This document shows, one piece after another, positions 1 to 64,000 of a stretch of 64,000 bases of DNA (positions are counted from its first letter, which is position 1; each line of letters begins with the position of its first letter). The position numbers were made by a program, and so were the translations under genes. The stretch is from Clostridia bacterium (GTDB lineage Bacteria; Bacillota; DSM-521; Neomoorellales; Neomoorellaceae). Where the stretch lies: the NCBI GenBank assembly GCA_030445865.1, contig JASUSV010000004.1, positions 10,061 through 74,060 of the forward strand, written 5' to 3'. A model generated the notes under the pieces. The model had not been told where the DNA came from and searched no databases. It saw only the letters and a program-made list of their open reading frames with translations.

Positions 1-1810
1 TAAGTTCCTGGAAGGCGAGGTAAACGTCCTCAGCTGTTCGACCACTTTTGAGTTGGGTGTCGACGTCGGAGAGTTGGAGGCAGTGTTTATGCGCAATATG
101 CCCCCTTCCGTGTCCAACTATATTCAGAGAGCCGGCCGTGCCGGAAGACGAGCGGACACTGTGGCTTTTGCCCTGACCTTTGCTCAGCGGCGCTCCCACG
201 ACCTCGACCATTATCGCGAACCCTGGCGGATGATTGCGGGGAAGGTGCAGGCTCCTTATTTTAAAATCGAAAACGAGAAGATCGTTCGGCGGCATGTTTA
301 CGCCACCGCCCTTTCTGCCTTTTGGCGCAGTGCGGAAGAATACCGCGAACTGTTTGGAACGGTTGGAGACTTCTTCTTCAGAGAAGGCCGCAGCGGACCG
401 GACCTATTTGCAGCGTATCTTGAGAGCCGGCCAATCTCGCTGTTGGATTCCGTCAAAAAGATTGTTCCACCCGGCTTACACGATAGTCTGGACCTTGAGG
501 GATGGGGTTGGGTGGCAGGCCTTTTCGACCCCCGGGATGGCCTTCTGCTTAAAGCGGAAGAGGAGGTTAAAAACGACGTTGAGCAATTAGAGGAGCTGAG
601 ACAAAAGTTATTTGGTGAGGGAAAGCCGGTCGATCATCTGACAAGGTTGATTAATACGTTGAAAGGCAAGTATCTTATCGACTTTCTGTCCAACCGAAAC
701 GTCATTCCCAAATATGGCTTCCCGGTCGATGTGGTGGAACTGCAACTATTGCATCACGGCGAGGAAGCGAGAAGGCTACAGCTGGAGCGGGATCTCCGCA
801 TCGCCTTGTCGGAGTACGCGCCGAGCAGCCAGGTCGTAGCTGGAGGAAGGTTGTGGACGAGCCGTTACATAAAAAGGCTGCCCAACAGGGAATGGGAGCG
901 TTTCAGATATGCTATTTGTGAGCAGTGCCAGAGCATCGTCCGGGCGCGAACGGAGTTGGTCGAAGCCAGGGGGGAGCTGGCGGAACGCTTTAGGCAATGT
1001 CCCGTTTGCGGGCAACGCTACGCAAATCAGGGAGTTTTTATTATTCCGTCCTTCGGATTTCTTACTGATATAAAAGGACCTGCGGTACCCGGGGAGGAGA
1101 GGCCAGAAAGGACCTACAGCACCCGCGCGTACTTTTCAGGTGAGGCCGACGAAGAAGACAGTATTGAGGTTTCGCTTCGCGGGGCTAGGCTGAAAGCGGT
1201 GCCGGCTTCACGCGGAAAACTGGTGGTAATTAACAACGCAGGGCATATTGGATTTAAAGTCTGCCAGCGTTGCGGGTATTCGGTTATGGGAAATGAGCGA
1301 GTACCAAATCCACATCCCATGCCGTGGGGTGCCGAATGCTCCGGTACGCTGCAGAGCCGTTTGTCTCTGGGCCACGAGTTCGAAACCGATATTCTTAAAC
1401 TTACTTTTGAGGGTTACGAGAATGCCGAGCGCGGCTTCTGGTACTCTTTGCTCTATGCTCTTCTGGAAGGTATCAGTAAAGCGCTGGATATCGAACGGCA
1501 GGATCTTGACGGCTGTCTTTATCCAGCTTCCCCTAATCCGGCCGTTCGGACGTTGGTGATCTTCGACGACGTGCCGGGTGGTGCCGGGCACGTCCGGCGG
1601 GTGGCAAATAAAGATTCCCTGGTGAAGGTCCTCCACACATCTTTGGAGCGACTGGCGCAGTGTGAGTGTGGAGGGCCTGACGGCGACGCGAGTTGCTACG
1701 GGTGCCTGCGGCATTACGGAAACCAGTTCTGCCATGAATTGCTGAAAAGAGGACCTGTCATCGCTTTTCTACGGGGTGTGCTTGCCGAAAAGTCAGCTAT
1801 TTTCCTTTAG
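1..1810 (+). CDS. DEAD/DEAH-box helicase, C-terminal portion with a DUF1998/MZB-type Cys-rich domain (5' end outside the window)
   Basis: The frame is open from base 2. Helicase motif V-like STTFELGVDVG and motif VI QRAGRAGRR are present. Downstream motifs are typical of DUF1998 helicases: NVIPKYGFPVDVVEL, ALSEYAPSSQVVAGG, and the Cys clusters CEQCQ..CPVCG, CQRCG and CECGG..CYGCL. Confidence 0.8.
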   Translation, partial: KFLEGEVNVLSCSTTFELGVDVGELEAVFMRNMPPSVSNYIQRAGRAGRRADTVAFALTFAQRRSHDLDHYREPWRMIAGKVQAPYFKIENEKIVRRHVYATALSAFWRSAEEYRELFGTVGDFFFREGRSGPDLFAAYLESRPISLLDSVKKIVPPGLHDSLDLEGWGWVAGLFDPRDGLLLKAEEEVKNDVEQLEELRQKLFGEGKPVDHLTRLINTLKGKYLIDFLSNRNVIPKYGFPVDVVELQLLHHGEEARRLQLERDLRIALSEYAPSSQVVAGGRLWTSRYIKRLPNREWERFRYAICEQCQSIVRARTELVEARGELAERFRQCPVCGQRYANQGVFIIPSFGFLTDIKGPAVPGEERPERTYSTRAYFSGEADEEDSIEVSLRGARLKAVPASRGKLVVINNAGHIGFKVCQRCGYSVMGNERVPNPHPMPWGAECSGTLQSRLSLGHEFETDILKLTFEGYENAERGFWYSLLYALLEGISKALDIERQDLDGCLYPASPNPAVRTLVIFDDVPGGAGHVRRVANKDSLVKVLHTSLERLAQCECGGPDGDASCYGCLRHYGNQFCHELLKRGPVIAFLRGVLAEKSAIFL

Positions 1811-2091
1811 GCCAAGAATTTTATCGATGGCTGTATTACACTGGGCCGTAGACGGGGAAGAAGTATAGCGAGAATATGCAGCTTAATGCTGAACTGGTAA
1901 AGGTTTGATGGGAAAGGCATCGTCCAGGAGCTAGCTGACATTCCGCGGTAGGCCCGCGGGCTGGCTTTACACAGCTCTCAGCGTCAGAGACTGGTCAACC
2001 TTTTTTTGAGCGCATGGTTCCGGTGCAGCGGCTCGCTGCAGGAATATGGAGAATAGTGAAGTCCCGGGTCTTCCTTCCTGGTAAATTTAGG

Positions 2092-2120
2092 AAAAAGGGC
2101 TCCTTACTGGAGTCCTTTTC
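2092..2120. terminator. Bidirectional intrinsic-terminator-like hairpin
   Basis: Sequence is AAAAA-GGGCTCC-TTACT-GGAGTCC-TTTT. The 7-bp stem has one G-U pair and is flanked by an A-run and a T-run. Confidence 0.4.
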
Positions 2121-2318
2121 CTGTATTAGGACAATCTGCAGCCTTCGTAAAATGTAGGGGAAGGGGAGATGACCGGTGCCAGGTAAAAACCTTAAAGTTA
2201 AGGCTTCAAGGCATTTTCCTATTAACTTGAAAGTTGTTTATTCCTCCGAAGACAGTACAGGACTGCAAGATGCGTACCGTTTATTGGCGCAGAAGCTATT
2301 GGAGGCTAGAGCGAGCAA

Positions 2319-3812
2319 GTGCAGGCAGCAATCTATATAAGGGTTAGCACTGAGGAGCAGGCCAGGCACGGTTATAGCCTGGCGGAGCAGCGTGAGGCTT
2401 GCTACCGCCGGGCTATTTCGTTAGGTGCTACGGCAATATTAGAATTTGCCGATGAAGGTGTGAGCGGGGCCACCCTGGACAGGCCAGGGTTGAACGCTTT
2501 GCGCGAGGCGGCTCGAGCGGGTCGTATAGGCGTTATAATCGTGCGCGATCCGGACCGCTTATCAAGGAGGTTGGCGCACCAGCTACTTCTCACGGAAGAA
2601 TTTGAGAAATCCGGGGTGCGGCTGGATTTCCTGGACTTCACCTGGCAGGATACCCCGGAAGGACGCATGTTTTATGCCATCAGGGGGGCCATTGCCGAGT
2701 TTGAAAAGGAAAAGATCCGGGAGCGCATGATCAGGGGGAAGACTCAGAAAGCCAGGCAAGGCGGCATTCCTATGGGTTTTTATAACTATGGCTATGCATA
2801 TGATCCGGAGACCGGCAAGGTATCAGTACTGGAAGAAGAAGCAGTAGTAGTGAAGAATATTTTCCAATGGTTTGTCCGGGAAGATATAGGGGTTAACGGT
2901 GTTGCCAAGCGGTTAAACGATCTGGGGATACCGACCCGGAAACGGCAAGGCCTATGGCATCGAGTGGTAGTAAGACAGATATTAACTAACCCGGTATACA
3001 CGGGAACGTGGAGATACAAAGATATAAATATTTCAGTTCCTCCTATAATTGAACCTGCTCTTTGGAAGAAAGCCCAGGAGAAATTGAAGGAGGCCCGGCG
3101 TTTATGGGCCGGCAGGAGCCGGTATAATTACCTTTTAAGTGGGTTGATTACTTGTGCCGATTGCGGTAACAGCATGACCGGCGCATACTCTAAATGGTGG
3201 GGGGTTAGAGAACGACGATATACTTGTAGAAAAAACAGCCAAGGTACGAGAAATTCAGGTTGCAGGCCTTCTAAGATGCTGCTGGCTGAACCCCTGGAGA
3301 ATGTGGTGTGGGAACAGGTATGTTTTTGGCTTAAGGATCCTGATAGGCTTGTTAAAGCTGCATTAGAATTTTCGCCCCAGGTGGAAGAAATAAATAAAGA
3401 GCTAAAGCACATCGAAAGACATTTGAAGGAAATTGAGAAGGGCAGGACGGCTATCCTGGATGCACTAGCTTCGGGCCTCTTAGACTTAGATGCGCAAACA
3501 AAAAATAAACTGGCTGAGTTAAAGCGACGAAAGGAAAGACTGGAGCAACGCCAGCAAGGGCTCAAGGTGGCCCTGCAGGGGGCGGAAACTATGGAACAAA
3601 GGCTTGAGGATTTACGTGTATTGGCAAAGGAGGTGTTAGCCAGGCTGGATGAGCTTGATTTCCCTTCAAAGAAGTCACTGATCAGGGCGGTGGTGGCCCA
3701 GGTGATCATCTCGGGACTTGTAAGCCCCGGGAGACATGGCCTGTCAGGGGTAAGCGTTACTGTTGTTGCCAAAATGCCTGGCCCGGAGACTGGTGTCGTT
3801 GACAATATTTGA
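2319..3812 (+). CDS. spoIVCA: Large serine recombinase (SpoIVCA-like)
   Basis: The N-terminal resolvase catalytic motif AIYIRVSTEEQ is present. It is followed by a recombinase domain, the zinc ribbon CADCGNSMTG..YTCRK and a long C-terminal coiled coil. The 497-aa size and the position abutting split sigK match SpoIVCA. The start is GTG, with GGAGG 13 nt upstream. Confidence 0.85.
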   Translation: MQAAIYIRVSTEEQARHGYSLAEQREACYRRAISLGATAILEFADEGVSGATLDRPGLNALREAARAGRIGVIIVRDPDRLSRRLAHQLLLTEEFEKSGVRLDFLDFTWQDTPEGRMFYAIRGAIAEFEKEKIRERMIRGKTQKARQGGIPMGFYNYGYAYDPETGKVSVLEEEAVVVKNIFQWFVREDIGVNGVAKRLNDLGIPTRKRQGLWHRVVVRQILTNPVYTGTWRYKDINISVPPIIEPALWKKAQEKLKEARRLWAGRSRYNYLLSGLITCADCGNSMTGAYSKWWGVRERRYTCRKNSQGTRNSGCRPSKMLLAEPLENVVWEQVCFWLKDPDRLVKAALEFSPQVEEINKELKHIERHLKEIEKGRTAILDALASGLLDLDAQTKNKLAELKRRKERLEQRQQGLKVALQGAETMEQRLEDLRVLAKEVLARLDELDFPSKKSLIRAVVAQVIISGLVSPGRHGLSGVSVTVVAKMPGPETGVVDNI

Positions 3813-4198
3813 CGCTGCACTTAGTAATTAAGATTGAGATTCTCATGCACCTGCGGGCCACCAAAAAGATGAGAAGCGAAGTATCGCTTTCCGACCCCAT
3901 CGGCGTAGACCGGGATGGCAATGAGATAACTTTGATGGATGTCTTAAGTTCCGAGCAGGATGTAGCCGAAGCAGTGGAGAATAGCTACGATCGTGAGCAG
4001 ATAATTACAAAAATTAATCTTCTTAATAAAAAAGAACGATGGGTCCTGGAAATGCGCTACGGGCTTTTCCGGGGTTTACGCCGTACCCAGCGGGAAATAG
4101 CCAGAAGGATGGGTATATCCCGCTCCTATGTTTCGCGTATCGAGAAGAAGGCCCTACAGAAATTGCTGCGAGAATTGACCGCCGAAAACTGCCGCTGA
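3809..4198 (+). CDS. sigK: 3' segment of split RNA polymerase sigma-K gene (regions 3-4 only); homology begins at about 3830
   Basis: The segment EILMHLRATKK..VSLSDPIGVDRDGNEITLMDVL..TQREIARRMGISRSYVSRIEKKAL matches my recollection of B. subtilis SigK (NEILMHLRALKK..DPIGQDKEGNEISLIDVL..GISRSYVSRIEKRAL). The first ~8 codons (MTLHLVIK) are not SigK-like, and regions 1.2-2.4 are absent. Confidence 0.85.
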   Translation: MTLHLVIKIEILMHLRATKKMRSEVSLSDPIGVDRDGNEITLMDVLSSEQDVAEAVENSYDREQIITKINLLNKKERWVLEMRYGLFRGLRRTQREIARRMGISRSYVSRIEKKALQKLLRELTAENCR

Positions 4199-4202
4199 AA
4201 AG

Positions 4203-4230
4203 TTACACTTAAGGGGAGTTATGGTATAAT
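4203..4230 (+). promoter_or_regulatory. SigA-type promoter candidate for the yqeG-aro operon
   Basis: TTACAC (4203-4208), a 16-nt spacer, then the extended -10 TGgTATAAT (4222-4230), about 45 nt upstream of the yqeG start. Confidence 0.45.
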
Positions 4231-4273
4231 TCTAGCTATAATTATGGGGAAAACCCGGCGATGAGGGTGAAAA

Positions 4274-4780
4274 ATGTTCAAATTTCTCCAACCCGATCTC
4301 TATGTAGAGTCTTTGCTCGCCATACCTTACGAAAGGTTATGGCAGCAGGGAATCCGGGGTTTTATCGTGGATCTCGATAATACGGTAACGGAATGGAACC
4401 TGGAGACTTTGCGGCCGGAGGTAAAGGAATGGTTTAATCGCGTCAGGGAAAAGGGCTTCAAAACGTGTCTGGTTTCCAATAATCGGGAAAACAGGGTGGC
4501 AAGTGTAGCCGAAATCCTGGATATCCCTTGTATTTCCAGGGCCGGCAAGCCGAGACGCAGGGCTTTTCGTCAGGCTATGGGAGTAATGGGAACCCGCAGA
4601 GAGGAAACCGCGGTTGTGGGCGACCAGTTGTTTACCGACATTCTGGGGGGTAACCGCCTGGGCCTTTATACCGTTCTGGTGGTTCCGCTGACGCGAAGGG
4701 AGTTCATCGGTACGCAACTGGTACGCAAGATCGAGCGCCTGGTTTTGAGGACCCTTTCTTTGGACAGGCCTCAACATTAG
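4274..4780 (+). CDS. yqeG: YqeG-family HAD-IIIA phosphatase
   Basis: HAD motif I IVDLDNTV is present, the size is 168 aa, and the gene precedes aroE as in Bacillus. Confidence 0.8.
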   Translation: MFKFLQPDLYVESLLAIPYERLWQQGIRGFIVDLDNTVTEWNLETLRPEVKEWFNRVREKGFKTCLVSNNRENRVASVAEILDIPCISRAGKPRRRAFRQAMGVMGTRREETAVVGDQLFTDILGGNRLGLYTVLVVPLTRREFIGTQLVRKIERLVLRTLSLDRPQH

Positions 4781-4806
4781 CCCGCACCGGAAAGTGAGGG
4801 AAATAC

Positions 4807-5664
4807 TTGGACGCCCGAACGAAACTAACCGGTATTATCGGCTACCCTGTTGAACATTCCTTTTCTCCGGCCATGCACAATGCCGCCTTTGTCGCCTGCG
4901 GACTGAACTGGGTTTACCTGGCCTTCGCGGTCAGGAAGGAGTTACTGGCCGACGCCCTGGCCGGAGTTCGCGGCCTCGGCCTGGTCGGGATCAACGTAAC
5001 CGTACCCCACAAAGAGGAAGTCCTGCCCCTGTTGGACGAACTCGACCCTTTGGCTGCTCGAATCGGCGCCGTGAACACCGTGGTCAACGAAGGCGGGCGT
5101 CTTAAGGGATATAACACCGATGCCTACGGCTTCCTCACTTCCTTGCGCGAAGAAGGCTTCGATCCGGCAGGTAAAAAGGCGGTGATCCTGGGAGCAGGCG
5201 GGGCGGCGCGGGCGGTGGCTTTTGGCCTGGCAGGCGCAGGGCTGGGAGCGCTCGTTATAGCCAACCGCAGCCCGGAGAGGGCAAGGGAATTGGCGGCAGC
5301 TTTAAAGAAAAATATTCCCGCCCTCCAGGTTGAATGGGCGAGGCTGAGGCCCGAAGAGGTGGCCCCGGCCCTCCGGGAGGCCGACCTTCTGGTGCAGACG
5401 ACTAGCGTGGGCATGTACCCCAAAATCGATGTCTCTCCCTTGGAAGATTATTCCTGTCTGCGGCCGGGACTCTGGGTATACGATCTAGTGTATAACCCCA
5501 GGCAGACGAAATTTTTAAAGGCGGCCAGGGCGGCCGGCTGCCGTACGCTGGACGGTCTGGGTATGCTGGTTCATCAGGGGGCGGCTGCTTTCCGACTCTG
5601 GACAGGCCTGCAACCGCCGTTGGAAGTAATGCGGCAGGCCGTAGTTGAACGGCTGGGAGCTTGA
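4807..5664 (+). CDS. aroE: Shikimate dehydrogenase
   Basis: GIIGYPVEHSFSPAMHNAAF and the NVTVPHK motif are present, plus the NAD(P) fold GAGGAARAV. Confidence 0.92.
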   Translation: MDARTKLTGIIGYPVEHSFSPAMHNAAFVACGLNWVYLAFAVRKELLADALAGVRGLGLVGINVTVPHKEEVLPLLDELDPLAARIGAVNTVVNEGGRLKGYNTDAYGFLTSLREEGFDPAGKKAVILGAGGAARAVAFGLAGAGLGALVIANRSPERARELAAALKKNIPALQVEWARLRPEEVAPALREADLLVQTTSVGMYPKIDVSPLEDYSCLRPGLWVYDLVYNPRQTKFLKAARAAGCRTLDGLGMLVHQGAAAFRLWTGLQPPLEVMRQAVVERLGA

Positions 5665-5706
5665 GGTAAAAGGAAGCATCTGTTTTAGACAAGGGGGAAA
5701 ATCGTA

Positions 5707-6864
5707 TTGCTCCGCTATTTGACGGCCGGTGAATCCCACGGCCGCGGTTTGACGATAATCGTAGAGGGTCTGCCTGCCGGCGTTCCTCTTACCGCCTCCT
5801 ACCTTGAAGGCTGGCTCAGGCGGCGGCAGGGGGGGTACGGTCGAGGTGGCCGCATGCAAATAGAGCAGGATCGGGCCGAAATCCTGGCCGGGGTGCGGTC
5901 CGGTATAACCCTCGGTAGCCCGGTAGCCTTGTTTGTCCCTAACCGGGACTGGCAGAACTGGCAGCAGGTTATGACGCCGGAACCGGGGGCCGTGGAGTCC
6001 CGGGCGGTTACCAGGCCGCGGCCGGGCCATGCCGACCTTCCGGGCGGCCAGAAGTACCGCCAGAAAGACCTGCGTAACATCCTGGAGCGGGCGAGCGCCA
6101 GGGAGACGGCGGCGCGGGTGGCCGCGGGCGCGGTGGCCGCCGCCTTTTTGGAGGAGTTGGGGGTGGAGGTCGTCGGCCACGTGGTGGCCATCGGGCCGGT
6201 TCGGGTTGAGCGGGAGTTAACCTGGGAAGAGATCAGGTCTGCCCGCAATTCTCCCGTTTACTGCGCCGACCCGACCGCCAGTCAGGCGATGATGGACGCC
6301 ATCGATGCAGCCCGGGCCGGGGGGGATACTCTGGGAGGGGTTTTTGAAGTCTTGGTCGCCGGCTTACCTCCCGGCCTGGGCAGTCACGTGCACTGGGACA
6401 GGCGCCTGGACGGGAAACTGGCCCAGGCCTTGATGAGCATTCAGGCCGTTAAAGCCGTAGAGATCGGCGACGGCTTTGAGGTGGCGGCCAGGCCCGGTTC
6501 GGCCGCCCAAGACGAGATTTTCTATCATCCGGAGCGCGGGTTTTATCGCGGCACCAACCGTGCCGGCGGGTTGGAAGGCGGCATCACCAACGGTGAAGTA
6601 TTGAAGGTAAGGGCGGCGATGAAACCCATACCCACTTTGGGCCGGCCCCTCCGCAGCGTGGATATATACAGGAAAGAGGAAGTAGGAGCTGCGGTGGAGA
6701 GGTCGGACGTATGCGCGGTCCCGGCGGCGGCAGTAGTCGGTGAGGCGGCCGTGGCCTGGGTGCTGGCCGGGGCCTTTTTAGAAAAGTTCGGCGGCGACCA
6801 TCTGGAGGAGATCAAGGAGCGCTTGCAGGCCTACCGCGCCTACCTGCGGCGCTGGCCGGAGTAA
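5707..6864 (+). CDS. aroC: Chorismate synthase
   Basis: The N-terminus [14 protein letters not shown] and the segment RPGHAD are present; the length is 385 aa. Confidence 0.93.
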
Positions 6865-6933
6865 ACCTTCCCATAAATGAAGCCGCCGCTCCGGCAAGGA
6901 GTACCGTTTCGGAAGTATAGGAGAGGGGTTAAT

Positions 6934-7467
6934 GTGGATAATTTCAGGGGCAAAAGCATCATTCTCATCGGCTTTATGGGCACCGGCAAAACCATCGTTG
7001 GGAGGTTGCTGGCGGAAAGGCTGGGGAGGGAATTCATTGACACCGACGAGCTGGTGGAAGAAGCCATGGGCTTGTCCATACCTTTAATCTTTCGGCGCTA
7101 CGGCGAGAGCCGTTTCCGCGCTGAAGAAAAAGCTGCCGTAGCCCGGGCAACTGCCCGGCAGGGGGCGGTAATTGCTACCGGAGGAGGAGCCGTTTTAGAC
7201 CCGGAAAACGTTGCCCGCCTTAAGGAAGCGGGGGTAATTATCTGGCTTCAGGCTACGCCGGAAGCCATCTTTGAGCGTACCGGGCGGGGAGAAGGTCGCC
7301 CCCTGCTGGAAGGCCGCCATTCCGTTGAAGTTATTGCCGGCCTGTTGGAGAGAAGGATGCCTTATTATCAACAGGCTGCCGACTTAATTATAAATACCAC
7401 CGGCCGGCCGCCGGAAGAAATAGCCAGGCAAATAGAGCAGGAGTTGAATTTATGGTCGCCGAATTGA
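6934..7467 (+). CDS. aroK: Shikimate kinase
   Basis: The P-loop GFMGTGKT and DTDELVEE are present. The ORF is open from 6877, but a GTG at 6934 preceded by AGGAGAGGGG is the more likely start. Confidence 0.85.
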   Translation: MDNFRGKSIILIGFMGTGKTIVGRLLAERLGREFIDTDELVEEAMGLSIPLIFRRYGESRFRAEEKAAVARATARQGAVIATGGGAVLDPENVARLKEAGVIIWLQATPEAIFERTGRGEGRPLLEGRHSVEVIAGLLERRMPYYQQAADLIINTTGRPPEEIARQIEQELNLWSPN

Positions 7468-8525
7468 CGGTTAACCTGGGCCAGCGCAGTTACCGCATTA
7501 TCTGCGGCCCGGGCCTCTTGGAGCAAGCGGGTGTTTTGCTCGCGGAACTAAAGCTTTCGCGCCGCTGCTTGATAGTTACCAACCCGGTAGTCGGCCCGCT
7601 TTACGCGCCCCGGGTTGAAGAAAGCTTGGCAGGGGCCGGGTTTAACCCTAAAGTGGTTACCGTGCCGGAAGGGGAAGAAGCCAAGACCCTGGCTGTTGCC
7701 GCCAGGTTATACGACGCCGCTTTAGAAGCGGGGCTAGACCGCGGCTCGGCCGTAATCGCCCTCGGAGGCGGTGTGGTGGGTGACGTGGCCGGATTTGTGG
7801 CCGCCACCCTCTTGCGCGGCGTGCCTTTTATCCAACTGCCTACCACCCTTCTGGCTCAGGTGGATGCCAGCGTTGGAGGCAAAGTGGCCGTCAACCATCC
7901 CCTGGGCAAGAACCTGATCGGCGCTTTTTATCAACCCCGGCTTGTAGCGGCCGATCTCGCAACTTTGCGAACCCTGCCGCCGCGGGAGGTGCGGGCAGGG
8001 CTGGCCGAGGTAATTAAATACGGCGTCATTGCCGAAGCCGATTTTTTTGCTTACCTGGAGAATAACCTGGAGGCCGCCTTGAACCTTGATCCGGCGGTGC
8101 TGACGGAAATAGTTTACCGCTCCTGCCGGATTAAAGCCCGGGTGGTAGAGGCCGATGAGCGTGAAAGCGGCCTGCGGGCCATCTTAAACTTCGGCCACAC
8201 CGTAGGGCACGCCCTGGAGGCTTTAACAGGCTTTAAAGAGCTTCACCACGGCGAGGGTGTGGCCATTGGCATGGTAGCGGCCAGCCGCCTGGCCCAGCGG
8301 CGCGGGTGGCTCCAGGCGGGTGAGGTAGGGCGGCTGATCGATCTGTTAAAGCGGGCAGGGTTGCCGGTAGAAATGCCCTCCCTGGATCGCGGGGCCTTGC
8401 TGACGGCTATAGGCCGGGACAAAAAGATAAAAGACGGTACCCTGCACATGGTTCTGCCCAGAAGCATAGGAAAGGTTGAGGTTGTGCCGGTAGGCCTGAA
8501 GGAATTGGAAGCCGTACTTGCCTAG
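7452..8525 (+). CDS. aroB: 3-dehydroquinate synthase
   Basis: GGGVVGDVAGFVAAT..PFIQLPTTLLAQVDASVGGKVAVN is present, together with the His-rich metal site FGHTVGHALE. Confidence 0.93.
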   Translation: MVAELTVNLGQRSYRIICGPGLLEQAGVLLAELKLSRRCLIVTNPVVGPLYAPRVEESLAGAGFNPKVVTVPEGEEAKTLAVAARLYDAALEAGLDRGSAVIALGGGVVGDVAGFVAATLLRGVPFIQLPTTLLAQVDASVGGKVAVNHPLGKNLIGAFYQPRLVAADLATLRTLPPREVRAGLAEVIKYGVIAEADFFAYLENNLEAALNLDPAVLTEIVYRSCRIKARVVEADERESGLRAILNFGHTVGHALEALTGFKELHHGEGVAIGMVAASRLAQRRGWLQAGEVGRLIDLLKRAGLPVEMPSLDRGALLTAIGRDKKIKDGTLHMVLPRSIGKVEVVPVGLKELEAVLA

Positions 8526-8720
8526 GGAAGTGGTGCATTACCTGGAGGCTCTGCTGGAGAGGATGTGCGGACGCAGTCGGGACGGCTTTTGTCTGCGTTC
8601 TGGGGGCACGTCGGGCGGCTCAAGGAAGTAGCGGCCTAACTGATTTTCGGCTGCGGCCTGCGGACAGAACTTATGCCCGTAGCCAGGCGGGCGGCACCAA
8701 TAGCGGGGAGGTCAAGGAAA

Positions 8721-9524
8721 ATGCTGTTGAGCTCCCGGGAGAAGACTATCCTCCTGGTGGAAGATTCGACTTTAACAAGGTTTTCTTCCAGGAGGGTCCT
8801 GGAGGACAGGGGTTATATCGTGGAAGAAGCCTCCGGCGGCGAAGAAGCGCTGGCCAAAGCGAGGCAGAGGGAAGAGCCTTACGACCTGGTAATCATCGAC
8901 ATCTACCTGCCGGGACTGGACGGGCTGGCCCTGCTGGAAAAGCTGAAAGCCACTCCTGAATACCGCTACGTCCCGGTCATGATGTTTACCTCCGAAACAC
9001 GCATGCCGGTGGTAAAGCGGGCTATAGAGCTCGGGGCCGTAGAATACCTCTGCAAACCCTTTACCGCCGAGCAGCTGGTGCACAGGGTAGAAAAACTCAT
9101 AGGCCCCGGGGTCGGGAAAGGGGAGACGCCCATAGCGCTCCTTCACAGGGTGCTGAAGAACGAAGTCAACAGGGCCGTCAGGGGCAACCTCAAGCTTGCG
9201 CTGGTGCTGGCCAGGCGCGAAGGCCTGGAGAAGGGGAAGATAGAAGAACACGGCAGGCGCGTCCAGCACCGGTTGCGCGGTATTGACACTGTGATAGTGC
9301 TGAGCAGCAGCACCCTGGCTGCCGTCCTGCCCCTTACGGGGGCGGAAGGCGCGCAAGTGGTGGCAAAAAAGATGTCTGCCTGGCTGCCGGGTGAATGGAG
9401 CTTCGGAGTTGCGGTCTACCCGGACAACGGGAAGGACGGAGAAGAACTGTTCAACTACGCCGAGAGTTCCCTTAAAGAGAGTTGGAAAAAAGATGGGGAC
9501 AAGGCCCCACCCCAGGACGGCTGA
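8721..9524 (+). CDS. Response regulator: REC domain plus degenerate GGDEF domain (SSSTL replaces GGDEF; RxxD I-site retained)
   Basis: The REC domain shows LLVEDS..DLVIIDIYLPGLDG..K. The C-terminal part aligns to a GGDEF domain: RGID-TVIVL-SSSTLAAVLPLT against the RxxD-x5-GGDEFavlLP pattern. The ATG at 8721 follows GGGGAGG. Confidence 0.8.
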   Translation: MLLSSREKTILLVEDSTLTRFSSRRVLEDRGYIVEEASGGEEALAKARQREEPYDLVIIDIYLPGLDGLALLEKLKATPEYRYVPVMMFTSETRMPVVKRAIELGAVEYLCKPFTAEQLVHRVEKLIGPGVGKGETPIALLHRVLKNEVNRAVRGNLKLALVLARREGLEKGKIEEHGRRVQHRLRGIDTVIVLSSSTLAAVLPLTGAEGAQVVAKKMSAWLPGEWSFGVAVYPDNGKDGEELFNYAESSLKESWKKDGDKAPPQDG

Positions 9525-9610
9525 GTCCCCGCCTTGAGCGCACAGGCGGCGGCTCCACTCGCCGGTGGGCGCCCTGGTGCGGGACAAGGTTTTGCGGCGG
9601 CGCAGAGGCG

Positions 9611-9644
9611 GCGCGGGGTAGCTTAAAGCCCCGCGTATCTTTTG
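9611..9644 (+). terminator. Intrinsic terminator after the response regulator gene
   Basis: CGCGGGG (9612-9618) pairs with CCCCGCG (9629-9635). The stem is followed by TATCTTTT. Confidence 0.55.
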
Positions 9645-9753
9645 GGGCGCGAAGAACAGGTACCTGCGGCCTGCCAGGGGCTCCCCGCGCAGGACAGGGA
9701 CGCCCGGGTCCTGGGGACCAAAGCCGTGCGCCAGTTCAAAGGGGCGATATTAA

Positions 9754-10632
9754 ATGTCTTTAAAGACCAAGACAGTTCTCACTATATCCACCGTTTTTGC
9801 TTTTCTTGCCCTTGCTTTTTTCGCGGTTTCTCATGTGGTCGCAAATAACATTGCAGCAGAGCTGGAAAGGGATGATATTCACCAGAATATTGAGCGGGCC
9901 CTGCAGGCTCTGGAAAGGGAAATCGTGACGCTGGATAAATTTGCCGAAGATTGGGCCGCATGGGACGACACGTATATATTTGTGGAAGACAGAAACGAGG
10001 AATACATAGAAAAGAACCTGGTCGACAGCACGTTTGAAGTTTTGAGGCTTAATTATGCGGTGTTCATAAACACCAGGGGAGAGATTGTCTACGCCAGAGG
10101 ATATGATCCGGAAGCGGGCGAAGAAATTGCCGTACCTCCAGGCATTGTTGAATATATTTTCAAAAAAGACCCTTTTTCGGTTCAACACGAGGCAGGCGGC
10201 GGCCTTAAAGGGCTGGTAGTAATGCCAGAAGGGCCTGTACTGGTTGCCGCAAGGCCCGTTTTAAAAAGCGACGACAGCGGGCCCGCCCGGGGGACCTTAA
10301 TCTTCGGCCGAATCCTTAGGGACAAGGATTTAAAGGAACTCTCTGAGATCACCCGCCTGCCCCTCTCTTTTCACACGCCGGGAGCCGTAGACTTCCGTGA
10401 CCTGACACCTGCAGGCTTTTTGGAAAACGGGGAGGCGTACTACACCGGGGTTATTTCCCCGCAGGAGAGTGCCGGTTTTGCCGTCATTAAAGACCTTCGG
10501 GGTGAAACCGCCTTAATCCTTCAAGTTAATGCCGAGAGGCGCACTGCCAGAGCGTTCCAGGCTGCAAGAAAGGCCTTCGGCATCTTTCTAGTGCTGGCGG
10601 GGGCCCTGTTCTGCGCACTGGCAGCATTTTGA
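9754..10632 (+). CDS. CHASE4 periplasmic sensor segment with two TM helices; ends at an in-frame TGA and is the N-terminal part of an interrupted gene
   Basis: An N-terminal TM helix, the CHASE4-like DWAAWDDTYIFV region and a second TM helix (GIFLVLAGALFCALAAF) are present. The TGA at 10630-10632 falls exactly where a HAMP domain should begin. Confidence 0.75.
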   Translation: MSLKTKTVLTISTVFAFLALAFFAVSHVVANNIAAELERDDIHQNIERALQALEREIVTLDKFAEDWAAWDDTYIFVEDRNEEYIEKNLVDSTFEVLRLNYAVFINTRGEIVYARGYDPEAGEEIAVPPGIVEYIFKKDPFSVQHEAGGGLKGLVVMPEGPVLVAARPVLKSDDSGPARGTLIFGRILRDKDLKELSEITRLPLSFHTPGAVDFRDLTPAGFLENGEAYYTGVISPQESAGFAVIKDLRGETALILQVNAERRTARAFQAARKAFGIFLVLAGALFCALAAF

Positions 10633-12570
10633 CTGGACAGAATTGTCATATCCCGACTGATAAAGCTGACCGGTGATGTAACAAACACAGGCAATAATTC
10701 CGCCTTTCTCCAAAGGGTTCAAGTTCTGGAGGGAAAGGATGAGCTTGCCCTTCTGTCCGTTGAAATCAACAAAATGTTGGACAGGCTGGAGGAGTACCGG
10801 CAAGAGATACATGAGAGGGAAAAGAAATATAGAGAGGTGGTGGAAAACGCCGCTGAAGCCATTGTTGTGGTCCAGGACGGTGTGGTCAAATTCGTCAACC
10901 GGGCGGCAGCGAAACATACGGGATACGCAGAAGAGGAGCTTATTTCAAACCCTCTTGCCAACTTCATCCACCCGGAAGACAGGAATGCGGTAACGGAACA
11001 TTGCAGGGAGTTGCTTGAAGGCAAGCGTGTCTTATACGCATTTCCGTTCAGGATAATAGCCAGAAACGGGAGTGTCAGGTGGGCGGAAACAAACTCCGTG
11101 GTGTGCGAATGGGAGGGGCGGCCCGCCACTTTAAATTTTCTCACCGATATTACCGCTCGCAAGTTGCTGGAAGAAGAGCTGCAGAGGTTGATGGCAGAAA
11201 AATCGCTAATTCTTGACAGCCTTGCGGAGCTGGTTGTATTTCTGGACCGCGATATGCACATTATCTGGGCCAACCGTGCGGCTGGCGAATCCGTTGGCGC
11301 CAGTCCCGAAGCCCTCTGGGGAGGGAAATGCCACGAAATATGGCACGGGAGGAGTTCTCCCTGCGAGGGCTGTCCGGTCGTCCGGGCCATGGAGACCGGC
11401 CAGGTATGCGCGGGTGAGATGGCCTCCCCGGACGGCCGCTTCTGGCATATAACGGCCTCTCCCGTCAGGGATAAAAACGGAAACGTTGTGGGCGCGGTTG
11501 AAGCAACTCTGGATATCACCGAGCGCAGGCGATACGAGGAACAGCTGAAATACTTAAGCCTGCACGACCTGCTGACGGGCCTTTACAACCGGGCCTTTTT
11601 CCAGGAGGAGCTCAGGCGCTTGTCCTCCAGCCGGGAATACCCGATAACAATACTGGTGGCGGACCTGGACGGCCTGAAACTGGTTAACGACACCCTGGGC
11701 CATGCCAAAGGCGATGAGATGTTAAAGGCCTGCGCGGATGTTTTGAGAACCTCCCTCCGCCGCTCTGATATCCTTGCCCGCATAGGAGGCGACGAATTTG
11801 CCGCCCTTTTGCCCAGAACAGGTGAAAAAACTGGGGAAGATATTGGGTGCCGGATACGCTCCCGTATCTATGGCTACAACAAAGAACACCCCGAGCTGCC
11901 CCTGCACCTGTCCATAGGCTTTGCCACGTGCCAAAGCGAGGATGAATCTCTCGAAGATACCTTTAAGCAGGCCGACGACCTCATGTACCGCCACAAGCTT
12001 GTGCACAGGGCCAGCGCGCGGAACCAGATTGTCGGCGCCCTGCTGGCAGCCTTGAAAGAAAAAGATTACATCACTGCGGGGCATGCTCAGCGGCTGGAGG
12101 AATTGTGCTTAAAAATGGGGGAAAAGATAGGTCTTTCTCCCCGGCAGATGGCCGACCTGGCCCTGCTGGCGCAGGTCCATGACCTGGGCAAAGTTGCCGT
12201 ACCGGACAGCATCTTGTTCAAGAAAGGCCCGCTTACAGAGGAAGAATGGGAGGTCATGCGCCGGCACCCCGAAAAGGGCTACCGCATCGCCCTTTCCTCA
12301 CCCGACCTTGCCGGGGTGGCAGATTTAATTCTCAAGCATCATGAAAGATGGGACGGCAGCGGCTATCCCCTGGGGCTAAAGGGCGAAGAGATACCTGTAG
12401 AATGCCGCATCCTGTCCATTGTCGATGCCTTTGACGCTATGACCAGCGAGCGGCCCTACAGGAAGCCCAAAAGTAAAGAAGGGGCGATCATAGAGCTTAA
12501 AAGGTGTGCGGGAAGCCAGTTTGACCCGCAACTGGTTGATATCTTTGTTTCCATGTTTTCGGCGGCATGA
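10633..12570 (+). CDS. HAMP-PAS-PAS-GGDEF-HD-GYP c-di-GMP turnover protein (C-terminal part of the interrupted gene; first Met at 10774)
   Basis: It is in the same frame as 9754..10632, with no other stop between them. The HAMP-like segment LDRIVISRLIKLTGDV..DELALLSVEINKMLDRLEE is followed by two PAS domains. The GGDEF motif is intact (RIGGDEFAALLP), as is the HD-GYP domain (VHDLGK..HHERWDGSGYP). Confidence 0.8.
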   Translation: MDRIVISRLIKLTGDVTNTGNNSAFLQRVQVLEGKDELALLSVEINKMLDRLEEYRQEIHEREKKYREVVENAAEAIVVVQDGVVKFVNRAAAKHTGYAEEELISNPLANFIHPEDRNAVTEHCRELLEGKRVLYAFPFRIIARNGSVRWAETNSVVCEWEGRPATLNFLTDITARKLLEEELQRLMAEKSLILDSLAELVVFLDRDMHIIWANRAAGESVGASPEALWGGKCHEIWHGRSSPCEGCPVVRAMETGQVCAGEMASPDGRFWHITASPVRDKNGNVVGAVEATLDITERRRYEEQLKYLSLHDLLTGLYNRAFFQEELRRLSSSREYPITILVADLDGLKLVNDTLGHAKGDEMLKACADVLRTSLRRSDILARIGGDEFAALLPRTGEKTGEDIGCRIRSRIYGYNKEHPELPLHLSIGFATCQSEDESLEDTFKQADDLMYRHKLVHRASARNQIVGALLAALKEKDYITAGHAQRLEELCLKMGEKIGLSPRQMADLALLAQVHDLGKVAVPDSILFKKGPLTEEEWEVMRRHPEKGYRIALSSPDLAGVADLILKHHERWDGSGYPLGLKGEEIPVECRILSIVDAFDAMTSERPYRKPKSKEGAIIELKRCAGSQFDPQLVDIFVSMFSAA

Positions 12571-12796
12571 GTGATACTGCACAGCGTGCTACCCAGAGTT
12601 AACCATAATTGACTGCGACCGACTGTTGCGTTACCATAGGACCGTGGAACTTTTATCCATCGGTGAAGCGGCAAAGAAATTAGGTGCGCATCCGAACCGC
12701 TCCGGGCGTGGGGGAAGCAGGGGAACATCGCCGGAATATATTATATATTGCCGGGGTTACTACGGCGTGGTTGTAATGGTAGAATAAGCTGGAGAG

Positions 12797-14536
12797 GTGT
12801 TAGAAGTGGCAGCGCAACGGCGGCGGCTGGGCGATCTCCTTGTCGAGACCGGCCTGCTAACTCCGTCCCAGCTCGAGCGGGCGCTTCAGGAGCAGAAAAG
12901 GACCGGCGAGAGGCTGGGTAAAATTTTAGTTCGCCTGGGATTTTTAAGCGAGAGAGACATCCTGGAGGCCCTGGAATTTCAGCTGGGAATTCCCAAGGTG
13001 AACCTGGAAGACTACCGCCTGGACCCGGAAGTAGTGGGCTTAATACCGGAAGAGCTGGCCCGGCGGCATATGGCCGTTCCTGTAAAGAAAGACGGTAATC
13101 GGCTTTTAGTGGCTATGGCCGATCCCCTTAACCTTCTGGCCATCGATGACCTGCGCCTGGCCACCCGCATGGAAATCCTGCCGGCCATAGCCACCGAAAA
13201 GGAGATCCAGGCAGCCCTCTCCATTTACCAGCAGAACCGGGCCAAGCAGGCAAAATGGGCCCAACTGGCAGATCTGGCCGAAACGGCCGCCGGCCTCGCC
13301 GCCGAAGCCGCGGCCGGGGCGCCTTCGCGGGAGATATTTAATTTGGACGGGGCAGGCGCCGCCAGCTCAGACGGCGCGCCTGTAGTGCGGCTGGTAAATA
13401 ACCTTATCGCCCAGGCCGTGCAGGTTAAGGCCAGCGATATCCACTTGGAGCCCCAGGGCGAAAGGATCCGCGTTCGCTTCCGGGTTGATGGACTGCTGCG
13501 CGAGGTGGCCCAGCTTCCCTTAAGCGCTTTGAGCAGCCTCGTCTCCCGCATCAAGATCATGGGCGGTATGGATATTGCCGAAAAAAGGCTGCCTCAAGAC
13601 GGCCGCTTCCAGGTGACGCTGGAAGGCCGTAACATCGACCTGCGCGTTTCTACCCTGCCGGCCGTTTACGGCGAGAAGGTGGTTTTACGCATCCTCGATA
13701 AGGAGGCCATGATGATCCCTTTGGAAGGCCTAGGCTTTTTGCCTTCCCTCCGCGAGCGCTATGAGGCCTTAATCCGGAGCACTTACGGCATGATCCTTAT
13801 TACCGGGCCTACCGGTAGCGGCAAGACGACGACCCTTTACGCCACCCTCAAGGCTTTAAACACCCCGGAAAAGAATATCGTTACTATCGAGGACCCGGTA
13901 GAATACCTGCTGGAAGGCATAAATCAGGTGCGGGTTAACCCTAAAGCAGGGTTGGATTTCGCTTCCGGCCTGCGCTCCATTTTGCGCCAGGACCCGGACA
14001 TTATCATGGTCGGTGAAATCCGCGACCGGGAGACGGCCGACATTGCCGTCCGCGCCGCCACTACCGGCCATCTCGTTTTAAGTACCCTGCATACCAATGA
14101 TGCCGCCGGTGCGGTGACCAGGCTGGTTGATATGGGAGTGGAGCCCTTTCTAGTAAATTCATCTTTAATTGGGGTCGTGGCCCAGCGGCTGGTGCGGCTG
14201 ATTTGCCCCCACTGTAAGGAAGAGTATCTGCCTGCCCCCGGGACGCCGGAATACGCTTATTTGCAGGGCGAGGGCGAAATTACCTCCCTGTATCGCGGTC
14301 GCGGCTGCCCGGCCTGCAACTACACGGGTTATCGGGGGCGGACGGCCATCCAGGAGGTGCTGGTTATGACCGAGAGACTTCGCTCCCTCGTCTCTGCCAA
14401 AGAGCCTTCAGTAATCATTCGTAAGGCGGCTATAGAAGAGGGCATGATTCCCCTGCACCGCGACGGGTTATATAAAGCCAGGCAGGGTTTGACCACGGTG
14501 AGCGAAGTAATGCGCGTTGCCCTGGGCGGTTTTTAA
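12797..14536 (+). CDS. pilB: Type IV pilus assembly ATPase PilB/GspE with N-terminal MshEN domain
   Basis: Walker A GPTGSGKTT, a tetracysteine site (CPHC..CPAC) and two N-terminal RLGxxLVxxG(L/F)Lxxxx(L/I)xxxLxxQ motifs are present. Confidence 0.92.
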   Translation: MLEVAAQRRRLGDLLVETGLLTPSQLERALQEQKRTGERLGKILVRLGFLSERDILEALEFQLGIPKVNLEDYRLDPEVVGLIPEELARRHMAVPVKKDGNRLLVAMADPLNLLAIDDLRLATRMEILPAIATEKEIQAALSIYQQNRAKQAKWAQLADLAETAAGLAAEAAAGAPSREIFNLDGAGAASSDGAPVVRLVNNLIAQAVQVKASDIHLEPQGERIRVRFRVDGLLREVAQLPLSALSSLVSRIKIMGGMDIAEKRLPQDGRFQVTLEGRNIDLRVSTLPAVYGEKVVLRILDKEAMMIPLEGLGFLPSLRERYEALIRSTYGMILITGPTGSGKTTTLYATLKALNTPEKNIVTIEDPVEYLLEGINQVRVNPKAGLDFASGLRSILRQDPDIIMVGEIRDRETADIAVRAATTGHLVLSTLHTNDAAGAVTRLVDMGVEPFLVNSSLIGVVAQRLVRLICPHCKEEYLPAPGTPEYAYLQGEGEITSLYRGRGCPACNYTGYRGRTAIQEVLVMTERLRSLVSAKEPSVIIRKAAIEEGMIPLHRDGLYKARQGLTTVSEVMRVALGGF

Positions 14537-14551
14537 AAAGGTGGAACGGCA

Positions 14552-15559
14552 ATGGACATACGAGATATACTTCAAGCGGCAGCAGCAAAAGGGGCTTCTG
14601 ACGTTCACCTTACTGTGGGTTTGCCGCCGGTTTTTCGTTACCTGGGAGAGTTGCTGCCCCAGGAGAACTGGCCGCCTCTGCAGACGGCAGTAACCGAAGA
14701 ACTGGCCAGGCAGTTGCTCGGGGAAAGATGGCCGGAATTTGCCACGCAGGGCGAACTGGATTTCGCTTACTCTCTTTCCGGAATTGGGCGTTTCCGGGTA
14801 AATGTTTTCCGCCAGCGGGGGAGCGTTGCTGCGGCCATCCGCCTGATCCCTGCGAGGGTACCCAGTTTAGAGGAACTGGGCCTGCCCCCGGTGGTAGGGG
14901 AGCTGGCCGACCAGCCCCACGGCCTGGTCCTGGTTACCGGGCCTACCGGTAGCGGTAAGACCACTACGCTGGCGGCCATGATCGATCGGATTAATCATCA
15001 GCGCAGCTGTCATATAATTACTCTGGAGGACCCCATAGAGTACCTGCACCAGCACAAAAAGAGCATGGTCAACCAGCGGGAGATAGGGAGCGATTCTCCT
15101 TCCTTTGCGAGCGCTTTGAGGGCTGCCCTGCGCCAGGACCCTGACGTTATTCTGGTGGGCGAGATGCGGGACCTGGAGACGGTGGCCACGGCCATTACGG
15201 CTGCCGAAACCGGGCACCTCGTGTTGACTACCCTGCATACCAGCAGCGCCGTCCAGAGCGTTGACCGCATTATTGACGTCTTCCCTCCGCACCAGCAGGG
15301 CCAGATAAGGATCCAGTTAGCTGATACTCTGGCCGGAGTTATTACTCAACAATTATTACCCCGCGCCGATGGTAAAGGCCGGGTGGCGGCGGTTGAAGTT
15401 CTCATTGCTACTCCAGCTGTACGCAATCTTATAAGGGAAGGTAAAACCCACCAGATTGTTTCTGCCATGCAGACGGGCGGCCGTTTCGGAATGCAGACCA
15501 TGGAGATGTCGCTAAAGCAATTGTCTGCTAGGGGAATAATTGACCTGGATCATGGTTAA
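14552..15559 (+). CDS. pilT: Twitching-motility (retraction) ATPase PilT
   Basis: The length is 335 aa. GPTGSGKTTT, the Asp box and the segment TLHTSSA are present, as in the PilT family. Confidence 0.9.
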   Translation: MDIRDILQAAAAKGASDVHLTVGLPPVFRYLGELLPQENWPPLQTAVTEELARQLLGERWPEFATQGELDFAYSLSGIGRFRVNVFRQRGSVAAAIRLIPARVPSLEELGLPPVVGELADQPHGLVLVTGPTGSGKTTTLAAMIDRINHQRSCHIITLEDPIEYLHQHKKSMVNQREIGSDSPSFASALRAALRQDPDVILVGEMRDLETVATAITAAETGHLVLTTLHTSSAVQSVDRIIDVFPPHQQGQIRIQLADTLAGVITQQLLPRADGKGRVAAVEVLIATPAVRNLIREGKTHQIVSAMQTGGRFGMQTMEMSLKQLSARGIIDLDHG

Positions 15560-15745
15560 ACAAGAAGGAATTTGGCTAATTTTGGCGAATTAAATGGTAT
15601 CCCTGTTAAGGGCAAACCTGGCGAAAGCCGGGGGCGCAAAGCTACGGGCCTAAGGGTGAAAATGCCTATGGCCGCCGGGCTGCCGGGGGAACTGGTTCTT
15701 CCGCAGCGGCTCGGCGCGTCTTTTTTCTGGCGGTGTAGTGTAGAT

Positions 15746-16957
15746 ATGGCGATTTTCAGTTATCGTGCCCGCGATGCTTCAGGTCGAGCGGTGGCTGGTT
15801 CTGTGGAAGCGGAAAATGAGGCGGTCGTTGTTCGACAACTAAGGGAGAAGGGCTTATTTGTCATTGATGTTCGCCCTGCGCGGACGCGGTTTGCCGTAAA
15901 TCTAAAACGCGCTCTTTTACGTCGCCTTGGAAGGCGAGATCTCTCGGTTTTTTGCCGGCAGCTAGCCACCATGTTGGGGGCAGGATTGCCTATTGTCTCG
16001 GCTCTCCAAATCCTGGCGAGGCAGGCTGAGAATAAAGTATTGCGCCAGAGCATTGAAGAGATCTTAAGGGACCTCGAAGGGGGTGGTGCTTTTCACGAAG
16101 CGTTGGGGCGGTTGCAGGGCCTTTTTCCCCCAATTATGGTACACGGAGTGGAGGCGGGTGAGGTCGGAGGGTCTCTCGATGAAACCCTCGAAGAGTTAGC
16201 TGCCCACCTGGAGCGCGAGCATGAGATTGAGGAGAAGGTTAAGTCGGCTCTCACCTATCCTGCCATAGTTGTGTCGGTAGCTATAGCAGTCCTGATTTTC
16301 TTACTGACGTTCGTGCTCCCGGCTTTTCAAAATATGTTGAACGATTTGGGTGTGCCCTTGCCGCTTCCCACTGTGGTAGTGCTGAGTATCAGTAGAGCTC
16401 TCCGGCAGGGTTGGTTTATCCTGACTTTGGTTATAGGTGTACTGGCGTACGCGGTCTACCGTATCCTCAAGATAGAAACCGTGAGATACCGCCTGGACAG
16501 CATTTTGCTGAAGCTGCCGGTATTTGGGCCGCTTCACCATAAGGCTGTTTTGTCCCGCTTTAGTCGTACTCTGGGCACGCTGCTGCGGAGCGGGGTACCG
16601 ATTCTCCAGGCCATGGAAGTAGTGCGGCGTACCGCTGGAAACCGGGTGGTAGCGGAAGCGGTAGCGCGGGCGCAGGAGAGTATTCGCGATGGAAGGGGTA
16701 TCGCCGGCCCGCTGGAAGAGAGCGGTCTTTTCCCCCCCATGGTTGTGGGGATGATCGCTGTGGGCGAAGAAACCGGTGCCCTGGATTCTCTTCTAGGGAA
16801 AATCAGCGCTTTCTACGACCGGGAAATCGGGGAGACTGTCGGTCGCCTGTCCTCGCTGATAGAACCATTATTGATCGTCATGTTGGGTGCGGCAGTGGGA
16901 TTTATTGTGATTTCTATATTGCTGCCGTATTTCCAGATGCTGGGGAACATCAGATAA
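15746..16957 (+). CDS. pilC: Type IV pilus platform protein PilC (GspF family)
   Basis: There are two GspF repeats and three TM segments. The family-typical N-terminus MAIFSYRARDASGR begins at the ATG at 15746. The ORF is open from 15572, but that extension is not family-like. Confidence 0.88.
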   Translation: MAIFSYRARDASGRAVAGSVEAENEAVVVRQLREKGLFVIDVRPARTRFAVNLKRALLRRLGRRDLSVFCRQLATMLGAGLPIVSALQILARQAENKVLRQSIEEILRDLEGGGAFHEALGRLQGLFPPIMVHGVEAGEVGGSLDETLEELAAHLEREHEIEEKVKSALTYPAIVVSVAIAVLIFLLTFVLPAFQNMLNDLGVPLPLPTVVVLSISRALRQGWFILTLVIGVLAYAVYRILKIETVRYRLDSILLKLPVFGPLHHKAVLSRFSRTLGTLLRSGVPILQAMEVVRRTAGNRVVAEAVARAQESIRDGRGIAGPLEESGLFPPMVVGMIAVGEETGALDSLLGKISAFYDREIGETVGRLSSLIEPLLIVMLGAAVGFIVISILLPYFQMLGNIR

Positions 16958-17062
16958 TGTTATGTTGAAGGGGGTTGGAACTGAGCAGCGAAGATACTGC
17001 GGTACCCTGGGCTACCATGTTTATAAAACAAATTAATATTCTATTAGGAGGTATTATTTATT

Positions 17063-17554
17063 ATGCGGAAAAAAGTGAGAGATGAGCGCGGTTTTACCCT
17101 GGTGGAACTGCTGGTGGTCATCGCCATCATCGGCATCCTGGCCGCCATAATCCTACCCAACGCCTTCAAGGCCATTGAGAAGGGCAAGGTGGCGGCAGCG
17201 GAAGCGGACTACAAGGCGATTAAGGCCGCGGCGCTGAATTACTATACTGATACTGGTGTATGGCCTACAGACGGTGCAGGTAACACGGGATTTGTGACTG
17301 CACCTACGCCATCGGTATCTGGCTGGAACGGCCCTTATCTTGAGCGCTGGCCGAGCAAGAACCCGTGGGGTGGCAAATACTATTACATCAAAGATGGCGA
17401 CTGGGATTTCGATAATGATGATGATTCAGGTTACAGGTTCTTACAGTTGGACAATGTTCCGTCCAGCGCCATAAGCAGGTTAGAGAGTGACCTTGGGAGC
17501 GACGTTGTAAAAACAGATAATAACAAGATTAACATCCTCATCTCTAAAGACTAA
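17063..17554 (+). CDS. pilA: Type IV pilin / GspG-like major pilin, paralog 1
   Basis: The prepilin signal RG|[19 protein letters not shown] and the GspG-like motif [14 protein letters not shown] are present. A strong RBS, AGGAGG, precedes the start. Confidence 0.88.
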
Positions 17555-17698
17555 GGTTACGATGTGCTAAAAGAAACTCGGAATTGTGGTTGGGTCTACG
17601 ATAAGTGTTTAGAAACTGTTTTGTGATACGAATAAAGCATTATATGGCTGAAAACAGTCGGTGATCGACAACAAGGGGCAGCTGGGCCTGCTTTACAC

Positions 17699-17735
17699 GT
17701 GTCCTGCCGGCGCCCTCCGGCGCCGGCAGGACATG
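17699..17735 (+). other. GC-rich perfect stem-loop downstream of pilin 1
   Basis: GTCCTGCCGGCGCC (17701-17714) and GGCGCCGGCAGGAC (17719-17732) form a 14-bp perfect stem with a 4-nt loop, extendable by flanking pairs. There is no U-tract. Confidence 0.6.
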
Positions 17736-17821
17736 GCCCCAGCCGGAACCGGTGCGCCTGTTCCTGGGAATGAAGTAGTAAACCGGAATCTCTTTTTCCC
17801 GGGAGAGGTTGTGAGCCATTG

Positions 17822-18353
17822 ATGTCAGGTTTCCCCAACCTGCACCGCGACCGCCGCGGCTTCACCCTGGTAGAGCTTCTGGTGGTCATCCGCCATCATC
17901 GGCATTCTCGCCGCCATAGTGCTTCCGAATGCATTTCAGTCCACCGAGAAGGCCAAAATCGCCCAGGCCTATGAGACCGCCAAGGCGATAAAGTCGGCTG
18001 CGGTGCAGTACTATGCGGATACGGGGCGCTGGCCCGCGATGACTGACAATTACAGTGACATCAACGGGTTCTTGAAAGATGACGGAACGCCCGGATGGAA
18101 CGGGCCGTACCTGGAGAAATGGAAATTTGGCCCCTGGAACGGCCGGCTACGCTGGGACACGAGCATAAACGTAACCGGGGGACCTGCCAAGGATGCGATT
18201 ATTGTTTTCGACGATGACCATACACGGGATTCCAATGATAACCAGGGTAAGATTCCGCGTCGTTCGATGGAGGTAATCGACCGCACCCTTGATGATGGGA
18301 ATCTGGCTACAGGTTTTGTTCAGGGCGACGGATTAGGACACCATGCTGCCTAA
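17822..18353 (+). pseudogene. Type IV pilin paralog 2, disrupted by a +1 frameshift in the N-terminal helix
   Basis: The ATG at 17822 gives [23 protein letters not shown]. The sequence then reads GTCATCCGCCATCATC where the paralogs have GTCATCGCCATCATC, an extra C at about 17890. The rest of the pilin (LPNAFQSTEKAKIAQ..WNGPYLEKW) continues in the ORF 17919..18353. Confidence 0.8.
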
Positions 18354-18491
18354 GGAGAACTGGTTATTGTACTGGTGGCGGATGTGCAGTAGTGATCAAT
18401 GCAAGGCGTTCTTGCAAATCATGCAGGCAGTTTTTGGCATAAACTATTTCATTTGGCGTACGGGAAGCGCTTTTCAAAAGCGGGTGACAAT

Positions 18492-19070
18492 ATGCTCGGA
18501 TTTCTAAACCTGCGCCGCGACCGCCGTGGCTTCACCCTGGTGGAGCTTCTGGTGGTCATCGCCATCATCGGTATCCTGGCCGCGATAGTTCTTCCCAGCG
18601 CCTTCAAAGCGGTGGAAAAGGCGAAGATATCGCGGGTGGTCGCCGACGTGCGGGCCATAAAGGCGGCCGGTCACGCCTATTACGCCGATACCGGTGACTG
18701 GCCTAAATCAGGGCAGGATGCTTACGATCCCGGCCCTGGCGACGACTACGGCTTCCGGTACTTCATGGAGGCCGACGGCAGCGGCAGCTGGAACGGGCCG
18801 TACCTGGAGAAGCCGCCGGGTACCACGCCCTGGGGCGGTTACTACCGCTACTGGAAGAGCAGAATAACCGGTACCGTCTATGACGCCGCGGGCAATCCGA
18901 TTACAGTTAACAACACTAAATGCGCCGTGGTCACCATCGGCGGCTTTCCTGACGAAGGCATCCGCAATGCCGTGGACCAGCGCATCCGGGAGAGTGTCGG
19001 TTACTCCTATGTTGGCGAGGAAAGGGGCACTTACTACATTTCGGTGATCATCTGGATGGAAGGGTTGTAA
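18492..19070 (+). CDS. Type IV pilin paralog 3
   Basis: MLGFLNLRRDRRG|[19 protein letters not shown] and WNGPYLEKPP..PWGG are present. The ATG at 18492 is parallel to the paralog 2 start; the ORF is open from 18399. Confidence 0.85.
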   Translation: MLGFLNLRRDRRGFTLVELLVVIAIIGILAAIVLPSAFKAVEKAKISRVVADVRAIKAAGHAYYADTGDWPKSGQDAYDPGPGDDYGFRYFMEADGSGSWNGPYLEKPPGTTPWGGYYRYWKSRITGTVYDAAGNPITVNNTKCAVVTIGGFPDEGIRNAVDQRIRESVGYSYVGEERGTYYISVIIWMEGL

Positions 19071-19146
19071 GTGCCGGTGCGCTTGTCGTTTGGGTATCCG
19101 GCGCCTAGCCTGTGGTTGGGCTCGCCATAAAGCCGGAGGGATTTGA

Positions 19147-19770
19147 TTGATTAAGCGGCGTTCTAAAAATGAAAAAGGCTTCACCCTGGTGGAACTTCTG
19201 GTGGTCATCGCTATCATTGGGATCCTACCGGCCATTATTGTCCCTAGTGCGTTCAGGGCTATAGAGAAGGGTAAGGTTTCCAGGGCGGTTGCGGATCTTC
19301 GGGCGATCGGTAAAGCGGCAATGGCTTATTATGCCGACGTGGGCGATTTTCCGGGGTCTAAAGGGCACCCTCCCGGTGAGCCTTTGCAGAACGGGAGCGA
19401 TCCCGGATTCGTTCGTAAGCCCGATAGCTCTTGGCAAACGGATAACCCCAATGTTGGTTATGGAGGAAACCTGGATGCCTGGGATGGACCGTATCTTGAA
19501 AAATGGCCGTCACGGCATCCCTGGGGGGACGCCTACAGCTGGAATTACTGGCGGGATTACCCTGTACCTGGAATAGGTACGACGGTAAGTAAGGCGGGAA
19601 TTGTAACGCTGGAGGACTACGGTCGCATCCCCCGTGAATCGCTGGAGGCCATTGATCGGATCCAGGATGATGGCGATCTATCCAAGGGCTATGTATTTTA
19701 CCAGCAGAGTGGCGGTGGCGTTGGTTACAATGGTAACGGCTATCTCCAAGTGGTAGTGGCTACGCAATAA
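19147..19770 (+). CDS. Type IV pilin paralog 4
   Basis: KG|[19 protein letters not shown] and [13 protein letters not shown] are present. Confidence 0.85.
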
Positions 19771-19777
19771 GAAGGAG

Positions 19778-19819
19778 CTATTGATAGTCGTCGCCATCAT
19801 CGGAGTGCTGGAGGCGTAA
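19778..19819 (+). pseudogene. Orphan fragment of a pilin N-terminal helix
   Basis: It translates as LLIVVAIIGVLEA*. The nucleotides CTATTGATAGTCGTCGCCATCATCGGAGTGCTGG resemble the conserved pilin 5' cassette. It sits immediately after the pilin 4 stop. Confidence 0.5.
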
Positions 19820-19843
19820 GGCTAGGATCTGCGGTATTGTTAC

Positions 19844-20632
19844 TTGGATAGAAGGAATGTAAGCAAAAGGAAAAATATGTTTTGGATGGAAGGTTTTTTC
19901 TTCTTATTGGGTCTTTTTATCGGTAGTTTCCTCAATGTAGTGATTTACCGCCTACCGCGAGGAGAAACGGTAGTTTCGGGGCGATCCCGTTGCCCTGCCT
20001 GCGGGCGGGTGCTGGCCTGGTATGATCTCTTCCCGGTGCTTAGCTACCTCGTCCTGCGGGGTAGGTGCCGTTACTGCGGGGCGCAAATTTCCCCGCGGTA
20101 TCTGATAGTGGAGTTGTTGACCGGCGCGGTGTTTGCCGCGCTGTTTTACCGTTTGGGGCCGACACCGGCGCTGGCCAAGTACCTTTTTCTCGGCGCCGTC
20201 TTGATAGCAGCCGCCTTTATCGACCTGGAGCACTACCTGATCCCGGATCGCCTTGTGCTTGCCGGGCTGGCGGGCGCCGTAATCCTGGGTTTCGCGGCCC
20301 GAGACCTGGAAATCTGGTCGGCTCTGGCGGGATTCGCGGCGGGAGCAGGATTTTTGTCTGTTGTTGCCGTAATTAGCAAGGGTGGGATGGGTGGTGGTGA
20401 CGTGAAGCTGGCAGCGGTAGCGGGGCTTTTTCTCGGCTGGCCGCTCGCGGCTTTAGCCTTGTTTCTGGCCGTAGTTGCCGGTGGTCTGGCGGCGGCTGTT
20501 TTCCTGTTTCTCGGGATAAAGGGGCGGAAAGATCCCGTTCCGTTTGCCCCCTTCATCGCGGCGGGCACGCTTGCCGCGATCCTTTGGGGCGCTCATATCA
20601 TTGACTGGTATCGGCAAGTTTTTCTGCTCTAA
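19844..20632 (+). CDS. pilD: Prepilin peptidase (A24 family) PilD
   Basis: The N-terminal Cys box CPACG..CRYCG is present in a polytopic membrane protein, together with the catalytic-region motif GMGGGDVKL. The start may instead be the ATG at 19877. Confidence 0.88.
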   Translation: MDRRNVSKRKNMFWMEGFFFLLGLFIGSFLNVVIYRLPRGETVVSGRSRCPACGRVLAWYDLFPVLSYLVLRGRCRYCGAQISPRYLIVELLTGAVFAALFYRLGPTPALAKYLFLGAVLIAAAFIDLEHYLIPDRLVLAGLAGAVILGFAARDLEIWSALAGFAAGAGFLSVVAVISKGGMGGGDVKLAAVAGLFLGWPLAALALFLAVVAGGLAAAVFLFLGIKGRKDPVPFAPFIAAGTLAAILWGAHIIDWYRQVFLL

Positions 20633-20665
20633 AGCAATTAAGAAACCTAGCGCAGGCGAAAAGGC

Positions 20666-21154
20666 TTGAGAAGTGGTCTTAAAGGCACGGAAGCCCGCAC
20701 GTTGCTCGAGGTTGTCATAGTGATGCTGATAGTTTCTACGGTGCTGGCCATCGCCGTGCCCGAACTTGGGAAGCCCCTCGCCGCCGCCCGCCTGGATGCC
20801 CTGGCCGGGCAGGTGGCGGCGGATATCCGAACGGTACAGCAAAGGGCCATTAGTGAGGAAAGCGCCGCCTATTATATTAATTTTTACCCGCATGGCAACC
20901 GGTATGAGGTCAGAAAGACGGGCTACCCGGTGTACGTGATACTGGATAAGGTAACCCTGCCCAGCACCGCCCAGCTCGTGGAGACCACTTTCAATGAGGA
21001 CAGGCTGGCGTTTTCGGCGGGTGGTAGGCCCGTCCAGGGTGGCACCATAACGCTGCGGGACAGGCGATCGGGGCGTTCCCGGTATGTGATCGTTGCTCCC
21101 GTCACGGGGAGGGTGCGGGTGAGTGATAGTCCTCCGGAAAGCTGGGAAAAATAG
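20666..21154 (+). CDS. GspH/FimT-like minor pilin
   Basis: An N-terminal hydrophobic helix (TLLEVVIVMLIVSTVLAIAVP) and a GspH-like C-terminus (GTITLRDRRSGRSRYVIVAPVTGRVRV) are present. Confidence 0.65.
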   Translation: MRSGLKGTEARTLLEVVIVMLIVSTVLAIAVPELGKPLAAARLDALAGQVAADIRTVQQRAISEESAAYYINFYPHGNRYEVRKTGYPVYVILDKVTLPSTAQLVETTFNEDRLAFSAGGRPVQGGTITLRDRRSGRSRYVIVAPVTGRVRVSDSPPESWEK

Positions 21155-21581
21155 GCATCGGTGGAATAGCCTGGATAATAGTGGTTTTACCTTGATAGAA
21201 GTATTAATCGCCGTCCTGGTTCTCGTGGCTGCCATTGTTCCCCTGATGACGGCATTTATTCACGGTACGCGCTGGACGGCCGAATCGCGCGACCTGATAA
21301 CGGCTGTAAATCTTGCCCAGGGGAAGCTGGAGGAGCTGAAGAATAGGCCCTACGTGAACCTCGAAGCGGGAGAACCGACCGACCCCAATCAACCACCACG
21401 CTCCTTTACCGGCTATCCCCGGTATGCTTATGGGGTTGCCGTTTCCCTGATTGCCGTACCCGAAGGTGCGAACGCGAAGAACGTGAAAACGGTAACGGTG
21501 GCCGTCTACGACACCGCCACCGGCCGGGAAGTCGTCTCCCTGACGATGGACAAGGGCGACTGGAAAGGTGACTGGAAGTGA
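21123..21581 (+). CDS. PilV-like minor pilin (prepilin-type N-terminal cleavage/methylation domain)
   Basis: The motif SG|FTLIEVLIAVLVLVAAIVPL is present. The start codon is uncertain. Confidence 0.7.
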   Translation: MIVLRKAGKNRHRWNSLDNSGFTLIEVLIAVLVLVAAIVPLMTAFIHGTRWTAESRDLITAVNLAQGKLEELKNRPYVNLEAGEPTDPNQPPRSFTGYPRYAYGVAVSLIAVPEGANAKNVKTVTVAVYDTATGREVVSLTMDKGDWKGDWK

Positions 21582-22099
21582 GGCGCGGGTGCGCGGGGGA
21601 ACGCGGTTTTACCCTGGTCGAGGTCGTGGTGGCCGTTTTGATCTTCAGCCTGTTGGTGGGGGCGGCACTGGCCCTGTACCATCAGGCCGTGTTGTCCTGG
21701 CGCCGGGAAGAAGCGAGGGTTGACGTCCAGGAGAACTTGCGCATCGGCCTGGATAGGATGAGCAGAGAACTTAAGACCGCCTTAAGACTGGTCGAGGCTC
21801 AGGAGGGCAGGCTGGGTTTTATTATTGAGGCAAAAGACGACGCGGGTAATACCGTACAGAAGACCGTATATTATTACCGTGATTCCGCCCGCGGGCAGTT
21901 AATGCGCAAGGTCGACGGCGGGCAGAACCCGCTGGCCAGCTACGTGACGGTTTTAAGGCTGGTGTACTACGATGCGGGTGACAATCCCACGCAGAACTTG
22001 GACAGCATCCGCCGGGTCGAGATCACCCTCACCGGGCGGAAAGGCAACGGACCCGAAGTCACAATGACTACTTCTGTAAGGATTAGGGCGCTCGGCTGA
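21578..22099 (+). CDS. PilW-like minor pilin (prepilin-type N-terminal domain)
   Basis: The motif ERG|FTLVEVVVAVLIFSLLVGAAL is present. Confidence 0.7.
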   Translation: MRRGCAGERGFTLVEVVVAVLIFSLLVGAALALYHQAVLSWRREEARVDVQENLRIGLDRMSRELKTALRLVEAQEGRLGFIIEAKDDAGNTVQKTVYYYRDSARGQLMRKVDGGQNPLASYVTVLRLVYYDAGDNPTQNLDSIRRVEITLTGRKGNGPEVTMTTSVRIRALG

Positions 22100-22107
22100 G
22101 GGGGTGC

Positions 22108-23349
22108 TTGCCTTTGCATCGGAAGAGCGCTGGGCAAGGGCGATCCAGGGGCGCGCAACGGGGACAGGCCCTCATCCTGGTTATGCTCGTGCTCCTTGTC
22201 GTCGCCGTGCTCGGCACCGCGGCCGTCACCCTGGCCACAAGCCACCGACAGACGGCCGCCCGGCAGCGGAACCTCGTGCAGGCGTACTACGCGGCGGACG
22301 CCGGCGTGGAGAGGGTACTGGTGATGATCAGGCAAAACCCGGGATGGTTTATGCCGGAGCCTTTGAAGAACGTTCCTTACGCCGGCGGCAACATTGAGAG
22401 GGTGACCGTCGAAAAGCTGCAGGGAGGGCCCGGAACGGGGCTGAAGATAACCTCCGAGGGCACCTTCATAAAGGCGCGAAAGACGCTGGAGGTCAAAGTC
22501 CGGGTTTACACCCCCGGCGACCTGCTTAAAGGGGTCAGCATTTTTCCGCCGGCGCCGGATTACCTGCAAGAAATTACCGGGAACTTTACCCTGAAGGGCG
22601 AGTCGGGGAAGCCTAGGCCGGTATTTCTGATAGACGGGAGCCTGGATGTCCGTGGCGCGACCCAAAAGCACATCGATGCCGACGTGTATGCTTCGGGCAG
22701 TATTGAAGGGCTGACAGGCGACAACGTCCACCCCAGGTACCTGGCCGTCCCGCCTTTTCCAGAGCTGAAAGAGGAATGGTACCGGACTCAGGCTAAGTAT
22801 CTTTATTCGGATGATATCACTTTTCCACTAGAGTCGCAGAAGCGTGACCACGGAAAGGAACGCAAGCGAGATGTGCCAAGTAGTGACCACGGAAAGGGAG
22901 AGGGGCAGCAGGGGAAGAGCGAAGACGTTGCCGAGTACAGTGGCGTGTACTTTGTGGACGGAAACGTTCGAATTTCAGGCGCGTACAGCGGGCAGGCGGT
23001 CATCGTGGCGGGAGGTAACATAGAGGTCACCGGTGACCTTCGGGCTGAGGACCGGGGTAACGACCTCTTGGTTCTTATCTCGCTGAATCCCGGCGGCGGC
23101 GTAGACATAAAGAATTATTCGGTGGACGCCTTAATTATAGCCAGCGGTATTTTCTCGGCCCAGGGAAACGCCCAACTTTTCGGGGGAATAATCGCCAGTC
23201 AGCTGGATCTCAACGGCAGCGTAACGATTACCTGTGATCCCGCCCTTACTGAGAGCAATCAGGACTTGTTAGGGCTGGCTTTTGGCGACAGCAACAACCG
23301 GCCGGTCATAAGGATTGAAAGCTGGAGTGAGCAGTATCCGGTCTTTTAG
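22108..23349 (+). CDS. PilX-like pilus assembly protein
   Basis: The PilX_N-like N-terminus GQALILVMLVLLVVAVLGTAAVTLA..QAYYAADAGVE is followed by a large variable C-terminal domain. Confidence 0.65.
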   Translation: MPLHRKSAGQGRSRGAQRGQALILVMLVLLVVAVLGTAAVTLATSHRQTAARQRNLVQAYYAADAGVERVLVMIRQNPGWFMPEPLKNVPYAGGNIERVTVEKLQGGPGTGLKITSEGTFIKARKTLEVKVRVYTPGDLLKGVSIFPPAPDYLQEITGNFTLKGESGKPRPVFLIDGSLDVRGATQKHIDADVYASGSIEGLTGDNVHPRYLAVPPFPELKEEWYRTQAKYLYSDDITFPLESQKRDHGKERKRDVPSSDHGKGEGQQGKSEDVAEYSGVYFVDGNVRISGAYSGQAVIVAGGNIEVTGDLRAEDRGNDLLVLISLNPGGGVDIKNYSVDALIIASGIFSAQGNAQLFGGIIASQLDLNGSVTITCDPALTESNQDLLGLAFGDSNNRPVIRIESWSEQYPVF

Positions 23350-23527
23350 AACCCTTATATGTCAGCCTGGTGGAGGTCGCGGGCGCGCAGGAACCGGAAT
23401 TGCACCTGCTTGTAAAGCAATTTTAAGAACCCCTTTTTTTCGAGCTGGACTTAGATTATTATAAAGTGGAGGCTAGGTACTAGGGCCATTATTACGAAGG
23501 TAACCAACCATTTCACGGGAGGATTTT

Positions 23528-24367
23528 ATGTTCTGGTCTCGAATCCTGGGCGTAGACCTGGGAACCGCGAACATCAAAGCAGTTTTGATTGCCGGCCGCC
23601 GGGTCCACACGGCGAAAGCCCCTGCACCGCCTGCCGGACCGGGCGACCGCGCCGGCCTAACCGCCGCTTTGTCGGCAGCCGTGGCTCAATTAAAAGGCGG
23701 GGCAGGCCGGGCGGTGACGGCGCTGTCCGGGGACCAGGTGGTAGTGCGCTTTATAAAACTGCCGCTAATGACCGGGAAGGAATTGCGCTCCGGCTTGCAG
23801 TATGAGGCCGAGCGCTATCTGCCCGTGAACCTGCAAGAATATGTTTTGGACTGGGTCGTCCTGCGGAAACTGCCTGACCGGCAAATGCTGGTCATGCTGG
23901 CGGCTGCCCCCAGGGAGCTGGCCTATAGTTACTACGAGTTATTCCAGGCCGCGGGCCTGACTCTTCTATCCCTGGACGTAGCGCCCCTGGCCCTGCTGCG
24001 TTCCCTGGCCCCGGGCAGGGAGGAGAACGCCATCCTCTTGGATGTCGGAGCCGGTTCCACCCAGATAGTGGTCGCCCCCGGCGGTTGCCCGGAATTCAGC
24101 CGGCTGGTAACCCTGGGTCTAAATAGCAGGTCGGGTCCGGACGACCTGGCTTTATTAGTTCAGGAAGTACGCCGTTCGCTGGAATTTTACCGGAGCCAGA
24201 CCGGGAATAACGTAGACTTCCGCCGCCTTATTTTGGCCGGCGGCGGCGCCTACCTGCCGGGAATTAAAGAATATCTTCAGGAAGAACTGGGATTCGAAGT
24301 TGATGTCGGCCCTTCCAGGGTGCCGCCTGAATTTGCCCTGGCCTACGGCCTGGCTTTAAGGAGATAG
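23528..24367 (+). CDS. pilM: Type IV pilus assembly protein PilM (actin-like ATPase fold)
   Basis: ILGVDLGTANIKAV..DVGAGSTQIV is present, and the gene sits directly upstream of pilN and pilO. Confidence 0.8.
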   Translation: MFWSRILGVDLGTANIKAVLIAGRRVHTAKAPAPPAGPGDRAGLTAALSAAVAQLKGGAGRAVTALSGDQVVVRFIKLPLMTGKELRSGLQYEAERYLPVNLQEYVLDWVVLRKLPDRQMLVMLAAAPRELAYSYYELFQAAGLTLLSLDVAPLALLRSLAPGREENAILLDVGAGSTQIVVAPGGCPEFSRLVTLGLNSRSGPDDLALLVQEVRRSLEFYRSQTGNNVDFRRLILAGGGAYLPGIKEYLQEELGFEVDVGPSRVPPEFALAYGLALRR

Positions 24368-24371
24368 GCGC

Positions 24372-24890
24372 ATGCATGCCGTTAACCTGTTGCCGCCTGA
24401 ACTTAGACCCCGCCGCTTTGTAGTTTTGGGCCCGAAGCAGGTGGCATTGGCTTTCCTGCTGGCCCTGAGCCTCGCTCTTGCCTATTTCCCGCTGGCCAAT
24501 TCTTTCCTGGCCCGGCAGTTGCAACAAATCGAAAGAGAACTGGCCTTGCTGGGTCCCCAGGTGCAGAAGGTTGAAAACCTTGCCGCCTCGTTAGAGCGCG
24601 AGGCGGCGGAAGATAAAGTTTTAACTCAAAGAGCGGCCGGCCGCCGGGCTTTAAGCCCCTTTTTAGAAAGCCTGGATTCCAGTTTACCCCCGGGAATCTG
24701 GCTGGTAGAGCTACAGGTGTCCGCTCAGGGTGAAATAAATTTAAAAGGAAAGGCTCTCGGGCTTGAACCGGTGGGAGAACTGTTGAACAATTTACAGGTA
24801 AGAGCCGGGCTTAAAGAAGTCGTCCTGCCGGAAATTAAGGCGGATCCCGAAGGTAGCTACGTGAGCTTTGTTGTGAAAGCTAGACTATGA
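24372..24890 (+). CDS. pilN: PilN-like fimbrial assembly protein
   Basis: The N-terminus INLLP-like (AVNLLPPELRPRR), a single TM helix and a coiled coil are present. Confidence 0.7.
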   Translation: MHAVNLLPPELRPRRFVVLGPKQVALAFLLALSLALAYFPLANSFLARQLQQIERELALLGPQVQKVENLAASLEREAAEDKVLTQRAAGRRALSPFLESLDSSLPPGIWLVELQVSAQGEINLKGKALGLEPVGELLNNLQVRAGLKEVVLPEIKADPEGSYVSFVVKARL

Positions 24891-25726
24891 ATTTCTTCCG
24901 TCTTAATCTAAACCGCCGGGAAAAGATCTTGCTGGGGGTTTTGGGTTGCCTGTTAATTTTCTTTTTAACCTACAGCTTTATCGGGCGCCAGCAGCTCCCG
25001 CGTTACCGTCAGCTCAAGGCCGAGATCGCCGCCCGCGAGGTCCGGCTAAAAAAAGCCCAGCAGGTAGTGGCAAGCGCCCAGGCCCTTGGCGAGCGCCAAA
25101 ATAAGTGGCAGGCCGAGAAGGAAGTTTTGCGCCGGCGCCTGGCTTTAGACGATACGGCGCTGGAAGGCTTCCTTAAAATTTTGCAGCCGGAAGAAGAAGG
25201 GTTGCAGGTTAGTGAGTTAAGGCCGGGCCAAGAGCGCCGGGAAGGTAACCTCAAGATACAATCCTGGCAGCTCAAGCTGGTAGGATTCTACCCCTCTTTA
25301 AAATTGTACCTTAAACGCCTGGAGACCCGGCTGCCTCTCCTGCAGGTTACCAGCATAAAAGTTAATGCCCGGCCCGGAGCCCCTTTTTCCTCGGTAGAGG
25401 CCGATCTTACCCTGGAGTTACCGGTTTTACCCGGTGAAAAAGGGCTGCCAGCCGGACCGGTTATCGCCTTGCCCAAGAATGTAGATGTTTTTGCCCCGCC
25501 TCCAAAAGGCGGACCAGCGGCAGAAGGGCGCCAGGCGCCCGGTACAACAGAGGGAGAGAAAAGCCGGGCTGCTGCCCCTGCCCTGTCCTATACTCCCGCC
25601 AACACCCCACCTGCTTCTCCCGGCAAGGACCGGCCTGCCGTTCCGGGAAGTCTGGGCGGGCCGGGAAACGGGAACGAGCCGGGCGGCAGGGCGGAGAAGC
25701 CCAGCTATACCTTTCCGCGCCGGTAA
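24887..25726 (+). CDS. pilO: PilO-like pilus assembly protein with Pro/Gly-rich C-terminal tail
   Basis: It has a single N-terminal TM helix and a coiled coil, its start is coupled to the pilN stop, and it occupies the PilO position. Confidence 0.6.
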   Translation: MNFFRLNLNRREKILLGVLGCLLIFFLTYSFIGRQQLPRYRQLKAEIAAREVRLKKAQQVVASAQALGERQNKWQAEKEVLRRRLALDDTALEGFLKILQPEEEGLQVSELRPGQERREGNLKIQSWQLKLVGFYPSLKLYLKRLETRLPLLQVTSIKVNARPGAPFSSVEADLTLELPVLPGEKGLPAGPVIALPKNVDVFAPPPKGGPAAEGRQAPGTTEGEKSRAAAPALSYTPANTPPASPGKDRPAVPGSLGGPGNGNEPGGRAEKPSYTFPRR

Positions 25727-25861
25727 AGGACGTAGCTGCGTGTTGTGGATAGCAGCCGGCGGATAATTTAGCTTGCGGACTTCGAGGCCGGGAAAAGGCT
25801 GCCGGAAAGTTCGTTTGGGGCACCCGCAGCTTTCACCCCGGCCGGAACGGAGGGTGTTGCT

Positions 25862-26605
25862 TTGCGTCCTAAAATTTTGGCCGCGCTGGCCGTTTTACTG
25901 TTAAGTTTTATCCTTATCTTACCCCGGGCCGGGGGCACCCCGCGGGGCAGCCAAACTTTGAGCGCCTATTTCGCGGGGATAAAAATTTACCTTAACGGGA
26001 GGCCAATTAATTTTCCCGTCGAGCCCTTCCTGCTGGGTGAAACCGGGATGGTTTTTGCGCCGGTAAGGCCGCTGGCCGAAGCATTGGGTCTCGAGGTGAG
26101 CTGGGATGGGAGGGCCAGGGCCGTTTACCTCGGCGAAAGGCCCGGTAAATCCACAGAGCAGGCGTCGGCAACAACAAGCCGGCCGCCAGAATTCCTGGAG
26201 GACCTTATGGTCATCCGCAATGTCGGGCCTTTTTACCGCCTCCAGAGCCGGAATCTGGCCATTGCCGGCCGGGAATTCGGCCACGGCCTGGCCGTAGAGT
26301 TAAATAAAGATGCCAGGGCAGAAGCCGTGGTGGACCTTAAAGGACAGTACCGCTCCTTGGAGGGTTTTATCGGGGTAGAAGATGAAACCATGAACAGCCG
26401 CGGCGCTTATAAACTCACCATCCTGACTGACGACGTGGTACGCTACGAAAGCCATCTTATTAAACCCGGAACCTACCCTTACTTTATCAGCCTGGACTTG
26501 CGGGGCGTCAAGCGCCTGACTTTCCAGGTTAACTGGCAGGCGGCAGGAATAGGCGATTATGATCGTATAGTGGCCGCCTTGGCGGATATCAAGTTATTTC
26601 GTTGA
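25862..26605 (+). CDS. Secreted protein: copper-amine-oxidase-N-terminal-like (stalk) domain plus NPCBM-like beta-sandwich
   Basis: A signal peptide and a stalk-domain-like segment (IKIYLNGRPINFPVEPFLL..VFAPVRPLAEALGLEVSWD) are present. The C-terminal domain assignment is from memory only. Confidence 0.5.
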   Translation: MRPKILAALAVLLLSFILILPRAGGTPRGSQTLSAYFAGIKIYLNGRPINFPVEPFLLGETGMVFAPVRPLAEALGLEVSWDGRARAVYLGERPGKSTEQASATTSRPPEFLEDLMVIRNVGPFYRLQSRNLAIAGREFGHGLAVELNKDARAEAVVDLKGQYRSLEGFIGVEDETMNSRGAYKLTILTDDVVRYESHLIKPGTYPYFISLDLRGVKRLTFQVNWQAAGIGDYDRIVAALADIKLFR

Positions 26606-26706
26606 TTCCAGGGCAGGAATATTTCTAGACCTGGTGAATTATACTAAAGCAGCATACTCTAATTTTGGCAAAATCCAGCACCGCACATAAGCTTTAAATT
26701 GAAGAG

Positions 26707-28119
26707 GTGGACCGATTGCTGGCAAAGGAAGCCGATTTGATGGCCGTATTGGAAATAGCCCTGCAGCGGGGCGGCGACTTTGCTGAAATCTTTATCGAAC
26801 GCAAAAGGATAACCAGTATTAGCTGTGAAGATGACAAAATCGAACGGGTGAATTCCGGCCTGGATCAGGGAGCCGGGATCCGCGTGCTGGCCGGCGACCG
26901 CACGGTTTACAGTTATACGAACGACATCAGCCGGGAGGGGCTGGAGAAAGCTGCGGCTCAGGTGGCGGCGGCTTTCCAGGGAGAGGCTCAGGTAAAACCG
27001 TGCGCCTTTTCCAGGCCCCGGCCGGGAGCCGATTTTGAATTCAGGCGCCGACCAGATTCCGTACCGGTAGAAGAAAAAGTGGAACTGGTGCAGCGGGCCA
27101 ATAAAGCCGCCCGCGAGGTTGACCCCAGGATCCGGCAGGTAACGGTGGCCTACGGCGATGTTATCCAGGAAGTCACCATAGCCAACAGCGAAGGCGTGCT
27201 GGTCGAAGACGAGCGAGTGCGCTGCCGCCTGGCCGTAAATGCCGTGGCTTCCGACGGCAAGATCATCCAGACGGGTTACGAAGCTGCCGGGGGCCTGTGC
27301 GGCTTCGAACTTTTTGAAGAAATAGATGCGGCCGAACTGGCCAGGAAGGCCGCCCGGCGGGCGGTGCAGATGCTGGAGGCCAGACCGGCGCCGGCGGGGA
27401 AAATGACCGTAGTTATGGCTGCCGAGGCCGGCGGGACCATGATCCACGAAGCCTGTGGCCACGGCCTGGAGGCCGACCTGGTGCAAAAAGGCCTTTCCGT
27501 TTACGCCGGCAAGAAAGGACAGCAGGTGGCCTCGCCCCTGATTACCGTCATCGACGACCCGACCCTTCCCAGTAAATACGGTTCTTTCCGGTTTGATGAT
27601 GAGGGGGCGCCCGGCCAGCGCACGGTGCTCATTCAAAACGGCATCTTGCAGGATTACATGTACGACTACCTCACGGCCCGTAAAGAAAAGCGCCGCTCTA
27701 CCGGCAACGGCCGGCGGGAATCTTACCAGGATCGCCCGATCCCGCGCATGTCCAACACCTTTATCGCCCCCGGCAATGACGATCCGGAGGAAATAATCCG
27801 CTCTACTGCCAGGGGTTTGCTGGTCAAAAAAATGGGCGGCGGCCAGGTAAATACTACCAACGGCGATTTCGTCTTCGACGTAGCCGAAGGTTATCTCATT
27901 CAGGATGGAAAAATCGGGCCGGCCGTAAGGGGCGCTACCCTGACCGGCAACGGGCCCGAGGTTTTGCGCCTGGTAGACCGCGTGGGCAAAGACTTGGGTT
28001 TCAGTTTGGGCACCTGCGGTAAAGACGGCCAGGGCGTACCGGTAGGCGATGCCCAGCCGACCATACGCATTCCGGAAATGGTTGTAGGCGGTATTCTGGA
28101 GGACGAAGAAGGTGAATGA
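26707..28119 (+). CDS. tldD: TldD metalloprotease
   Basis: The HEACGHGLE metal-binding motif is present, the size is 470 aa, and it is paired with pmbA. Confidence 0.9.
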   Translation: MDRLLAKEADLMAVLEIALQRGGDFAEIFIERKRITSISCEDDKIERVNSGLDQGAGIRVLAGDRTVYSYTNDISREGLEKAAAQVAAAFQGEAQVKPCAFSRPRPGADFEFRRRPDSVPVEEKVELVQRANKAAREVDPRIRQVTVAYGDVIQEVTIANSEGVLVEDERVRCRLAVNAVASDGKIIQTGYEAAGGLCGFELFEEIDAAELARKAARRAVQMLEARPAPAGKMTVVMAAEAGGTMIHEACGHGLEADLVQKGLSVYAGKKGQQVASPLITVIDDPTLPSKYGSFRFDDEGAPGQRTVLIQNGILQDYMYDYLTARKEKRRSTGNGRRESYQDRPIPRMSNTFIAPGNDDPEEIIRSTARGLLVKKMGGGQVNTTNGDFVFDVAEGYLIQDGKIGPAVRGATLTGNGPEVLRLVDRVGKDLGFSLGTCGKDGQGVPVGDAQPTIRIPEMVVGGILEDEEGE

Positions 28120-29469
28120 ATGGACCCGCAGTTAGAAAAGGATTACCTTGATCTGGTTGTGCAGGTAGTGGAAAAAGCTGGAAAACGTGGCGTTATGGCC
28201 GAGGCCTACTTGAGCGGCAGCCAGGAATTAAACATTGAGGTGCGCGACCAGGAAATTGAAGCCCTAACGGTGGCCAGCGACCGGGGGCTGGGCCTGCGCG
28301 TGCTTGCCGGCGGCAAGGTAGGATTTGCCTATACGACGGATTTAAGCCCTGCGGCGTTAGACGAAGTGGTAGACCGGGCCCTGGCCAACGCCGGCCTGGC
28401 AACGGCCGATCCCTTTAACCGCTTGCCGGGGTCTCCGGGCGGCTACCCAGAACTGGCGATCTACGATCCGGACATCGAAGCTACGCCGGTGGCAGATAAA
28501 ATCGAGATGGCGCGAAAGTTGGAGCGCGAGGCCAGGGCTTTCGACCCTAGGGTAAAGATTACGGAAAGCTGTTGCTACCGCGACCAGACCTATGTAGTTG
28601 CCCTGGCCAATTCACAGGGCGTGGCGGCCAGCTACCGCGGCGCTTACTGCGGCCTGAGCCTTTTTGTGGTCGCCGTAGAAGGGGCTGAAAACCAAACGGG
28701 TTTCAGCTTGCAGTATACCTTGCGTTTAAAAGAGCTGGACGCGGCCAGGGTAGGCCGCGAGGCGGCAGCCAGGGCGGTGCGCCAGCTGGGAGCCAGGCGG
28801 ATCGAGACCCAAAAGGCGGCAGTTGTCTTCGATCCCTACGTGGCCAGCAATTTTTTGAGCGTCCTTGCCTCCAGCCTGACGGCCGAGGCCGTGCAGAAAG
28901 GTAAGTCGCTTTTTAAAGGCCGCGTAGGCCAGAAAGTGGCTTCGGATATGGTGAGCATCATCGACGACGGCCGCCTGGCCGGCGGCATTGCAACGGCGCC
29001 CTTTGATGGCGAAGGCGTGCCTACCGGCCGCACCGTCCTAATCGAGGGCGGCATCCTGCGCGGCTTTCTCCATAACACCTACACGGCGGCCAGAGAGGGG
29101 GTAAAGTCCACCGGCAACGGCAGCCGCGGCTCTTTTAAGACTACGCCAGAGGTTGGGACGACCAACTTTTTTATCCAGCCGGGAAAACTGTCGCCCGAGG
29201 AACTTTTAAAAGATATCGAGCGCGGCTTTTACGTCACCGAGGTTATGGGCATGCATACTGCCAACCCCGTTTCCGGCGACTTCTCCGTAGGCGCCAGTGG
29301 CCTTTTAATCGAGAAGGGCGAGCTCACGCGGCCGGTACGCGGCGTGGCCATAGCCGGTAATCTCATCGGCCTCCTGGAGGCGGTGGATGGGGTTGGCAAC
29401 GACCTCGTATTTTTTGGCGCTACCGGCTCTCCGACTTTGCGCATAGCCAGGATGACCATAAGCGGGTAA
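28120..29469 (+). CDS. pmbA: PmbA/TldE
   Basis: It is a TldD/PmbA-family sequence without the HExxxH motif and is translationally coupled to tldD. Confidence 0.88.
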   Translation: MDPQLEKDYLDLVVQVVEKAGKRGVMAEAYLSGSQELNIEVRDQEIEALTVASDRGLGLRVLAGGKVGFAYTTDLSPAALDEVVDRALANAGLATADPFNRLPGSPGGYPELAIYDPDIEATPVADKIEMARKLEREARAFDPRVKITESCCYRDQTYVVALANSQGVAASYRGAYCGLSLFVVAVEGAENQTGFSLQYTLRLKELDAARVGREAAARAVRQLGARRIETQKAAVVFDPYVASNFLSVLASSLTAEAVQKGKSLFKGRVGQKVASDMVSIIDDGRLAGGIATAPFDGEGVPTGRTVLIEGGILRGFLHNTYTAAREGVKSTGNGSRGSFKTTPEVGTTNFFIQPGKLSPEELLKDIERGFYVTEVMGMHTANPVSGDFSVGASGLLIEKGELTRPVRGVAIAGNLIGLLEAVDGVGNDLVFFGATGSPTLRIARMTISG

Positions 29470-29480
29470 AATCGGGTTAT

Positions 29481-29658
29481 GAGACCGAGCCCGGAGGCGG
29501 GGCTGAGGCATGGAGGCCCGAGGCCGGCCACTTAAGTCTGCGATGTCGAATTGGCCGGGAACCCCGCCGGAGGGTGAGGGGGGCCGTACGGCTTGTTGGC
29601 GAGCCCGAAAGACACCGGCGCCAGCGCCCCGGCATGGGGAATGTTTCGGAAGCATCAT
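29481..29658 (+). repeat. GC-rich intergenic repeat, copy A (right arm plus core; 5' arm absent)
   Basis: By eye it is roughly three-quarters identical to 37281..37463. Shared blocks are GAGACCGAGCCCGGAGGCGGGGC, GGCCGGCCACT, GTCGAATTGGCCG, CCGGAGGG, GGCGAGCCCG, CGCCAGCGCCCCGGCA and TTTCGGAAGCATCAT. Confidence 0.75.
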
Positions 29659-29700
29659 AAAAACTACCCAAGAGAGCGAAAATATGGTAAAATGCTGCCC

Positions 29701-30171
29701 ATGAGGATTCTAGTTATTAACGGTCCTAACCTGAACCTGCTTGGGGAGCGCGAGCCCGAAATTTACGGCAGGGCCACCCTGGCGGAGATCGAGCAGGAGT
29801 TAAGGCGCCAGGCCGAAGCCGGAGGCGTGGAGATCGAGTTTTTTCAATCCAACCACGAAGGAGAGCTGATCGACTACCTCCACGGAGCCCGGCAGCGGGC
29901 CGACGCCCTGGTAATTAACCCCGGCGCCTTGGCCCATTACAGTTACGCCTTGCGGGACGCCCTGGCAGCGGTAGGCATACCGGCGGTAGAGGTGCATTTA
30001 TCGAACATTTACCGGCGCGAGGAATTTCGCCATCATTCCGTACTGGCCCCGGTAGTGCAGGGCCAGATCAGCGGGCTGGGAGCTTTAAGTTACCGGCTGG
30101 GGCTGGAGGCAGCCATCGCCCTGGCGAAAGAGCGCAAAACCGGGGGCGGCCCATGGGGCAGGCGCGCATAA
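29701..30171 (+). CDS. aroQ: Type II 3-dehydroquinate dehydratase
   Basis: [23 protein letters not shown] is present. The ORF is open from 29593, but that upstream part lies in the repeat. Confidence 0.92.
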
Positions 30172-31247
30172 GCAACTTGCGCCGCCGGATGCAGGAAGAA
30201 AACATAGAGGCCCTGCTCGTTTCGGCGCCGGAAAACCGTTTTTATTTGAGCGGCTTTACCGGGGACGAAGGCTGGCTTTTAGTTACCAGCGGAAAGGCTT
30301 TTCTCATTACCGACCGCCGTTTCCTGGAACAGGCCGCCGCCGAGGCGCCGAATTTTATAATCGTCGACCGCGGAGATTCCTTTCTTGCCAGGCTGGGAGA
30401 AGTGGTGGCGGAAGAAGGTATCCGCATCCTGGCGCTGGAAGAAGACCACGTTACCTTCAATTTTTACCGCCGGGTAATGGAGGCAGTTGCCGATCCTAAA
30501 AGCAACTTGCCTAAGAATTTAATTTTAAAACCCGCTTCGGGCTTAGTAGAAGGTCTAAGGGAAATTAAAGAGGAGGGCGAAATCCAACTCCTGCGCCGGG
30601 CGGCTAACCTGGCCGACGCCGCCTTTGAATACATTCTCAGTTTCTTAAAGCCGGGGGCACTGGAAATAGAAATAGCGGCCGAACTGGAATATTTTATGCG
30701 GCGGAAGGGCGCCGAAGGCCCGGCTTTTCCGACCATAGTCGCCAGCGGGCCCCGCTCTTCCCTGCCCCATGGCAGGGCGGGGAAGCGGGCCCTGCAGAAG
30801 GGCGATTTGGTAGTCCTGGATTTCGGCGCCCTGTTCGGCGGCTATAACTCCGACCTTACGCGCACGGTTGTCCTCGGGCCCGTTACGCCGGAGCAAACCC
30901 GCCTTTACCGGACGGTAAGGACGGCCCAGGAGCTGGCCTTGCAGGGGCTAAAAGCCGGCCTGAAAGCCCGCGAAGCCGATGCCCTGGCGCGAAATTATAT
31001 TGAGAGCACGGATTATGCTGGCCGCTTTGCCCACGGCCTGGGCCACGGTGTAGGCCTCTCCATACACGAAGGGCCGACCCTATCGCATAACCGCGAAACT
31101 ATTTTGCAGGCGGGTATGGTGGTCACGGTGGAGCCGGGTATTTATCTTCCGGGATGGGGCGGGGTGCGCATCGAGGATATGGCGGTGGTGGAAGAAGACG
31201 GGTGCGCCATCCTGACACATGCCGATAAAAGCCTGCTAGTATTATAG
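30153..31247 (+). CDS. pepP: Xaa-Pro aminopeptidase/dipeptidase (M24B)
   Basis: The metal ligands ([31 protein letters not shown]) are present, and the gene sits upstream of efp. Confidence 0.88.
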
Positions 31248-31259
31248 GGGGGTTGACTT

Positions 31260-31817
31260 TTGATCTCAGTTAACGACCTGCGTACCGGACTGACCATTGA
31301 GGTAGACGGCGAAGTTTACAGCGTGATAGAGTTTATGCACGTCAAGCCTGGAAAAGGAGCCGCCTTTGTGCGCACCAAATTAAAAAACAGGCGTACGGGC
31401 GCGGTAATCGAGCGCACCTTCCGGGCCGGGGAAAAAGTTAACCGGGCGCATGTTGAGCGTCGGGAAGTGCAATATTTATATAACGACGGTGATAATTATT
31501 ACTTCATGGATACCGAAACTTTTGAACAGTTTACCCTCCCGCGCCACCAGCTGGAGGAAGCGATAAAATACTTGAAAGATGACATGATTCTGGCCATCTT
31601 ATTTTACCAGGGCGAAACCATAGGCATTGATTTGCCTAATTTCGTCGAACTAAAGGTGGTGGATACCGAGCCGGGTATTAGAGGCGATACGGCTACGGGC
31701 GGCAGCAAGAGCGCCACCCTGGAAACCGGGGCCGTGGTACAGGTACCGCTTTTTATCGAGGTCGGCGATGTGGTCCGTATCGACACCCGTACCGGCGAGT
31801 ACCTCGAACGCGCCTAA
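31260..31817 (+). CDS. efp: Elongation factor P
   Basis: [36 protein letters not shown] is present; the length is 185 aa. Confidence 0.95.
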
Positions 31818-31877
31818 AGGCGTTTAAACGGCGTGGAGCGAGGGGAATAATAAAGGAGCGGAAAGGAGCGTTGCTAA

Positions 31878-32393
31878 ATGAAACATTTACGTAAGAAGGT
31901 CGCTTACCTGCAAGGCCTCATGGCCGGCCTCGACCTGGATCAGGATAGCAAGGAGGCCCGCATTTTAACGGAAATCGTTGGCGTGCTAGAGGATATGGCC
32001 GAGGCTATTGCCGACCTGCGCGAAGACTACGAGGAACTCGAGGAGTACCTGGAGAGCATTGACGAGGATTTGTACGACCTGGAAGACGAGGTCTACGAAG
32101 ACGATGAAGATGAAGATGAGGAAGAAGAAGACGAATACGAGGAAATAGACGAAGACGAGGAAGAAGATGAAGATGAGGGCGATTACATCGAGGTCGAATG
32201 TCCCAAGTGCCACGAGATCGTCTGTTTTGACGCCGATGTTTTGGACGACGAAGATGTGGTAGAAGTCACCTGCCCCAACTGCGAAACCGTGGTCTTCGTT
32301 AACGAGGCCGAGGAAGCGCCGGAGGCCGAGGAAACCGGGGAAGCCGCCCCAAGTAAAGCGCCGGCAGGTAATAAAGATACGGAAGATATTTAA
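31878..32393 (+). CDS. Highly acidic protein with C-terminal CxxC..CxxC zinc ribbon (function unknown)
   Basis: A long Asp/Glu tract is followed by CPKCH...CPNCE. A good RBS (AAAGGAG) is present and two terminators follow the gene. Confidence 0.7.
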   Translation: MKHLRKKVAYLQGLMAGLDLDQDSKEARILTEIVGVLEDMAEAIADLREDYEELEEYLESIDEDLYDLEDEVYEDDEDEDEEEEDEYEEIDEDEEEDEDEGDYIEVECPKCHEIVCFDADVLDDEDVVEVTCPNCETVVFVNEAEEAPEAEETGEAAPSKAPAGNKDTEDI

Positions 32394-32413
32394 CCAGCGG
32401 GAGAACCGTTTTT

Positions 32414-32441
32414 AGCCGCCTAAAAGAAGGGCGGCTTTTTA
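32414..32441 (+). terminator. Intrinsic terminator
   Basis: AGCCGCC-TAAAAGAAG-GGCGGCT followed by TTTTT. Confidence 0.7.
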
Positions 32442-32460
32442 CTCCGGTTCCAAAAACAAA

Positions 32461-32492
32461 ACCCGTTACCTTAGATGGTAGCGGGTTTTTGT
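32461..32492 (+). terminator. Second intrinsic terminator in tandem
   Basis: ACCCGTTACC-TTAGAT-GGTAGCGGGT (10 bp, one G-U pair) followed by TTTTTGTTT. An A-run lies upstream, so it could act in both directions. Confidence 0.7.
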
Positions 32493-32542
32493 TTGCATAA
32501 AATTGGTAAGGCGTTAATATCCATATGTTAAGGGGGACAAGA

Positions 32543-33580
32543 ATGGCCGTGGTAAAGCTTGCGCTGAAAACCCAAAATGGGGAGGCCCCTCAACAAGATG
32601 AGGTCTATAACTGGGAGCCGGTTTTCGGTTTATTGCCCTCTCCCCTTCATTCCTTAATCGGCTCGTTGCCGGTTGAAGTATTGAAAAATCTCGAAGAAAT
32701 TCGCCTCCGCCGGGGACGGCCCCTGCAGGTTCGCTGGTCCGGCGGCGAGGGCTGGGTGGCGGGAGGGGGAGGCACTACTTTAGATTTGGGCCAGGCTCGT
32801 ATCCTCCAGGCCGGCGAACTCCAATACGCCCTTCAGGCCTTGACGCGAAACTCCCTCTACGCTCTCGAGGAGGAGTTGCGGCTCGGGTACATCACCATCC
32901 CCGGCGGCCACAGGGTGGGGTTGACCGGCGAGGCGGTGGTAGAAAACGGAGAAGTTAAAACCTTGAAAAATATTACCGGCTTAAACATCCGGCTGGCCCG
33001 CAGCCTGACGGGTTGCGCCCGGCCGCTGCTACCCTTCCTAAGCGACGGCCAGAACAGGCCTTATAATACCCTGATAATTTCGCCCCCGCGCTGCGGCAAA
33101 ACCACCCTTTTGCGGGATTTAGTGCGCAGCTTCAGCCTGGGCCTGCCGCCGCTTCCCGGCGGCTTCAATGTCGCCGTGGTAGACGAGCGTTCGGAAATAG
33201 CCGGATGTTACCAGGGCATCCCCCAGTTGGACGTGGGGCCGCGCACCGATGTCCTTGACCGCTGCCCCAAGGCTTCGGGTATGCTTATGCTCCTGCGCTC
33301 CATGGGCCCGGAAATTATCGCCACGGATGAAATCGGCCGGCCGCCGGATCTGGAGGCCCTCCAGGAGGTTCTCAATGCCGGCGTGGCCGTCCTGGCTACG
33401 GTCCATGCGCCTGACATCGAGGCCTTAAGCCGGCGGCCGGGCTGGGCCCCTTTGCTGGCGGCAGGCGTGTGGCAGCGGCTTATAGTTTTAAGCCGTAGAT
33501 CCGGCCCCGGCACGGTAGAAGCGGTTTTTGACGGGGCTGGAGGGAAGATTCAAAAGCTCTATCTACACCCACAAACCTAA
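32543..33580 (+). CDS. spoIIIAA: Stage III sporulation protein AA (ATPase)
   Basis: Walker A PPRCGKTTLLRDL is present and the gene heads the spoIIIA operon. The ATG at 32543 follows AGGGGG; the ORF is open from 32525. Confidence 0.88.
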   Translation: MAVVKLALKTQNGEAPQQDEVYNWEPVFGLLPSPLHSLIGSLPVEVLKNLEEIRLRRGRPLQVRWSGGEGWVAGGGGTTLDLGQARILQAGELQYALQALTRNSLYALEEELRLGYITIPGGHRVGLTGEAVVENGEVKTLKNITGLNIRLARSLTGCARPLLPFLSDGQNRPYNTLIISPPRCGKTTLLRDLVRSFSLGLPPLPGGFNVAVVDERSEIAGCYQGIPQLDVGPRTDVLDRCPKASGMLMLLRSMGPEIIATDEIGRPPDLEALQEVLNAGVAVLATVHAPDIEALSRRPGWAPLLAAGVWQRLIVLSRRSGPGTVEAVFDGAGGKIQKLYLHPQT

Positions 33581-33613
33581 CATCAAGGGCGGCTTTGCTG
33601 GGAGGAAATTACC

Positions 33614-34132
33614 GTGCTTAAACTTCTCGGTTCCGGCTTGGTAATATTCGGCTGCGGCATGCTGGGTTTGAGCTTGGCCCAGGGCTACAGGTTGCGGCCG
33701 CTCCACCTGCGCAACTTGCAGTCGGCGCTTAAGATGCTGGAAACGGAGATAGAGTATGCGGCTACGCCGCTGCCGGAAGCTCTAGCCAAGATTGCCGGTT
33801 TGGCCGACGCGCCGGCCACTACTTTTTTTAGCCAGGCCGCTGCCGCTCTCCGGGAAGAACCCGGCCGGCCGGTTTTAGAAACCTGGCAGCAGGCACTAAA
33901 ATTTTTGGCTGCCGAGGGCTCTTTAACCGCCGCCGATCTCAATATCCTTAAATCCCTGGGCCAAACCCTGGGGGCTTCCGACCGGGAAGACCAGTTGAAA
34001 AATATCGAACTGGCCCGGTTGCAGTTGCAGGAGCAGGAAAAGCAGGCCGAGGAAGAAGAAAAGCGCCAGGGGAGAATGTGGCGTACTTTAGGCTTCTTAC
34101 TGGGAGCGGCCCTGGTGCTGGTTTTCTATTAA
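33614..34132 (+). CDS. spoIIIAB: Stage III sporulation protein AB
   Basis: Size, the N- and C-terminal TM helices and the operon position fit SpoIIIAB. Confidence 0.8.
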   Translation: MLKLLGSGLVIFGCGMLGLSLAQGYRLRPLHLRNLQSALKMLETEIEYAATPLPEALAKIAGLADAPATTFFSQAAAALREEPGRPVLETWQQALKFLAAEGSLTAADLNILKSLGQTLGASDREDQLKNIELARLQLQEQEKQAEEEEKRQGRMWRTLGFLLGAALVLVFY

Positions 34133-34149
34133 GGGATAGGGGGAGGAAT

Positions 34150-34356
34150 ATGCTGAACGTAGATGTCAGCCTCATCTTTCGCCTGGCAGCACTGGCAATC
34201 ATTATATCTATCTTTTATACCTTCTTAAAACAGGCCGGCCGCGATGAATACGCTTATATGACCCTGCTTGCCGGCCTGGCCATTGCCTTGCTCTGGGTTA
34301 TTCCGGTAATTATGCAGCTGTTCGAGGCGGTGCGGGCGGTCTTTCAATTGTATTAA
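34150..34356 (+). CDS. spoIIIAC: Stage III sporulation protein AC
   Basis: It is a 68-aa two-TM protein beginning MLNVDVSLIFRLAALAII. The ATG at 34150 follows GGGAGG. Confidence 0.85.
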   Translation: MLNVDVSLIFRLAALAIIISIFYTFLKQAGRDEYAYMTLLAGLAIALLWVIPVIMQLFEAVRAVFQLY

Positions 34357-34370
34357 AAGGGGTAATCGGG

Positions 34371-34760
34371 ATGGAAATTTTTCAGATAGTAGGCCTGGGA
34401 CTCACCGCCACCCTGATCATTGTGATCTTGCGCCAGGCCAAAAGCCCGGAAACCGCCCTGCTCATCAGCATAACCGTGGGAGCGATAGTCTTTATCCTTT
34501 TGTTGGACCGCCTGGGAGTAGTCATCCGGCTGTTGGCCGACCTTTCGGACCGGGCGGGCATCAACCAGTTTTACCTTAACACTTTGTTGAAGATAATCGG
34601 CATCGCTTATGTGGCCGAATTCGGCTCCCAGGTCTGCCGGGATGCCGGGGAAAATGCCGTCGGCGACAAGATCGAACTGGCGGCCAAGGTGCTGATCCTA
34701 GTTCTGGCCATACCCATTTTAGCCGCCATCCTCGAAACCATAATACGGCTCCTGGGCTAG
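34371..34760 (+). CDS. spoIIIAD: Stage III sporulation protein AD
   Basis: It is a 129-aa polytopic protein containing LLKIIGIAYVAEFGSQVCRDAGE. Confidence 0.85.
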   Translation: MEIFQIVGLGLTATLIIVILRQAKSPETALLISITVGAIVFILLLDRLGVVIRLLADLSDRAGINQFYLNTLLKIIGIAYVAEFGSQVCRDAGENAVGDKIELAAKVLILVLAIPILAAILETIIRLLG

Positions 34761-34770
34761 GTGAAAAAGA

Positions 34771-35973
34771 TTGCGCCGGAGATGGAGAATAATTTTTTAC
34801 CTGCTGCTTATATTCATTAATTTTACCCCTCAGGTTATGGCCCGGGAATTATCCGGCGAGGGTTCCCGGCCGGTATTCTTGCTGGACGAAGAAATCCGGC
34901 GCCAGCTCGGCGAACTTGACCTGGGAGGGGTAGAAGATTTTCTGCAGCACTTAGACCGGGAAGTCGGGCAGTATTTGCCCCGCCTGGACTTGCGCCAGAC
35001 GGTTCTGGCTCTTGCGAGGGGAGAATTCAGCCTGTCCCCTGCAGGCATTCTCCAGGGTTTGCTCCGCTATTTTTTTCATGAAGTCTGGGCCAACCTGGCT
35101 TTACTGGGGCAACTTATCGTCCTGGCCGTCGTCTGCGCCCTCTTGACCAACCTCCAGGCTGCTTTCGAAAAGGGCACGGTTGGCCAGCTGGCCAGGGGAG
35201 TTGCTTTTCTGGCCCTGTCGGCCATAGCCCTTACCTCCTTTCATGTGGCGCTGCGCAGCGGCAGTGAGGCCATCGAGCGCATGGTTAGTTTTTTGCAGGC
35301 CATGGTTCCCCTGCAGGCGGTTTTGCTTGCGGCTGTAGGCAGCTTTTCTTCCGCCGCCATTCTGCAGCCGGTGCTCCTGGTGGCGGTGAGCGTTTTAAGC
35401 ACGGTAACGCGCACCACCATTTTCCCCGTCCTTTATTTTGCCGCCGTTTTAGGGGTGGTAAGCCAGCTTTCCGACCGCTTCCAGGTTTCAAAGCTGGCCG
35501 ATCTCCTCCGCCAGGCAACCGTGGCTCTGTTGGGCTTGATGCTAACCGTTTTTATCGGCGTGTTAACCGTCTATGGGGTGGCGGGTTCGGTGGCCGACGG
35601 CGTGGGCCTACGGGCGGCGGAGTTCGCCACGGCAGTATTTATCCCGGCCATCGGCAAGATCCTTTCCGATGCCGTGGGCGTAGTTGCCGGGACAACCCTC
35701 TTGATTAAGAACGGCGTGGGCCTGGTAGGCGCCATGGGTATCCTGGCCTTGACAGCCTTGCCGGCGCTGAAGATCCTGGCCCTGGTAGCCGTCTATAAAA
35801 TCGCCGCCGCCCTGGTGCAGCCTTTTGGCGAAAGCGGTACGGTGGAAGTTTTAAACGGCATGGGCAACGCCCTGGTCCTTATCTTCGCCTGCGTCACCTC
35901 CGTAGGATTAATGTTTTTTATGGCCATCGCCTTGCTCGTCGCCTTAGGTAATTTAACCCTAGCCTTAAGGTAG
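34771..35973 (+). CDS. spoIIIAE: Stage III sporulation protein AE
   Basis: It is a 400-aa polytopic membrane protein in the expected operon position. Confidence 0.85.
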   Translation: MRRRWRIIFYLLLIFINFTPQVMARELSGEGSRPVFLLDEEIRRQLGELDLGGVEDFLQHLDREVGQYLPRLDLRQTVLALARGEFSLSPAGILQGLLRYFFHEVWANLALLGQLIVLAVVCALLTNLQAAFEKGTVGQLARGVAFLALSAIALTSFHVALRSGSEAIERMVSFLQAMVPLQAVLLAAVGSFSSAAILQPVLLVAVSVLSTVTRTTIFPVLYFAAVLGVVSQLSDRFQVSKLADLLRQATVALLGLMLTVFIGVLTVYGVAGSVADGVGLRAAEFATAVFIPAIGKILSDAVGVVAGTTLLIKNGVGLVGAMGILALTALPALKILALVAVYKIAAALVQPFGESGTVEVLNGMGNALVLIFACVTSVGLMFFMAIALLVALGNLTLALR

Positions 35974-35984
35974 GTGGTGCCTAT

Positions 35985-36566
35985 TTGGAAGCGCTCGCCG
36001 ATATTGTCCGCCAGGTGGCCCTGATCGTCTTGCTGGCTGCATTTTTAGAAATGCTGCTGCCGCGGCGGGGGCTGACGAACTACGTGAGGCTGGTGCTGGG
36101 GCTTTTCGTGCTGGTGGCCATCCTCAACCCTATAGTGGGTATGCTGGGCCGGGGCGGAGAAGTCGCCGTAGCCGCCTGGGACTTGCGCCCACCCCCTCCG
36201 CTTTCAGAAGCGGTAGCCAAAGGACGGGAGCTGGCCAGGCGCAATAATGAAAAAGCCTTGGAAACCTACCGGCATTCCTTGGCCAACCAGATTAAGGCCC
36301 TGGTAAGCCTCATTCCAGGCGCGGGCGAGGCAGAGGTGGAGGTAGAAATAGAACCGGGGGAGACGGGCAGGCTTAAGCTGGTAAGGGTCATCCTGTTCAG
36401 GCCGGCCGAAGTGCGAGGTGAAATTAAGATTCCGCCGGTAGAGCTTGTCCCCGGCGACGGCGAAAATAGGAAGGTGGAACCGGAACTGGTAGAGCGGATC
36501 AAAACCACGGTTTGCCGGTTTTATAACCTGTCGCCGGACCAGGTCCAGGTAATTGCAAGGGGGTGA
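35985..36566 (+). CDS. spoIIIAF: Stage III sporulation protein AF
   Basis: Two N-terminal TM helices and the operon position fit SpoIIIAF. Confidence 0.8.
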   Translation: MEALADIVRQVALIVLLAAFLEMLLPRRGLTNYVRLVLGLFVLVAILNPIVGMLGRGGEVAVAAWDLRPPPPLSEAVAKGRELARRNNEKALETYRHSLANQIKALVSLIPGAGEAEVEVEIEPGETGRLKLVRVILFRPAEVRGEIKIPPVELVPGDGENRKVEPELVERIKTTVCRFYNLSPDQVQVIARG

Positions 36567-37185
36567 AATCGTGTCGGATAAGACCCTTTTCCCTAAAGGC
36601 TGGCTGTGGCTTTGGCAGCGGCCCCGGCGGGCCCTCTGGTTGGGCGTGGCTGTCCTGCTCGGGCTGGCGTTATTGAGTACCGGCAATCTTATGAAAGACG
36701 GTTCCGGGGTTAAAACCGCGGGCCTGCGCCCTGCTCCGGTAACAGCAGGCGGGGGCTCCCAGCAAGAAGGTAAGGGCGAGCTGGGAACCGTTGCCCGGCA
36801 GCTGGAATCGCAGTTAAAGGGTATTTTAGAGCAGGTGCGGGGTGCCGGCAGGGTTGAAGTAAGCGTCACCCTGGCCGCCGGGCCTATGCGGGAATATGCC
36901 GTCAACACCAGGACCACCAGCCGCAGCGTGGAGGAAAAAGACCAGAACGGCGGCACGCGGCTAACCAAAGAGACCAACGCCGACGACCAGGTGGTCATGG
37001 CGCGGGCCGGCCAGATCGGGGGCGAGGGGCCGGTGGTGATTAAGGAATCCATGCCCAAGGTGCAGGGGGTGCTGGTGGTTGCCGACGGAGCCGAAGATCC
37101 GGTGGTGCGCGCCCAGATGGCCCAGGCCGTGCAGACCCTGCTGGGCATAGCCGCCCACCAGGTTCAGGTGTTGCCGCGGAGATGA
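36553..37185 (+). CDS. spoIIIAG: Stage III sporulation protein AG
   Basis: A single TM helix is followed by a ring-building-motif-like C-terminal domain (KVQGVLVVADGAEDP). The operon position also fits. Confidence 0.8.
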   Translation: MQGGEIVSDKTLFPKGWLWLWQRPRRALWLGVAVLLGLALLSTGNLMKDGSGVKTAGLRPAPVTAGGGSQQEGKGELGTVARQLESQLKGILEQVRGAGRVEVSVTLAAGPMREYAVNTRTTSRSVEEKDQNGGTRLTKETNADDQVVMARAGQIGGEGPVVIKESMPKVQGVLVVADGAEDPVVRAQMAQAVQTLLGIAAHQVQVLPRR

Positions 37186-37194
37186 GGTATTGTG

Positions 37195-37469
37195 TTACAA
37201 GGGCACTTCCGCAAGAAGTATGAAAATGCCGGGGGATACTGGCGTAAGGCGACTTTGGGCGAGCCCTGCGAGCCGTTGGCGAGACCGAGCCCGGAGGCGG
37301 GGCCGAGGACAGAGAAGGCCTACGGCCGGCCACTGAGACAAACAGGAGGTCGAATTGGCCGTGAACCCCACCGGAGGGCGAGGGGGAGCCATACGGCTCG
37401 CAGGCGAGCCCGTCTGGAGCCGTCGCCAGCGCCCCGGCACAGAGAATATTTCGGAAGCATCATTACAAG
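37195..37469 (+). repeat. GC-rich intergenic repeat, copy B (full dyad-symmetric form) between spoIIIAG and spoIIIAH
   Basis: The left arm 37202-37280 is complementary in blocks to the right arm 37388-37463: CTTCCG/CGGAAG, TGCCGGGG/CCCCGGCA, CTGGCG/CGCCAG, CCTGCGAGCCGT/ACGGCTCGCAGG. The core 37281-37463 is homologous to copy A. TTACAAG occurs at both edges (37195-37201 and 37463-37469). Confidence 0.75.
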
Positions 37470-37485
37470 CAATGGGGTGAAGAAG

Positions 37486-38082
37486 ATGATGGTTGTGACC
37501 AATAGGATGCGCGTTTTGCTGGCGCTGCTACTAACCTTCGGCGTGCTGGTCTACCTGGTACAGGGTGAAAGGCGGGCTCTCTCGCCGGCAGGAATAGAGC
37601 AGCCGGCAGAAGGGCCGGGCGACAAAATTAATACCGGCGCTAAAACGACCCCTGCTGCGGCTCCTATAGTTCAGGAGCCCAGGGCGGAAGATATCCTTAA
37701 GGGCGCTCAGAGCAAGGCGGGCAGTAAAAGCGGCTCGGCTTTTTTTGTGGAATATCGCCTGGAGCGCGACCGCAACCGCAGCAAACAAATCCAGTTATTA
37801 AAGGAAATTATTGATAGCCCCAGCGCGCCCGGCGAAGGCAAGCAGGAGGCCCAGAAGAGGCTGGTGGATTTAACCCAGCAGATGGACCTGGAGCTTCAAT
37901 TGGAAAAATTAATTGTCGCTAAAGGCTACCAGGAGGCCGCCGTTTTTATCCAGCCGCATGCGGTCAACGTCCTGGTCATGGCAGCCAATTTTGGCCCAGG
38001 GGATGCGAACAAAATCGGCGACCTCGTATGCCGCGCCACCGGTCGCCCGCGGGAGCAGGTAAGCATTATACCTTTTTCCTAA
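37486..38082 (+). CDS. spoIIIAH: Stage III sporulation protein AH
   Basis: The ATG at 37486 gives MMVVTNRMRVLLALLLTFGVLVYLV (TM helix), followed by a YscJ/FliF-like C-terminal domain. The ORF-track extension back to 37192 runs through the repeat. Confidence 0.82.
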   Translation: MMVVTNRMRVLLALLLTFGVLVYLVQGERRALSPAGIEQPAEGPGDKINTGAKTTPAAAPIVQEPRAEDILKGAQSKAGSKSGSAFFVEYRLERDRNRSKQIQLLKEIIDSPSAPGEGKQEAQKRLVDLTQQMDLELQLEKLIVAKGYQEAAVFIQPHAVNVLVMAANFGPGDANKIGDLVCRATGRPREQVSIIPFS

Positions 38083-38140
38083 TCGTTGTAGGCTAAGACT
38101 TAAGCCTTTGGCGTTGTCGTAAAGAAAACAACCGGATTCA

Positions 38141-38195
38141 GGAAAGGCGAATGCATCATGTATACTTGCGCTGAAAGCATTGCATTCGCCCTTCC
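38141..38195 (+). other. 15-bp stem-loop downstream of spoIIIAH
   Basis: GGAAAGGCGAATGCA (38141-38155) pairs with TGCATTCGCCCTTCC (38181-38195), with one mismatch and a 25-nt loop. Confidence 0.55.
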
Positions 38196-38236
38196 TGCTC
38201 TCATATAATATTTTAAGCGGGCCAGATGAATAACCG

Positions 38237-38259
38237 CTCAGGCTAACGCCTGAGTTTTT
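38237..38259 (+). terminator. Intrinsic terminator 38 nt upstream of pycB
   Basis: CTCAGGC-TAAC-GCCTGAG followed by TTTTT. Confidence 0.65.
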
Positions 38260-38296
38260 ATATATTTTTAAATGGGCAGAATGGAGAGATAAAAGT

Positions 38297-40120
38297 TTGA
38301 AGCTTACCGATACGACTCTGCGCGACGGTCACCAGAGTCTCTGGGCTACCAGGATGGCCCTGGAAGATATGCTGCCTATCCTGGAAAAGATCGATAGCGT
38401 TGGTTACCATTCCCTGGAGGTCTGGGGCGGCGCTACTTTCGATGTCTGTATGCGTTACCTGGATGAAGATCCCTGGGTGCGCCTTAGGTCCTTAAAACGC
38501 AATATCCGCAAAACTCCTTTGCAGATGCTTCTGCGCGCCCAGTCGCTGGTAGGGTACCAGCTCTACCCCGACGACGTGGTGGAAGCTTTTATCGGCCGGG
38601 CGGTGGCCAACGGCATCGACATCATCCGCATCTTCGATGCCCTTAACGACGTTCGCAATATGGAAGTACCTATTAAAATCGCCAAGCGCGAGGGAGCGCA
38701 CGTCCAGGGAACGGTAGTCTACACCATTAGCCCGGTGCATACAACCGAGCATTATCTGAAAACGGCCCTGGAGCTAAAGCAGTTGGGAGTAGATTCTATT
38801 TGCATTAAAGATATGGCCGGGTTGCTGACGCCTTTTGCCGCCTACGACCTGGTGAAAACTTTTAAGGAAAATTTGGACCTCCCCGTACAGTTGCACAGCC
38901 ACTACATCGGCGGCCTGGCCCTGGCCGCCTACGTGGAGGCGGCGCGGGCCGGAGTAGATGTGGTGGATACGGCCTCGGTGCCCCTGGCCTTCGGCGCCTC
39001 CCAGCCGCCGGTGGAGACGGTAGTTCGGGCTCTGCAAGGGACGCCTTATGATACCGGGCTGGACCTGCACCTGCTTTTCGAGATCGCCAACTACTTCGAT
39101 GAGGTGCGGAAAAAGCTGGGTTACGAGCGGGGCGTGACGCGCATTACCGATATGTGGGTCTTCGAGCACCAGGTGCCCGGCGGCATGATTTCCAATCTTA
39201 TAAGCCAGCTGAAGGAGCAGAAGGCCGCCGACAGGTTGCCCGAAGTTCTGGCCGAAATCCCGCGCGTGCGGGCCGACCTGGGCTACCCGCCGCTGGTGAC
39301 GCCTACCAGCCAGATCGTCGGTACCCAGGCGGTGCTTAACGTTCTCTTAGGCCAGAGGTATAAAATGATTCCCGGCGAGGTAAAGAATTACGTGCGCGGC
39401 CTTTACGGCCGGCCGCCGGCGCCCATTAGCGAGGAAATACGCCGTCTGATAATCGGGGACGAGGAACCCATTACCGGGAGGCCGGCCGATTACCTGCAAC
39501 CCCGCCTGGAAGCCGCCCGTCGGGAAATCGGCGACCTGGCCGAAAGCGAAGAAGATGTCCTATCGTACGCCCTCTTTCCCCAAGTAGCGCGTAAATTTTT
39601 AGCCGACCGCCGGGCCGGCAAGTTGCAGCCGGGCAAGATGGCGGCGGCCAGAAAGGTTTCCGCCCAAAAAGAGGGGGAGATGAAAAAGGTGGAGTTGAAG
39701 GAAATTACCCAACTAATCAAAACTTTAGAGGAGACGGGCATTACGGAGTTAAACCTGGAAAGCGAGGGCGTTAAATTAGCCATCAAGCGGGGAGGGGGTG
39801 GCAGCCAGGCGGCGGCCGAAGGTCCGGGGCCGCTGGTGAATACCTCCTTGCCTGTTTTAAGCGAGCGGCCGGCCAACGGGTACGTCGAGGTGCGCTCGCC
39901 CATGGTGGGAACTTTTTATCGCGCTCCGGCGCCGGGTGCGCCGCCTTTTGTAGAGGTGGGTAGCCGCGTGGAGCCGGGCCAGATCCTCTGTATAATCGAG
40001 GCCATGAAGTTAATGAACGAAATTGCGGCCGAAACCGCCGGGGTGGTGGTAGAAATCCTGGCAGAAAACGGGCAGCCGGTAGAATACGGCCAGGTCTTAT
40101 TCCGCCTGGCAGAGGGGTAG
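38297..40120 (+). CDS. pycB: Pyruvate carboxylase subunit B-type protein: carboxyltransferase (HMGL-like/PYC_OADA) fused to a biotin carboxyl carrier domain
   Basis: The N-terminus [19 protein letters not shown] is present. The C-terminal biotinyl domain carries the EAMKLMNEI attachment motif. The start is TTG. Confidence 0.85.
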
Positions 40121-40124
40121 GAGG

Positions 40125-41468
40125 ATGTTCAAGCGGGTGCTGGTTGCCAACCGGGGCGAGATCGCCGTGCGGGTGATCCGGGCCTGCCGCGAGCTGGATA
40201 TTGAGACGGTGGCCGTTTACTCCGAGGCCGATCGCGAGGCCTTGCACGTCCGGATGGCCGATAAAGCCATCTGCATCGGTCCCCCGCCTGCGGCGCGCAG
40301 TTATTTGAACATCCCGGCGATTATCTCTGCTGCCAGGATAAGCGGCGCCGAAGCCATCCACCCGGGCTACGGATTCCTGGCGGAAAACCCTTACTTTGCC
40401 GAGATGTGTTCAACTTCCGGCCTCGTCTTTATCGGGCCGTCGCCGGCGGCCATGCAATTGATGGGTGCCAAGGCTTCCGCCAGGGCGGCCATGCAGCGGG
40501 CCGGCGTGCCGGTGGTGCCCGGCTCCGACGGAACCGTTCAGGACGACCGCCAGGCGCTGGCCGTGGCGGAAGAGATCGGGTACCCGGTAATAGTTAAAGC
40601 TTCGGCAGGCGGCGGCGGGCGCGGTATGCGTATTGCCCAGAATCCCCAGGAGCTACGCCGGGCTTTGTTGTTATCCCGCCAGGAGGCCCAGGCGGCTTTC
40701 GGCGATGCCGAAGTTTACCTGGAAAAATACTTGGAGGAGCCCCGCCATATCGAATTTCAAATCCTGGGCGACGGCCGGGGTAACGTTATCCACCTGGGGG
40801 AAAGGGACTGCTCCCTGCAGCGGCGCCACCAAAAAATACTGGAGGAAGCGCCCTCGCTGGCCCTTACGCCTTCCTTGCGCCGCGAAATGGGCGAAGTGGC
40901 CGTAAAAGCGGCTAAAGCGGTAAATTACAGCGGCGCTGGAACGGTGGAATTTTTGCTCGACAAGCACGGCCGCTATTATTTTATCGAAATGAATACCCGC
41001 ATCCAGGTCGAGCACCCGGTCACAGAACTTATCACCGGGGTTGACCTGGTGCAGGAGCAGTTGCGTATAGCAGCTGGAGAAGGCTTGCGCTTTAATCAGG
41101 AAGACATCGAGCTCCGCGGCCACGCCATAGAGTGCCGCATCAACGCCGAGGACCCGGAGTCTGATTTCCGGCCCTCGCCGGGGCGCATCGAAGAGTATCG
41201 CGTTCCCGGCGGTTTCGGCGTGCGCGTGGACGCCGCCGTCTACCAGGGATACGAGATCCCGCCTTATTATGATTCCTTAATTGCTAAATTGATCGTCTTG
41301 GCGCCGGCGCGGCCGGAGGCCATCAGCCGCATGCGGCGGGCCCTGCAGGAATTCGTAATCAAGGGCGTACCTACCACCATCCCCTTTCACCTGAAGCTGC
41401 TGGACAACGCTTTCTTCCGCCGGGGCGAAGTTTATACCAATTTCATTCAGCGAAGGGGTATCGCATGA
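40125..41468 (+). CDS. pycA: Biotin carboxylase (pyruvate carboxylase subunit A / AccC type)
   Basis: [36 protein letters not shown] is present in an ATP-grasp protein of 447 aa. Confidence 0.9.
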
Positions 41469-41747
41469 ATTAACTTTATCGCTATTTCTTTTCTGGCTCA
41501 ACCCTTCGCCAACTTCCTTTCCCGTTCCCATGAAGCCGAAGCCGATCGCCTAGCTGTAGAACTTACGGCCCGCCCCCGGGCTGCCGCGGACCTCCAGATC
41601 AACCTGGCGAGGCGCAACCTGGCCGACATCGCCCCGCCTCCTTTTATTGAATGGTTTGTCTACTCTCACCCTTCGGCCCTGCGGAGGATCAAAGCTATTT
41701 TAGGAGAAACGGTTGATGATTCTGTGGACAGGACTGTAGCGTTATAG
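41469..41747 (+). pseudogene. Remnant (C-terminal ~90 codons) of an M48/Ste24-type metallopeptidase gene
   Basis: The translation is INFIAISFLAQPFANFLSRSHEAEADRLAVELT..NLADIAPPPFIEWFVYSHPSALRRIKAIL. It matches the M48 C-terminal pattern (SRxxExxAD..NL..p.P...ysHPp..eRI). There is no HExxH region and no start codon, and it begins immediately after the pycA stop in the same frame. Confidence 0.65.
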
Positions 41748-41797
41748 TTAACTTATGGTAAAATACCCTTTAAAAAAGAAGAAGAGAGGGGAACGGC

Positions 41798-43705
41798 TTG
41801 CTATTGGATGCGCGGGTTCTCATGACCTCGCCTTATCCCGAAATTACGGAACTGGCAGGCGAAATAGCGCAGGAGATCGGGCTACCGGTCAAGGTGATAG
41901 ACGGGGCCTTAGACGAAGTTGTGCAAATAGTGCAGCAATATATGGCAGATTTCGGCGTCGAGGTTCTGGTCAGCCGCGGGGCTACGGCTGACCTTTTGCG
42001 GCAACACTTTTCTTCCCTGCCTTTAATCCGCATCGACCCGTCGGAGTTCGATATTATCGAAGCCCTGGGTAAGGCCAAAAGCGAGCGAGGGGTAACAGGT
42101 TTTTTGGGCTCCCGGTTTGACGAAGTGCACCGGCGGGTGGGGCATATCGCTGCCCTTATGGGATTAGACGTAGTGCCGTATCTCTACGGCAACTCGGCTG
42201 AGTTTCGCCTGCAGTTTGAAAGGGCACGGCGGGATGGCGTGCAGGTTTTAATTGGCGGGGGCCAGCGGGGAGCGGATATGGCCGCTGCCGCCGGCATAAA
42301 ACACATCCGCCTCTTGGTAGGGCGGGCGACGGTAAAGCAGGCTTTGGAGAGGGCCAAAGAAATTGCCGAGGCTTCCAGAAGGGAAAGGGAAAAAGCGGAA
42401 AAATTTCAAGCGGTAGTCGAATATTCTCACGAAGGGATTATTGCCTTGGATCAAAGCGGTGCTTTTACCATTTTTAACCCGGTAGCGGGGAAATATTTCG
42501 GTTTAACGGCTCATATGGTTCTGGGGAAGAAAATGTCGGAATTGCCTTTTATTAAGCCTTTAGCTGAACTGGTTGAAAGCGAAGCCCCTCTCCTGGGCCA
42601 CTTGCAGGAAACCAAAAAAGGCTTTATCGTAGTCAACAGGGTGCCTTTAATTGCCAATGGCGAAAAGCAAGGTTTGTTAATTACCTTCCAGGATGTCGGT
42701 AAAGTGCAACAATTGGAGCGCAAGATCCGGGGCGAGCTGCATCAGAGGCGCTTTCAGGCCAGATATTCTTTCCGGGATATTATCTATCAGAGCTCTGTTA
42801 TGGAACACGTCCTCGCCACGGCCCGGCGCTTCGCCGCCACCGATTCTACGGTGCTCATCAAGGGCGAGAGCGGTACTGGTAAAGAATTGCTGGCGCAGGG
42901 AATCCACCAGGCCCACCCGGAGCGGCGCGAGGGGCCCTTTGTGGCCATCAACTGCGCTGCCTTGACCGAAAGCCTGCTGGAGAGCGAGCTTTTCGGTTAC
43001 GAGGAAGGATCTTTTACTGGCGCGAAAAAAGGCGGCCGCGCAGGCCTCTTTGAGCTGGCCCACGGGGGAACCATTTTTCTCGACGAGATCGGCAAACTGC
43101 CCTTTAACCTCCAGGGACAGTTGCTGCGGGTGCTCCAGGAAAAAGAAATCCGGCGCGTAGGCGGCAATCAGCTCATCCCGGTCGATGTGCGGGTAGTGGC
43201 CGCCACCAACGAAGACCTGCGGGATCTGGTGCGCAAGGGTTCTTTCCGCGAAGATTTGTATTACCGCTTAAATGTGCTCACCCTTTACTTGCCGCCTTTG
43301 AGAGAGCGCTCCGAAGACATCCCCCTCTTGGCAGAAAACTTTTTGAATAAATTTAACCATAAGTACGCCAAAAAAATTAAAATTCCGCCCGCTTTTATGG
43401 GTTCATTAACCCGCTTAAAGTGGCCCGGCAACGTGCGGCAACTGGAGAATTTTATCGAACGCCTGGTCCTGGTTGCCGACGAAAACAACGTGGAAGTCGT
43501 CCTGAGGGAAATGCTGCGGCAAGAATTCGGCAACGAAGAGCACGGTCCAACTTTGGAGTTGCAGCCGCATATGAATTTAAGGGAAATGCAGCGGGAAATT
43601 GTCAAGAAGTATTTGCGCAGCGGGAAGATGACGCGCACCGAATTGGCGCAGAAACTAGGCATCAGCCGTACGACTCTCTGGAAGTTGTTGAAGGAAGAAG
43701 CTTAA
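41798..43705 (+). CDS. Sigma-54-dependent transcriptional activator, PrpR-like (PrpR_N sensor, PAS, AAA+, Fis-type HTH)
   Basis: The AAA+ domain shows Walker A GESGTGKE, the sigma-54 contact loop (GAFTGA-type) EGSFTGA and LFLDEIG. The C-terminal HTH LAQKLGISRTTLWKLLK is present. Confidence 0.88.
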   Translation: MLLDARVLMTSPYPEITELAGEIAQEIGLPVKVIDGALDEVVQIVQQYMADFGVEVLVSRGATADLLRQHFSSLPLIRIDPSEFDIIEALGKAKSERGVTGFLGSRFDEVHRRVGHIAALMGLDVVPYLYGNSAEFRLQFERARRDGVQVLIGGGQRGADMAAAAGIKHIRLLVGRATVKQALERAKEIAEASRREREKAEKFQAVVEYSHEGIIALDQSGAFTIFNPVAGKYFGLTAHMVLGKKMSELPFIKPLAELVESEAPLLGHLQETKKGFIVVNRVPLIANGEKQGLLITFQDVGKVQQLERKIRGELHQRRFQARYSFRDIIYQSSVMEHVLATARRFAATDSTVLIKGESGTGKELLAQGIHQAHPERREGPFVAINCAALTESLLESELFGYEEGSFTGAKKGGRAGLFELAHGGTIFLDEIGKLPFNLQGQLLRVLQEKEIRRVGGNQLIPVDVRVVAATNEDLRDLVRKGSFREDLYYRLNVLTLYLPPLRERSEDIPLLAENFLNKFNHKYAKKIKIPPAFMGSLTRLKWPGNVRQLENFIERLVLVADENNVEVVLREMLRQEFGNEEHGPTLELQPHMNLREMQREIVKKYLRSGKMTRTELAQKLGISRTTLWKLLKEEA

Positions 43706-43723
43706 GCTGGGTCTGTTCATTAT

Positions 43724-43743
43724 TTGAACTTATTGGAGTTCAA
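43724..43743. promoter_or_regulatory. Perfect 7-bp inverted repeat, candidate activator-binding site (UAS)
   Basis: TTGAACT-TATTGG-AGTTCAA lies about 130 bp upstream of the -24/-12 element. Confidence 0.4.
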
Positions 43744-43835
43744 AATTTTGGTCTTCGTTTAAAATATAAACATCTAACAGCCTTAAGTTTATTATTTTAA
43801 CAACAAGATTATCAAAACTTAGTGAAATTTTAAAC

Positions 43836-43860
43836 AAGCCTTTCTCTTAAAGGCTTTTTC
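43836..43860 (+). terminator. Intrinsic terminator after the activator gene
   Basis: AAGCCTTT-CTCTT-AAAGGCTT followed by a T-run. It abuts the sigma-54 promoter. Confidence 0.55.
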
Positions 43861-43864
43861 TTTT

Positions 43865-43880
43865 TGGCATACTTTTTGCT
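43865..43880 (+). promoter_or_regulatory. Sigma-54 (-24/-12) promoter
   Basis: TGGCAT-ACTTT-TTGCT has GG and GC exactly 12 nt apart, matching the TGGCAC-N5-TTGCW consensus. It lies directly downstream of a sigma-54 activator gene. Confidence 0.75.
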
Positions 43881-43929
43881 AAGGATCATGTTTGGCGGAT
43901 CCTCTTATAGTTTTAATAACCAGAGAGAG

Positions 43930-44796
43930 GTGGAGTCCTTGCTTCTGCGCAGCCTTTTATTCATACCGGGAAATAAAGAGAAAATCTTGCTCAAAACCTC
44001 TACGGTCAATGCCGACGCCGTCGTCTGGGATCTGGAAGACGCCGTTCCCCTCGCCGAAAAAGCCCTGGCCAGGCAGCTCATCCGTCAGCACCTTTCCGAT
44101 CTCGCTTCGCCAGCTCCTCTAGTTTACGTGCGGGCTAATGCTGTAACTACCGGACTGGTAGATGAAGATCTCCGGTATGTAGTGGGCCCTAATTTAACAG
44201 GTATTATGCTCCCCAAGGTTGAGACTGCCGACGAGGTGCGCTACGTCGCCAGGAGCCTGGTAACTTTAGAAAAAGAAAGCGGCATGGCCGGCGGCTCGGT
44301 AAAAATAATTGCCACTTTGGAGACAGCCCTGGGCGTATTACGGGCCTATGATATAGCCGCGGCTTCCGACCGGGTCGAAGCCCTGTGCCTGGGGGCCGAA
44401 GACTTCACCCGCGACCTGGGCACTTCCCGCAGCCGCGAAGGCAGTGAGCTGGCCTACGCTCGTGGGGCTATAGTTTTGGCTGCCGCCGCAGCCAGGGTAG
44501 CAGCTATCGATACCGTTTTTTCGGATTTAAACGACGAGGAGGGATTAGAAAAAGAATGCCACCTTGTTAGAGGCCTTGGCTTCGGCGGCAAGTGCGCCAT
44601 TCACCCCAGGCAGTTAGATATAATCAACCGGGCTTTTTCGCCCACAGAAGAGGAGGTGGCGTACGCCCGCCGGGTGGTGGCGGCTTTTGAAGAAGCCAGG
44701 GCCCAGAATCTAGGCGTTATCCTAGTGGACGGCAGGATGGTGGATAAACCCGTTGTGGAACGGGCGCAACGGATACTGGAACGCTTCGGCGGTTAG
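43930..44796 (+). CDS. CitE/HpcH-HpaI family acyl-CoA lyase (citryl/malyl/citramalyl-CoA lyase-like)
   Basis: RSLLFIPGN..DAVVWDLEDAV..GIMLPKVE..EDFTRDLG is present. The ORF is open from 43864, but the sigma-54 promoter occupies 43865-43880. The start is therefore placed at GTG 43930 or TTG 43939, downstream of the predicted transcription start. Confidence 0.8.
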   Translation: MESLLLRSLLFIPGNKEKILLKTSTVNADAVVWDLEDAVPLAEKALARQLIRQHLSDLASPAPLVYVRANAVTTGLVDEDLRYVVGPNLTGIMLPKVETADEVRYVARSLVTLEKESGMAGGSVKIIATLETALGVLRAYDIAAASDRVEALCLGAEDFTRDLGTSRSREGSELAYARGAIVLAAAAARVAAIDTVFSDLNDEEGLEKECHLVRGLGFGGKCAIHPRQLDIINRAFSPTEEEVAYARRVVAAFEEARAQNLGVILVDGRMVDKPVVERAQRILERFGG

Positions 44797-44808
44797 GGGG
44801 AAGTTAAA

Positions 44809-46023
44809 ATGGGCCGGATGCTGGAAAATCATACTAAGACTTTGCTTTATGAAAACGGCCTAGCGGTGCCACAGTTTAAAGTAGCCGCCTCGGTTGATGA
44901 GGTGCGGCAGGCGGCGGATGAACTGGGCGGTAAGGTTGTGCTTAAAGCCTTGGTGCCGGTAGGCAAGAAGGGCAAGGCCGGAGCGGTGAAATTTGCCGAC
45001 GGCGCGGAAGAAGCCGGCGAGGCGGCCGCCGGGCTTCTGGGAACGACCGTCCGCTTCTTCCCGGTAGAAAAAATCCTGGTAGAACAGAAGCTGGAAATCG
45101 AGCAGGAACTCTTTGTTTCCATCACTCTAGACAAAATGCGCCGCTGCCCGGTGGTGCTGGCTAGCACTGCCGGCGGTATGGATGTGGAAGAAATAGCGGC
45201 GCAGTACCCAGAAAAGATGCGGGTTATCCCCCTGGACCCTTTTGAGGGCCTGCCGGAATATAAGTGTCGGGAGATCTGGACCGAACTGGGTCTGAGCGGA
45301 GGGTTGCTGCGCGAGGCCGCTTCCTACCTCTACCGCCTTTACCAGGTATTTGCCCGCTACGAAGCGACCGTTTTAGAAATCAATCCCCTGGCGGTAACCC
45401 CCGAAGGCAAGGTGGTAGCGGCCGGGGCGTTGATGGCCGTAGACGATGCCGCCGTCTTCCGCCACCCCGAACTCAAGGACTACGTACAGCTGGGCAGCGA
45501 ACGCGCCTGGCGACCTCTGACAGAACTGGAAAAAGAGGTAGTGGCGGTCAACGAAGCTGACCCCTACCGTGGGACGGCCAGGTACACTGAAATGGAAGAC
45601 GGGGATATCGGCTTTATGTGCGGGGGTGGAGGAGGGAGCCTCATGGTTTTCGATACCCTCCTATCCTACGGCGGCAGGCCGGCCAATTATACCGAATTCG
45701 GCGGTAACCCGCCGGAGCGTAAGGTTTTCGGCCTGGTTAAGACCATCCTTTCCAAGCCGGGTGTTAAAGGGCTGCTGGTGGACGCCAATATTACCAACAA
45801 TACCCAGGTCGACCTGGTGGCCCAGGGGATCGTGCGCGCTTTGAAAGAAAAGGGTATTGACCCGCGGAAATTTCCGGTAGTAGTACGGCTGGCCGGGGTC
45901 AATGACGCCGAAGGCCGCAGGATTTTGGCTGAAGCCGGAGTGGAATATTACGGCGAGGAAATGAGCATGTCCCAGGCGGCCCGGCGCATGGTGGAGAAGA
46001 TGCGGGAAGCTTACGGCGGTTAA
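44809..46023 (+). CDS. ATP-grasp beta subunit of an acyl-CoA ligase of the succinyl-CoA synthetase/ATP-citrate lyase superfamily
   Basis: It has a SucC-like N-terminal ATP-grasp domain. The CoA-ligase part reads DIGFMCGGGGGSLMVFDT..ANYTEFGGNP, which looks closer to ACL/citryl-CoA synthetase-type than to canonical SucC. That comparison is from memory. Confidence 0.75.
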   Translation: MGRMLENHTKTLLYENGLAVPQFKVAASVDEVRQAADELGGKVVLKALVPVGKKGKAGAVKFADGAEEAGEAAAGLLGTTVRFFPVEKILVEQKLEIEQELFVSITLDKMRRCPVVLASTAGGMDVEEIAAQYPEKMRVIPLDPFEGLPEYKCREIWTELGLSGGLLREAASYLYRLYQVFARYEATVLEINPLAVTPEGKVVAAGALMAVDDAAVFRHPELKDYVQLGSERAWRPLTELEKEVVAVNEADPYRGTARYTEMEDGDIGFMCGGGGGSLMVFDTLLSYGGRPANYTEFGGNPPERKVFGLVKTILSKPGVKGLLVDANITNNTQVDLVAQGIVRALKEKGIDPRKFPVVVRLAGVNDAEGRRILAEAGVEYYGEEMSMSQAARRMVEKMREAYGG

Positions 46024-46051
46024 AAACTTTCCTAGCGAGGAGGTCCAAAAA

Positions 46052-46957
46052 TTGGGCATTTTAATTGACGCCGGCACCAGAATTTTAATCCAGGGTATTA
46101 CCGGTCGCGAGGCTTCTATGGTCACCAGGCACATGCTGGACTACGGCACGCCGGTAGCTGCCGGCGTTACGCCGGGTAAAGGCGGTACGGAGGTGCACGG
46201 CGTCCCGGTCTACGATACCGTTAGGCAGGCCTGCCGGGAGCACGAAATAAACGCCGCCTTGATTTACGTTCCACCGGCTTTTGTTTATGATGCCGTGCTG
46301 GAAGCAGTGGCCAACGGCATTAACCTCATTGTGATCATTACCGAAAATATCCCTCAGCACGACGTGATGAAACTGCTGGCGGCTACCAAGAAGGCTGGGG
46401 CCAGAGTTATCGGCCCCAACACCACGGGTATCATCAATCCCAGGGCGAGGATGAAGATGGGCGCCATCGGCGGCGATAACGTAGAGCGCTGTTTCGTACC
46501 CGGCTGCGTGGGCGTAATCTCCCGGAGCGGCGGTATGACGGCGGAGACGGCCCACATGGTGAAACGGGCCGGGCTGGGGGTGAGCACGGCCATCGCCATC
46601 GGCGGTGACCCCATGATCGGCAGCCCGCCCAGGGAACTTTTGGAACTTTTTGAACAAGATCCCGAAACGCAGGCCGTGGTCATGTTCGGCGAACCGGGCA
46701 CCACTTTTGAGGAAGATGTGGCCGAACTGTTGGCCGCCAAAGGTTTTACCAAGCCGCTGATCGCCTATATAGCCGGCCGCTTTACCGAAGATATGCCGGA
46801 AGGTACGGTCTTCGGCCATGCCGGAGCCATTATCGAGGGAGGCAAGGGTAAACCTTCGACCAAGATGCGGCTTCTGCGTGAAGCCGGCGCCTATGTGGCC
46901 GAGCGGTATGACGACATAGTCGATTACTTGAAACAACTGGATTTACCCCAGAATTAA
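46052..46957 (+). CDS. Alpha subunit (CoA-binding, SucD-like) of the same ligase
   Basis: RILIQGITGREASMVTRHMLDYGT..GVTPGKGG is present, with the phosphohistidine loop region FGHAGAII. Confidence 0.82.
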   Translation: MGILIDAGTRILIQGITGREASMVTRHMLDYGTPVAAGVTPGKGGTEVHGVPVYDTVRQACREHEINAALIYVPPAFVYDAVLEAVANGINLIVIITENIPQHDVMKLLAATKKAGARVIGPNTTGIINPRARMKMGAIGGDNVERCFVPGCVGVISRSGGMTAETAHMVKRAGLGVSTAIAIGGDPMIGSPPRELLELFEQDPETQAVVMFGEPGTTFEEDVAELLAAKGFTKPLIAYIAGRFTEDMPEGTVFGHAGAIIEGGKGKPSTKMRLLREAGAYVAERYDDIVDYLKQLDLPQN

Positions 46958-47045
46958 CGTTCCCTGGTTTTGTCAGCGTGAATAACGGCGGGGCCAAAAA
47001 TTATTAGCCAGGTTGAGCGGTATCTCTTCTGGAGGAACAAATGCC

Positions 47046-47657
47046 ATGTGGTATTACCGCAGCTTTTTCTGGCGCAAATTGCATTCCTTAACAGGAGTCA
47101 TCCCGGTGGGCTTATTTTTGCTCGAACATTTTACTGTTAACTCCTTTGCCACCCGTGGCCCGGAGGCCTACAACCGCGCCGTAGCCTTTTTGCAGGGCCT
47201 ACCCTTCCTTCTGGCCATTGAAATTGTCTTTATCTTTTTGCCCCTGGCCCTGCACGCCGGGTACGGCCTGTGGGTTGTCTATACCGGCAGTATAAATGTG
47301 CGTAGCTACCCCTATTTTCGCAACTGGATGTACCTTTTACAGCGGGTTACAGGGGTTATCGTGCTGTTATTTTTGATCTATCACATCTACGCACTCCGTT
47401 TGGCAAGGATTTTTACCGGAGCGGAAGTTTCCTTTGAGCAGGTGGCTGCTCACCTGGCCAGTCCCCTTGTCCTGGCCCTCTATGTCCCGGGTTTGCTGGC
47501 GGCGATTTTTCACCTGAGCAATGGCCTGGTGACCTGGGCCATCGGCTGGGGTATTATCACCGGGCCTAAAGCCCAGACCGGCGCTAGCATTTTCGGGGGC
47601 ATAATCTTTTGCGCCCTCACTGTTGTAGGCTTTAGTTTCCTTCTGGCTTTCATTTGA
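47046..47657 (+). CDS. sdhC: Succinate dehydrogenase/fumarate reductase cytochrome b subunit (Bacillus 5-TM type)
   Basis: It is a polytopic protein with conserved His residues, sits immediately upstream of sdhA and sdhB, and starts at the ATG at 47046 (MWYYRSFFWRKLHSLTG). Confidence 0.82.
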   Translation: MWYYRSFFWRKLHSLTGVIPVGLFLLEHFTVNSFATRGPEAYNRAVAFLQGLPFLLAIEIVFIFLPLALHAGYGLWVVYTGSINVRSYPYFRNWMYLLQRVTGVIVLLFLIYHIYALRLARIFTGAEVSFEQVAAHLASPLVLALYVPGLLAAIFHLSNGLVTWAIGWGIITGPKAQTGASIFGGIIFCALTVVGFSFLLAFI

Positions 47658-47676
47658 CAGGAGAGGGGATCTAGTC

Positions 47677-49410
47677 ATGGCAAAGCCTAAAATAGTGGTT
47701 ATCGGTGGCGGTTTGGCGGGGTTGATGGCTACCCTCAAGGCAGCGGAAGAAGGGGCGGAGGTAGAAGTATATTCCCTGGTGCCGCCCAAGCGTTCTCATT
47801 CGGCTACGGCGCAGGGGGGAATAAATGGAGCTATAGATACTAAGGGCGAGGGCGACAGCCCGCAAAAACATTTTGAAGAAACCATATACGGCGGCGATTT
47901 TTTGGCCAACCAGCCGCCGGTGAAAAATTTTTGCGAGGCCGCTCCGGGAATCATCTACATGTTCGACCGTATGGGCGTGATGTTCAACCGTACGCCGGAG
48001 GGCCTTATCGACCTGCGCCGGGCAGGAGGTACCAAGTACAGCCGGGTGGCCTTCGCCGGCGGCACCACCGGTCAACAGATGATGTACGCCTTGGATGAGC
48101 AGGTGCGCAAGTTAGAAGCCGAAGGAGGAGTTAGGGTCTACTTTCCCTGGGAGTTCTTGAGCGCGGTTATCGACGACGGCGGCATCTGCCGCGGAGTGGT
48201 GGTCCAGGATTTGATAAGCATGGAGATCCATGCGGTGCGTGCTGACGCGGTTATTATCGCTACCGGCGGGATAGGGTATCTCTTCGGGCGCAGCACCAAC
48301 GGGATAATGAACACGGGCAGCGCCCAGAGCGCCCTTTACCAGCAGGGGGCTTGCTATGCCAACGGCGAGTTTATCCAGATCCATCCTACGGCCATACCCG
48401 GCGAAGACAAATGCCGTTTAATGTCCGAAACCTGCCGCGGCGAAGGCGGCCGGATATGGGTTTACAAAGACGGTAAACCATGGTATTTCCTGGAAGAATG
48501 GTACCCCAAATACGGCAACCTGGTGCCGCGGGATATCGCTACGCGGGCCATCTTTAAAGTTTGCGTCGAGATGGGGCTGGGCATCGACGGCCAAAACAAG
48601 GTTTACCTGGATCTTTCCCATATCGATCCCAAGCATCTGGAGCGGAGGTTGAGCGGCATCCTGGACATATACGAAATCTTCGTAGGCGAAGACCCGCGCA
48701 AAGTGCCCATGCAGATCTTTCCGGCAGTCCATTTCACCATGGGCGGCCTGTGGGTGGACTACAACCACATGACCAATATCCCCGGCCTTTTCGCTGCCGG
48801 CGAGTGCGAGTACCAGTACCACGGCGCCAACCGGCTGGGAGGTAATGGGATGCCGGCCTGCACCTACGCCGGGGGCGTAGCAGGGCAGAAGGCGGTGGAG
48901 TACGCCCGCGGCCGTCAGGAGAAAAGCCCTCCCAGACCCGAGCTTTTAGAAGCGGAAAAGAAACGGCAGGAAGAAATGGAGGCCAGAATCCGGAGCATGG
49001 AAGGGCCGGAAAATCCCTACCTTTTACACCAGGAACTGGGCGAGTGGATGAACAACAACGTCACCGTAGTGCGCTACAACGACCGCCTTAAAGAAACGGA
49101 TAATAAAATCCTGGAGCTTATGGACCGCTACCGCCGCATAGGTATTGCCGACAAGAGCGGCTGGAGCAACCAGGTCGTGCCCTTTACCCGGCGCCTCTGG
49201 CATATGCTCCAGTTGGCTAGGGTGATCACTATAGGCGCGCTTCTGCGTAACGAAAGCCGGGGCGCTCACTATAAACCCGAATTTCCGGAGCGCGACGACG
49301 TAAATTGGTTGAAAACTACTAAGGCTTATTTTACCCCTGACGGCCCTCGCTTTGAGTACGAGCCGGTGGATACTTCCTTGCTTGAGCCGCGTCCCCGGCG
49401 CTACGACTAG
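47677..49410 (+). CDS. sdhA: Succinate dehydrogenase/fumarate reductase flavoprotein subunit
   Basis: The FAD fold VVIGGGLAGLMA and the covalent FAD His region RSHSATAQGGING are present; the length is 577 aa. Confidence 0.92.
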   Translation: MAKPKIVVIGGGLAGLMATLKAAEEGAEVEVYSLVPPKRSHSATAQGGINGAIDTKGEGDSPQKHFEETIYGGDFLANQPPVKNFCEAAPGIIYMFDRMGVMFNRTPEGLIDLRRAGGTKYSRVAFAGGTTGQQMMYALDEQVRKLEAEGGVRVYFPWEFLSAVIDDGGICRGVVVQDLISMEIHAVRADAVIIATGGIGYLFGRSTNGIMNTGSAQSALYQQGACYANGEFIQIHPTAIPGEDKCRLMSETCRGEGGRIWVYKDGKPWYFLEEWYPKYGNLVPRDIATRAIFKVCVEMGLGIDGQNKVYLDLSHIDPKHLERRLSGILDIYEIFVGEDPRKVPMQIFPAVHFTMGGLWVDYNHMTNIPGLFAAGECEYQYHGANRLGGNGMPACTYAGGVAGQKAVEYARGRQEKSPPRPELLEAEKKRQEEMEARIRSMEGPENPYLLHQELGEWMNNNVTVVRYNDRLKETDNKILELMDRYRRIGIADKSGWSNQVVPFTRRLWHMLQLARVITIGALLRNESRGAHYKPEFPERDDVNWLKTTKAYFTPDGPRFEYEPVDTSLLEPRPRRYD

Positions 49411-49412
49411 GG

Positions 49413-50168
49413 GTGGTATTAGTGCCGGAAAAGATTCACCTAAAAATCAAGCGCCAGGACGGCCCGGATAAACCAGGTTACTGGGAGGAGTTTGTCATCC
49501 CCTACCGCCCTCGCCTTAACGTCATCGCCTGCCTGATGGATATTCAGAAAAATCCGGTCAACGCTGCTGGAAAAAAGACGACGCCGGTGGTATGGGAGTG
49601 CAATTGCCTGGAAGAAGTGTGCGGCGCCTGCACTATGGTCATCAACGGCAAAGCCCGCCAGGCCTGCACGGCACTTATCGACAAGCTGGAACAGCCGATT
49701 ATTCTGGAGCCCCTCAGCAAGTTCCCGGTAATCCGGGACCTTATGGTCGACCGCAAGGCCATGTTCGAGCATCTAAAACGCGTGCGGGCCTGGATCGACA
49801 TCGACGGCACCTACAATATCGGTCCCGGGCCGCGTATTTCCGAGAAGGTACGCGAATGGGCTTACGAGCTCAGCCGCTGCATGACCTGCGGTTGCTGCAT
49901 GGAAGCCTGCCCCCAGGTCAATCCCAGGTCCGGCTTTATCGGCCCGACGGCCATAGCCCAGGTAAGGCGCTTCAATGCCCACCCCACCGGGGCTGGGGAG
50001 CGCGAGGCCAGGCTGGAGGCCTTAATGGGCCCGGGCGGCATTGCCGAGTGCGGCAACGCCCAGAACTGCGAGAAGGCCTGCCCTAAAGGCCTGCCGCTTA
50101 TTAAATCGCTGGCCGAACTCCATCAAGAAACGACCCTGCACGGCGTTTTTGGCTGGCTCAAACGCTAG
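49413..50168 (+). CDS. sdhB: Succinate dehydrogenase/fumarate reductase iron-sulfur subunit
   Basis: Cys clusters CNCLEEVCGAC, CMTCGCCMEAC and CGNAQNCEKACP are present. Confidence 0.9.
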   Translation: MVLVPEKIHLKIKRQDGPDKPGYWEEFVIPYRPRLNVIACLMDIQKNPVNAAGKKTTPVVWECNCLEEVCGACTMVINGKARQACTALIDKLEQPIILEPLSKFPVIRDLMVDRKAMFEHLKRVRAWIDIDGTYNIGPGPRISEKVREWAYELSRCMTCGCCMEACPQVNPRSGFIGPTAIAQVRRFNAHPTGAGEREARLEALMGPGGIAECGNAQNCEKACPKGLPLIKSLAELHQETTLHGVFGWLKR

Positions 50169-50198
50169 CAAGAAAGTACTAGAAAGAAGGTAATCGCC

Positions 50199-51107
50199 TT
50201 GGCTATTAGCGAGCAATTAATCCAGGCGACGGCAGAAAAACTTCTCACCTACGCCTCCATCGACCTTCCGGCCGACGTTAAAAGAGCTTTAAACGAGGCC
50301 TATTCGAAAGAAGAAGACCCGGCTGCCCGGAGCCAGATGGAAGCCATATTTAAAAATATCGAACTTGCCCACCAGAAGCGGGTAGGCCTCTGCCAGGACA
50401 CCGGTGTTCCCTTGTTTTTCTTGAAACTCGGCTTAAGATGCCAGATAACCGGCGACCCGGAAAGGGCCCTAACCAGGGCTGTAGAAAAGGCAACGCGAGA
50501 AGTTCCTTTGCGCCAGAACGTCATCCACCCTTTAACTAAAAAGAACTCCGGCACTAACACCGGCTGGGGTATCCCCTACTGCCACTGGGAGGTAGTGCCC
50601 GATCAGGACTACCTGGAAATAACGGCTGTTCCTAAAGGCTTCGGCTCGGAGATGCGGGCCGCCATTAGCTGGGTGCTCACCAGCGAAGAAGTAGACCGGG
50701 CGGTAGTCAAAGCCGTCCTCGATATAGTCGAAGACGCCATGGGCGAGCCCTGCCCGCCGGTGATCATAGGTATAGGTATCGGCGGCTTTGCCGACAGCTC
50801 TATGCTTAATGCCAAAAAAGCCCTTTTCAGAAACCCTATCGGCTCCCATCACCCGGACCCCAAGGTTGCGACCCTGGAAGAAGAGATCTACCGGGCCGTA
50901 AACAGCTTGGGATTAGGCCCCATAGGGCTGGGAGGCAAAACCTATTGCTTGGGCGTGCATATCGAAATTAACGGCTCCCATACCGCCGTCATTCCCATAA
51001 GCGTAATCTACCAGTGCTGGGCCTGCCGCTACTCCACCGCCCGCATCTACAACGACGGCAGGGTCGCCTACCTCACCCACGGCGAAGGGGATGAACAACA
51101 TGGCTAA
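50199..51107 (+). CDS. fumA: Class I Fe-S hydro-lyase alpha subunit (fumarate hydratase/tartrate dehydratase type)
   Basis: GLCQDTGVPLFF and the rest of the family-typical N-terminal domain are present. Confidence 0.85.
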   Translation: MAISEQLIQATAEKLLTYASIDLPADVKRALNEAYSKEEDPAARSQMEAIFKNIELAHQKRVGLCQDTGVPLFFLKLGLRCQITGDPERALTRAVEKATREVPLRQNVIHPLTKKNSGTNTGWGIPYCHWEVVPDQDYLEITAVPKGFGSEMRAAISWVLTSEEVDRAVVKAVLDIVEDAMGEPCPPVIIGIGIGGFADSSMLNAKKALFRNPIGSHHPDPKVATLEEEIYRAVNSLGLGPIGLGGKTYCLGVHIEINGSHTAVIPISVIYQCWACRYSTARIYNDGRVAYLTHGEGDEQHG

Positions 51108-51759
51108 AGAATACCGCTTCACGTTACCCGCAGAAGAACAGGAAGTGCGCCGGCTAAAAATAGGCGACATCGTGTACCTCACCGGCACCTGCTACACCAT
51201 GCGCGATATGGGCCACCGCCGGTCTATCGAAATTCTCCAGCAAGAAGAAGCTCTGCCCTTTAACCTGGCCAAAGGCGCCCTCTGGCACTGCGGCCCCATC
51301 GTGAAAAAAGAGGGGGAAAGCTGGCAGGTAGTTTCGGCAGGCTCTACCACCAGTTCCCGCTTCACACCGCTGGGAAGTGAATTGATCCGCCAGGTTAAAG
51401 TGCGCTTCACCATCGGTAAAGGCACCATGGGCCCGGAAGCCGTGGCCGCCATGCAAGAAATAGGCGCCTGCTACCTGAACTCCATCGGCGGCTGCGCCGC
51501 CCTCTACGCCGAGCAGATAAAAGCCGTCAAAACCGTCTTCTGGACCGACCTGGGGCTTCCCGAAGCCATCTGGGTGCTGGAAGTCGAAAACTTGGGGCCC
51601 CTGGTGGTAGGCATCGACAGCCACGGCCAGAGCCTTTTTGAGAACATTAAAAAAGACATGCAAAAAGCCTTGCAGGAAATTTACGCAGCCAGCCGCCTAG
51701 AAAAAGGATATAGCTACACTTACCTTCCCAGGCGAGTGCCGGGGAAACTGGATAGATAA
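51100..51759 (+). CDS. fumB: Class I Fe-S hydro-lyase beta subunit
   Basis: The family-typical C-terminal domain (LTGTCYTMRDMGH..GKGTMG) is present and its start overlaps the alpha subunit stop. Confidence 0.85.
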   Translation: MAKEYRFTLPAEEQEVRRLKIGDIVYLTGTCYTMRDMGHRRSIEILQQEEALPFNLAKGALWHCGPIVKKEGESWQVVSAGSTTSSRFTPLGSELIRQVKVRFTIGKGTMGPEAVAAMQEIGACYLNSIGGCAALYAEQIKAVKTVFWTDLGLPEAIWVLEVENLGPLVVGIDSHGQSLFENIKKDMQKALQEIYAASRLEKGYSYTYLPRRVPGKLDR

Positions 51760-51763
51760 GCGC

Positions 51764-52180
51764 TTGATTGTTCTGGAGGAAAAAACAGTTATGGAAAATT
51801 TAAATTTAAAAGAATGCGCTGCCCGCATTATTGGGGAACGGGTTAGCATCAGGAAATATCAACCAGTCAAAGTAAAGCGCGAGGACCTGCTGCAGGTGTT
51901 AGAGGCGGGGCGTCGTGCCCCTTCGGGGGAAAACGCACAGCCCTGGCGCTTTATAGTTGTTGAAGATGAAATAACCAAGAAAAAGTTAGGGCGCATTGCC
52001 CGCCAGGGAAGCGGCCGGCGCTTTGTCGGGGAGTTTGTGGCGGGCATTTTAGAAGAGCGGTTTAAGACGGTCACCGACCCGCAGAAAAAGCAACAATTGT
52101 ACCGTAATCTCATGTCTGGCGATGTTTCTGCCTTTATCGCCGAGGCCTCTCTTTCTGACCATATGGGCAGGTTGATATAG
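51764..52180 (+). pseudogene. Nitroreductase-family gene, truncated; decayed remainder likely continues to about 52400 in other frames
   Basis: The N-terminal part is family-like (RVSIRKYQPVKV..RAPSGENAQPWRFIVV), but the ORF stops at 138 aa. Downstream frames contain nitroreductase-like fragments (VDIGAA..). Confidence 0.5.
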
Positions 52181-52497
52181 CAGGCGGCAGCATTTTTGGT
52201 TCAGATAGAGATAATGCCTGGGGAAGGGTAGATATTGGAGCGGCCAGAAAGGATATGGGCGCAAGTAGTGGCGGAAGAGCGAGGCAGTCGCTGAAATAGA
52301 AGGCAGTGGCCCCTGTATGCTGGGAACAGCGCAGATATTGTGGCTCAAGGGTTTTAGCGAATTTAATTCGGAAGTATCGAAGCAGGTTTAGAGGGGGTGG
52401 TCTTGCAGGAAAATAGTCAACACACCACGCGAATTGCCTGTCAAAGATTAGGATTTTTAAAGTTAAATAAATATAATTTTTAGGAAAGGAGATTACT

Positions 52498-53586
52498 ATG
52501 CTATTTTCGAAAATTAGGTTTCTAGTTCCAATAATTTTAATTTCTTTCTTGCTCGCTGCCTGCGGTGGCGGCGGCGGGCAGAAGGGCCAGCCCCAGGCGG
52601 GCGGTAAGCCGGAAGAGAAAAAGCAGGAACAGGCGGCCAAAACTCAGCAGATCGTAGCCAAGTTCCCTCATGTTGTCGCCCCGGATACGCCCAAGGGGAA
52701 GGCGATTAGCCTCTTTGCCAAGCGGGTGGAAGAAAAGACCCAGGGGAAAATGAAGGTCGAAGTCTTCCCCTCTTCCCAGCTATACGGCGACGCCGAAGAA
52801 ATGGAGGCGTTGCTTGCCGGCAACTGCCATTTCATCGCCCCTTCTTCCACTAAAGTGGTGCAGTTGAACCCCAGCTTCCAGATTTTTGACGTGCCTTTCT
52901 TGTTCGATAGCGAGGAGGCGGTCAAGATCTTCTGGAACGATCCCAACGGCGGCCAGGCCATGCAAAAGAAACTGGAGCCAAAGGGCCTGATGGGCCTGGG
53001 CTTCCTGTGCAGCGGCTTTAAGCAACTTTTTAGTTCCAGGCGGCCTTTACTGACGCCGGAAGACTGCAAGGGGCTAAAATTCCGTGCGGCAGCAGGAGGC
53101 ATTCTTACCGAGCAGTTCCAGGCTTTAGGCGCTACCAGCGTTTCTATCCCGTTCGGCGAAGTTTATACTGCTCTGCAGCAGAAGACGGTAGACGGTTCGG
53201 AAAATAACCTGGCCAATATTTATACGCAGAAGTTTTATGAAGTTTGCCCTTATCTAACTATCACTAACCACGGCCGCTTCGATTACAGCATTATTACCAA
53301 TAAGAAATGGTTTGAAGGTCTGCCGGCGGACGTTCAAAACGCCGTTCGCGAGGCCGCCAGAGAAGCCCAGGAATTTTCCCAGCAGGAGCAGATCAGGCAA
53401 GACAATGAGTACTTAGAGAAAATTAAGCAGAGCGGGAAGGTGCAGGTTTTTGAACTTACTCCGGAACAGCGCGCGGCTTTCCGCAAGGCTGAAGAGGCCT
53501 ATTACCCCAAATGGGAAGAGCGCATCGGTAAGGATTTGTTTGACGCGGCCAGAGAAGCTAACGAGGCAGCCAAGCAGAAAAAATAA
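52498..53586 (+). CDS. dctP: TRAP transporter substrate-binding lipoprotein (DctP family)
   Basis: The lipobox LLAAC followed by a Gly-rich linker is present, together with a DctP-family body. Confidence 0.88.
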   Translation: MLFSKIRFLVPIILISFLLAACGGGGGQKGQPQAGGKPEEKKQEQAAKTQQIVAKFPHVVAPDTPKGKAISLFAKRVEEKTQGKMKVEVFPSSQLYGDAEEMEALLAGNCHFIAPSSTKVVQLNPSFQIFDVPFLFDSEEAVKIFWNDPNGGQAMQKKLEPKGLMGLGFLCSGFKQLFSSRRPLLTPEDCKGLKFRAAAGGILTEQFQALGATSVSIPFGEVYTALQQKTVDGSENNLANIYTQKFYEVCPYLTITNHGRFDYSIITNKKWFEGLPADVQNAVREAAREAQEFSQQEQIRQDNEYLEKIKQSGKVQVFELTPEQRAAFRKAEEAYYPKWEERIGKDLFDAAREANEAAKQKK

Positions 53587-53650
53587 AAAGGGGTATGGGG
53601 TGGGCAAAACCCACGCCCGCCCCCTTCATCCCAAAAGTTGAGGTGAAAAT

Positions 53651-54124
53651 ATGAACTGGCGGCAAATTTACGACCTGGTTGAAGATTATCTTACCGGTGT
53701 TCTTTTAATAACGGGCTTAGGTATCGTCCTAGCAGGAGTATTTATGCGTTACGTCCTTAACGCCCCGCTCTTTTGGGCTGACGAGATCGGCAATTATTTT
53801 GTCATCTGGGGGGCTCTGCTAGGGACGAGCGTGGCGTTGAGGGAAGATAAGCATATAAGGGTAAAGATTTTATATAACTTACTGCCGCTCAAGGCCCAGC
53901 GCTGGGTAAGCATCTTTTCCGAAGCTGTGGGGCTAGGTTTTTGCGTTTTCTTTACTATTGGCGGCTTCATCCTGGTCGGGAAATACTTGCAGATCGGCCA
54001 GGTATCCCTTAACAGCCAGACCCCTCTATGGATTCCTTATCTGATTGCCCCTATTACCGGAATGTTGTTTGGCTTGCGCTTTGCCGACAACTTGCTTCGC
54101 TTGTTATTTAGCAAACGTACTTAG
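53651..54124 (+). CDS. dctQ: TRAP transporter small permease (DctQ)
   Basis: It is a 157-aa four-TM protein located between dctP and dctM. Confidence 0.85.
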   Translation: MNWRQIYDLVEDYLTGVLLITGLGIVLAGVFMRYVLNAPLFWADEIGNYFVIWGALLGTSVALREDKHIRVKILYNLLPLKAQRWVSIFSEAVGLGFCVFFTIGGFILVGKYLQIGQVSLNSQTPLWIPYLIAPITGMLFGLRFADNLLRLLFSKRT

Positions 54125-54157
54125 ATTTATAAGGATGGCTAAAGGGGGCTAAAATAA

Positions 54158-55435
54158 TTGCTTACCGTTACGTTATTTTTAATTTTTATTTTCCTCTTTT
54201 TGCTTAACGTGCCTATAGCTATTTCTCTTGCCTTATCAACCGTAATAATCCTCTCATTGAGCGGGGATTTTAGCCTTTATATGGTCATGCAGAGAATGGT
54301 GGCCAGCCTGACCAACCCGGCGCTTATGGCCATCCCCGGCTTTGTCTTCGCCGGCGTTATCATGTCGCGGGGCGGGATTGCCAAGTATTTAATTGACGCG
54401 GCCAATGCCTGGCTTGGCCATTTAAAAGGCGGCCTTTCCATTGTTACCGTCTTGACCTGCATGATCTTTGCCGCCATCTGCGGATCCAGCCCGGCTACGG
54501 CAGCAGCCATAGGCTCGATAATGATACCTGGGATGGTGCGCTCCGGCTATGATAAGATTTATGCCATGGGCCTGGTAGCTGCTTCCGGTACTTTAGGCAT
54601 CCTTATACCTCCGAGCATACCCATGGTCCTTTACGGCGTAACCGCCGAGGAGTCCATCGGCCAGCTTTTCATGGCCGGGGTTATTCCCGGCATTATTTTG
54701 GGCTGCGTTTTAATCTTGACGGCTATAATTTATGCCCGCAAGCGCAACTACGGCGGGCTGCCAAAACAATCTAGCCGAGAGCGCTGGCTGGCGACGTTTA
54801 AGGCCCTCCCGGCCCTCTTTTTACCCTTCTTAATTTTAGGCTCCATATACTTGGGGGTCGCCACGCCGACGGAAGCGGCCATGATCGCCTCGCTTTACGC
54901 TATCCTGGTTTCCGCCTTTCTCTACCGGGAACTGCACCTGAGGGACATCCGGGATATATTGAAGGAAAGTGTTTCGACTACCTCCATGATTTACCTGATC
55001 ATCTCTGCGGCCATGGTCTTCGCCCTTTATTTAACTAATGAGCGCGTGCCCTGGATGGTTTCCGAATGGATTGCGGCCCGTAAAATTCCGGTTTGGATGT
55101 TTTTCTTCATTACCCAGCTGATGTTTTTTATCATGGGAACTTTTCTAGAAGCTGCTTCCATTATTTTGATTACCTTACCGATACTTTTACCCATTATGAA
55201 GGGGTTGGGTATCGACCCTATCCATTTTGCCGTAGTCATGACAGTAAATATGGAGCTGGCGCAGATAACCCCGCCCGTAGGCCTGAACCTTTTTGTGGTC
55301 TCAAGCATAGCAAAAGAACCCTTAGAAAAGGTTATTCTAGGGGTTCTACCTTTCATTATGATTATGATTGCCGTACTAATAGTGTTTGTTGCCCTGCCCC
55401 AACTTTCTTTATTCCTCCCCCAGCTCATGTACTAG
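54158..55435 (+). CDS. dctM: TRAP transporter large permease (DctM)
   Basis: It is a 425-aa polytopic protein with DctM-family sequence. Confidence 0.88.
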   Translation: MLTVTLFLIFIFLFLLNVPIAISLALSTVIILSLSGDFSLYMVMQRMVASLTNPALMAIPGFVFAGVIMSRGGIAKYLIDAANAWLGHLKGGLSIVTVLTCMIFAAICGSSPATAAAIGSIMIPGMVRSGYDKIYAMGLVAASGTLGILIPPSIPMVLYGVTAEESIGQLFMAGVIPGIILGCVLILTAIIYARKRNYGGLPKQSSRERWLATFKALPALFLPFLILGSIYLGVATPTEAAMIASLYAILVSAFLYRELHLRDIRDILKESVSTTSMIYLIISAAMVFALYLTNERVPWMVSEWIAARKIPVWMFFFITQLMFFIMGTFLEAASIILITLPILLPIMKGLGIDPIHFAVVMTVNMELAQITPPVGLNLFVVSSIAKEPLEKVILGVLPFIMIMIAVLIVFVALPQLSLFLPQLMY

Positions 55436-55603
55436 ATGATGGCAATCTATACCAGCAAGGCGCTCATGCCGCCCGGGCAGCACCAGCAGGAGGATGAAAA
55501 TGCAATGTTAGCTTCATTTTTAAGGTAGTACCCTGTGGCCGGCAGGACCGACCACCTGCGGCCCATGGAAACGGAAGGCGATATAGTTTAGGGGGGCTAA
55601 GAA

Positions 55604-56947
55604 ATGCAAGAAGCTATAGCCGATTTTATTTTAAGACCTCCCGGTTTCCCTGCGGAGGCCTTGGACCGGGCCAAGTTCCATATTATCGATACTATAGGCG
55701 TAATGCTGGCCGGCAGCCGGGATGAGGTAGGTAGGGCAATAAAAACCTACCTGGAGCAAATAGGTAGCGCCGGGAAGTCTACCGTGCTCGGCTGGGGCCT
55801 AAAAGCGCCCCCTCCCGAGGCGGTGCTGGCCAACGCTACCCTGGCCCACGCCCTGGATTACGACGACTCTTCCTGGCGGCTGATCGGCCACCCCAGCGCC
55901 GTGGTGTTGCCGGCGGCCCTGGCGGCAGCCGAGATGGTAGGCGCGTCAGGCGCTAAATTGCTGCGCGCCTACTTAATAGGTACCGAAATTTCCTGCAAAT
56001 TGGGAGTACTTGCCGAGCCCGAGCTTTACGAAAACGGCTGGCATGCAACCAGCATCGTGGGCGTGTTCGGCGCCACCTGCGCGTGCGCCTATTTGTTCGG
56101 CCTGGATAGGGAACAAATTATCCACGCCCTGGGCATGGCGGCCTCCTCAGCTTCCGGCCTGCGCCAGAACTTCGGCACCATGACCAAGCCGCTCCACGCC
56201 GGACTGGCGGCCCGGGGTGGCGTCACGGCGGCTTTGCTGGCCCTAAATGGTTTTACCGCCAGCCATGAGGCTTTATGCGGTAAGTGGGGGTTTTTTGCTA
56301 ATTTTGCCGGCAAAAAAGATGCCGACGCCGCCCAGCTCAATCTAGGTCAGCCCTGGGACATCCTGGAGCCGGGGTTTTCGGTTAAGCTCTACCCTTCCTG
56401 CGCGGCCAGCCACACGGCCATCGATGCCGTGCTTGAGCTTAAGAACGAATATGGCTTTACCGCCGGGGATGTTGTCAGGGTTGAAGTAGGGGGAGGGCCG
56501 GTAGGGCCGATGATGCTCTTCCACCGGCGACCGGCAAAAGGGACGGAGGGCAAGTTCTGCATGCCGTTCCTTATCTCTGTGGCTATTATAGAAGGCAGGG
56601 TGGGGCTCGATGCTTTCAGCGATGCTTGCGTTAACAATCCTGCCGTCCAGAGCTTGATGGAAAAGGTTGAGTTCGGCGTTGATCCTCAATTTGTGAGCCG
56701 GTCCATAGACGACGCCCCTGCGCTGGTGAAGGTGCACTTGCGGGACGGGCGGGAGTTGAGCAGGCTAGTCGAGCAGCCTAGGGGGAGCCCGACCGAACCG
56801 CTGGGCCGGGAGGATTTTATCGCCAAGTACCGCGACTGCGCGGAGAGGGTTTTGCCGGCGGAAAAAGTGGAAAGTTCCCTGGGGCTCATACTCAATCTGG
56901 AGGAAGTAAATGATCTGGGCACTTTGATCGGAGAATTATGCCTTTAA
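55604..56947 (+). CDS. MmgE/PrpD family protein (2-methylcitrate dehydratase superfamily; specificity unknown)
   Basis: The length is 447 aa and PrpD-family blocks are present (HALDYDD, GWH, KPLHAG, YPSCAASH). Confidence 0.82.
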   Translation: MQEAIADFILRPPGFPAEALDRAKFHIIDTIGVMLAGSRDEVGRAIKTYLEQIGSAGKSTVLGWGLKAPPPEAVLANATLAHALDYDDSSWRLIGHPSAVVLPAALAAAEMVGASGAKLLRAYLIGTEISCKLGVLAEPELYENGWHATSIVGVFGATCACAYLFGLDREQIIHALGMAASSASGLRQNFGTMTKPLHAGLAARGGVTAALLALNGFTASHEALCGKWGFFANFAGKKDADAAQLNLGQPWDILEPGFSVKLYPSCAASHTAIDAVLELKNEYGFTAGDVVRVEVGGGPVGPMMLFHRRPAKGTEGKFCMPFLISVAIIEGRVGLDAFSDACVNNPAVQSLMEKVEFGVDPQFVSRSIDDAPALVKVHLRDGRELSRLVEQPRGSPTEPLGREDFIAKYRDCAERVLPAEKVESSLGLILNLEEVNDLGTLIGELCL

Positions 56948-57038
56948 AAGCAGAAAACGCGAATGCCCCGGTGGTATTGCAGGTTTTTCTTGCTCCTCCT
57001 TGGGAAAAATGTTATTATTTAGACAAGGGGGGGTTGGC

Positions 57039-57467
57039 ATGCCTGAAGAAGCTAAGAAAGAAATAGCCGCTGGCGCTGATGAGCAAATCTTAGGAAGAGG
57101 TTTTGACCCTTTTGTCTATATAATTCAGCAGCTCACCAACATGGATGCTCGCTATGAGGCCCGTTTCGACCGGATTGAGACGAGGATTGATAAGCTCGAT
57201 AATAAGATCGATACTCAGATAAATGCCCTGCGCCAGGAAATGCAGGAGAATATTACTGCCCTGCGCCAGGAAATGCAGCAAGGCGATGCTGCCCTCCGTC
57301 GTGATATGCAGCAGGGTGATGCTGCCCTTCTCCAAGCGGTACAATCCCTGCAGCAGGAGATGCGGAGCATACAGAGATGGTCTATGGGGAGTTTACTGGC
57401 CGTTGTTGTAGGTCTGGGCGGAGTCATCGCCTCTTTTCTTGCCATATTGGCCAGGCTCCCTCAATAA
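57039..57467 (+). CDS. Coiled-coil protein with C-terminal membrane anchor and 11-residue tandem repeats (function unknown)
   Basis: The ATG at 57039 follows GGGGGG. The repeat region is ALRQEMQENIT/ALRQEMQQGDA/ALRRDMQQGDA/ALLQAVQSLQQ, and the C-terminal TM helix is LLAVVVGLGGVIASFLAIL. Confidence 0.65.
   Translation: MPEEAKKEIAAGADEQILGRGFDPFVYIIQQLTNMDARYEARFDRIETRIDKLDNKIDTQINALRQEMQENITALRQEMQQGDAALRRDMQQGDAALLQAVQSLQQEMRSIQRWSMGSLLAVVVGLGGVIASFLAILARLPQ
57225..57356 (+). repeat. Four tandem 33-bp in-frame repeats
   Basis: The units are 57225-57257, 57258-57290, 57291-57323 and 57324-57356, the last being degenerate. The first two share GCCCTGCGCCAGGAAATGCAG exactly. Confidence 0.8.
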
Positions 57468-57589
57468 GGGATTCTCGCAATAGAGAGACGTGTAGGTTAA
57501 ACCGCTGTGGCGGCTTAATCTTTAAGACTAAAAACAGCCTGGACCGTCCTTCTAAACATTGGGCGGCAGCGGGTACTTGCTGTAATCGG

Positions 57590-57622
57590 CCGTTGTGGAA
57601 GCTGCCGGTTTTTTGGTATAAT
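57590..57622 (+). promoter_or_regulatory. SigA-type promoter candidate for the asp23 operon
   Basis: The extended -10 TGGTATAAT (TATAAT at 57617-57622) has a TTGTGG-like -35 about 18 nt upstream. Confidence 0.4.
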
Positions 57623-57651
57623 ATAGAAGTTATGGAAGGGGGCAGGTTAAA

Positions 57652-58050
57652 ATGCAGGCGGACAGCGAAAAAGAAGTTAAAACCGAAAAAGGCTCCATCA
57701 AGATCGCCGATGAGGTTGTGGCCGTAATTGCCGGCCTGGCGGCAACGGAGATCGAAGGCGTGGCCGGTATGAGCGGCGGCCTGGCCGGCGGCATAGCCGA
57801 GATGCTGGGGCGGAAGAACTTGGCCAAAGGGGTAAAAGTTGAGGTAGGCGAGAAAGAGGCGGCAGTAGATGTCTTCATCATCGTCGAATACGGGGTGCGG
57901 ATTCCGGAAGTAGCATTTAAGATACAGGAAAGCGTGCAAAAAGCCATTGAAGCTATGACGGGACTGAAAGTGGTGGAAGTTAACGTCCATGTCCAGGGCG
58001 TGGCCTTCCCCCAGGAAACGGGAGCCGAAGAGACGAGCAGGGTGCGCTAG
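57652..58050 (+). CDS. asp23: Asp23/Gls24 family envelope stress protein
   Basis: GSIKIADEVVAVIAGLAATEIEGVAGM is present. Confidence 0.88.
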   Translation: MQADSEKEVKTEKGSIKIADEVVAVIAGLAATEIEGVAGMSGGLAGGIAEMLGRKNLAKGVKVEVGEKEAAVDVFIIVEYGVRIPEVAFKIQESVQKAIEAMTGLKVVEVNVHVQGVAFPQETGAEETSRVR

Positions 58051-58063
58051 GCAGGTGTAAAGG

Positions 58064-58612
58064 GTGAATGTTTGGGAAAGGGCCCTCCTGGCCCTCTACA
58101 TATTTGTCACCGGGCTCGCAGCCCTTTTCTTTTTAACCGTAGCCGCCGGCTGGCAGCTAGCTTTAAACTACCTGCAACTGGTATTAAGCTGGCCCGACTA
58201 CCGCTTGATTTTAGGCGTTGCTTCAGGCATAGTATTTTTAGTTGCGGCGCGGTTTTTATGGGCCGGCCTGGCCATTTTGCGCCCCAGGTCGGACTCTGAC
58301 CAGGCTTTAATCCAGACTACGGATTTGGGCGAAGTCCGCCTTACCATGCCTGCTCTTGAGAGCATGGTCGTCCGGGCGGCCAGGCAAATAAAGGGCATAC
58401 GCGAGGTAAAAGTACGGTTAAAAGTGCTGCCGGGAGGCCTGGCGGTCATGCTGGAGCTAACGGTCTTGCCGGACCGCAGCTTGCCGCCGCTAGCTCAGGA
58501 AGCGCAAGAAGCCGTACGGCGCTACCTGAGCGAGATCGCCGGTTTGGAAGTATTGGAGGTACGCGTGCTGGTTAGCGGCCTCACTCCCGAAAGCATCCGC
58601 CGGGTGGAATAG
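58064..58612 (+). CDS. amaP: Alkaline shock response membrane anchor protein AmaP-like
   Basis: Two N-terminal TM helices are followed by an Asp23-like C-terminal region, and the gene follows asp23. Confidence 0.7.
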   Translation: MNVWERALLALYIFVTGLAALFFLTVAAGWQLALNYLQLVLSWPDYRLILGVASGIVFLVAARFLWAGLAILRPRSDSDQALIQTTDLGEVRLTMPALESMVVRAARQIKGIREVKVRLKVLPGGLAVMLELTVLPDRSLPPLAQEAQEAVRRYLSEIAGLEVLEVRVLVSGLTPESIRRVE

Positions 58613-58627
58613 GCAGGTGGCAGAGCG

Positions 58628-58846
58628 GTGGATAGGGAGCAGATTTTCGGGATTTTGCGAGAACACCGCGGCAAGGTGTTGGGGATGCTCTGCGGCCTTA
58701 TCTTCGGGCTGATGACGGCTTTTTTGGGTTTTGGTAAGGCCCTCTTTATCGCCTTTTGCGTGACCGCAGGGTACTTCATAGGCCGGCGCTGGGATGGGCG
58801 GCAGGGGTTTCAGGATTTGCTTGACCGTTTATTCCGAGGGAGGTAG
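58628..58846 (+). CDS. Small integral membrane protein (DUF2273-like)
   Basis: It is a 72-aa two-TM protein in the conserved position between amaP and nusB. Confidence 0.65.
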   Translation: MDREQIFGILREHRGKVLGMLCGLIFGLMTAFLGFGKALFIAFCVTAGYFIGRRWDGRQGFQDLLDRLFRGR

Positions 58847-58849
58847 ACC

Positions 58850-59290
58850 TTGAGCAGGCGGGCAGCCAGAGCCAAAGCTTTGCAAGCTCTTTTCCAGGTA
58901 GATCTGGGGCATGTTGAACCCGAGCAGGCCCTTGCATATGTTTTCGAAGAAGAAGCTCTTCCGCCCTCTGCGGCGGAATTTGCCAGGCGGCTGGTCTACG
59001 GTAGCGCCGGCCAAATGGGAAAACTAGATGCTATTATCGAGCGCTATGCTATAGGCTGGCGGGTGGAGCGTCTGGCGGCCGTGGACCGGAATATCCTGCG
59101 CCTGGCCCTTTACGAAATGCTCTACCTTAAAGGTGAAATACCACCGTCGGTAACCATTAATGAAGCCGTGGAACTGGCCAAGACTTTTAATGATGATGAG
59201 GCGGCGGGTTTTGTAAATGCCCTGCTCGATAGTGTGCGGAAAGACTTGGAAGCCGGAATCCTGGCATATCCAGGCGAGAGGGAGAGCTGA
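58850..59290 (+). CDS. nusB: Transcription antitermination factor NusB
   Basis: [27 protein letters not shown] is present. Confidence 0.92.
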
Positions 59291-60267
59291 TGGGTTTAAG
59301 CCTGGGGCTGGATACGAGTTGTTACACCACTTCGGTAGCCGTTGTCGATGAGCAAGGAAAATTGCTTTTTGAGCACCGCCAGCTGCTTAAGGTGCCCGTG
59401 GGCGAACGGGGACTGCAGCAGTCTATGGCGGTGTTTCAGCATGTGCAAAATTTACCGGTAATTATTCCCAGAGCTTTTGAACATATCAATTCGCGGGAAG
59501 TGAAGGTAATCGCTGCTTCTGTCAAGCCCCGTCCCCTGCCCGGCTCCTACCTGCCGGTTTTTGTAGTAGGCGAAGCCCTGGGCCGCAGCCTGGCCGCAGC
59601 CCTGAGAGTGCCTTTTCGGGGAGTATCTCACCAGGAAGGCCACCTGGTGGCCGGCCTGTGGTCGGCCGGAGCGGTGCCCCGGGGAGACTTTCTTGCCGTG
59701 CATTTGTCCGGCGGCACTTCGGAAATTTTATTAGTCAAATTACAGGGCGACAGTTGGGCCATTCAAAAGCTGGGGGGCACCAAGGACCTGCACGCCGGCC
59801 AACTGGTGGATCGCGTTGGCGTGCGTTTGGGCTTGCCTTTCCCGGCGGGGCCGCATTTAGAAAAGCTGGCCTGGGAAGGCGAGGGCAAGATACGCTTGCA
59901 CTCGTGCGTACGCGGTTACGACTTTAGCTTTTCGGGCCCTGAGGCCCAGGCGCTGCGTTTTATAGAGGCGGGAACAGAGCCCGCCGAAGTGGCCTGGGCA
60001 GTAGAACAATGTATTGCTAAAACCTTGGAGCGGGTCTTGCGCCGGGCGGTGGAGGAGTATGGCTTAAAGGATATTCTCATCGTCGGCGGTGTGGCGGCCA
60101 ATGAACACCTGCGCCGGCGCCTGGTTGCGCGCCTGGAGCACCGGGCCGTAGGCGCACGTCTTTATTTTGCCCGGCCGGAGCATACCACCGATAATGCCAT
60201 CGGTGTGGCCCTACTGGGATTGGGCTGGGGTACGGCGCAAATCCGGCAAGAAAAGAGCCAGTATTAA
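59290..60267 (+). CDS. Kae1/TsaD-family (ASKHA fold) protein, divergent paralog
   Basis: LGLDTSCYTTSVAVV..HQEGHL..HLSGGTSE..VGGVAAN is present. Confidence 0.7.
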   Translation: MGLSLGLDTSCYTTSVAVVDEQGKLLFEHRQLLKVPVGERGLQQSMAVFQHVQNLPVIIPRAFEHINSREVKVIAASVKPRPLPGSYLPVFVVGEALGRSLAAALRVPFRGVSHQEGHLVAGLWSAGAVPRGDFLAVHLSGGTSEILLVKLQGDSWAIQKLGGTKDLHAGQLVDRVGVRLGLPFPAGPHLEKLAWEGEGKIRLHSCVRGYDFSFSGPEAQALRFIEAGTEPAEVAWAVEQCIAKTLERVLRRAVEEYGLKDILIVGGVAANEHLRRRLVARLEHRAVGARLYFARPEHTTDNAIGVALLGLGWGTAQIRQEKSQY

Positions 60268-61386
60268 GGCCAGGACAGGGATGGCGGCCATGAGGGAGAG
60301 GGTGAAGGGCACGCCCCACCTATCGGCTATGGCCCCCAGGAAGGTCACGCCGACGCCGCCGGTGCCGATGGCAAAGCCGATCATTAACCCCGAGGCCATG
60401 CCTACATATTGGGGCAGCAGGGCTTGTGCCATAACGATGGTGGTGGCAAAAGTTGAAATTAGGAAAAATCCGGAGATAGCGATTACGGCCACCACCCATG
60501 CCCCCTGGGCGCGGGGAAATATTAAGACCAGGGGTATCATTACGGCCATAGACAAAAGAATCATCTTTTTCGGGCCCCAGTAATCGGCAGCGCGGCCGCC
60601 CAGGAGGGTCCCTAGGGCGCCGCTAATCAAAAATATAGATAGCAATGTGCTGGCAAAAGTTGGATCACCGTGCAGATAATTTACGTAGTATAATGGTATA
60701 TAGTTGGTCAGGCCGGCGTGAAGCCAAGAGCGCAGTATTACTATCGTGATTAGGAGCACTAGGCCCCCCAGATGGGCATTTGCCTTAACTTCTTTTTGCC
60801 GGGTTAGAGTATACTCGGCGGCCTCGCGCGCGGCTATTACCCTGGCGATGGCCGGCAGGGAAAGCCAGAGTAGCAGGGCCGTAAGGGCTGCCGGCAGTAT
60901 AAGCAAGGGCGAGGCTTTAAGACCGCCGTAGCTTAAAATTGCGCCGGCTATGAGCGGCCCTAAACCGAAACCCAGGTTCCCACCGACGGAAAAAATGGCC
61001 ATAGAGCTGGCCTGTAGGCGGCCGCTGGCAAAGTGGGCCGTTTTGGAGGCTTCGGGGTGGTAAGAGGCTATACCCAGGCCGCTTATCAGGACGGCCAAGA
61101 GCAAACTCCAGAAGTTGGGAGCCAGTCCGGCCAGGGCCATGCCCGCCCCGGCCAGAAATACGCCTGCCGGCAGGAGCCAGCGGTTGCTGGTGCGGTCGCT
61201 CCAGTAGCCGAAAAGAGGTTGGATTACCGAGGAGCTTATGTTCGAGGCCATGACTACTACGCCTACGGCCATGTAGGACAGGCCCATTTGTTCCTTTAGT
61301 ATGGTAAGAAAGATGGGCAAGAGCCCCTGGTTGATATCTGTTACCATATGGCCGAAGCTCAAAAGAGCTAGGATGCGTTTTTGCAA
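60211..61386 (-). CDS. MFS transporter
   Basis: It is a 391-aa protein with about 12 TM segments and typical MFS loop motifs. It is the only well-supported gene on the - strand. Confidence 0.85.
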   Translation of the reverse strand: MQKRILALLSFGHMVTDINQGLLPIFLTILKEQMGLSYMAVGVVVMASNISSSVIQPLFGYWSDRTSNRWLLPAGVFLAGAGMALAGLAPNFWSLLLAVLISGLGIASYHPEASKTAHFASGRLQASSMAIFSVGGNLGFGLGPLIAGAILSYGGLKASPLLILPAALTALLLWLSLPAIARVIAAREAAEYTLTRQKEVKANAHLGGLVLLITIVILRSWLHAGLTNYIPLYYVNYLHGDPTFASTLLSIFLISGALGTLLGGRAADYWGPKKMILLSMAVMIPLVLIFPRAQGAWVVAVIAISGFFLISTFATTIVMAQALLPQYVGMASGLMIGFAIGTGGVGVTFLGAIADRWGVPFTLSLMAAIPVLALILALFLPDLRRTPAQSQ

Positions 61387-61551
61387 AGCTTGAACACCTC
61401 TTTGGAATTTAATTCTAATAATAAATCCTGTTAAATCTTAGATCAAGATAAAAACCCGGCTAAAAGGCGCCGTTTTTAGCAGGAAATTATTTTTAAATAG
61501 CGAACTTAGACCTAGTTAAGCTTCTTTGCCAAAGGAGGGTTTTCTCAGCAA

Positions 61552-62391
61552 GTGTATCGTATAGTTAATAAAAAACCCCTAGCTACGAGCATCCACCTTA
61601 TGGAAATCGAAGCCCCCGAAGTAGCGGCCAAGGCTTTGGCCGGCCAGTTCGTAATCCTGCGCGCCGATGATTGCGGGGAGCGCATCCCCTTGACCATAGC
61701 CGATTACGACCGCCAGCGGGGCACGATTACCACCATCTTTCAGGAAGTCGGCTTCACTACCAGGAAACTGGCCACTTTGCGTGCGGGCGATTATTTGGCG
61801 GACTTTGTCGGCCCGCTGGGGCAGCCGACGGAAATCGAAAATTATGGCCGGGTGGTTTGCGTCGGCGGTGGCGTGGGCGTGGCCCCCGTTTACCCTATCG
61901 CGCGGGCCCTTAAGGAAGCCGGCAACGAAGTGATCGCCATCATCGGCGCCCGCACTAAAGAACTATTGATCCTGGAAGAAGAAATGCGGGCCGTATCTAA
62001 CGAGCTCCTGGTGGCCACCGACGACGGCTCCTACGGGCATCACGGCTTTGTCACCGACGTCTTAAAACAGGTCTTGACGGAACGGCGCGGCATAGCCCGC
62101 GTCTGGGCGATCGGCCCGGTAGTTATGATGCGGGCCGTAGCCGAGACGACCCGGCCCTTCGGCGTGCCGACTATCGTCAGCATGAACCCCATTATGGTGG
62201 ACGGCACGGGTATGTGCGGCGCCTGTCGGGTGAGCGTCGGCGGCGAAACCAAATTTGCCTGCGTTGACGGCCCGGAATTCGACGGCCACCAAATCGACTG
62301 GCAACTGGCCATACGGCGCCTGAATATGTACAAAGAAGAAGAACAGCGGGCCTTGGAGGCCCAGACAGGAGGTGGTTGCCGGTGCCGGTAA
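61552..62391 (+). CDS. nfnA: NfnA-type subunit (FAD/[2Fe-2S]; sulfide dehydrogenase beta / PyrK-like) of NADH-dependent ferredoxin:NADP+ oxidoreductase
   Basis: It is PyrK-like. RIPLTIADYD and the C-terminal Cys cluster CGACRV..C are present, and it is coupled to a GltD-like gene. Confidence 0.82.
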   Translation: MYRIVNKKPLATSIHLMEIEAPEVAAKALAGQFVILRADDCGERIPLTIADYDRQRGTITTIFQEVGFTTRKLATLRAGDYLADFVGPLGQPTEIENYGRVVCVGGGVGVAPVYPIARALKEAGNEVIAIIGARTKELLILEEEMRAVSNELLVATDDGSYGHHGFVTDVLKQVLTERRGIARVWAIGPVVMMRAVAETTRPFGVPTIVSMNPIMVDGTGMCGACRVSVGGETKFACVDGPEFDGHQIDWQLAIRRLNMYKEEEQRALEAQTGGGCRCR

Positions 62392-63776
62392 TCCCGAAAA
62401 AGAATCCCATGCCTTCCCAGTCGCCGGAAGAGCGGAGGCGCAACTTCCGGGAGGTCGCCCTGGGATATACCCGCGAGTTGGCTCAGGCGGAAGCCGAGCG
62501 CTGCCTGCAGTGCAAGAAAGCCCCCTGCCGGCAGGGCTGCCCGGTGGAGATCGATATTCCCGCTTTCATCAAGCTGATTAAAGAAGGGGATTTCGAGGGC
62601 GCCATCGCTAAAATTAAGGAGAAGAACAACCTGCCGGCCATCTGCGGCCGCGTCTGCCCCCAGGAGAACCAATGTGAGAAATATTGCACCTTAGCCAAAA
62701 AGCACGATCCGGTAGGCATAGGCCGCCTTGAGCGCTTTGTGGCCGACTATCAGTTGCAGAACGGGAGGGTAGAGGTACCGGAACTGCCGCCGGCCAGCGG
62801 CTATAAAGTTGCCGTAATAGGTTCCGGCCCGGCCGGGCTTACGGCGGCTGCCGACCTGGCCCGCCTGGGGCATAAAGTAACGGTTTTTGAGGCCCTGCAC
62901 GTGCCCGGAGGCGTGCTCATGTACGGCATTCCGGAATTCCGCCTGCCCAAGCATGTCGTCCAGGCGGAAATAGATTATATCCGCAGGCTCGGCGTAGAGA
63001 TAAAGACCAATACCGTAGTGGGTAAAGTGACCAGTGTGGACGAGCTTTTGAACAGCGGATACGACGCCGTATTTATCGGCACGGGGGCCGGTCTGCCCCA
63101 CTTTATGGGAATTCCCGGCGAAAACCTCCTGGGCATTTATTCCGCCAACGAATTTTTAACCAGGACCAACCTCATGAAGGCCTACCTCTTCCCGGAATAC
63201 GCCACCCCCATTAAAGTAGGCCGACGGGTGGCGGTGATCGGCGCCGGCAACGTGGCCATGGACGCCGCCCGCACCGCCTTGCGCCTGGGCGCAGAAGAAG
63301 TTCACATCGTCTACCGGCGCTCGGAAGAGGAAATGCCGGCCCGTAAAGAAGAGATTGAACACGCCGTGGAGGAAGGCGTGAAATTCCAGCTATTAACCAG
63401 CCCGGTAGAATACCACGGCAATGAGCAGGGCTGGGTTACGGGTATGACCTGCATCCGCTATGAGCTAGGTGAGCCGGACGCCAGCGGCCGCCGGCGGCCG
63501 GTAGCCATCCCGGGATCGGAATTCCAAATGGAGGTAGACACGGTAGTGGTGGCCATCGGCCAGGGGCCCAACCCGCTGGTCTTGAGGACGACGCCAGGCC
63601 TGGAACTTACCAGGAAGGGCACCATTAAGGCCGATGAAACTACCGGCGCCACTTCCCGGCCGGGCGTCTTTGCCGGCGGCGACATCGTTACCGGCGCAGC
63701 TACGGTTATCCTGGCTATGGGCGCCGGCAAGACGGCGGCCAGAGCCATAGATGCTTACCTGAGGTCAAAAGGTTAG
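62376..63776 (+). CDS. nfnB: NfnB-type subunit (GltD-like; two [4Fe-4S] plus FAD/NADPH)
   Basis: CLQCKKAPC..CPVEIDIP..CGRVCP and the dinucleotide folds VAVIGSGPAG and VAVIGAGNVAMD are present. Confidence 0.85.
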   Translation: MPVPVIPKKNPMPSQSPEERRRNFREVALGYTRELAQAEAERCLQCKKAPCRQGCPVEIDIPAFIKLIKEGDFEGAIAKIKEKNNLPAICGRVCPQENQCEKYCTLAKKHDPVGIGRLERFVADYQLQNGRVEVPELPPASGYKVAVIGSGPAGLTAAADLARLGHKVTVFEALHVPGGVLMYGIPEFRLPKHVVQAEIDYIRRLGVEIKTNTVVGKVTSVDELLNSGYDAVFIGTGAGLPHFMGIPGENLLGIYSANEFLTRTNLMKAYLFPEYATPIKVGRRVAVIGAGNVAMDAARTALRLGAEEVHIVYRRSEEEMPARKEEIEHAVEEGVKFQLLTSPVEYHGNEQGWVTGMTCIRYELGEPDASGRRRPVAIPGSEFQMEVDTVVVAIGQGPNPLVLRTTPGLELTRKGTIKADETTGATSRPGVFAGGDIVTGAATVILAMGAGKTAARAIDAYLRSKG

Positions 63777-63956
63777 AGATCGGGGCTATCATGAAGGCCG
63801 GGGGAAGGCCGCGGGCAGCCTGGTTTAAGGCATTGTATACCGCCGCAAGTTCGAAAACCTTGCGCTGGTGAACGGGATTGCCGGCTTTTGCACCGGAGCC
63901 CGGAAGCCTTTTACCCCAGCCGAAGAGAAGTATATAAACCCAGGGAGGTAACAAAA

Positions 63957-64000
63957 TGGCAGCTCAAATTTTGGACGGCAAGCAAATCGCCGCTGAGGTG
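63957..64000 (+). CDS. folD: Start of bifunctional methylene-THF dehydrogenase/cyclohydrolase FolD (3' end outside the window)
   Basis: MAAQILDGKQIAAEV is a typical FolD N-terminus, and GGGAGG lies upstream. Confidence 0.7.

Follow-up and report, generated by a model that had tools for sequence, protein, structure and literature searches.

The left end of the window, by which we mean the whole 64-kb stretch of DNA that was analysed, contains the last part of a helicase gene, a compact recombination cassette and a piece of sigK. The features are:

1..1810, forward strand: cargo gene, last ~600 codons of a DruE-family (Druantia-type) DEAD/DEAH helicase, the full protein being 1,636 aa
2088..2123, forward strand: terminator-like hairpin, AAAAAGGGCTCC…GGAGTCCTTTT, at the left edge of the cassette
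2124..2175, forward strand: promoter-like non-coding block, with TAGGACAAT at 2127-2135, a CATA-type -10-like CGTAAAAT at 2146-2153 and the Shine-Dalgarno sequence GGGGAG at 2163-2168
2176..2340, forward strand: 54-aa ORF, overlapping the start of the recombinase gene by 22 nt; candidate recombination directionality factor (RDF)
2319..3812, forward strand: large serine recombinase of 497 aa, with Ser10 in MQAAIYIRVSTEEQ
3814..3859, no strand assigned: attR, comprised of the P arm 3814-3835 (GCTGCACTTAGTAATTAAGATT), the crossover GA 3836-3837 and the sigK (B') arm 3838-3859
3836..4198, forward strand: 3' part of sigK, from codon Glu115 (GAG, 3836-3838) to the stop, encoding regions 3-4

The sigK gene is split, and the inserted element sits after codon Asn114 (…CIEN|EILMHL…). 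The sequence-only reading of this DNA had described the annotated fragment, ORF 3809..4198 (129 aa), as SigK-like in its C-terminal half only, and profile searches bear this out. The ORF matches positions 109-226 of the 227 in TIGR02846 with 161.2 bits, below the cut-off of 298.65, and positions 111-231 of the 235 in NF004471, and its only Pfam domain is Sigma70_r4. The leading codons, held in that reading to be foreign to SigK, are nine in number (MTLHLVIKI). They are a readthrough of the recombinase stop and of the terminal inverted-repeat arm of the element, and the TTG start annotated at 3809 is an artefact. Regions 1.2-2.4 had been noted as missing from the preceding 3.8 kb; with full-length SigK (P0009) as the tblastn query, the sole match in the window is that of residues 111-220, at 3824-4153, and the 5' half is therefore missing from the entire 64 kb.

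The 5' half, which was to be sought in the rest of the genome, was found on another contig (L003) of the same MAG. It is a 117-aa ORF, P0257 (MDN5347184.1), that ends in …ARCIEN-EI* and breaks at the codon exactly complementary to the 3' half. Its accession is at most 340 numbers away from those of the recombinase (MDN5346847.1) and the 3' half (MDN5346848.1), and it is present in the same two Logan samples as the window locus. The two halves of sigK are on different contigs, of 55,038 nt for the 5' half and 102,940 nt for the window. P0257 alone covers SigK profile positions 8-113 and scores 177.6 bits on TIGR02846, below the cut-off. When the two halves are joined at the GA, an in-frame ORF of 708 nt (235 aa) is formed, which gives one continuous match of 349.7 bits to TIGR02846, above the equivalog cut-off that neither half passes alone, and clears the cut-offs of both SigK models (349.7 and 364.6 bits). 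Neither half is interrupted by a stop or a frameshift. The rebuilt SigK has an N-terminal leader ending in …LLLSYITNNAFPQPLS, which we take to resemble the pro-sequence of B. subtilis.

The junction between the recombinase gene and sigK is no assembly artefact, because the same sequence, at 100% identity, is found in three independent Logan assemblies (SRR23823869, -70 and -71) and in the NCBI MAG. Alignment of the two junctions shows that TGA is common to both and that the crossover core is GA; the earlier crossover interval, from 3812 to about 3836, is thereby refined to the GA at 3836-3837. The corresponding GA in the attL of L003 is at 4512-4513. The attP rebuilt from this attL and the attR of the window has 18/24 inverted symmetry about the GA, and the rebuilt attB 10/24. 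The intact sigK of Neomoorella humiferrea has almost the same sequence as this attB. GA is also central in the loci L005 and L011 and in the attP of Bacillus phage PK1. The joints predicted after excision are CGCTGTATTGAAAATGAGATTCTCATGCACCTG for attB and CTTAGTAATTAAGATTGAAATCTGAATTACAAAG for attP. An exact search with a 30-mer of attP gave no match in the JGI metagenomes or IMG/VR, and the exact rebuilt SigK, looked up in two start variants as the excised or uninterrupted allele, was absent from the protein collection. Among relatives with an uninterrupted sigK, N. humiferrea does not share the gene order around it, and L023 has the yqeG-aro cluster close by in inverted orientation.

The conserved cassette is 1.75 kb long (2092-3837) and consists of the hairpin, the promoter-like block, the 54-aa ORF, the recombinase gene and the P arm. 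It is common to the relatives in Thermanaeromonas and on a JGI contig, whose cargo is unrelated. A Moorella/Thermanaeromonas/Pelotomaculum-type clade carries this cassette. Homology to the Thermanaeromonas locus (L006) and to L005 begins at 2092-2093. The hairpin, which was folded separately and was not reported by a generic sigma-70 promoter and terminator scan, has a minimum free energy of -21.4 kcal/mol (z = -5.95; none of 200 shuffles folds as well) and is kept in both L006 and L005, where a change preserves the pairing. The promoter-like block is nearly invariant in the window, L006 and L005, as against 70-84% identity of the loci overall; its TAGGACAAT is invariant in all three and occurs once within the window. 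The arrangement TAGGACAA…C(A/G)TA is also found 5' of the distant homologues L008 and L013, and TAGACAAG…CATACC 5' of the integrase of phage PK1. Compared with consensus sequences, the block may hold a SpoIIID box or a sigma-E/K promoter (CATA-type -10). In B. subtilis, both sigma-E and SpoIIID are needed for spoIVCA (PMC517825).

The 54-aa ORF has orthologues in L006 (78% amino acid identity) and L005 (60%), with dN/dS of 0.13-0.28. Its VxVVY…AYRLLA motif recurs 5' of more distant recombinases and of the integrases of phages PK1 and MMB025; searches of Pfam and PADLOC gave no match to it. On the basis of its position and conservation, the ORF is a candidate RDF and may be the positional analogue of Skr, a 64-aa ORF overlapping spoIVCA (PMC6957869). 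Both small ORFs are directly 5' of the recombinase gene and overlap it, Skr by 101 nt and the ORF here by 22 nt.

The large serine recombinase, reported earlier to end at 3812 within the sigK fragment, contains three Pfam domains (Resolvase PF00239, residues 3-149; Recombinase PF07508, 172-258; Zn_ribbon_recom PF13408, 272-334), and its N-terminal nucleophile, Ser10, is within RVSTEEQ. Its stop overlaps the annotated fragment by 4 nt and is 24 nt before the crossover, where the sigK frame resumes. The protein is 85% identical to P0123 of Thermanaeromonas toyohensis and 77% identical to P0125 of Moorella thermoacetica Y72, with a dN/dS of 0.105 relative to L006. Neither the recombinase nor the 54-aa ORF is truncated, and both are, judged from their sequences, under purifying selection. 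Relatives of the recombinase in the PDB are the SprA/YokA, A118 and TP901-1 integrases. The best match in NCBIfam, which has no SpoIVCA model, is XisF, below the cut-off. By architecture and position the recombinase is SpoIVCA-like.

To the left of the cassette is the cargo. The DruE-family helicase, of an anti-phage type, contains an MrfA Zn-binding (MZB) domain (Pfam: Helicase_C and MZB). Its gene starts 3.1 kb to the left of the window. The part inside the window matches PADLOC DruE1 with 3e-90, and the 1,636-aa protein, taken from contig L106, which is 100% identical to window positions 1-11240, matches it with 640.7 bits. The longer contig of the same strain runs 4.3 kb further left, through cargo genes, in agreement with the proposal that the window starts inside the element. 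The gene 5' of the helicase encodes 1,476 aa with no Pfam domain recorded, the last 398 aa having no PADLOC match, and an MNT/HEPN pair is also part of the cargo. At its left end 1.15 kb of the element are visible and at its right end ~8.1 kb of sequence, and another 4.8 kb are known from gene calls; in all of this DNA only the MNT/HEPN pair, the 1,476-aa protein, DruE and the recombination cassette are found, and no phage genes. The element measures about 13 kb or more, with window positions 1-3837 as its right-hand end. The helicase, its 1,476-aa upstream partner and the MNT/HEPN pair suggest that the cargo is a defence island rather than a prophage.

The same layout is found in relatives. 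A recombinase gene followed by the 3' half of sigK is present in L005, L008, L011 and L012. Both sigK halves are on a single contig, in the same orientation, in L005 and L011, the two relatives in which such linkage is seen, and their elements are 7.4 and 2.8 kb, respectively. Scans of genome and metagenome collections with the recombinase gave mostly distant relatives, among which L008, L010, L011 and L012 were informative. Seven of the recombinase homologues are on contigs of the same size as 3' halves and seven are with 5' halves. The cargo of the relatives is signalling genes, IS elements or nothing. The closest relative is the sigK element of T. toyohensis ToBE (LT838272.1; L006), the cassette of which is 84-86% identical at the nucleotide level and the attL of which is identical to the attL here over the 23 nt after the GA. 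It has the same 54-aa ORF and promoter block, and an MNT/HEPN pair as well, whereas its cargo otherwise differs: AgrB, IS110, a histidine kinase and a group II intron reverse transcriptase. The 3' half of sigK in T. toyohensis is P0004.

These findings support the skin-like intervening element suggested by the sequence-only reading: the recombinase gene is directly 5' of the 3' half of sigK, as in the relatives and as described in a survey of such elements (10.1101/2022.02.25.481979). Window positions 1-3837 are probably the right end of a skin-like element that intervenes in sigK and would be excised by its own recombinase in sporulation. In the mechanism that we propose, the mother cell would switch on the promoter of the cassette during sporulation, a promoter which is placed behind an insulating hairpin and resembles those of the mother cell. 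The recombinase, helped by the 54-aa protein as a directionality factor, would then act at the GA, recombining attL with attR. The element would be released as a circle, and the restored sigK would encode pro-sigma-K. The forespore would retain the interrupted copy, by which the element would be inherited.

An unlikely alternative is an active temperate phage, or another self-transmissible element, which uses sigK as attB and is excised on induction (e.g. SOS) instead of, or besides, in development. The phage integrases nearest to the recombinase, 37-41% identical to it, come from real phages. That of Bacillus phage PK1 is 37% identical, and the PK1 attP has AATGAAATC centred on the GA; that of Alicyclobacillus phage MMB025 is 41% identical, and this phage is reported to be related to a prophage integrated in sigK (PMC13141910). 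Clostridium perfringens phage PhiS63 also integrates in sigK (PMC3442830), and only about 13 kb of the element are visible. However, these 13 kb are free of phage genes, the relatives carry the non-phage cargo described above, if any, and the attP 30-mer is unmatched in IMG/VR.

Somewhat less probable is a fossil insertion, in which excision has been lost: either sigK is permanently inactive and the lineage asporogenous, or the system is in decay. The recombinase of T. toyohensis has been changed by an IS beyond residue 491, its 3' end being replaced beside an rve-type transposase fragment, and no 3' half of sigK is found within 10 kb of it, which indicates that sigK elements can be damaged; the excised joint, moreover, was not found in the protein collection, the JGI metagenomes or IMG/VR. 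At the locus studied here, in contrast, the sigK halves are intact and join in frame, the symmetry of attP is preserved, and purifying selection acts on a full-length recombinase and a full-length small ORF. The MAG is incomplete, but a dead partial duplicate of sigK beside an unrelated recombinase, with an intact copy elsewhere in the genome as the sequence-only reading had considered, is very improbable and largely refuted, since a collection of 15 billion proteins, this MAG and the three samples included, has no full-length SigK with more than 72% identity to the 3' fragment, the 5' half breaks at the exactly complementary codon, and the junctions have recombinase-type symmetry.

Elements that interrupt sigK and encode the recombinase for their own excision are well known in spore-formers. 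The CIEN|E break probably coincides with the skin site of B. subtilis. There are at least two break classes among 5' sigK halves, …CIEN|E… and …DKEGNE|I…, of which the second holds PhiS63, skin(Cd) and skin(Ct), near nt 427 of sigK, whereas skin(Bs) is in a different region (PMC3442830). In B. subtilis (spoIVCB - skin - spoIIIC), as here, a large serine recombinase (SpoIVCA) is at an edge of the sigK-splitting element, and imperfect inverted repeats surround a short core. The B. subtilis core, AATGA (PMC10745906), is present in the attL here, but only TGA is common to the two junctions. The recombinase gene here adjoins the 3' half of sigK and is co-oriented with it; that of B. subtilis adjoins the 5' half and has the opposite direction (PMC10745906). 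The visible cargo here is of the defence type, whereas the skin of B. subtilis is prophage-like, and the host is an uncultured member of the Clostridia.

The skin(Cd) element of C. difficile resembles the element here in its large serine recombinase, CD1231, which has the same catalytic Ser10. In C. difficile a small acidic RDF (CD1234) confines excision to the mother cell (PMC5025042). Its gene is not adjacent to that of the recombinase, unlike the overlapping 54-aa candidate. The skin(Cd) site is …EGN|EI…, near nt 427 (PMC3442830), as opposed to CIEN|E, and C. difficile sigma-K has no pro-sequence whereas the rebuilt SigK keeps its leader. Island IV of Bacillus cereus biovar anthracis, with a type I restriction-modification cargo, is likewise a non-prophage insertion in sigK with defence-type cargo and is excised during sporulation (PMC10745906). 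It differs in the insertion site, the repeat structure, the kind of defence cargo and the position of the recombinase gene, beside the 5' half. According to a survey of 15 Firmicutes, skin elements range from 2.6 to 48 kb and have only a SpoIVCA-like recombinase in common, encoded at the element's edge and usually directly 5' of spoIIIC (Galperin et al., bioRxiv 10.1101/2022.02.25.481979). The gene order here is the usual one of that survey, and the sizes found here, 2.8 kb (L011) up to over 13 kb, compare with its range.

A broader proposal is put forward tentatively, the balance being slightly against it. The 1.75-kb cassette, together with the 23-nt P' arm at the far end, might be a portable unit that moves unrelated cargo into sigK across Clostridia, the cargo in this case being the Druantia-like pair and MNT/HEPN. 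The mother cell would thus discard a defence island that the spore line inherits. The 54-aa ORFs might belong to a widespread, unnamed family of directionality factors, common to the sigK-targeting integrases of Bacillus and Alicyclobacillus phages and to a sister clade that seemingly splits the ligD primase-polymerase gene.

Our picture of sporulation control stays as it was. What the element contributes is a fully resolved pair of junctions, with the GA crossover and both arms, from a clostridial clade whose elements intervene in sigK, and its compact conserved cassette with a candidate directionality factor is a possible integrase/RDF pair for genome engineering. For annotation, two "sigma-70 family" fragments and a "site-specific recombinase" in such MAGs are best read as one developmental switch, not as pseudogenes. 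In uncultured Firmicutes a split sigK seems to be very frequent: region 2 is absent from 80 of the 120 best matches to the 3' half, and regions 3-4 are absent from all of the 120 best matches to a 5' half.

The gene sigK is split in this genome, and a large serine recombinase gene adjoins its 3' half in the window. The recombination cassette and the two ends of the element, attL (left junction) and attR (right junction), comprise the following features.

2088-2123: hairpin (-21.4 kcal/mol, z = -5.95), kept in relatives with a pair-preserving change
2127-2135 and 2146-2153: near-invariant non-coding block, TAGGACAAT and CGTAAAAT
2176-2340: 54-aa ORF with a 22-nt overlap with the recombinase start, kept in L006 (Thermanaeromonas toyohensis ToBE) and L005 (a JGI contig)
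2319..3812, + strand: large serine recombinase, 497 aa (Resolvase 3-149, Recombinase 172-258, Zn_ribbon_recom 272-334)
Right end of the cassette, up to the crossover: P arm
3836-3837: GA of attR, …GCTGCACTTAGTAATTAAGATT-GA-GATTCTCATGCACCTGCGG…
3809..4198, + strand: 3' sigK fragment; SigK models match the C-terminal half only
4512-4513 of L003 (a contig with the 5' half): GA of attL, …GCCCGCTGTATTGAAAAT-GA-AATCTGAATTACAAAGGGTAGC…

The 3' fragment is matched by the SigK model TIGR02846 at positions 109-226 of 227 (161 bits, below the cut-off of 298.65) and by NF004471 at positions 111-231 of 235. Codons 1-9 of the annotated fragment, MTLHLVIKI, are not those of SigK. When the full-length SigK P0009 was compared with the whole window by tblastn, only its residues 111-220 were matched, at 3824-4153, and therefore regions 1.2-2.4 are absent from the entire 64 kb. 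The sequence-only reading, which had described these initial codons as unrelated, the likeness as C-terminal and the large serine recombinase as adjoining, is thereby confirmed, and the absence of regions 1.2-2.4 now covers more than the preceding DNA. The junction is real and not an assembly artefact, because identical DNA (100%) occurs in three independent Logan assemblies and one NCBI MAG, 'Clostridia bacterium'.

The complementary half is found in the same MAG. With residues 1-114 of a close full-length SigK as query against the protein collection, the best 120 matches all contain region 2 only (95-197 aa). Among them is P0257, a protein of 117 aa ending in …ATYAARCIENEI*. Its accession, MDN5347184.1, and those of the recombinase (MDN5346847.1) and the 3' half (MDN5346848.1) place all three in one MAG submission. 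P0257 is also encoded in SRR23823870 and SRR23823871 (L003 and L004), samples that contain the window junction as well (L001 and L002). In the MAG, P0257 lies on a 55,038-nt contig and the window junction on one of 102,940 nt; because the contigs differ, we infer the linkage and orientation of the two halves in this genome. An intact sigK elsewhere would make the fragment a dead duplicate, but in the protein collection every SigK other than the fragment itself is at most 72% identical to it, which argues against such a copy.

Serine integrases use a non-palindromic central dinucleotide flanked by imperfect inverted repeats. The att sites are centred on GA. If the arms are exchanged at GA, the resulting attP has arms complementary at 18 of 24 positions around GA, and the resulting attB, with a symmetry of only 10/24, is nearly the same as the sequence in the uninterrupted sigK of Neomoorella humiferrea (…CGCTGCATTGAAAATGAGATCCTTATGCACCTGCG…). 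The joined sigK ORF is in frame (708 nt, 235 aa, …CIENEILMHLR…), and its product is matched in one continuous stretch by TIGR02846 (349.7 bits, cut-off 298.65) and NF004471 (364.6 bits, cut-off 252); by itself the 5' half reaches 177.6 bits, below the TIGR02846 cut-off. Since attP, attB and an in-frame sigK are all rebuilt, the crossover, first placed between 3812 and about 3836, is narrowed to 3836-3837. The leader kept at the N-terminus of rebuilt SigK (…LLLSYITNNAFPQPLS) resembles the B. subtilis pro-sequence, so activation by proteolysis is probably retained. No excised joint came to light: the protein collection lacks the exact rebuilt protein, and JGI metagenomes and IMG/VR lack the attP 30-mer, both weak negatives.

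The recombinase is intact and constrained (dN/dS = 0.105 versus L006), as is its 54-aa partner ORF (0.13-0.28; L006, L005). Homology to L006 and L005, the two best complete relatives, begins sharply at 2092-2093 and ends at the crossover; upstream of 2092-2093 there is no similarity to either, and at the other end of the element only the 23 nt past GA are common with T. toyohensis (100% identity). The Logan contig L001 begins at 2098, almost exactly at this boundary, where the assembly graph may branch; a branch would suggest strain variants with other cargo in that sample. The TAGGACAAT/CGTAAAAT arrangement also precedes the more distant recombinase homologues in L008 and L013, and the integrase of Bacillus phage PK1 has it upstream in the form TAGACAAG…CATACC. 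The block is a putative mother-cell promoter, with a fit to the SpoIIID consensus (WWRRACAR-Y) and to a mother-cell -10 element of the CATA type. In B. subtilis, spoIVCA transcription requires sigma-E and SpoIIID (PMC517825). Small ORFs that precede the recombinases of other clade members, and the integrases of phages PK1 and MMB025, share the motif VxVVY…AYRLLA with the 54-aa ORF. Skr, the directionality factor of B. subtilis skin, is a 64-aa ORF directly upstream of spoIVCA and overlapping it (PMC6957869), much as the 54-aa ORF overlaps the recombinase here.

The recombinase has 625 homologues at E <= 1e-20 (50-86% identity), from Thermanaeromonas, Moorella, Pelotomaculum, Desulforamulus, Desulfurispora and many MAGs; among the matches listed, seven are on contigs equal in length to those of 3' sigK halves, and seven on contigs equal in length to those of 5' halves. 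Region 2 is missing in 80 of the best 120 matches to the window's 3' fragment. The order of recombinase and then 3' sigK recurs in L005, L008, L011 and L012. The cassette is conserved and its cargo varies. In L005, whose 7.4-kb element includes c-di-GMP enzymes and a transposase, and in L011 (2.8 kb, recombinase only), both halves are co-oriented on one contig. L010 differs in having the B. subtilis-like layout, where the recombinase lies beside the 5' half and on the other strand.

The 5' halves in public data (P0331, P0323 and P0314 versus P0257, P0310, P0332 and others) break at at least two recurrent positions, between N and E of …CIENE… and between E and I of …DKEGNEI…. Both are at an Asn-Glu-Ile (AAT GAR AT) motif, and different integrase lineages may target one and the same microsequence, present twice in sigK. 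PhiS63, skin(Cd) and skin(Ct) sit at the nt-427 site, to which the second position corresponds; skin(Bs) lies at another place and has the core AATGA (PMC3442830, PMC10745906). The attL described here contains AATGA as well, and the insertion site is probably that of B. subtilis skin.

In Moorella/Neomoorella humiferrea, some genomes have a 5' half (P0241/P0242, 116-139 aa, 100% identical to the P0009 N-terminus) and CP136419.1 has an uninterrupted sigK, so presence of the element differs between strains. In T. toyohensis, the closest relative, the recombinase (L006 11473-12100, L007 1861-2563) diverges past residue 491 into an rve-type transposase fragment, and the next 10 kb downstream contain no 3' sigK half. 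A 159-aa 3' half (P0004) is present in nr, and this element may be disrupted or much larger. A 516-aa recombinase paralogue (47% identity) with an upstream small ORF of the 54-aa family occurs in L027 6001-8146 (JGI Ga0224486_100015) and L014 10001-12146 (Moorella mulderi DSM 14980). The ORF directly after it lacks the start of Pfam LigD_Prim-Pol, its match beginning at profile position 87 of 254. It resembles the 3' side of a ligD primase-polymerase gene that has been split, and this would be a further case of a gene-intervening element; the 10 kb upstream contain no 5' part.

The cargo is of a defence type. L106, a 20,369-nt contig of SRR23823869, is identical to window 1-11240 and reaches 4,294 nt further left. 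The window opens within the ORF of a 1,636-aa DruE-family helicase (PADLOC DruE1, 640.7 bits), of which it has only the end. This ORF is preceded by the gene of a 1,476-aa protein with no Pfam match on record and no PADLOC match in its last 398 aa. The layout resembles that of a two-gene Druantia system, for which the pair is a candidate. The left end of the element begins with attL, a 48-aa ORF and an MNT/HEPN pair. Because L106 covers 12,964 nt left of the crossover without the 5' half, the element would measure at least about 13 kb. Its G+C content is 0.52-0.53 versus 0.565-0.575 in the flanking chromosome, and the visible element DNA has no phage genes.

The proposal that the window begins inside a skin-like element is supported by the complementary half, the GA-centred att sites and the in-frame joined SigK. 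By analogy with the B. subtilis and C. difficile systems (PMC6957869, PMC5025042, PMC4191935), the mother cell would express the cassette, the 54-aa protein would bias the recombinase towards attL x attR, the element would leave as a circle and sigK would be restored. A published survey that covers 15 species already states that the one thing common to skin elements, 2.6-48 kb in size, is a SpoIVCA-like recombinase at the edge, usually directly upstream of spoIIIC (bioRxiv 10.1101/2022.02.25.481979); the element is therefore of a known type. Modestly new are the GA crossover and arms resolved for this clostridial clade, the portable cassette with its sharp boundary, the Skr-like ORF family conserved into Bacillus and Alicyclobacillus phages, and the defence-type cargo.

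Two regulatory features lie in the neighbouring DNA.

4202-4230, + strand: sigma-70-like promoter (GTTACA, 17-nt spacer, TG-TATAAT; 10/12 matches)
15601-15687, + strand: c-di-GMP-I riboswitch (84 bits, gathering score 35)

The promoter lies between the sigK stop and a yqeG-like HAD phosphatase gene (4274-4780), the first in an aroE-aroC-aroK-aroB run. The riboswitch lies in a type IV pilus cluster, between genes for a PilT-like ATPase (14552-15559) and a PilC-like T2SSF protein. The PilB-like ATPase of this cluster (12797-14536) has an MshEN domain, and CHASE4 and PAS-GGDEF-HD genes (9754-12570) lie upstream.

What the first reader, a model, noticed from the sequence alone, without database searches (positions are those of the whole stretch)
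10621..10640. Single in-frame TGA splits a CHASE4-TM-HAMP-PAS-PAS-GGDEF-HD-GYP gene exactly at the TM/HAMP boundary
Seen:
- ORFs 9754..10632 and 10774..12570 are in the same frame.
- Codons 10633-10773 contain no stop and encode a textbook HAMP segment (LDRIVISRLIKLTGDV...DELALLSVEINKMLDRLEE).
- The only interruption is the TGA at 10630-10632 (..AAF*LDR..).

Inference, three possibilities:
1. A real nonsense mutation (TGG Trp to TGA is one step). This would uncouple the periplasmic sensor from a cytoplasmic GGDEF/HD-GYP protein restarted at Met 10774.
2. A sequencing error.
3. Stop-codon readthrough.

In the first case, c-di-GMP output feeding the adjacent pilus locus would become signal-blind.
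Basis: seen in the sequence. Interest (0 to 1): 0.6.

Follow-up and report, generated by a model that had tools for sequence, protein, structure and literature searches.

The report
Recent nonsense mutation in c-di-GMP sensor gene
A real and evolutionarily recent one-base change (TGG tryptophan to TGA stop) cuts a membrane sensor/c-di-GMP enzyme gene of an uncultured Moorella-family bacterium between its sensor and its enzyme half; this is an ordinary fresh loss-of-function allele, not recoding or a sequencing error.

Summary
TGA at 10630-10632 is the only interruption of a 938-codon CHASE4-TM-HAMP-like-PAS-PAS-GGDEF-HD-GYP frame.

- **Origin:** All six intact orthologous loci read TGG here. 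Trp is present in 11 of 12 aligned orthologous proteins. The stop is therefore a one-step TGG>TGA change.
- **Not a random error:** The same TGA stands in separate per-run assemblies of three sequencing runs (SRR23823869, -70, -71).
- **Not recoding:**
  - TGA ends 23% of the long ORFs in this genome.
  - tRNA-Trp is an ordinary CCA tRNA.
  - No SECIS or Rfam recoding element follows the stop.
  - Orthologs have Trp, not Cys.
- **Recent:** Neither half shows decay. At sites invariant in the other orthologs there are 1 (sensor), 0 (linker) and 3 (enzyme half) private substitutions. All catalytic motifs are intact.
- **Likely consequence (inferred):**
  - The main product is a 32-kDa TM1-CHASE4-TM2 stub.
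  - Full-length protein would arise only by rare near-cognate Trp readthrough of UGA-C, which would restore the native residue.
  - The 598-aa restart at Met 10774 has no Shine-Dalgarno (SD) or promoter-like signal, so its expression is uncertain.
- **Parallel case:** Moorella thermoacetica has destroyed the sensor half (five disabling lesions) yet keeps the enzyme half intact from the same Met.

The link to the adjacent pilus locus is not conserved in relatives.

The parts
9611..9636 (+). Terminator-like hairpin with a T-run after the upstream response-regulator gene. It suggests the sensor gene starts its own transcript.
   Evidence: consensus scan only
9754..10632 (+). 5' ORF of 292 codons plus the TGA. 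It encodes TM1 (about 9772-9846), CHASE4 (9907-10374) and TM2 (about 10564-10632), giving a predicted 32.2-kDa membrane stub.
10630..10632 (+). In-frame TGA at the codon that is TGG (Trp) in all intact orthologous loci. The next base is C (UGA-C).
   Evidence: the same TGA in three per-run assemblies
10633..10773 (+). 47 codons free of stops and start codons, encoding the HAMP-like linker (helix 1, Gly connector, most of helix 2). Conserved at the protein level.
10774..12570 (+). 3' ORF of 598 codons, starting at a conserved Met inside HAMP helix 2. Predicted mass 67.2 kDa. It encodes PAS1 (10825-11157), PAS2 (11212-11532), GGDEF (11560-12006) and HD-GYP (12058-12534). The RxxD-GGDEF motif lies at 11758-11799, HD at 12178-12183 and HHERWDGSGYP at 12337-12369.
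8673..9524 (+). Upstream neighbour: a response-regulator receiver protein (context only).
12797..14536 (+). Downstream neighbour: a PilB-type ATPase with an MshEN domain, first gene of a type IV pilus locus (PilT, PilC, pilins, prepilin peptidase follow). A promoter-like site lies at 12609-12637.

Best explanation
**Shown**
- The TGA is a genuine TGG(Trp)>TGA nonsense allele.
- It is the consensus base in three separate read sets of this population.
- It lies in an otherwise perfectly preserved CHASE4-TM-HAMP-like-PAS-PAS-GGDEF-HD-GYP gene of an uncultured Moorella-family bacterium that uses the standard code.
- It is evolutionarily very recent: neither half has accumulated any sign of decay.

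**Inferred mechanism**
- Release factor 2 stops most ribosomes at the cytoplasmic end of TM2. The main product is then a 32-kDa TM1-CHASE4-TM2 stub with no output domain.
- The sensor-coupled enzyme is lost, or reduced to the small fraction made when tRNA-Trp(CCA) misreads UGA-C. That misreading would put back the native Trp and give wild-type protein at perhaps 0.1 to a few percent.
- The cytoplasmic PAS-PAS-GGDEF-HD-GYP half could be translated on its own from Met 10774. It has no SD or promoter-like signal, so I take its expression to be weak or uncertain.

Overall this is a fresh loss-of-function or strongly hypomorphic allele, the first step of the sensor loss already completed in Moorella thermoacetica.
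For: **The stop replaces a conserved Trp codon**
- Six intact orthologous loci read TTC TGG CTG GAC where the window reads TTT TGA CTG GAC.
- Trp is present in 11 of 12 aligned orthologous proteins.

**The stop is reproducible**
- The exact 292-aa product and the TGA stand in Logan per-run contigs of SRR23823869, SRR23823870 and SRR23823871.
- One of these contigs is 100% identical to the window over 4962 nt.

**The genome uses the standard code**
- TGA ends 206 of 897 long ORFs.
- The only tRNA-Trp has anticodon CCA and a normal anticodon stem.

**The mutation is recent**
- The ratio of sensor-half to enzyme-half identity to orthologs is 0.84-0.92, the same as between intact pairs.
- Private substitutions at sites invariant in the other 10 orthologs number only 1, 0 and 3 in the sensor half, linker and enzyme half.
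- The GGDEF, I-site, HD and GYP motifs are intact.

**Readthrough chemistry**
- TGA is the leakiest stop codon and is replaced almost always by Trp (PMC11126739; PMC7918605).
- TGA-C is the rarest TGA context at true gene ends in this genome, 31 of 206.

**Precedent in M. thermoacetica**
- The first 293 codons carry 4 frameshifting indels and 1 nonsense codon. The remaining 646 codons carry none.
- The ORF starts at the same Met.
- The lesions are shared by three assemblies.
Against: - A minority TGG allele, or a systematic error shared by the three runs (consecutive accessions, probably one study), is not formally excluded.
- No expression data exist, so the amounts of stub, readthrough product and restart product are all inferred.
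- The complete absence of decay also fits continued selection on the gene, through readthrough or as two useful pieces, rather than mere recency.
- The intact enzyme half in M. thermoacetica hints that the C-terminal ORF can be expressed without obvious signals. That would make 'weak expression' wrong.
Confidence: 0.75

Rival explanations
1. Adaptive uncoupling. The stop is selected because it frees a soluble PAS-PAS-GGDEF-HD-GYP enzyme, translated from the conserved HAMP Met 10774, from control by the CHASE4 sensor. The split is then a functional two-product arrangement rather than a defect.
For: - M. thermoacetica keeps a 599/610-aa ORF from exactly this Met while its sensor half carries five disabling lesions. 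The chance that all five fall in the first 31% of the gene is about 0.003.
- pN/pS between two strains is 0.13 over that ORF.
- Stand-alone proteins with the same cytoplasmic architecture exist in relatives, for example 595 aa in G001.
- All catalytic motifs are intact in the window.
Against: - There is no SD-like 4-mer within 18 nt of ATG 10774, and no promoter-like site on the + strand inside the gene.
- The strain SNPs behind pN/pS 0.13 cluster in the last 950 nt, so they may have been imported by recombination from an intact gene.
- dN/dS between G011 and intact G014 is the same in the sensor half (0.30) and the enzyme half (0.27). The decay there is also recent, so retention is weakly tested.
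- With five or more lesions in 293 codons, one falling within 2 codons of the Trp has about 8% chance. The shared break point is therefore not significant.
Confidence: 0.2
2. Sequencing or assembly error: the true base is G (TGG).
For: - The genome is a 90-contig metagenome-type assembly.
- The three supporting runs have consecutive accessions and may share library or platform biases.
- Contigs drop rare variants.
Against: - Three separately assembled runs give the same TGA with identical flanks.
- One contig shows 0 mismatches in 4962 nt against the window.
- The site is not in a homopolymer longer than 4 bases.
- No contig breaks at the site.
Confidence: 0.03
3. Programmed recoding: selenocysteine insertion, reassignment of UGA, or a dedicated high-efficiency readthrough signal.
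For: - The genome has a tRNA-Sec(TCA).
- The base after the stop is C, a weak termination context.
- The frame after the stop is open and conserved.
Against: - Orthologs have Trp, not Cys or Sec, and none has a stop here.
- The downstream fold is no better than shuffled sequence, z = -1.0.
- No SECIS or other Rfam element is found at E up to 10.
- TGA is a regular stop in this genome.
- tRNA-Trp is ordinary.
Confidence: 0.02

Closest known systems
In-frame stop codons in otherwise intact prokaryotic genes (Belinky et al. 2021, PMC7918605)
   Same: A single in-frame stop with no other sign of pseudogenisation. TGA is described there as leaky and decoded as Trp. Such stops are said to be mostly short-lived.
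   Different: Here the stop replaces a Trp codon, so a leak would restore the wild-type protein. It also falls exactly between the sensor/membrane half and the enzyme half of a signalling protein.
Moorella thermoacetica 599/610-aa 'RpfG' HD-GYP proteins (OIQ60561.1, OIQ08068.1/WP_081358729.1)
   Same: Orthologous gene, about 70% identical. The ORF starts at the same HAMP Met. The sensor half is disabled, with one lesion within two codons of the same Trp.
   Different: There the sensor half carries four frameshifting indels, one nonsense codon and a W70R change. The window has one stop and nothing else.
Pseudomonas aeruginosa PA2072, CHASE4-GGDEF-EAL receptor of extracellular ATP (PMC12625894)
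   Same: A periplasmic CHASE4 sensor between two TM helices that controls cytoplasmic c-di-GMP domains.
   Different: PA2072 has an EAL domain rather than HD-GYP and belongs to a different phylum. No ligand can be inferred for the window's CHASE4. The comparison rests on domain architecture only.
Near-cognate UGA readthrough by tRNA-Trp in bacteria (PMC11126739)
   Same: UGA is the most error-prone stop and is replaced almost always by Trp, at rates up to a few percent in E. coli reporters.
   Different: Not measured in this organism or in any thermophilic Clostridia. The paper's context rules (G after the stop raises readthrough, T lowers it) say nothing specific about C.

Membership tests
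Nonsense-interrupted gene (incipient pseudogene or loss-of-function allele) | The in-frame stop lies at a codon that is sense in orthologs | tested here: met
   TGG in 6 of 6 intact orthologous loci. Trp in 11 of 12 aligned orthologous proteins.
Nonsense-interrupted gene (incipient pseudogene or loss-of-function allele) | The stop is reproducible in independent sequence data | tested here: met
   Per-run contigs of SRR23823869, -70 and -71 all carry TGA. Raw-read pileup was not possible.
Nonsense-interrupted gene (incipient pseudogene or loss-of-function allele) | Further degenerative changes are present (old pseudogene) | tested here: not met
   Only 1, 0 and 3 private changes at otherwise invariant sites. 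Sensor-to-enzyme identity ratio is normal. The event is therefore recent.
Selenoprotein (UGA = Sec) | Cys or Sec at the homologous position in relatives | tested here: not met
   Trp in orthologs.
Selenoprotein (UGA = Sec) | SECIS hairpin just downstream of the UGA | tested here: not met
   Fold z-score -1.0. No Rfam SECIS match at E up to 10.
Selenoprotein (UGA = Sec) | Sec machinery present in the genome | tested here: met
   tRNA-SeC(TCA) found. SelA and SelB were not searched.
UGA reassigned to Trp (codes 4/25, or superwobble tRNA-Trp) | TGA is not used as a stop; tRNA-Trp has a UCA anticodon or a 4-bp anticodon stem | tested here: not met
   TGA ends 206 of 897 long ORFs. The single tRNA-Trp has anticodon CCA and a normal stem.
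Programmed stop-codon readthrough | The stop is conserved among relatives and followed by a stimulatory element | tested here: not met
   No relative has a stop here. No significant structure follows it.
Naturally split two-gene arrangement | The downstream gene has its own start with a ribosome-binding site, and orthologs are split in the same way | tested here: not met
   No SD-like 4-mer in -18..-4 of ATG 10774. Orthologs are single ORFs of 925-953 aa. The M. thermoacetica 'split' is a decayed gene.
CHASE4-sensor c-di-GMP enzyme (GGDEF + HD-GYP) | CHASE4 domain flanked by two TM helices | tested here: met
   PF05228 E 1e-41, full profile matched. Hydrophobic segments at residues 7-31 and 271-299.
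CHASE4-sensor c-di-GMP enzyme (GGDEF + HD-GYP) | GGDEF and HD-GYP domains with catalytic motifs | tested here: met
   PF00990 E 7e-37 and PF13487 E 1e-39. RRSD-x5-GGDEF, HD and HHERWDGSGYP motifs present. Enzyme activity was not testable.
HAMP domain | Match to the HAMP profile above the curated threshold | tested here: inconclusive
   The window scores 17.5-22.3 bits against a cutoff of 25, matching helix 2 only. All 11 ortholog linkers hit HAMP alone, best E 6e-7. The linker profile finds no PDB HAMP chain.

The most novel reading that the evidence does not exclude
Shedding of the CHASE4/TM sensor at the TM2-HAMP boundary is a recurrent, selected route in Moorella-family bacteria. It would convert a ligand-gated membrane c-di-GMP enzyme into a soluble, PAS-controlled one translated from the conserved HAMP methionine without a canonical ribosome-binding site. 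The window would catch the first mutational step, with Trp readthrough of UGA-C giving a transitional mixture of both forms. M. thermoacetica would show the end state.
Probability: 0.15. Interest if true: 0.45.

Novelty: new member of a known kind. Interest (0 to 1): 0.22.

Why it matters
- **For annotation:** The two ORFs should be recorded as one gene with an authentic internal stop. They should not be listed as two genes, a selenoprotein or an assembly error.
- **Biologically:** This is a small, clean example of how multidomain signalling genes come apart.
  - The same gene family shows a fresh nonsense allele here.
  - It shows a fully decayed sensor half with a preserved enzyme half in M. 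thermoacetica.
  - It shows loss of the HD-GYP end in other Moorella species.
- **A neat property of the mutation:** TGG>TGA is the one nonsense change whose natural leak restores the wild-type residue. Such alleles may behave as strong knock-downs rather than nulls.
- **Limits:** None of this is surprising to a specialist, and no open question becomes testable through it.

Tried and rejected
- **Read pileup:** Per-run Logan contigs served as a substitute.
- **Allele scans:** An exact-pattern scan for either allele (TGR with 10-12 nt flanks) found 0 hits in metagenome contigs and in genome contigs.
- **Wild-type allele look-up:** The exact full-length Trp-allele protein and the 598-aa product are not on record. 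This is uninformative, because the per-run contigs end inside the gene.
- **Selenocysteine:** Rejected on Trp in orthologs, no SECIS fold and no Rfam hit.
- **Code reassignment or special tRNA-Trp:** Rejected.
- **Genome-wide screen for other single-stop splits:**
  - The screen looked for same-frame ORF pairs with at least 25 start-less codons between them and found 12 candidates.
  - It cannot tell splits from ordinary spacers.
  - The one TGA candidate checked (contig C22) is methylmalonyl-CoA mutase next to MeaB, not a split gene or selenoprotein.
- **HAMP by PDB profile search:** No HAMP chain found.
- **Synteny as support for a pilus link:** Rejected, because the neighbours differ in G010, G006, G027, G016 and G011.
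- **Literature search for the SRR accessions:** Nothing found.
- **dN/dS in M. thermoacetica as proof of selection on the enzyme half:** Weakened by SNP clustering and by equal dN/dS in both halves against G014.
Full report
**1. Observation**

The sequence at 10621-10640 reads GCA GCA TTT TGA CTG GAC AGA.
- ORF 9754..10632 (292 aa) and ORF 10774..12570 (598 aa) share a frame.
- Translating 9754-12570 gives one stop..ALAAF*LDRIV...
- The 47 codons after the stop contain no stop and no ATG, GTG or TTG.

Pfam finds these domains in the read-through protein:
- CHASE4, residues 52-207, E 1e-41, full profile
- two PAS domains
- GGDEF, E 7e-37
- HD_5/HD-GYP, E 1e-39

Hydrophobic segments lie at residues 7-31 and 271-299. 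The stop is therefore at the cytoplasmic end of TM2.

- The window's own segment scores 17.5-22.3 bits against a cutoff of 25 and matches helix 2 only.
- A profile of the linker finds no HAMP chain in the PDB.
- All 11 ortholog linkers nevertheless hit HAMP and nothing else, best E 6e-7.
- I call it a divergent, HAMP-like linker.

**2. What the codon was**

The window lies in a 2.08-Mb, 90-contig genome with completeness 100 and contamination 0.8. Its family-level relatives include Moorella/Neomoorella species.

Uninterrupted orthologs of 925-953 aa exist in G010, G006, G027 and many metagenomes.
- In a DNA alignment, all six intact loci read TTC TGG CTG GAC where the window reads TTT TGA CTG GAC.
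- In a 13-protein alignment, Trp is present in 11 of the 12 orthologs.
- The stop is therefore a single G>A transition of a conserved Trp codon.

**3. Real or error?**

I did not use read laying, which needs ids from that tool.

As a substitute I used an exact look-up of the 292-aa product.
- It is encoded on separately assembled contigs of three runs: SRR23823869 (20.4 kb), SRR23823871 (7.3 kb) and SRR23823870 (2.7 kb).
- All three show TGA with identical flanks.
- The 7.3-kb contig is identical to the window at all 4962 compared bases.

A random error is thus very unlikely. A systematic error shared by three runs of what is probably one study, or a minority TGG allele, cannot be excluded. 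No copy of either allele was found in the JGI metagenome or GTDB genome collections. The full-length Trp-allele protein is not on record.

**4. Recoding?**

- TGA ends 206 of 897 long ORFs in this genome.
- The only tRNA-Trp has anticodon CCA and an ordinary anticodon stem.
- A tRNA-Sec exists, but orthologs have Trp rather than Cys.
- The RNA after the stop folds no better than shuffled sequence, z = -1.0.
- Rfam finds no SECIS or other element at E up to 10.
- No relative carries a stop at this codon.

Selenocysteine, code reassignment and programmed readthrough are rejected.

**5. Age**

- The ratio of sensor-half to enzyme-half identity between the window protein and its orthologs is 0.84-0.92. 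Intact pairs at similar divergence show the same range.
- At sites invariant in the ten other close orthologs, the window protein has 1 private change in the sensor half (L277I), 0 in the linker and 3 in the enzyme half. All are conservative.
- The RxxD I-site, GGDEF, HD and HHERWDGSGYP motifs are intact.

The stop is the only defect. Either it is very recent or the gene is still under selection.

**6. Likely consequences (inferred)**

The main product should be a 32.2-kDa TM1-CHASE4-TM2 stub.

Readthrough:
- UGA is the leakiest stop and is replaced almost always by Trp in E. coli reporters and proteomes (PMC11126739).
- TGA is described as leaky and Trp-decoded in E. coli, Salmonella and B. 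subtilis (PMC7918605).
- Here a leak would restore the native residue and give wild-type 104.8-kDa protein at a low level.
- C after TGA is the rarest context at real gene ends in this genome, 31 of 206. This is consistent with C being a poor termination context; that reading rests on my own knowledge of E. coli work and was not tested.

Restart at Met 10774:
- The Met is a conserved residue of HAMP helix 2.
- No SD-like 4-mer lies within 18 nt upstream, and no + strand promoter-like site lies inside the gene.
- Expression of the 67.2-kDa fragment is therefore uncertain.

**7. A parallel case**

In G011 (Moorella thermoacetica), the annotated 599-aa 'RpfG' (OIQ60561.1) starts at the same Met.

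Upstream, compared with the intact G014 gene, the first 293 codons carry:
- deletions of 4, 1, 1 and 5 nt, the last immediately before the same Trp codon
- a CAA>TAA nonsense codon
- a W70R change

The following 646 codons carry no disabling lesion. If lesions fell evenly along the gene, the chance that all five would lie in the first 31% is about 0.003.

The lesions are shared by a second strain (GCA_001874065.1, 610-aa product) and by an ENA assembly.

Evidence on selection is mixed.
- pN/pS between the two strains over the retained ORF is 0.13, from 17 synonymous and 7 nonsynonymous codon differences.
- The SNPs cluster in the last 950 nt, so recombination from an intact gene may explain them.
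- dN/dS against G014 is alike in both halves, 0.30 and 0.27.

The case shows that the enzyme half can outlast the sensor half. It does not prove that the enzyme half works alone. With five lesions in 293 codons, one landing within two codons of the Trp has about 8% chance, so the shared break point is not significant.

Other Moorella species (G014, G016, G021; P0008) instead lack the HD-GYP end. Domain loss is therefore common in this gene family.

**8. Context**

- Downstream lies a type IV pilus locus: PilB with an MshEN domain, PilT, PilC, pilins, a prepilin peptidase and PilX.
- Upstream lies a receiver-domain protein.
- The orthologs in G010, G006, G027, G016 and G011 have unrelated neighbours: HepT, ABC transporters, FdhD, Uma2 and others.
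- The genome has about 17 further loci matching the GGDEF/HD-GYP part.

The idea that this enzyme specifically feeds the pilus locus rests on adjacency in one genome plus the MshEN domain. It is possible but not supported by comparison.

**9. Verdict**

This is a genuine, recent TGG>TGA nonsense allele in a well-conserved sensor/c-di-GMP enzyme gene. It is an ordinary kind of event and is cleanly documented. The most interesting open possibility is that sensor shedding at this boundary is recurrent and useful in this family. I give that about 15%.

Noticed in passing
L015 1489-4262 (-), L028 1480-4340 (+), L027: The Moorella thermoacetica ortholog has a sensor half destroyed by four frameshifting deletions, one nonsense codon and W70R. 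Its 599/610-aa enzyme half is intact from the same Met and is annotated as 'RpfG'. The lesions are shared by three assemblies.
   Followed up: yes
L012, L013, L014 (G014, G016, G021); P0008: Orthologs in other Moorella species are about 783-839 aa. They end just after the GGDEF domain and lack HD-GYP. A separate GGDEF-HD-GYP gene (35% identical) lies about 2 kb away.
   Followed up: partly
window 10727-10993: A strong SD-like GGAGGG lies 6 nt before an out-of-frame ATG at 10739 (84-codon ORF) inside the linker. The motif encodes the conserved LEGKDE, so it is probably incidental. It could still capture ribosomes after the stop.
   Followed up: no
window about 11240 and 11715: The per-run contigs end inside the gene: two at window 11715 and one at about 11240, in the PAS2/GGDEF region. 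This suggests graph branching from strain variants or paralogous GGDEF sequence. None breaks at the TGA.
   Followed up: no
window 12797-14533: The PilB-type ATPase carries an MshEN domain (PF05157, E 8e-24), a known c-di-GMP-binding module. It has a promoter-like site of its own at 12609-12637.
   Followed up: partly
P0006 versus G010: The closest named homologue (79% identity) is from Desulfofundulus salinus. This is closer than the orthologs in same-family genomes (66-76%), and the gene's neighbourhood differs in every genome examined. Both points hint at horizontal movement of this gene.
   Followed up: no

Follow-up and report, generated by a model that had tools for sequence, protein, structure and literature searches.

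The pilin array and its operon

The window, a 64,000-nt stretch of contig JASUSV010000004.1 (positions 10,061 to 74,060), contains the pilin genes of a complete type IVa-like pilus operon from a Gram-positive bacterium of the Moorella family. The operon has the order pilB-pilT-pilC-pilins-pilD-minor pilins-pilMNO. As the initial annotation had described, four tandem GspG-like type IV pilin genes are present, and open reading frames (ORFs) together with Pfam domains place them between pilC and pilD, at 17063-17554, 17822-(frame break)-18353, 18492-19070, and 19147-19770. The features of the locus are as follows:

12797..14536, + strand: pilB, assembly ATPase (Pfam T2SSE E=7e-145, N-terminal MshEN E=8e-24)
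14552..15559, + strand: pilT, retraction ATPase (335 aa; Pfam T2SSE E=2.5e-50)
15572..16957, + strand: pilC, platform protein (Pfam T2SSF E=3e-65)
17063..17554, + strand: paralog 1, type-A pilin (cassette 17090-17149; Pfam N_methyl, T2SSG, PilW_C)
17698..17735, + strand: GC hairpin 3' of paralog 1 (perfect 17 bp, without a U-tract)
17822..18392, + strand: paralog 2, type-B pilin pseudogene (cassette 17858-17918; extra C; premature TAA)
18492..19070, + strand: paralog 3, type-C pilin (cassette 18528-18587; Pfam N_methyl and T2SSG)
19147..19770, + strand: paralog 4, putative chimeric pilin (cassette 19177-19236; type-E-slot upstream, type-D body)
19774..19819, + strand: orphan cassette fragment (ELLIVVAIIGVLEA*; nhmmer match to the cassette HMM)
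19877..20632, + strand: pilD, prepilin peptidase / N-methyltransferase (Pfam A24_N_bact E=7e-36, Peptidase_A24 E=1e-19)
20666..23349, + strand: minor pilin set (Pfam domains), comprising the next three entries
20666-21154, + strand: GspH-like minor pilin (Pfam)
21123-21581 and 21578-22099, + strand: two N_methyl minor pilins (Pfam)
22108-23349, + strand: PilX-like gene (Pfam)
23528..25726, + strand: pilM, pilN, and pilO-like gene (Pfam PilM_2, PilN, T2SSM)

The N-methylation motif (a short basic leader ending in Gly, then F/M-T-L-x-E and a hydrophobic helix of ~20 residues) was matched as Pfam N_methyl in paralogs 1, 3, and 4 (E=1e-9 to 8e-11), as was T2SSG in all three, and the tail ORF of paralog 2 (17919-18353) also matches T2SSG. 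The array pilins score above the cut-off of NCBIfam IV_pilin_GFxxxE, and the same operon encodes PilD, PilB, and PilC as prepilin peptidase, assembly ATPase, and platform protein, the genetic setting of type IV pilins (class III signal peptide proteins). The AF2 model of paralog 4 (pLDDT 79.8) has the pilin fold, with a long N-terminal helix (residues 14-65) and a four-stranded sheet (residues 129-140, 145-156, 183-187, and 198-206), and its top Foldseek match is Clostridioides difficile PilA1 (6t8s, prob 1.00, TM 0.63 on target), followed by EpsG and PulG.

The array pilins resemble GspG (PulG/EpsG) in several respects: T2SSG is the best-scoring family, TIGR01710 is the top NCBIfam match, PDB 5wda was matched at E=4e-12, GspG is among the structural matches, and a WxGPY...PWG core motif is common to both. 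A core was noted at first reading, and we found it, as WNGPYLE(K/R)W..PWG, in all four paralogs. We nevertheless regard the array pilins as GspG-like rather than as GspG, because they exceed the gathering score of Pfam T2SSG but fall below the equivalog cut-off of TIGR01710 (81.2, 64.6, 55.2, and 20.3 bits versus 88.85). Their heads are also 20-70 residues longer than those of GspG. The ORFs scanned included neither a secretin nor a GspI/J/K set and, unlike a type II secretion locus, this one has PilT, PilM/N/O, and a PilX-like gene.

Paralog 1 (type A) is probably the major pilus subunit, because it is first in order, has a consensus ribosome-binding site (RBS; AGGAGG, 9 nt 5' of the ATG), and is followed by a strong hairpin. 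A type A pilin is gene 1 in 20 of the 21 arrays examined. Besides this one probable major pilin, the array has an accessory major-like pilin of each of types B, C, and D. The 121 nt surrounding the hairpin fold at -62.4 kcal/mol (z=-3.2), and homologues of this region occur in the G009, G013, MAG124, SRR-bin, and D. thermobenzoicus loci. The hairpin is probably a partial terminator or 3' stabiliser, and it would limit read-through into the downstream copies. Scans for intrinsic terminators and promoter consensus within the array gave matches no commoner than in shuffled sequence. Base composition was considered as a sign of transfer and found uninformative, as GC ranges from 0.50 to 0.61 over 12-27 kb with no clear step.

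A cassette shared by all four pilins

All four genes carry the near-identical 5' cassette that had been reported for them; we delimit it to ~60 nt encoding 17 fixed residues followed by (A/P)AI, and the DNA common to the four reads GGCTTCACCCTGGTGGA(A/G)CT(T/G)CTGGTGGTCATCGCCATCATCGG.... The first 20 mature-cassette residues are the same in every paralog, bar A17P in paralog 4, an unusual Pro at mature residue 17. Paralogs 2 and 3 additionally have leaders in common (NLHRDRRG and NLRRDRRG). The divergence claimed for the C termini is likewise evident: the C-terminal halves of the paralogs do not align.

Among same-residue codon pairs in the first 20 codons, 76 of 117 use the identical codon, compared to 38.8 expected from window codon usage, while the corresponding counts outside the cassette are 43 of 130 (53 expected) and 62 of 151 (57 expected). 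The cassette is conserved beyond amino-acid constraint, at roughly twice the codon-usage prediction at synonymous sites, and the rest of the genes is not. Cassette codons are mostly the commonest ones of this genome, and selection acting on the mRNA, or on which codons are used in the membrane-targeted segment, could account for some of the synonymous conservation.

We compared cassettes within and between genomes. Differences per 57 nt averaged 8.3 within genomes versus 9.8 between genomes (permutation p=0.02), a signal that comes mostly from two loci and that suggests weak homogenisation of cassettes within genomes. The window's four cassettes differ on average at 7.3 of 57 positions among themselves versus 8.6 from those of other genomes; because this difference is too small, we dropped ongoing local gene conversion in this genome as the main mechanism. 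In orthologous pairs, synonymous codon identity was 0.69 in the cassette and 0.785 in the body, with the cassette below the body in 26 of 35 pairs (Wilcoxon p=6.5e-5, which overstates the support because the pairs are not independent). To judge from these orthologous pairs, the history of the cassette is uncoupled from that of the pilin bodies. The earlier proposal that the conserved 5' block is a substrate for recombination gains support from the between-genome comparison, in which junctions fall inside the cassette (e.g., in paralog 4), and the evidence for recombination is evolutionary in scale and comes mostly from differences between species.

Pilin types, junctions, and decayed copies

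Related arrays in other genera have 1-6 such pilin genes each, compared to four in the window. In the pilin-body tree, starred clades are 0.7-2 substitutions per site apart; paralogs 1, 2, and 4 each fall in a starred clade, and paralog 3 falls in one of six genomes from several genera. The tree argues that the four paralogs are old, distinct types found in many thermophilic Firmicutes. Paralog 3, for example, has 81-89% aa identity to full-length type-C genes (Desulfofundulus, LDZS, SRR bin, and Moorella G009).

By alignment, leaders and upstream DNA do not track the pilin gene bodies. The 130 nt upstream of paralog 4 are 83% identical to type-E upstream regions of other genomes and 49-50% (random level) to type-D upstream, while for its body the identity is 87-88% with type D against 57-61% with type E, and its homology to G016_3 runs from the first cassette base, 19177, to just past the stop codon (19768-19770). 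These alignments indicate that paralog 4 joins a type-E-slot upstream and leader to a type-D body, with the crossover inside the cassette. One assembly alone is no proof of such a junction, because 60-nt repeats are places where short reads can, in principle, be wrongly joined. Junctions were found in other loci: gene 4 of Neomoorella carbonis (complete genome) has a D-type upstream (90%) fused to a G body (80-81%), gene 4 of L119 (JGI metagenome contig) has a C-slot upstream (77-88%) fused to an E body (94-96%), and homology of the LDZS type B gene to the window begins at 17858, the cassette start.

Paralog 2 has two lesions. The extra C previously reported is present in the assembly sequence as CC at 17890-17891 inside the cassette (GTCATCCGCC versus GTCATCGCC in the other three), and the N-methylation motif is kept at the DNA level with the frame broken inside it. 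The second lesion, which the initial annotation missed, is an in-frame TAA at 18351-18353, within a 24-nt patch with about 11 substitutions. The frame beyond it is still open to a TAG at 18390-18392 (the ancestral stop), and three intact orthologues run on 12-14 codons past the TAA position (...GELVIVLVADVQ(Q)); the intact orthologues are 81-94% aa identical. With the TAA, the last β-strand (GELVIVLVADVQ) is lost; the three closest orthologues all conserve this strand, and its counterpart in the model of paralog 4 is a core strand predicted with confidence. Window-specific changes in the first 157 codons number 10 synonymous and 3 non-synonymous, compared to 9/2 and 18/4 for intact orthologues, and the inactivation appears recent because this pattern resembles theirs. 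The same pattern would suit a functional paralog 2, in an array of four working pilins, if the extra C had arisen in sequencing or assembly, as single inserted bases often do in consensus sequences, but the TAA is an independent second lesion that costs a conserved strand, and its substitution patch is not typical of base-calling error, so that we consider a functional paralog 2 unlikely. We also rejected a programmed ribosomal frameshift or slipped-strand switch at the extra C, because the site (ATCCGCC) is not a repeat tract and the TAA lies downstream. Of the suggestion that paralog 2 is a silent or decaying copy, the decaying part is borne out by the two lesions; a Neisseria-type silent cassette is not, as the gene has its own leader and RBS and its orthologues are intact. 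Lesions occur in other loci as well: the N. carbonis type C pseudogene has at least two frameshifts and a stop, and the type B gene of L118 has a different lesion, a 1-nt deletion.

The pilin-helix fragment after paralog 4 proved to be a significant match to the cassette. In an nhmmer search over the whole 2.08-Mb genome, 19774-19814 matched positions 15-55 of the cassette HMM at E=5.3e-5 (77% identity over 43 nt, in register with the cassettes), and the next-best match outside the array and the orphan had E=0.07. The orphan (19774-19819) is most likely what is left of a fifth pilin gene after loss of the 5' end and of the body. The arrays of two further genomes, G016 and the SRR bin, also finish with truncated pilin stubs, which agrees with the earlier view of the orphan as a trace of rearrangement. 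In the G016 stub, the cassette start is joined to the 3' end of a type-E gene, making it a type-E gene with the body deleted. When the orphan junctions were aligned with G016 and LDZS (MAFFT), convincing alignment was confined to GGCGTAAG and the final ~20 nt ahead of pilD, and the alignment of the 3' junction to the pilD upstream region is short and ambiguous.

Probable exchange of pilin modules and comparison with known systems

Exact look-up of paralogs 1 and 3 found no same-species sequences, and the best matches from a metagenome scan and from a search of 5.8 billion proteins stopped at about 92-94% aa identity. Among more distant relatives, PilB has 73% aa identity to Moorella and 59-61% to Desulfofundulus, UBA12532, and the SRR bin, and PilM has 46% to Moorella versus 34-36% to others; both genes look vertically inherited because they are closest to Moorella. 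TldD has 77-78% aa identity to Moorella, TldD and PilB have 59-66% to LDZS/UBA12532, the SRR bin, and Desulfofundulus, and pilC is about 60-62% identical in nucleotides to every relative examined. Paralogs 2 and 3 are 93-94% and 84-89% identical, respectively, to members of the LDZS/UBA12532, SRR-bin, and Desulfofundulus group; PilD has 88% aa identity to LDZS and 67-68% to Moorella; and the GspH-like minor pilin is 79% identical to LDZS. The N_methyl minor pilins and the PilX-like protein have 45-67% aa identity to Desulfopertinax. Identity to Moorella is about 30% for the minor pilins and 37-38% for the PilX-like protein, the latter covering under a quarter of its length, and one N_methyl minor pilin has 34% identity to G004 only. 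Bodies of the same type share 77-90% of synonymous codons between different orders. Because the bodies, pilD, and the minor pilins are far closer to another order than the flanking pilB, pilC, pilM, and tldD, we infer horizontal transfer.

A static array of old, vertically inherited paralogs would have its cassette kept only by selection on the protein helix and its mRNA and its chimeras and stubs produced as assembly artefacts of metagenome bins. The N-terminal helix is the most conserved part of type IV pilins in all bacteria, the cassette favours common codons, several of the compared loci are metagenome-assembled genomes (MAGs) or metagenome contigs, and UBA12532 gene 1 is truncated in the MAG and intact in a near-identical metagenome contig. 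However, junctions, stubs, and multi-lesion pseudogenes are also found in finished isolates (N. carbonis ACPs and the single-contig Moorella G016), and the cassettes of orthologues diverge more than their bodies, the opposite of what pure purifying selection predicts. Vertical descent is excluded for the bodies, because their 77-90% synonymous identity across orders stands beside PilB/TldD protein identity of only about 60-65%. We therefore hold a static array to be improbable.

We think it likely that the locus is a multi-type pilin array evolving by birth-and-death and modular horizontal exchange, and not by programmed high-frequency variation. One PilD and one assembly machine would process and polymerise any array pilin, and the pilins, each with a different globular head, would be either mixed in one filament or used as alternatives. 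The comparisons indicate that the ~60-nt stretch encoding the invariant helix serves as a homology anchor for recombination: crossovers inside it have linked a body of one type with the leader and upstream DNA of a different slot (paralog 4), have deleted bodies and left stubs (the orphan), and have let head modules pass with pilD and the minor pilins between distantly related thermophiles. Unneeded copies decay, paralog 2 being the one recently inactivated. The initial annotation offered antigenic or functional diversity as the benefit; antigenic diversity is unlikely as the driver in an environmental thermophile, and functional or phage-related diversity is the more plausible candidate.

A bolder version, possible but to our minds rather doubtful, is that thermophilic anaerobic Firmicutes of different orders share a mobile pool of heads, for which the 60-nt cassette is a universal docking site for homologous recombination. 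Members may include the Moorella family, Desulfofundulus, Desulfovirgula, and uncultured 'Peptococcaceae'; incoming heads might enter any resident array via DNA taken up by the pilus itself, and the synonymous conservation of the cassette may be maintained by, or for, head exchange.

The least credible account is programmed antigenic or phase variation like that of Neisseria pilE/pilS, with the expressed pilin rewritten from silent copies via the 5' block and paralog 2 as a donor: a cassette common to all copies and conserved at synonymous sites, one copy out of frame, and two genes on one metagenome contig with 93 identical nt of leader plus cassette would fit, but we set it aside because there is no silent-copy store (genome-wide nhmmer found only the four genes and the orphan) and within-genome homogenisation is only weak, and further because no recombinase or invertase was found among the pil operon ORFs scanned with Pfam, the bodies have no internal conserved blocks to guide mini-cassette conversion, paralog 2 has a nonsense lesion and intact orthologues elsewhere, and the extra C is outside any slippable homopolymer tract. 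In Neisseria (PMC4023411), pilS copies are without promoter, RBS, and the conserved coding sequence for the N terminus, and they act as high-frequency donors of variable mini-cassettes through RecA-dependent gene conversion. Every array paralog, in contrast, has a leader, an RBS, and a full cassette, and the shared block here is the N-terminal part. The likeness to Neisseria is in having several pilin-related sequences per genome, recombination among them, and non-expressed copies.

Type IV pili have hardly been studied in Gram-positive thermophiles such as Moorella, an acetogen, and Desulfofundulus, a sulfate reducer. The locus and the related arrays indicate that repertoires of 1-6 major-like pilins are kept and that heads are traded across orders with the joins at invariant helix-coding DNA. 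In cultured, partly tractable relatives, they offer a testable model of how surface filaments could diversify with the assembly machine unchanged, a model that also bears on the minimum length of a homology block sufficient for modular exchange. For annotation, the lesson is that pilin arrays contain real pseudogenes and stubs, and that pilin trees depart from species trees.

Mosaic, horizontally exchanged pilin hot spots are already established in principle in Gram-negative bacteria, and the locus therefore extends known biology without overturning it. In the pilin island of Pseudomonas aeruginosa, pilA falls into allele groups to which accessory and minor-pilin alleles are linked, and Vibrio cholerae and Acinetobacter have diverse, horizontally exchanged pilA. 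These loci usually have one pilA per strain and vary between strains, and replacement draws its homology from conserved 5' pilin sequence and flanking genes. The array resembles them in that a major pilin and its minor set would form an exchanged, phylogenetically discordant module between machinery genes; it differs in that several types lie side by side, the crossovers map to the 60-nt cassette itself, and the hosts are monoderm thermophilic anaerobes.

Among archaea, the adhesion pilins PilA1-PilA6 of Haloferax volcanii have an identical hydrophobic N-terminal domain, and the likeness extends to a near-invariant N-terminal segment with divergent heads served by one peptidase and one assembly system. 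Their genes are dispersed, whereas those described here form one tandem array, and we know of no report of modular exchange at the conserved block in that archaeal host.

An organizational counterpart to set beside the array is the pil locus of Streptococcus sanguinis, where pilE1 and pilE2 are joined in some strains by a third copy, so that strains differ in copy number (PMC4832360). It too is a Gram-positive type IVa locus with all genes clustered and with adjacent major-pilin genes (two or three there; four here and 1-6 in the relatives) that have identical N termini and divergent C termini. Both S. sanguinis pilins are processed by one PilD and are present in comparable amounts in purified pili, and that study reports neither cross-order sharing of heads, nor slot/body chimeras, nor stubs (PMC4832360). 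The S. sanguinis copies are recent duplicates, almost identical over the first 110 residues (PMC4832360), whereas the bodies here are old, unalignable types with only about 20 residues (60 nt) in common.

A pilin array between pilC and pilD

The region sits within a complete Gram-positive type IV pilus operon, and the four tandem GspG-like pilin genes (paralogs 1-4) lie in one shared orientation between pilC and pilD.

Features of the pilus operon; types denote families of pilin bodies
12797-14536, pilB, upstream of the array, with T2SSE and MshEN domains
14552-15559, pilT, upstream of the array
15572-16957, pilC, upstream of the array
17063-17554, paralog 1, type A pilin, Pfam N_methyl and T2SSG
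17698-17735, perfect 17-bp GC hairpin without a U-tract, ~145 nt past the paralog 1 stop
17822-18353, paralog 2, type B pilin, pseudogene with a tail ORF matching Pfam T2SSG
18492-19070, paralog 3, type C pilin, Pfam N_methyl and T2SSG
19147-19770, paralog 4, type D pilin, Pfam N_methyl and T2SSG
19877-20632, pilD, downstream of the array
20666-21154, GspH-like minor pilin, downstream of pilD
Between the GspH-like and PilX-like genes, two more N_methyl pilins
22108-23349, PilX-like protein gene, downstream of pilD
23528-25726, pilM, pilN, and a pilO-like gene, downstream of the array

The top NCBIfam model for the pilins is the GspG equivalog, and all four paralogs score under its cut-off. The AlphaFold model of paralog 4 (pLDDT 79.8) predicts a pilin fold that most resembles C. 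difficile PilA1, followed by the pseudopilins EpsG and PulG. The genome (2.08 Mb, 90 contigs) belongs, judged by its relatives, to the Moorella family.

The shared cassette and chimeric genes

The four paralogs are near-identical across ~60 nt, beginning at the cleavage-site Gly codon. Over the first 20 codons, 76 of 117 same-residue pairs use an identical codon (38.8 expected from window codon usage); the remainder of the genes gives 43/130 (53 expected) and 62/151 (57 expected). The near-identical 5′ block described in the initial annotation is thus real and exceeds chance. We refer to it as the cassette and to the rest of the gene as the body; the cassettes of the paralogs are much more similar than their bodies. 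Between orthologues, synonymous codon identity is 0.69 in the cassette versus 0.785 in the body, the cassette being lower in 26 of 35 pairs (p = 6.5e-5, which is indicative only because these pairs, like those in all of our statistical tests on pilins, are non-independent). Cassette similarity within one genome is barely above that between genomes, and because this excess is marginal we make no case for active local gene conversion in the window genome.

Body type is not tracked by leaders or upstream DNA. Paralog 4 matches the type-D gene of a Moorella isolate (G016) at 88%, with homology running from the first cassette base (19177) to just beyond the stop codon (19768-19770) and with unrelated flanks on both sides. 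Its upstream 130 nt are 83% identical to the upstream regions of type-E genes (LDZS contig) and of a stub in the SRR bin, and 71% to that of D. thermobenzoicus, but only 49-50% to those of type-D genes, whereas the following 150 nt of body share 87-88% identity with type D and 57-61% with type E; the window's own junctions are known from a single, probably metagenomic, assembly. The reverse kind of chimera is found in the complete genome of Neomoorella carbonis ACPs (L026), in which gene 4 joins a type-D upstream region (90%) to a type-G body (80-81%). On a JGI contig (L119), a type-C upstream region (77-88%) precedes a type-E body (94-96%), which would be the expected product of a C/E cassette crossover with the C body deleted. 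The LDZS type-B gene is homologous to the window only from 17858, the cassette start. As read from these alignments across genomes, array slots and bodies form chimeras with junctions inside the cassette, which supports, at evolutionary scale, the initial proposal that the conserved 5′ blocks are substrates for recombination.

Two further observations concern the cassette. Mature residue 17 of paralog 4 (19225-19227) is a proline (GILPAII) where all other cassettes examined have A (or G); it falls in an otherwise invariant helix, inside the inferred crossover zone. Adjoining pilin genes on contig Ga0256833_1063940 (L116) share 93 identical nt of leader and cassette (585-677 and 1182-1274) and have bodies of differing types, B-like and F-like; no other locus examined points as clearly to a recent local duplication or conversion.

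Gene decay and stubs

Paralog 2 reads GTCATCCGCC and the other paralogs GTCATCGCC, confirming the extra C noticed initially (17890/17891). A second lesion, an in-frame stop at 18351-18353, lies within a 24-nt patch holding ~11 changes: three intact orthologues end in ...GDGEGY(A/L)AA(K/A)GELVIVLVADVQ(Q), and the window copy in ...GDGLGHHAA-TAA-GELVIVLVADVQ-TAG. The lost segment is predicted to be the counterpart of the last β-strand, which is modelled confidently. With two lesions, paralog 2 is a pseudogene, as expected of the decaying copy first suggested. Window-specific changes in its first 157 codons (10 synonymous, 3 non-synonymous) follow a pattern like that of the intact orthologues, so its death was recent.

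Decay among array pilins is common. The type-C gene of N. carbonis ACPs (minus strand, ~4161-3550) is likewise a pseudogene, disrupted by two or more frameshifts and by a stop codon in frame, and a type-B gene on a JGI contig (L118) has a 1-nt deletion different from the window's lesion. In the UBA12532 MAG (L033), the first pilin, at 1271, ends after 36 residues and is intact in the near-identical metagenome contig LDZS01002684.1 (L114, 3369); this is either strain variation or assembly error, a warning that single lesions in MAGs may not be real.

The orphan pilin fragment previously noted after paralog 4 proved to be a significant match to the cassette HMM in a whole-genome search (19774-19814, E=5.3e-5). 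It lies at the array end, 3′ of the last pilin gene; the same search gave no match beyond the array genes and this orphan. In G016, a 24-codon stub 3′ of the type-D gene consists of a cassette start joined to a type-E 3′ end and its downstream DNA, and the SRR bin array ends in a comparable stub.

Related arrays, probable horizontal transfer, and function

Arrays of the same kind, with 1-6 cassette-bearing genes each, are widespread among relatives: Moorella/Neomoorella, Desulfofundulus thermosubterraneus, D. thermobenzoicus, Desulfovirgula, 'Candidatus Desulfopertinax', and several uncultured bins and metagenome contigs. A tree built from pilin bodies after trimming off the cassette separates them into deep, well-supported types, of which A, B, C, and D are present in the window. 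In 20 of 21 arrays the leading gene is of type A, whose terminal branches are long. Types B to G show near-identity across genera, and the clade that contains paralog 3 (type C), starred in the tree, spans six genomes from several genera. Same-type bodies from Neomoorella and Desulfofundulus, separate orders per NCBI, have 77-90% identical synonymous codons.

Amino acid identity of window proteins to Moorella; to other groups (group 1: Desulfofundulus, UBA12532/LDZS, SRR bin, Desulfopertinax)
TldD: 77-78%; group 1, 62-66%
PilB: 73%; group 1, 59-61%
PilM: 46%; group 1, 34-36%
Paralog 2: 35-47%; LDZS and SRR bin, 93-94%
Paralog 3: 81% (G009); group 1, 84-89%
PilD: 67-68%; LDZS, 88%
GspH-like: 30-39%; LDZS, 79% (partial coverage)
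Other minor pilins and PilX-like: ~30-38%; Desulfopertinax, 45-67%

Because of these contrasts, the tract at ~17.0-23.35 kb (pilins, pilD, and minor pilins), which is much closer to uncultured 'Peptococcaceae'/Desulfopertinax genomes than to Moorella, is phylogenetically discordant with the flanking pilB, pilC, pilM, and tldD, which track Moorella. The ~17000-23350 module looks to have been replaced via horizontal transfer; base composition along the tract shows no step.

The array is best described, from these comparisons, as a mosaic of old pilin types, with deletion stubs, one pseudogene bearing two lesions, and modules that are similar across orders. Programmed variation of the Neisseria type is rejected: every copy is a complete gene, no recombinase was found within the operon, and the cassette HMM finds nothing further genome-wide, so there is no hidden silent-copy store. 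We likewise reject the reading of the array as purely static and inherited vertically, given the evidence from synonymous sites and from finished genomes. In S. sanguinis, two/three neighbouring pilins have identical N-termini and both are present in pili (PMC4832360), a likeness to the window's adjoining genes with a common N-terminus. A 2011 survey lists Moorella pilins, and arrays and recombination are not discussed there (PMC3244431). We regard the array as a well-resolved case of already known pilin-locus evolution, previously undescribed in the host's group.

Since all pilin types begin with the same 20 mature residues, one PilD and one assembly machine would serve them all. Paralog 1 is probably the main subunit, as it is first in the array, its RBS reads AGGAGG, and the conserved hairpin comes after it (region fold energy -62.4 kcal/mol); this element is considered conserved because its surroundings have homologues in the G009, G013, MAG124, SRR-bin, and D. 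thermobenzoicus loci. The remaining types may add or substitute surface properties. Pilins closely related to paralog 1, at 45-60% amino acid identity, occur, frequently at several loci per genome, in MAGs of Omnitrophota, Planctomycetia, and Atribacterota (loci L054-L112), so this family reaches far outside the Firmicutes. Finally, a gene for a PAS-GGDEF-HD-GYP protein lies immediately 5′ of that for the MshEN-domain PilB (10774-14536 for the pair), an adjacency that suggests possible c-di-GMP control of pilus assembly.

Follow-up and report, generated by a model that had tools for sequence, protein, structure and literature searches.

A probable MITE family of GC-rich, palindromic intergenic elements in a Clostridia bacterium and Moorellaceae bacterium AZ2

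Two related elements and their gene context

The window (the whole 64-kb stretch of DNA that was analysed, from a MAG of an uncultivated Clostridia lineage) holds two related GC-rich sequences. One of them, copy A, separates the PmbA/TldD-family gene pmbA from aroQ, while the other, copy B, separates spoIIIAG from spoIIIAH. Both are intergenic, lie on the + strand and precede a start codon, as the initial annotation of this DNA had described; the distance from the end of the element to the ATG is 43 nt for aroQ and 23 nt for spoIIIAH. The GC content of the elements is about 65%, versus 56% for the window. The features of the two loci are the following:

28120-29469, pmbA, a PmbA/TldD-family gene, 5' of copy A
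29467-29473 (+), left target-site duplication of copy A, TAAAATC, which abuts the element and contains the pmbA stop codon TAA
29474-29657 (+), copy A, a type-1 element of 184 nt without about 77 nt of the 5' arm (nhmmer alignment to positions 75-261 of copy B)
29658-29664 (+), right target-site duplication of copy A, TAAAAAC, a 6/7 match to the left repeat
29701, ATG of aroQ, 3' of copy A
36553-37185, spoIIIAG, 5' of copy B
37195-37201 (+), left target-site duplication of copy B, TTACAAG, directly adjoining the element and identical at 7/7 positions to the right repeat
37202-37462 (+), copy B, a full-length type-1 element of 261 nt that forms a long imperfect hairpin
37202-37292 (+), 5' arm of copy B, in inverted-repeat pairing with the 3' arm
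37293-37383 (+), core or hairpin tip of copy B, with two small hairpins, the part best conserved between subfamilies
37384-37462 (+), 3' arm of copy B, ending ...CGGAAGCATCA
37463-37469 (+), right target-site duplication of copy B, TTACAAG
37486, ATG of spoIIIAH, 3' of copy B

The initial annotation had reported that positions 29481-29658 and 37281-37463 align over their whole length and share four identical blocks. The alignment does run end to end, with 83% column identity, and each of the four blocks occurs exactly twice in the window, compared with ~0-0.3 matches per block in dinucleotide-preserving shuffles. Neither repeat finding nor a profile search detected a third copy in the 64 kb. 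The repeat itself was thus correctly recognised, but its ends required revision: copy B reaches 79 nt further in the 5' direction (to 37202), copy A starts at 29474, and the 3' ends lie at 29657 and 37462, where both copies terminate in ...GCATCA. The earlier coordinates left out the 5' arm of copy B, from which the anatomy of the element became apparent. Two features had gone unseen, namely the 7-bp flanking repeats and the inverted-repeat hairpin formed by copy B over its full length.

The 5' extension of copy B is an imperfect reverse complement of its 3' part. Its segments 37206-37214, 37227-37234 and 37265-37276 pair with the 3' arm, and the inverted-repeat pairs are TGCCGGGG/CCCCGGCA, CCTGCGAGCCGT/ACGGCTCGCAGG and CTTCCGCAA/TTTCGGAAG. 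The two halves of copy B are imperfect inverted repeats, and the whole can fold as one hairpin with a conserved two-hairpin tip (whole-element RNA fold: MFE -135.5 kcal/mol, z -7.0; DNA fold: z -4.6). The core sequence reads GGAGGCGGGG...GAACCCC.CCGGAGGG.GAGG. The internal GGCCGG/CCGGCC-type stem noted earlier in both copies is present as CCGGCCA/TGGCCGG, pairing 29524-29533 with 29549-29558 in copy A and 37327-37339 with 37349-37361 in copy B. The terminal inverted repeat is TGATGCTTCCG, the reverse complement of the 3' end of copy B, which faces the type-1 5' end GGTGCATCCG or GGCACTTCCG; terminal inverted repeats are present, with the terminus motif ...TGRTGCWTCCG, and the 5' termini are degenerate.

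The elements lack coding capacity, as indels between the copies shift every reading frame, and their six-frame translations found no homologue among 5.8 billion proteins. Promoter and terminator scans returned nothing inside copy A or copy B; close to copy A, the only sites resembling a promoter or a terminator fall wholly or in part within the coding end of pmbA. A frame on the + strand (37192-38082, a 296-aa ORF from GTG) runs without a stop across the entire copy B into spoIIIAH, whose frame it shares, so that a gene caller could give SpoIIIAH a spurious N-terminal extension through the element.

Past the right repeat of copy A, the native aroQ upstream sequence, which is conserved in Moorellaceae bacterium AZ2, restarts at CTACCCAA, and copy A adjoins the upstream edge of the aroQ promoter. 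The aroQ gene has no Shine-Dalgarno sequence in the window (29685-29703) or in the contigs L020 of AZ2 (~122-140), L021 (~7030-7049) and L026 (~11440-11461). In these four genomes (4/4) an extended -10 (TGGTAAAAT or TGATACAAT) is conserved and ends 6-7 nt 5' of the ATG. Taken together, these sequence features suggest that the aroQ mRNA is leaderless. An exact counterpart of the AroQ protein was absent from the assembly index.

Two resemblances were discarded. The 3' coding end of pmbA (CCGACTTTGCGCATAGCC) resembles the 5' arm of copy B, a likeness judged to be due to chance because this sequence encodes the conserved C-terminus of PmbA. The resemblance of GAGCCAUACGGCUC to group II intron domain V found no support in Rfam.

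Copies in Moorellaceae bacterium AZ2 and a second subfamily

A scan of 185,579 species genomes with the longest shared block (the 20-mer GAGACCGAGCCCGGAGGCGG) yielded 11 matches, ten of which were chance occurrences in unrelated GC-rich genomes; only that in Moorellaceae bacterium AZ2 (GCA_051024685.1, contig L004) was real. The nearest relatives of the window MAG show ~64-69% identity in SpoIIIAA and PmbA. The proteins of AZ2 are ~64% identical to those of the window, versus 81-90% nucleotide identity for the element segments. At least five copies or fragments are found in 33 kb of AZ2, located 5' of a UPF0316-like gene, 5' of a tRNA-Gly gene, between pmbA and aroQ, and, as a fragment, 5' of an Asp23 gene. 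They include a second subfamily, referred to here as type 2:

L004:5188-5331, L004a, a type-1 copy of 144 nt, 3'-deleted
L004:4623-4890, L004b, a type-2 copy 5' of the tRNA-Gly gene
End of contig L025 and start of contig L020, a split type-2 copy at the AZ2 pmbA stop codon
L020:~12294-12364, a type-2 3' fragment
L004:1-76, minus strand, a type-2 copy

The collection comprises seven members, five of them full-length or nearly so and two fragmentary, and six of the seven are co-oriented with the neighbouring genes. L004a resembles copy B from ~79 nt upstream of the start initially assigned to the latter, the homology beginning at the 5' end of copy B (GGCAC/GGTGCA). All three type-1 copies (A, B and L004a) start with GG and end with GCATCA. 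In L004a, GTCGAA is joined directly to GCATCA, with ~110 internal nt missing relative to copy B, the 3' arm having been lost between the microhomologies TCGAA and TCGGAA. Copy A and L004a are internally deleted derivatives, and judged by sequence the type-1 family is one full form (copy B, 261 nt) accompanied by two different deletion derivatives (184 and 144 nt).

Type-2 elements are about 268 nt long and, as seen in L004b, have the same architecture as type 1, with a whole-element fold of z -9.0. The six type-2 ends give the consensus terminus CTGAGTTATCCCC, which faces the reverse-complemented 3' ends CTGAGTTGTCCCC, CTGACATATCCTC and CTGGCGCATCCCC. Between copy B and L004b, identity reaches 70-75% in the ~90-nt hairpin tip, versus 49-55% of columns in the arms. 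Pairwise identity of the arms is 50-51% across subfamilies and 56-60% within an element, a statistic that is uninformative in sequence this rich in GC. The consensus fold of the core holds six compensatory pairs, in which both sides have changed and pairing has been kept. Directly 3' of the right repeat of the type-2 copy L004b lies the near-consensus promoter (TTGACA, 17 nt, TAAAAT) of the tRNA-Gly(CCC) gene, at L004:4898-4935.

Additional copies are also implied by short-read assemblies. Logan contigs of the window organism break at 29536, 29627 and 37268, each in two independent samples, and the other ends of the contigs sharing these breakpoints differ between samples. Since the longest exact run common to copies A and B (23 nt) is shorter than the assembly k-mer, the identical breaks imply additional near-identical copies elsewhere, and the break at 37268 implies that the 5' arm of copy B is repeated elsewhere too. 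This multi-copy status is inferred from the breaks and is not a count, and coverage failure at a GC-rich hairpin would be an alternative cause of the breaks. Contigs of AZ2 likewise break inside the pmbA-aroQ element, and the elements would explain why short-read assemblies are fragmented at these points.

As far as seen in the collections scanned, the family appears to have a narrow range, comprising the window MAG and AZ2. A metagenome scan with a two-block pattern gave six matches, all of them chance occurrences inside coding regions, and none of the 97 matches of the core pattern in viral contigs was confirmed by nhmmer, all being chance occurrences; the type-2 terminus pattern had 0 matches there. 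Literature searches on Moorella MITEs, IS4-family MITEs in Clostridia and c-di-GMP-II-GAG brought up nothing relevant and no earlier description of the element.

Flanking direct repeats and empty sites

Direct repeats of 7-10 bp flank five elements. In type 1 they measure 7 bp and abut the homology boundaries: TTACAAG/TTACAAG at copy B (7/7), TAAAATC/TAAAAAC at copy A (6/7) and GAGGTTA/GAGGGTA at L004a (6/7). The chance probability at one fixed position is ~6e-5 for identity at 7/7 and ~1e-3 for 6/7 or better. The type-2 repeats are longer, 9-10 bp (CGGGACTTAG/CGGGACTTAG; CCGCAAGGGG vs CCGCAGGGG).

The same spacers exist in relatives without the element. In L021 both spacers lack an element, with 14 nt between spoIIIAG and spoIIIAH and 109 nt between pmbA and aroQ; the corresponding lengths in L026, also without an element, are 44 and 105 nt. 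AZ2 has an empty spoIIIAG-spoIIIAH spacer of 41 nt and a pmbA-aroQ spacer occupied by a type-2 element. Deletion in silico of copy B together with one TTACAAG restores a spacer of 40 nt in which the ribosome-binding site of spoIIIAH is intact. Copy B was inserted into a 40-nt spoIIIAG-spoIIIAH spacer, and copy A at the stop codon of pmbA, just 5' of the aroQ promoter.

The pmbA stop codon carries a type-1 element in the window (29467-29473) and a type-2 element in AZ2 (L025:11344-11353), within a few bases of each other. These two insertions are independent, with different target duplications, and the stop codon may be an insertion hot spot.

A mobile element and its alternatives

The repeats are very probably copies of a MITE, a non-coding, non-autonomous DNA transposon of ~261 bp. 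This reading is based on the terminal inverted repeats, the target-site duplications and the empty orthologous sites in relatives, together with the deletion derivatives, the copies at unrelated loci of a distant genome and the assembly breaks inside the elements. The size under ~500 bp, the absence of coding capacity, and a dispersed distribution in which orthologous sites may be occupied or empty are those of a MITE. A transposase encoded elsewhere would bind the termini, excise or copy the element and insert it at staggered cuts, which would give rise to the flanking direct repeats of 7 bp in type 1 and 9-10 bp in type 2. Once inserted, the element would be carried passively in the transcripts of its neighbours as a very stable hairpin. 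Several observations run against a MITE: conservation between subfamilies is higher in the hairpin tip than at the termini, contrary to the usual pattern; the stems show compensatory changes, and six of the seven copies share the orientation of the genes beside them; the type-1 5' termini are degenerate; the duplication lengths of the two types differ; and no autonomous partner came to light in the window or the fetched loci.

The termini offer a lead regarding the transposase. The type-2 terminus CTGAGTTATCCCC agrees with the IS10 inside end CTGAGAGATCCCC at 11/13 positions, and 6/6 type-2 ends agree with IS10 ends at 9-11/13 positions, a match that is short (13 nt) and post hoc. The 3' ends of type 1 agree at 8-9/13 positions, and its 5' ends do not match. 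The IS10 ends used (CTGATGAATCCCC and CTGAGAGATCCCC) were verified on plasmid R100, where they flank an annotated IS4-family transposase. Target duplications measure 9 bp in IS10 and 7-13 bp in the IS4 family, and the lengths observed here are compatible with the IS4 range without being diagnostic. A tblastn search for an IS10-like transposase or an autonomous partner found none in the window or the fetched loci. The IS10-like ends lend partial support, short of proof, to the idea that the element is possibly mobilised by an IS4-family, IS10-like transposase.

The nearest known counterparts are bacterial MITEs derived from IS4-family insertion sequences, for example with IS10/IS50-type ends, or MIC231, an IS231 derivative present in the Bacillus cereus group. 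Like these MITEs, the elements described here are small, non-coding and intergenic, with terminal inverted repeats, deletion derivatives and target-site duplications whose lengths are compatible with the 7-13 bp typical of IS4. In contrast to them, the whole element is palindromic and not just its ends, the type-1 termini are degenerate, the centre exceeds the ends in conservation between subfamilies, and neither a partner IS nor a transposase turned up in the window or the fetched loci. ERIC, Correia/NEMIS, RUP, BOX and bcr1 are intergenic repeats that form long hairpins, and the present elements resemble them as intergenic imperfect palindromes of 100-300 bp. ERIC-type repeats, as here, occur in full-length and internally deleted forms, and are co-transcribed with their neighbours as stable RNA hairpins. 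However, the two share no sequence similarity, the hosts here are thermophilic or anaerobic, Moorellaceae-like Clostridia, the present elements are rich in GC, and the duplication length differs (Correia elements duplicate TA).

A more limited role for RNA concerns the hairpin tip (GGAGGCGGGG...GAACCCCGCYGGAG, ~90 nt), which has a small chance of being a functional structured RNA or single-stranded-DNA module carried by the element. Two grounds favour this idea: although arms and termini differ between the two subfamilies, no part of the element is better conserved than the tip, and compensatory changes have preserved the pairing of its stems. Such a module could serve the mobilisation of the element itself, in the manner of a transposon-encoded guide or cofactor RNA, or could be an exapted signal for mRNA stability or processing; if real, it would also account for the 6:1 co-orientation with genes.

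That the repeats as a whole constitute a family of structured RNAs (non-coding or cis-regulatory, of a riboswitch-like or sRNA kind) acting on the downstream genes, which the initial annotation had left as one of its two options, is unlikely. Such a family would fit the orientation of six of the seven copies with respect to the downstream genes, the conserved core with its six compensatory pairs and the very low fold z-scores of copy B and L004b. Nevertheless, these downstream genes are unrelated (aroQ, spoIIIAH, the UPF0316-like gene, tRNA-Gly and Asp23), relatives have no element at the corresponding positions, and one would not expect an RNA gene to be flanked by target-site duplications. 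Moreover, both strands of copy B fold equally well (plus strand z -5.6, minus strand z -6.2), only 2/81 of its pairs are G·U, and truncated copies persist even though they cannot form the fold (compared with shuffles, copy A z -1.05 and L004a a marginal z -2.6).

The Rfam searches also speak against an RNA family. No family was found at threshold for the repeats, and permissive scans of both copies and L004 gave only sub-threshold c-di-GMP-II-GAG matches and noise. The 5' arms of copy B and L004a share with c-di-GMP-II-GAG (RF03169) the 12-nt string UGGCGAGACCGA and an 11-bp flanking stem. This weak match could favour an RNA, but it reaches only 24.8 bits in copy B and 25.9 bits in L004a, compared with a gathering score of 40, and 39/86 model positions are absent. 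In the full element the supposed P1 strands pair with the 3' arm, and copy A lacks the segment altogether; this candidate was rejected. Over the whole window, the scan at gathering thresholds returned only a full-length c-di-GMP-I riboswitch (RF01051, 84 bits, E 4e-15) at 15601-15687 (+), 5' of a type IV pilin-like gene cluster. At 17084-19816 and 21599-21656 there are 4-5 tandem paralogous genes with a common N-terminal prepilin motif and a spacing of ~650-770 bp.

It is very unlikely that the repeats are REPIN/REP-type palindromes spread by a RAYT (Y1 transposase), or hairpin elements of the IS200/IS605 type. REP and REPIN sequences are short palindromic units (20-40 nt) or doublets with an associated RAYT. 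The long imperfect hairpin, the compensatory changes, the intergenic location and the multi-copy status would agree with such an origin, but a length of 261 nt is far beyond that of REP doublets, and five elements are flanked by direct repeats of 7-10 bp. REPINs and derivatives of IS200/IS605 are not known to duplicate their target site on insertion or to carry terminal inverted repeats of the IS10 type. Hence, from the earlier proposal of a MITE/REP-like element, the MITE part stands, and the REP-like part falls on account of the length and the duplications.

A purely local segmental duplication without mobility has next to no probability: it would fit the presence of only two copies in the window, but each has its own flanking duplication, the contig breaks imply further copies, and the related copies at other loci in another genus (AZ2) refute it in practice.

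Read as a MITE family, the elements appear to be of an ordinary kind, though not previously described themselves, that occurs both in an uncultivated Clostridia lineage and in an isolate of the Moorellaceae, and they open no new class of mechanism. They would mark past transposase activity or horizontal exchange between the two lineages. Copy B sits in an essential sporulation operon and copy A abuts the aroQ promoter, and the element may influence mRNA stability. For annotation purposes, these GC-rich blocks of 184-261 nt call for masking as mobile repeats; they should not be reported as riboswitches, sRNAs or N-terminal extensions.

Two further observations concern the surrounding DNA. The position directly 3' of spoIIIAH is occupied by a pyruvate carboxylase subunit gene in the window, versus a Cas6-like gene in the related MAG GCA_030154265.1 (L026:19932-20321). 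At 57219-57284, an apparent coding sequence of the window contains a 33-nt tandem duplication whose units are 79% identical.
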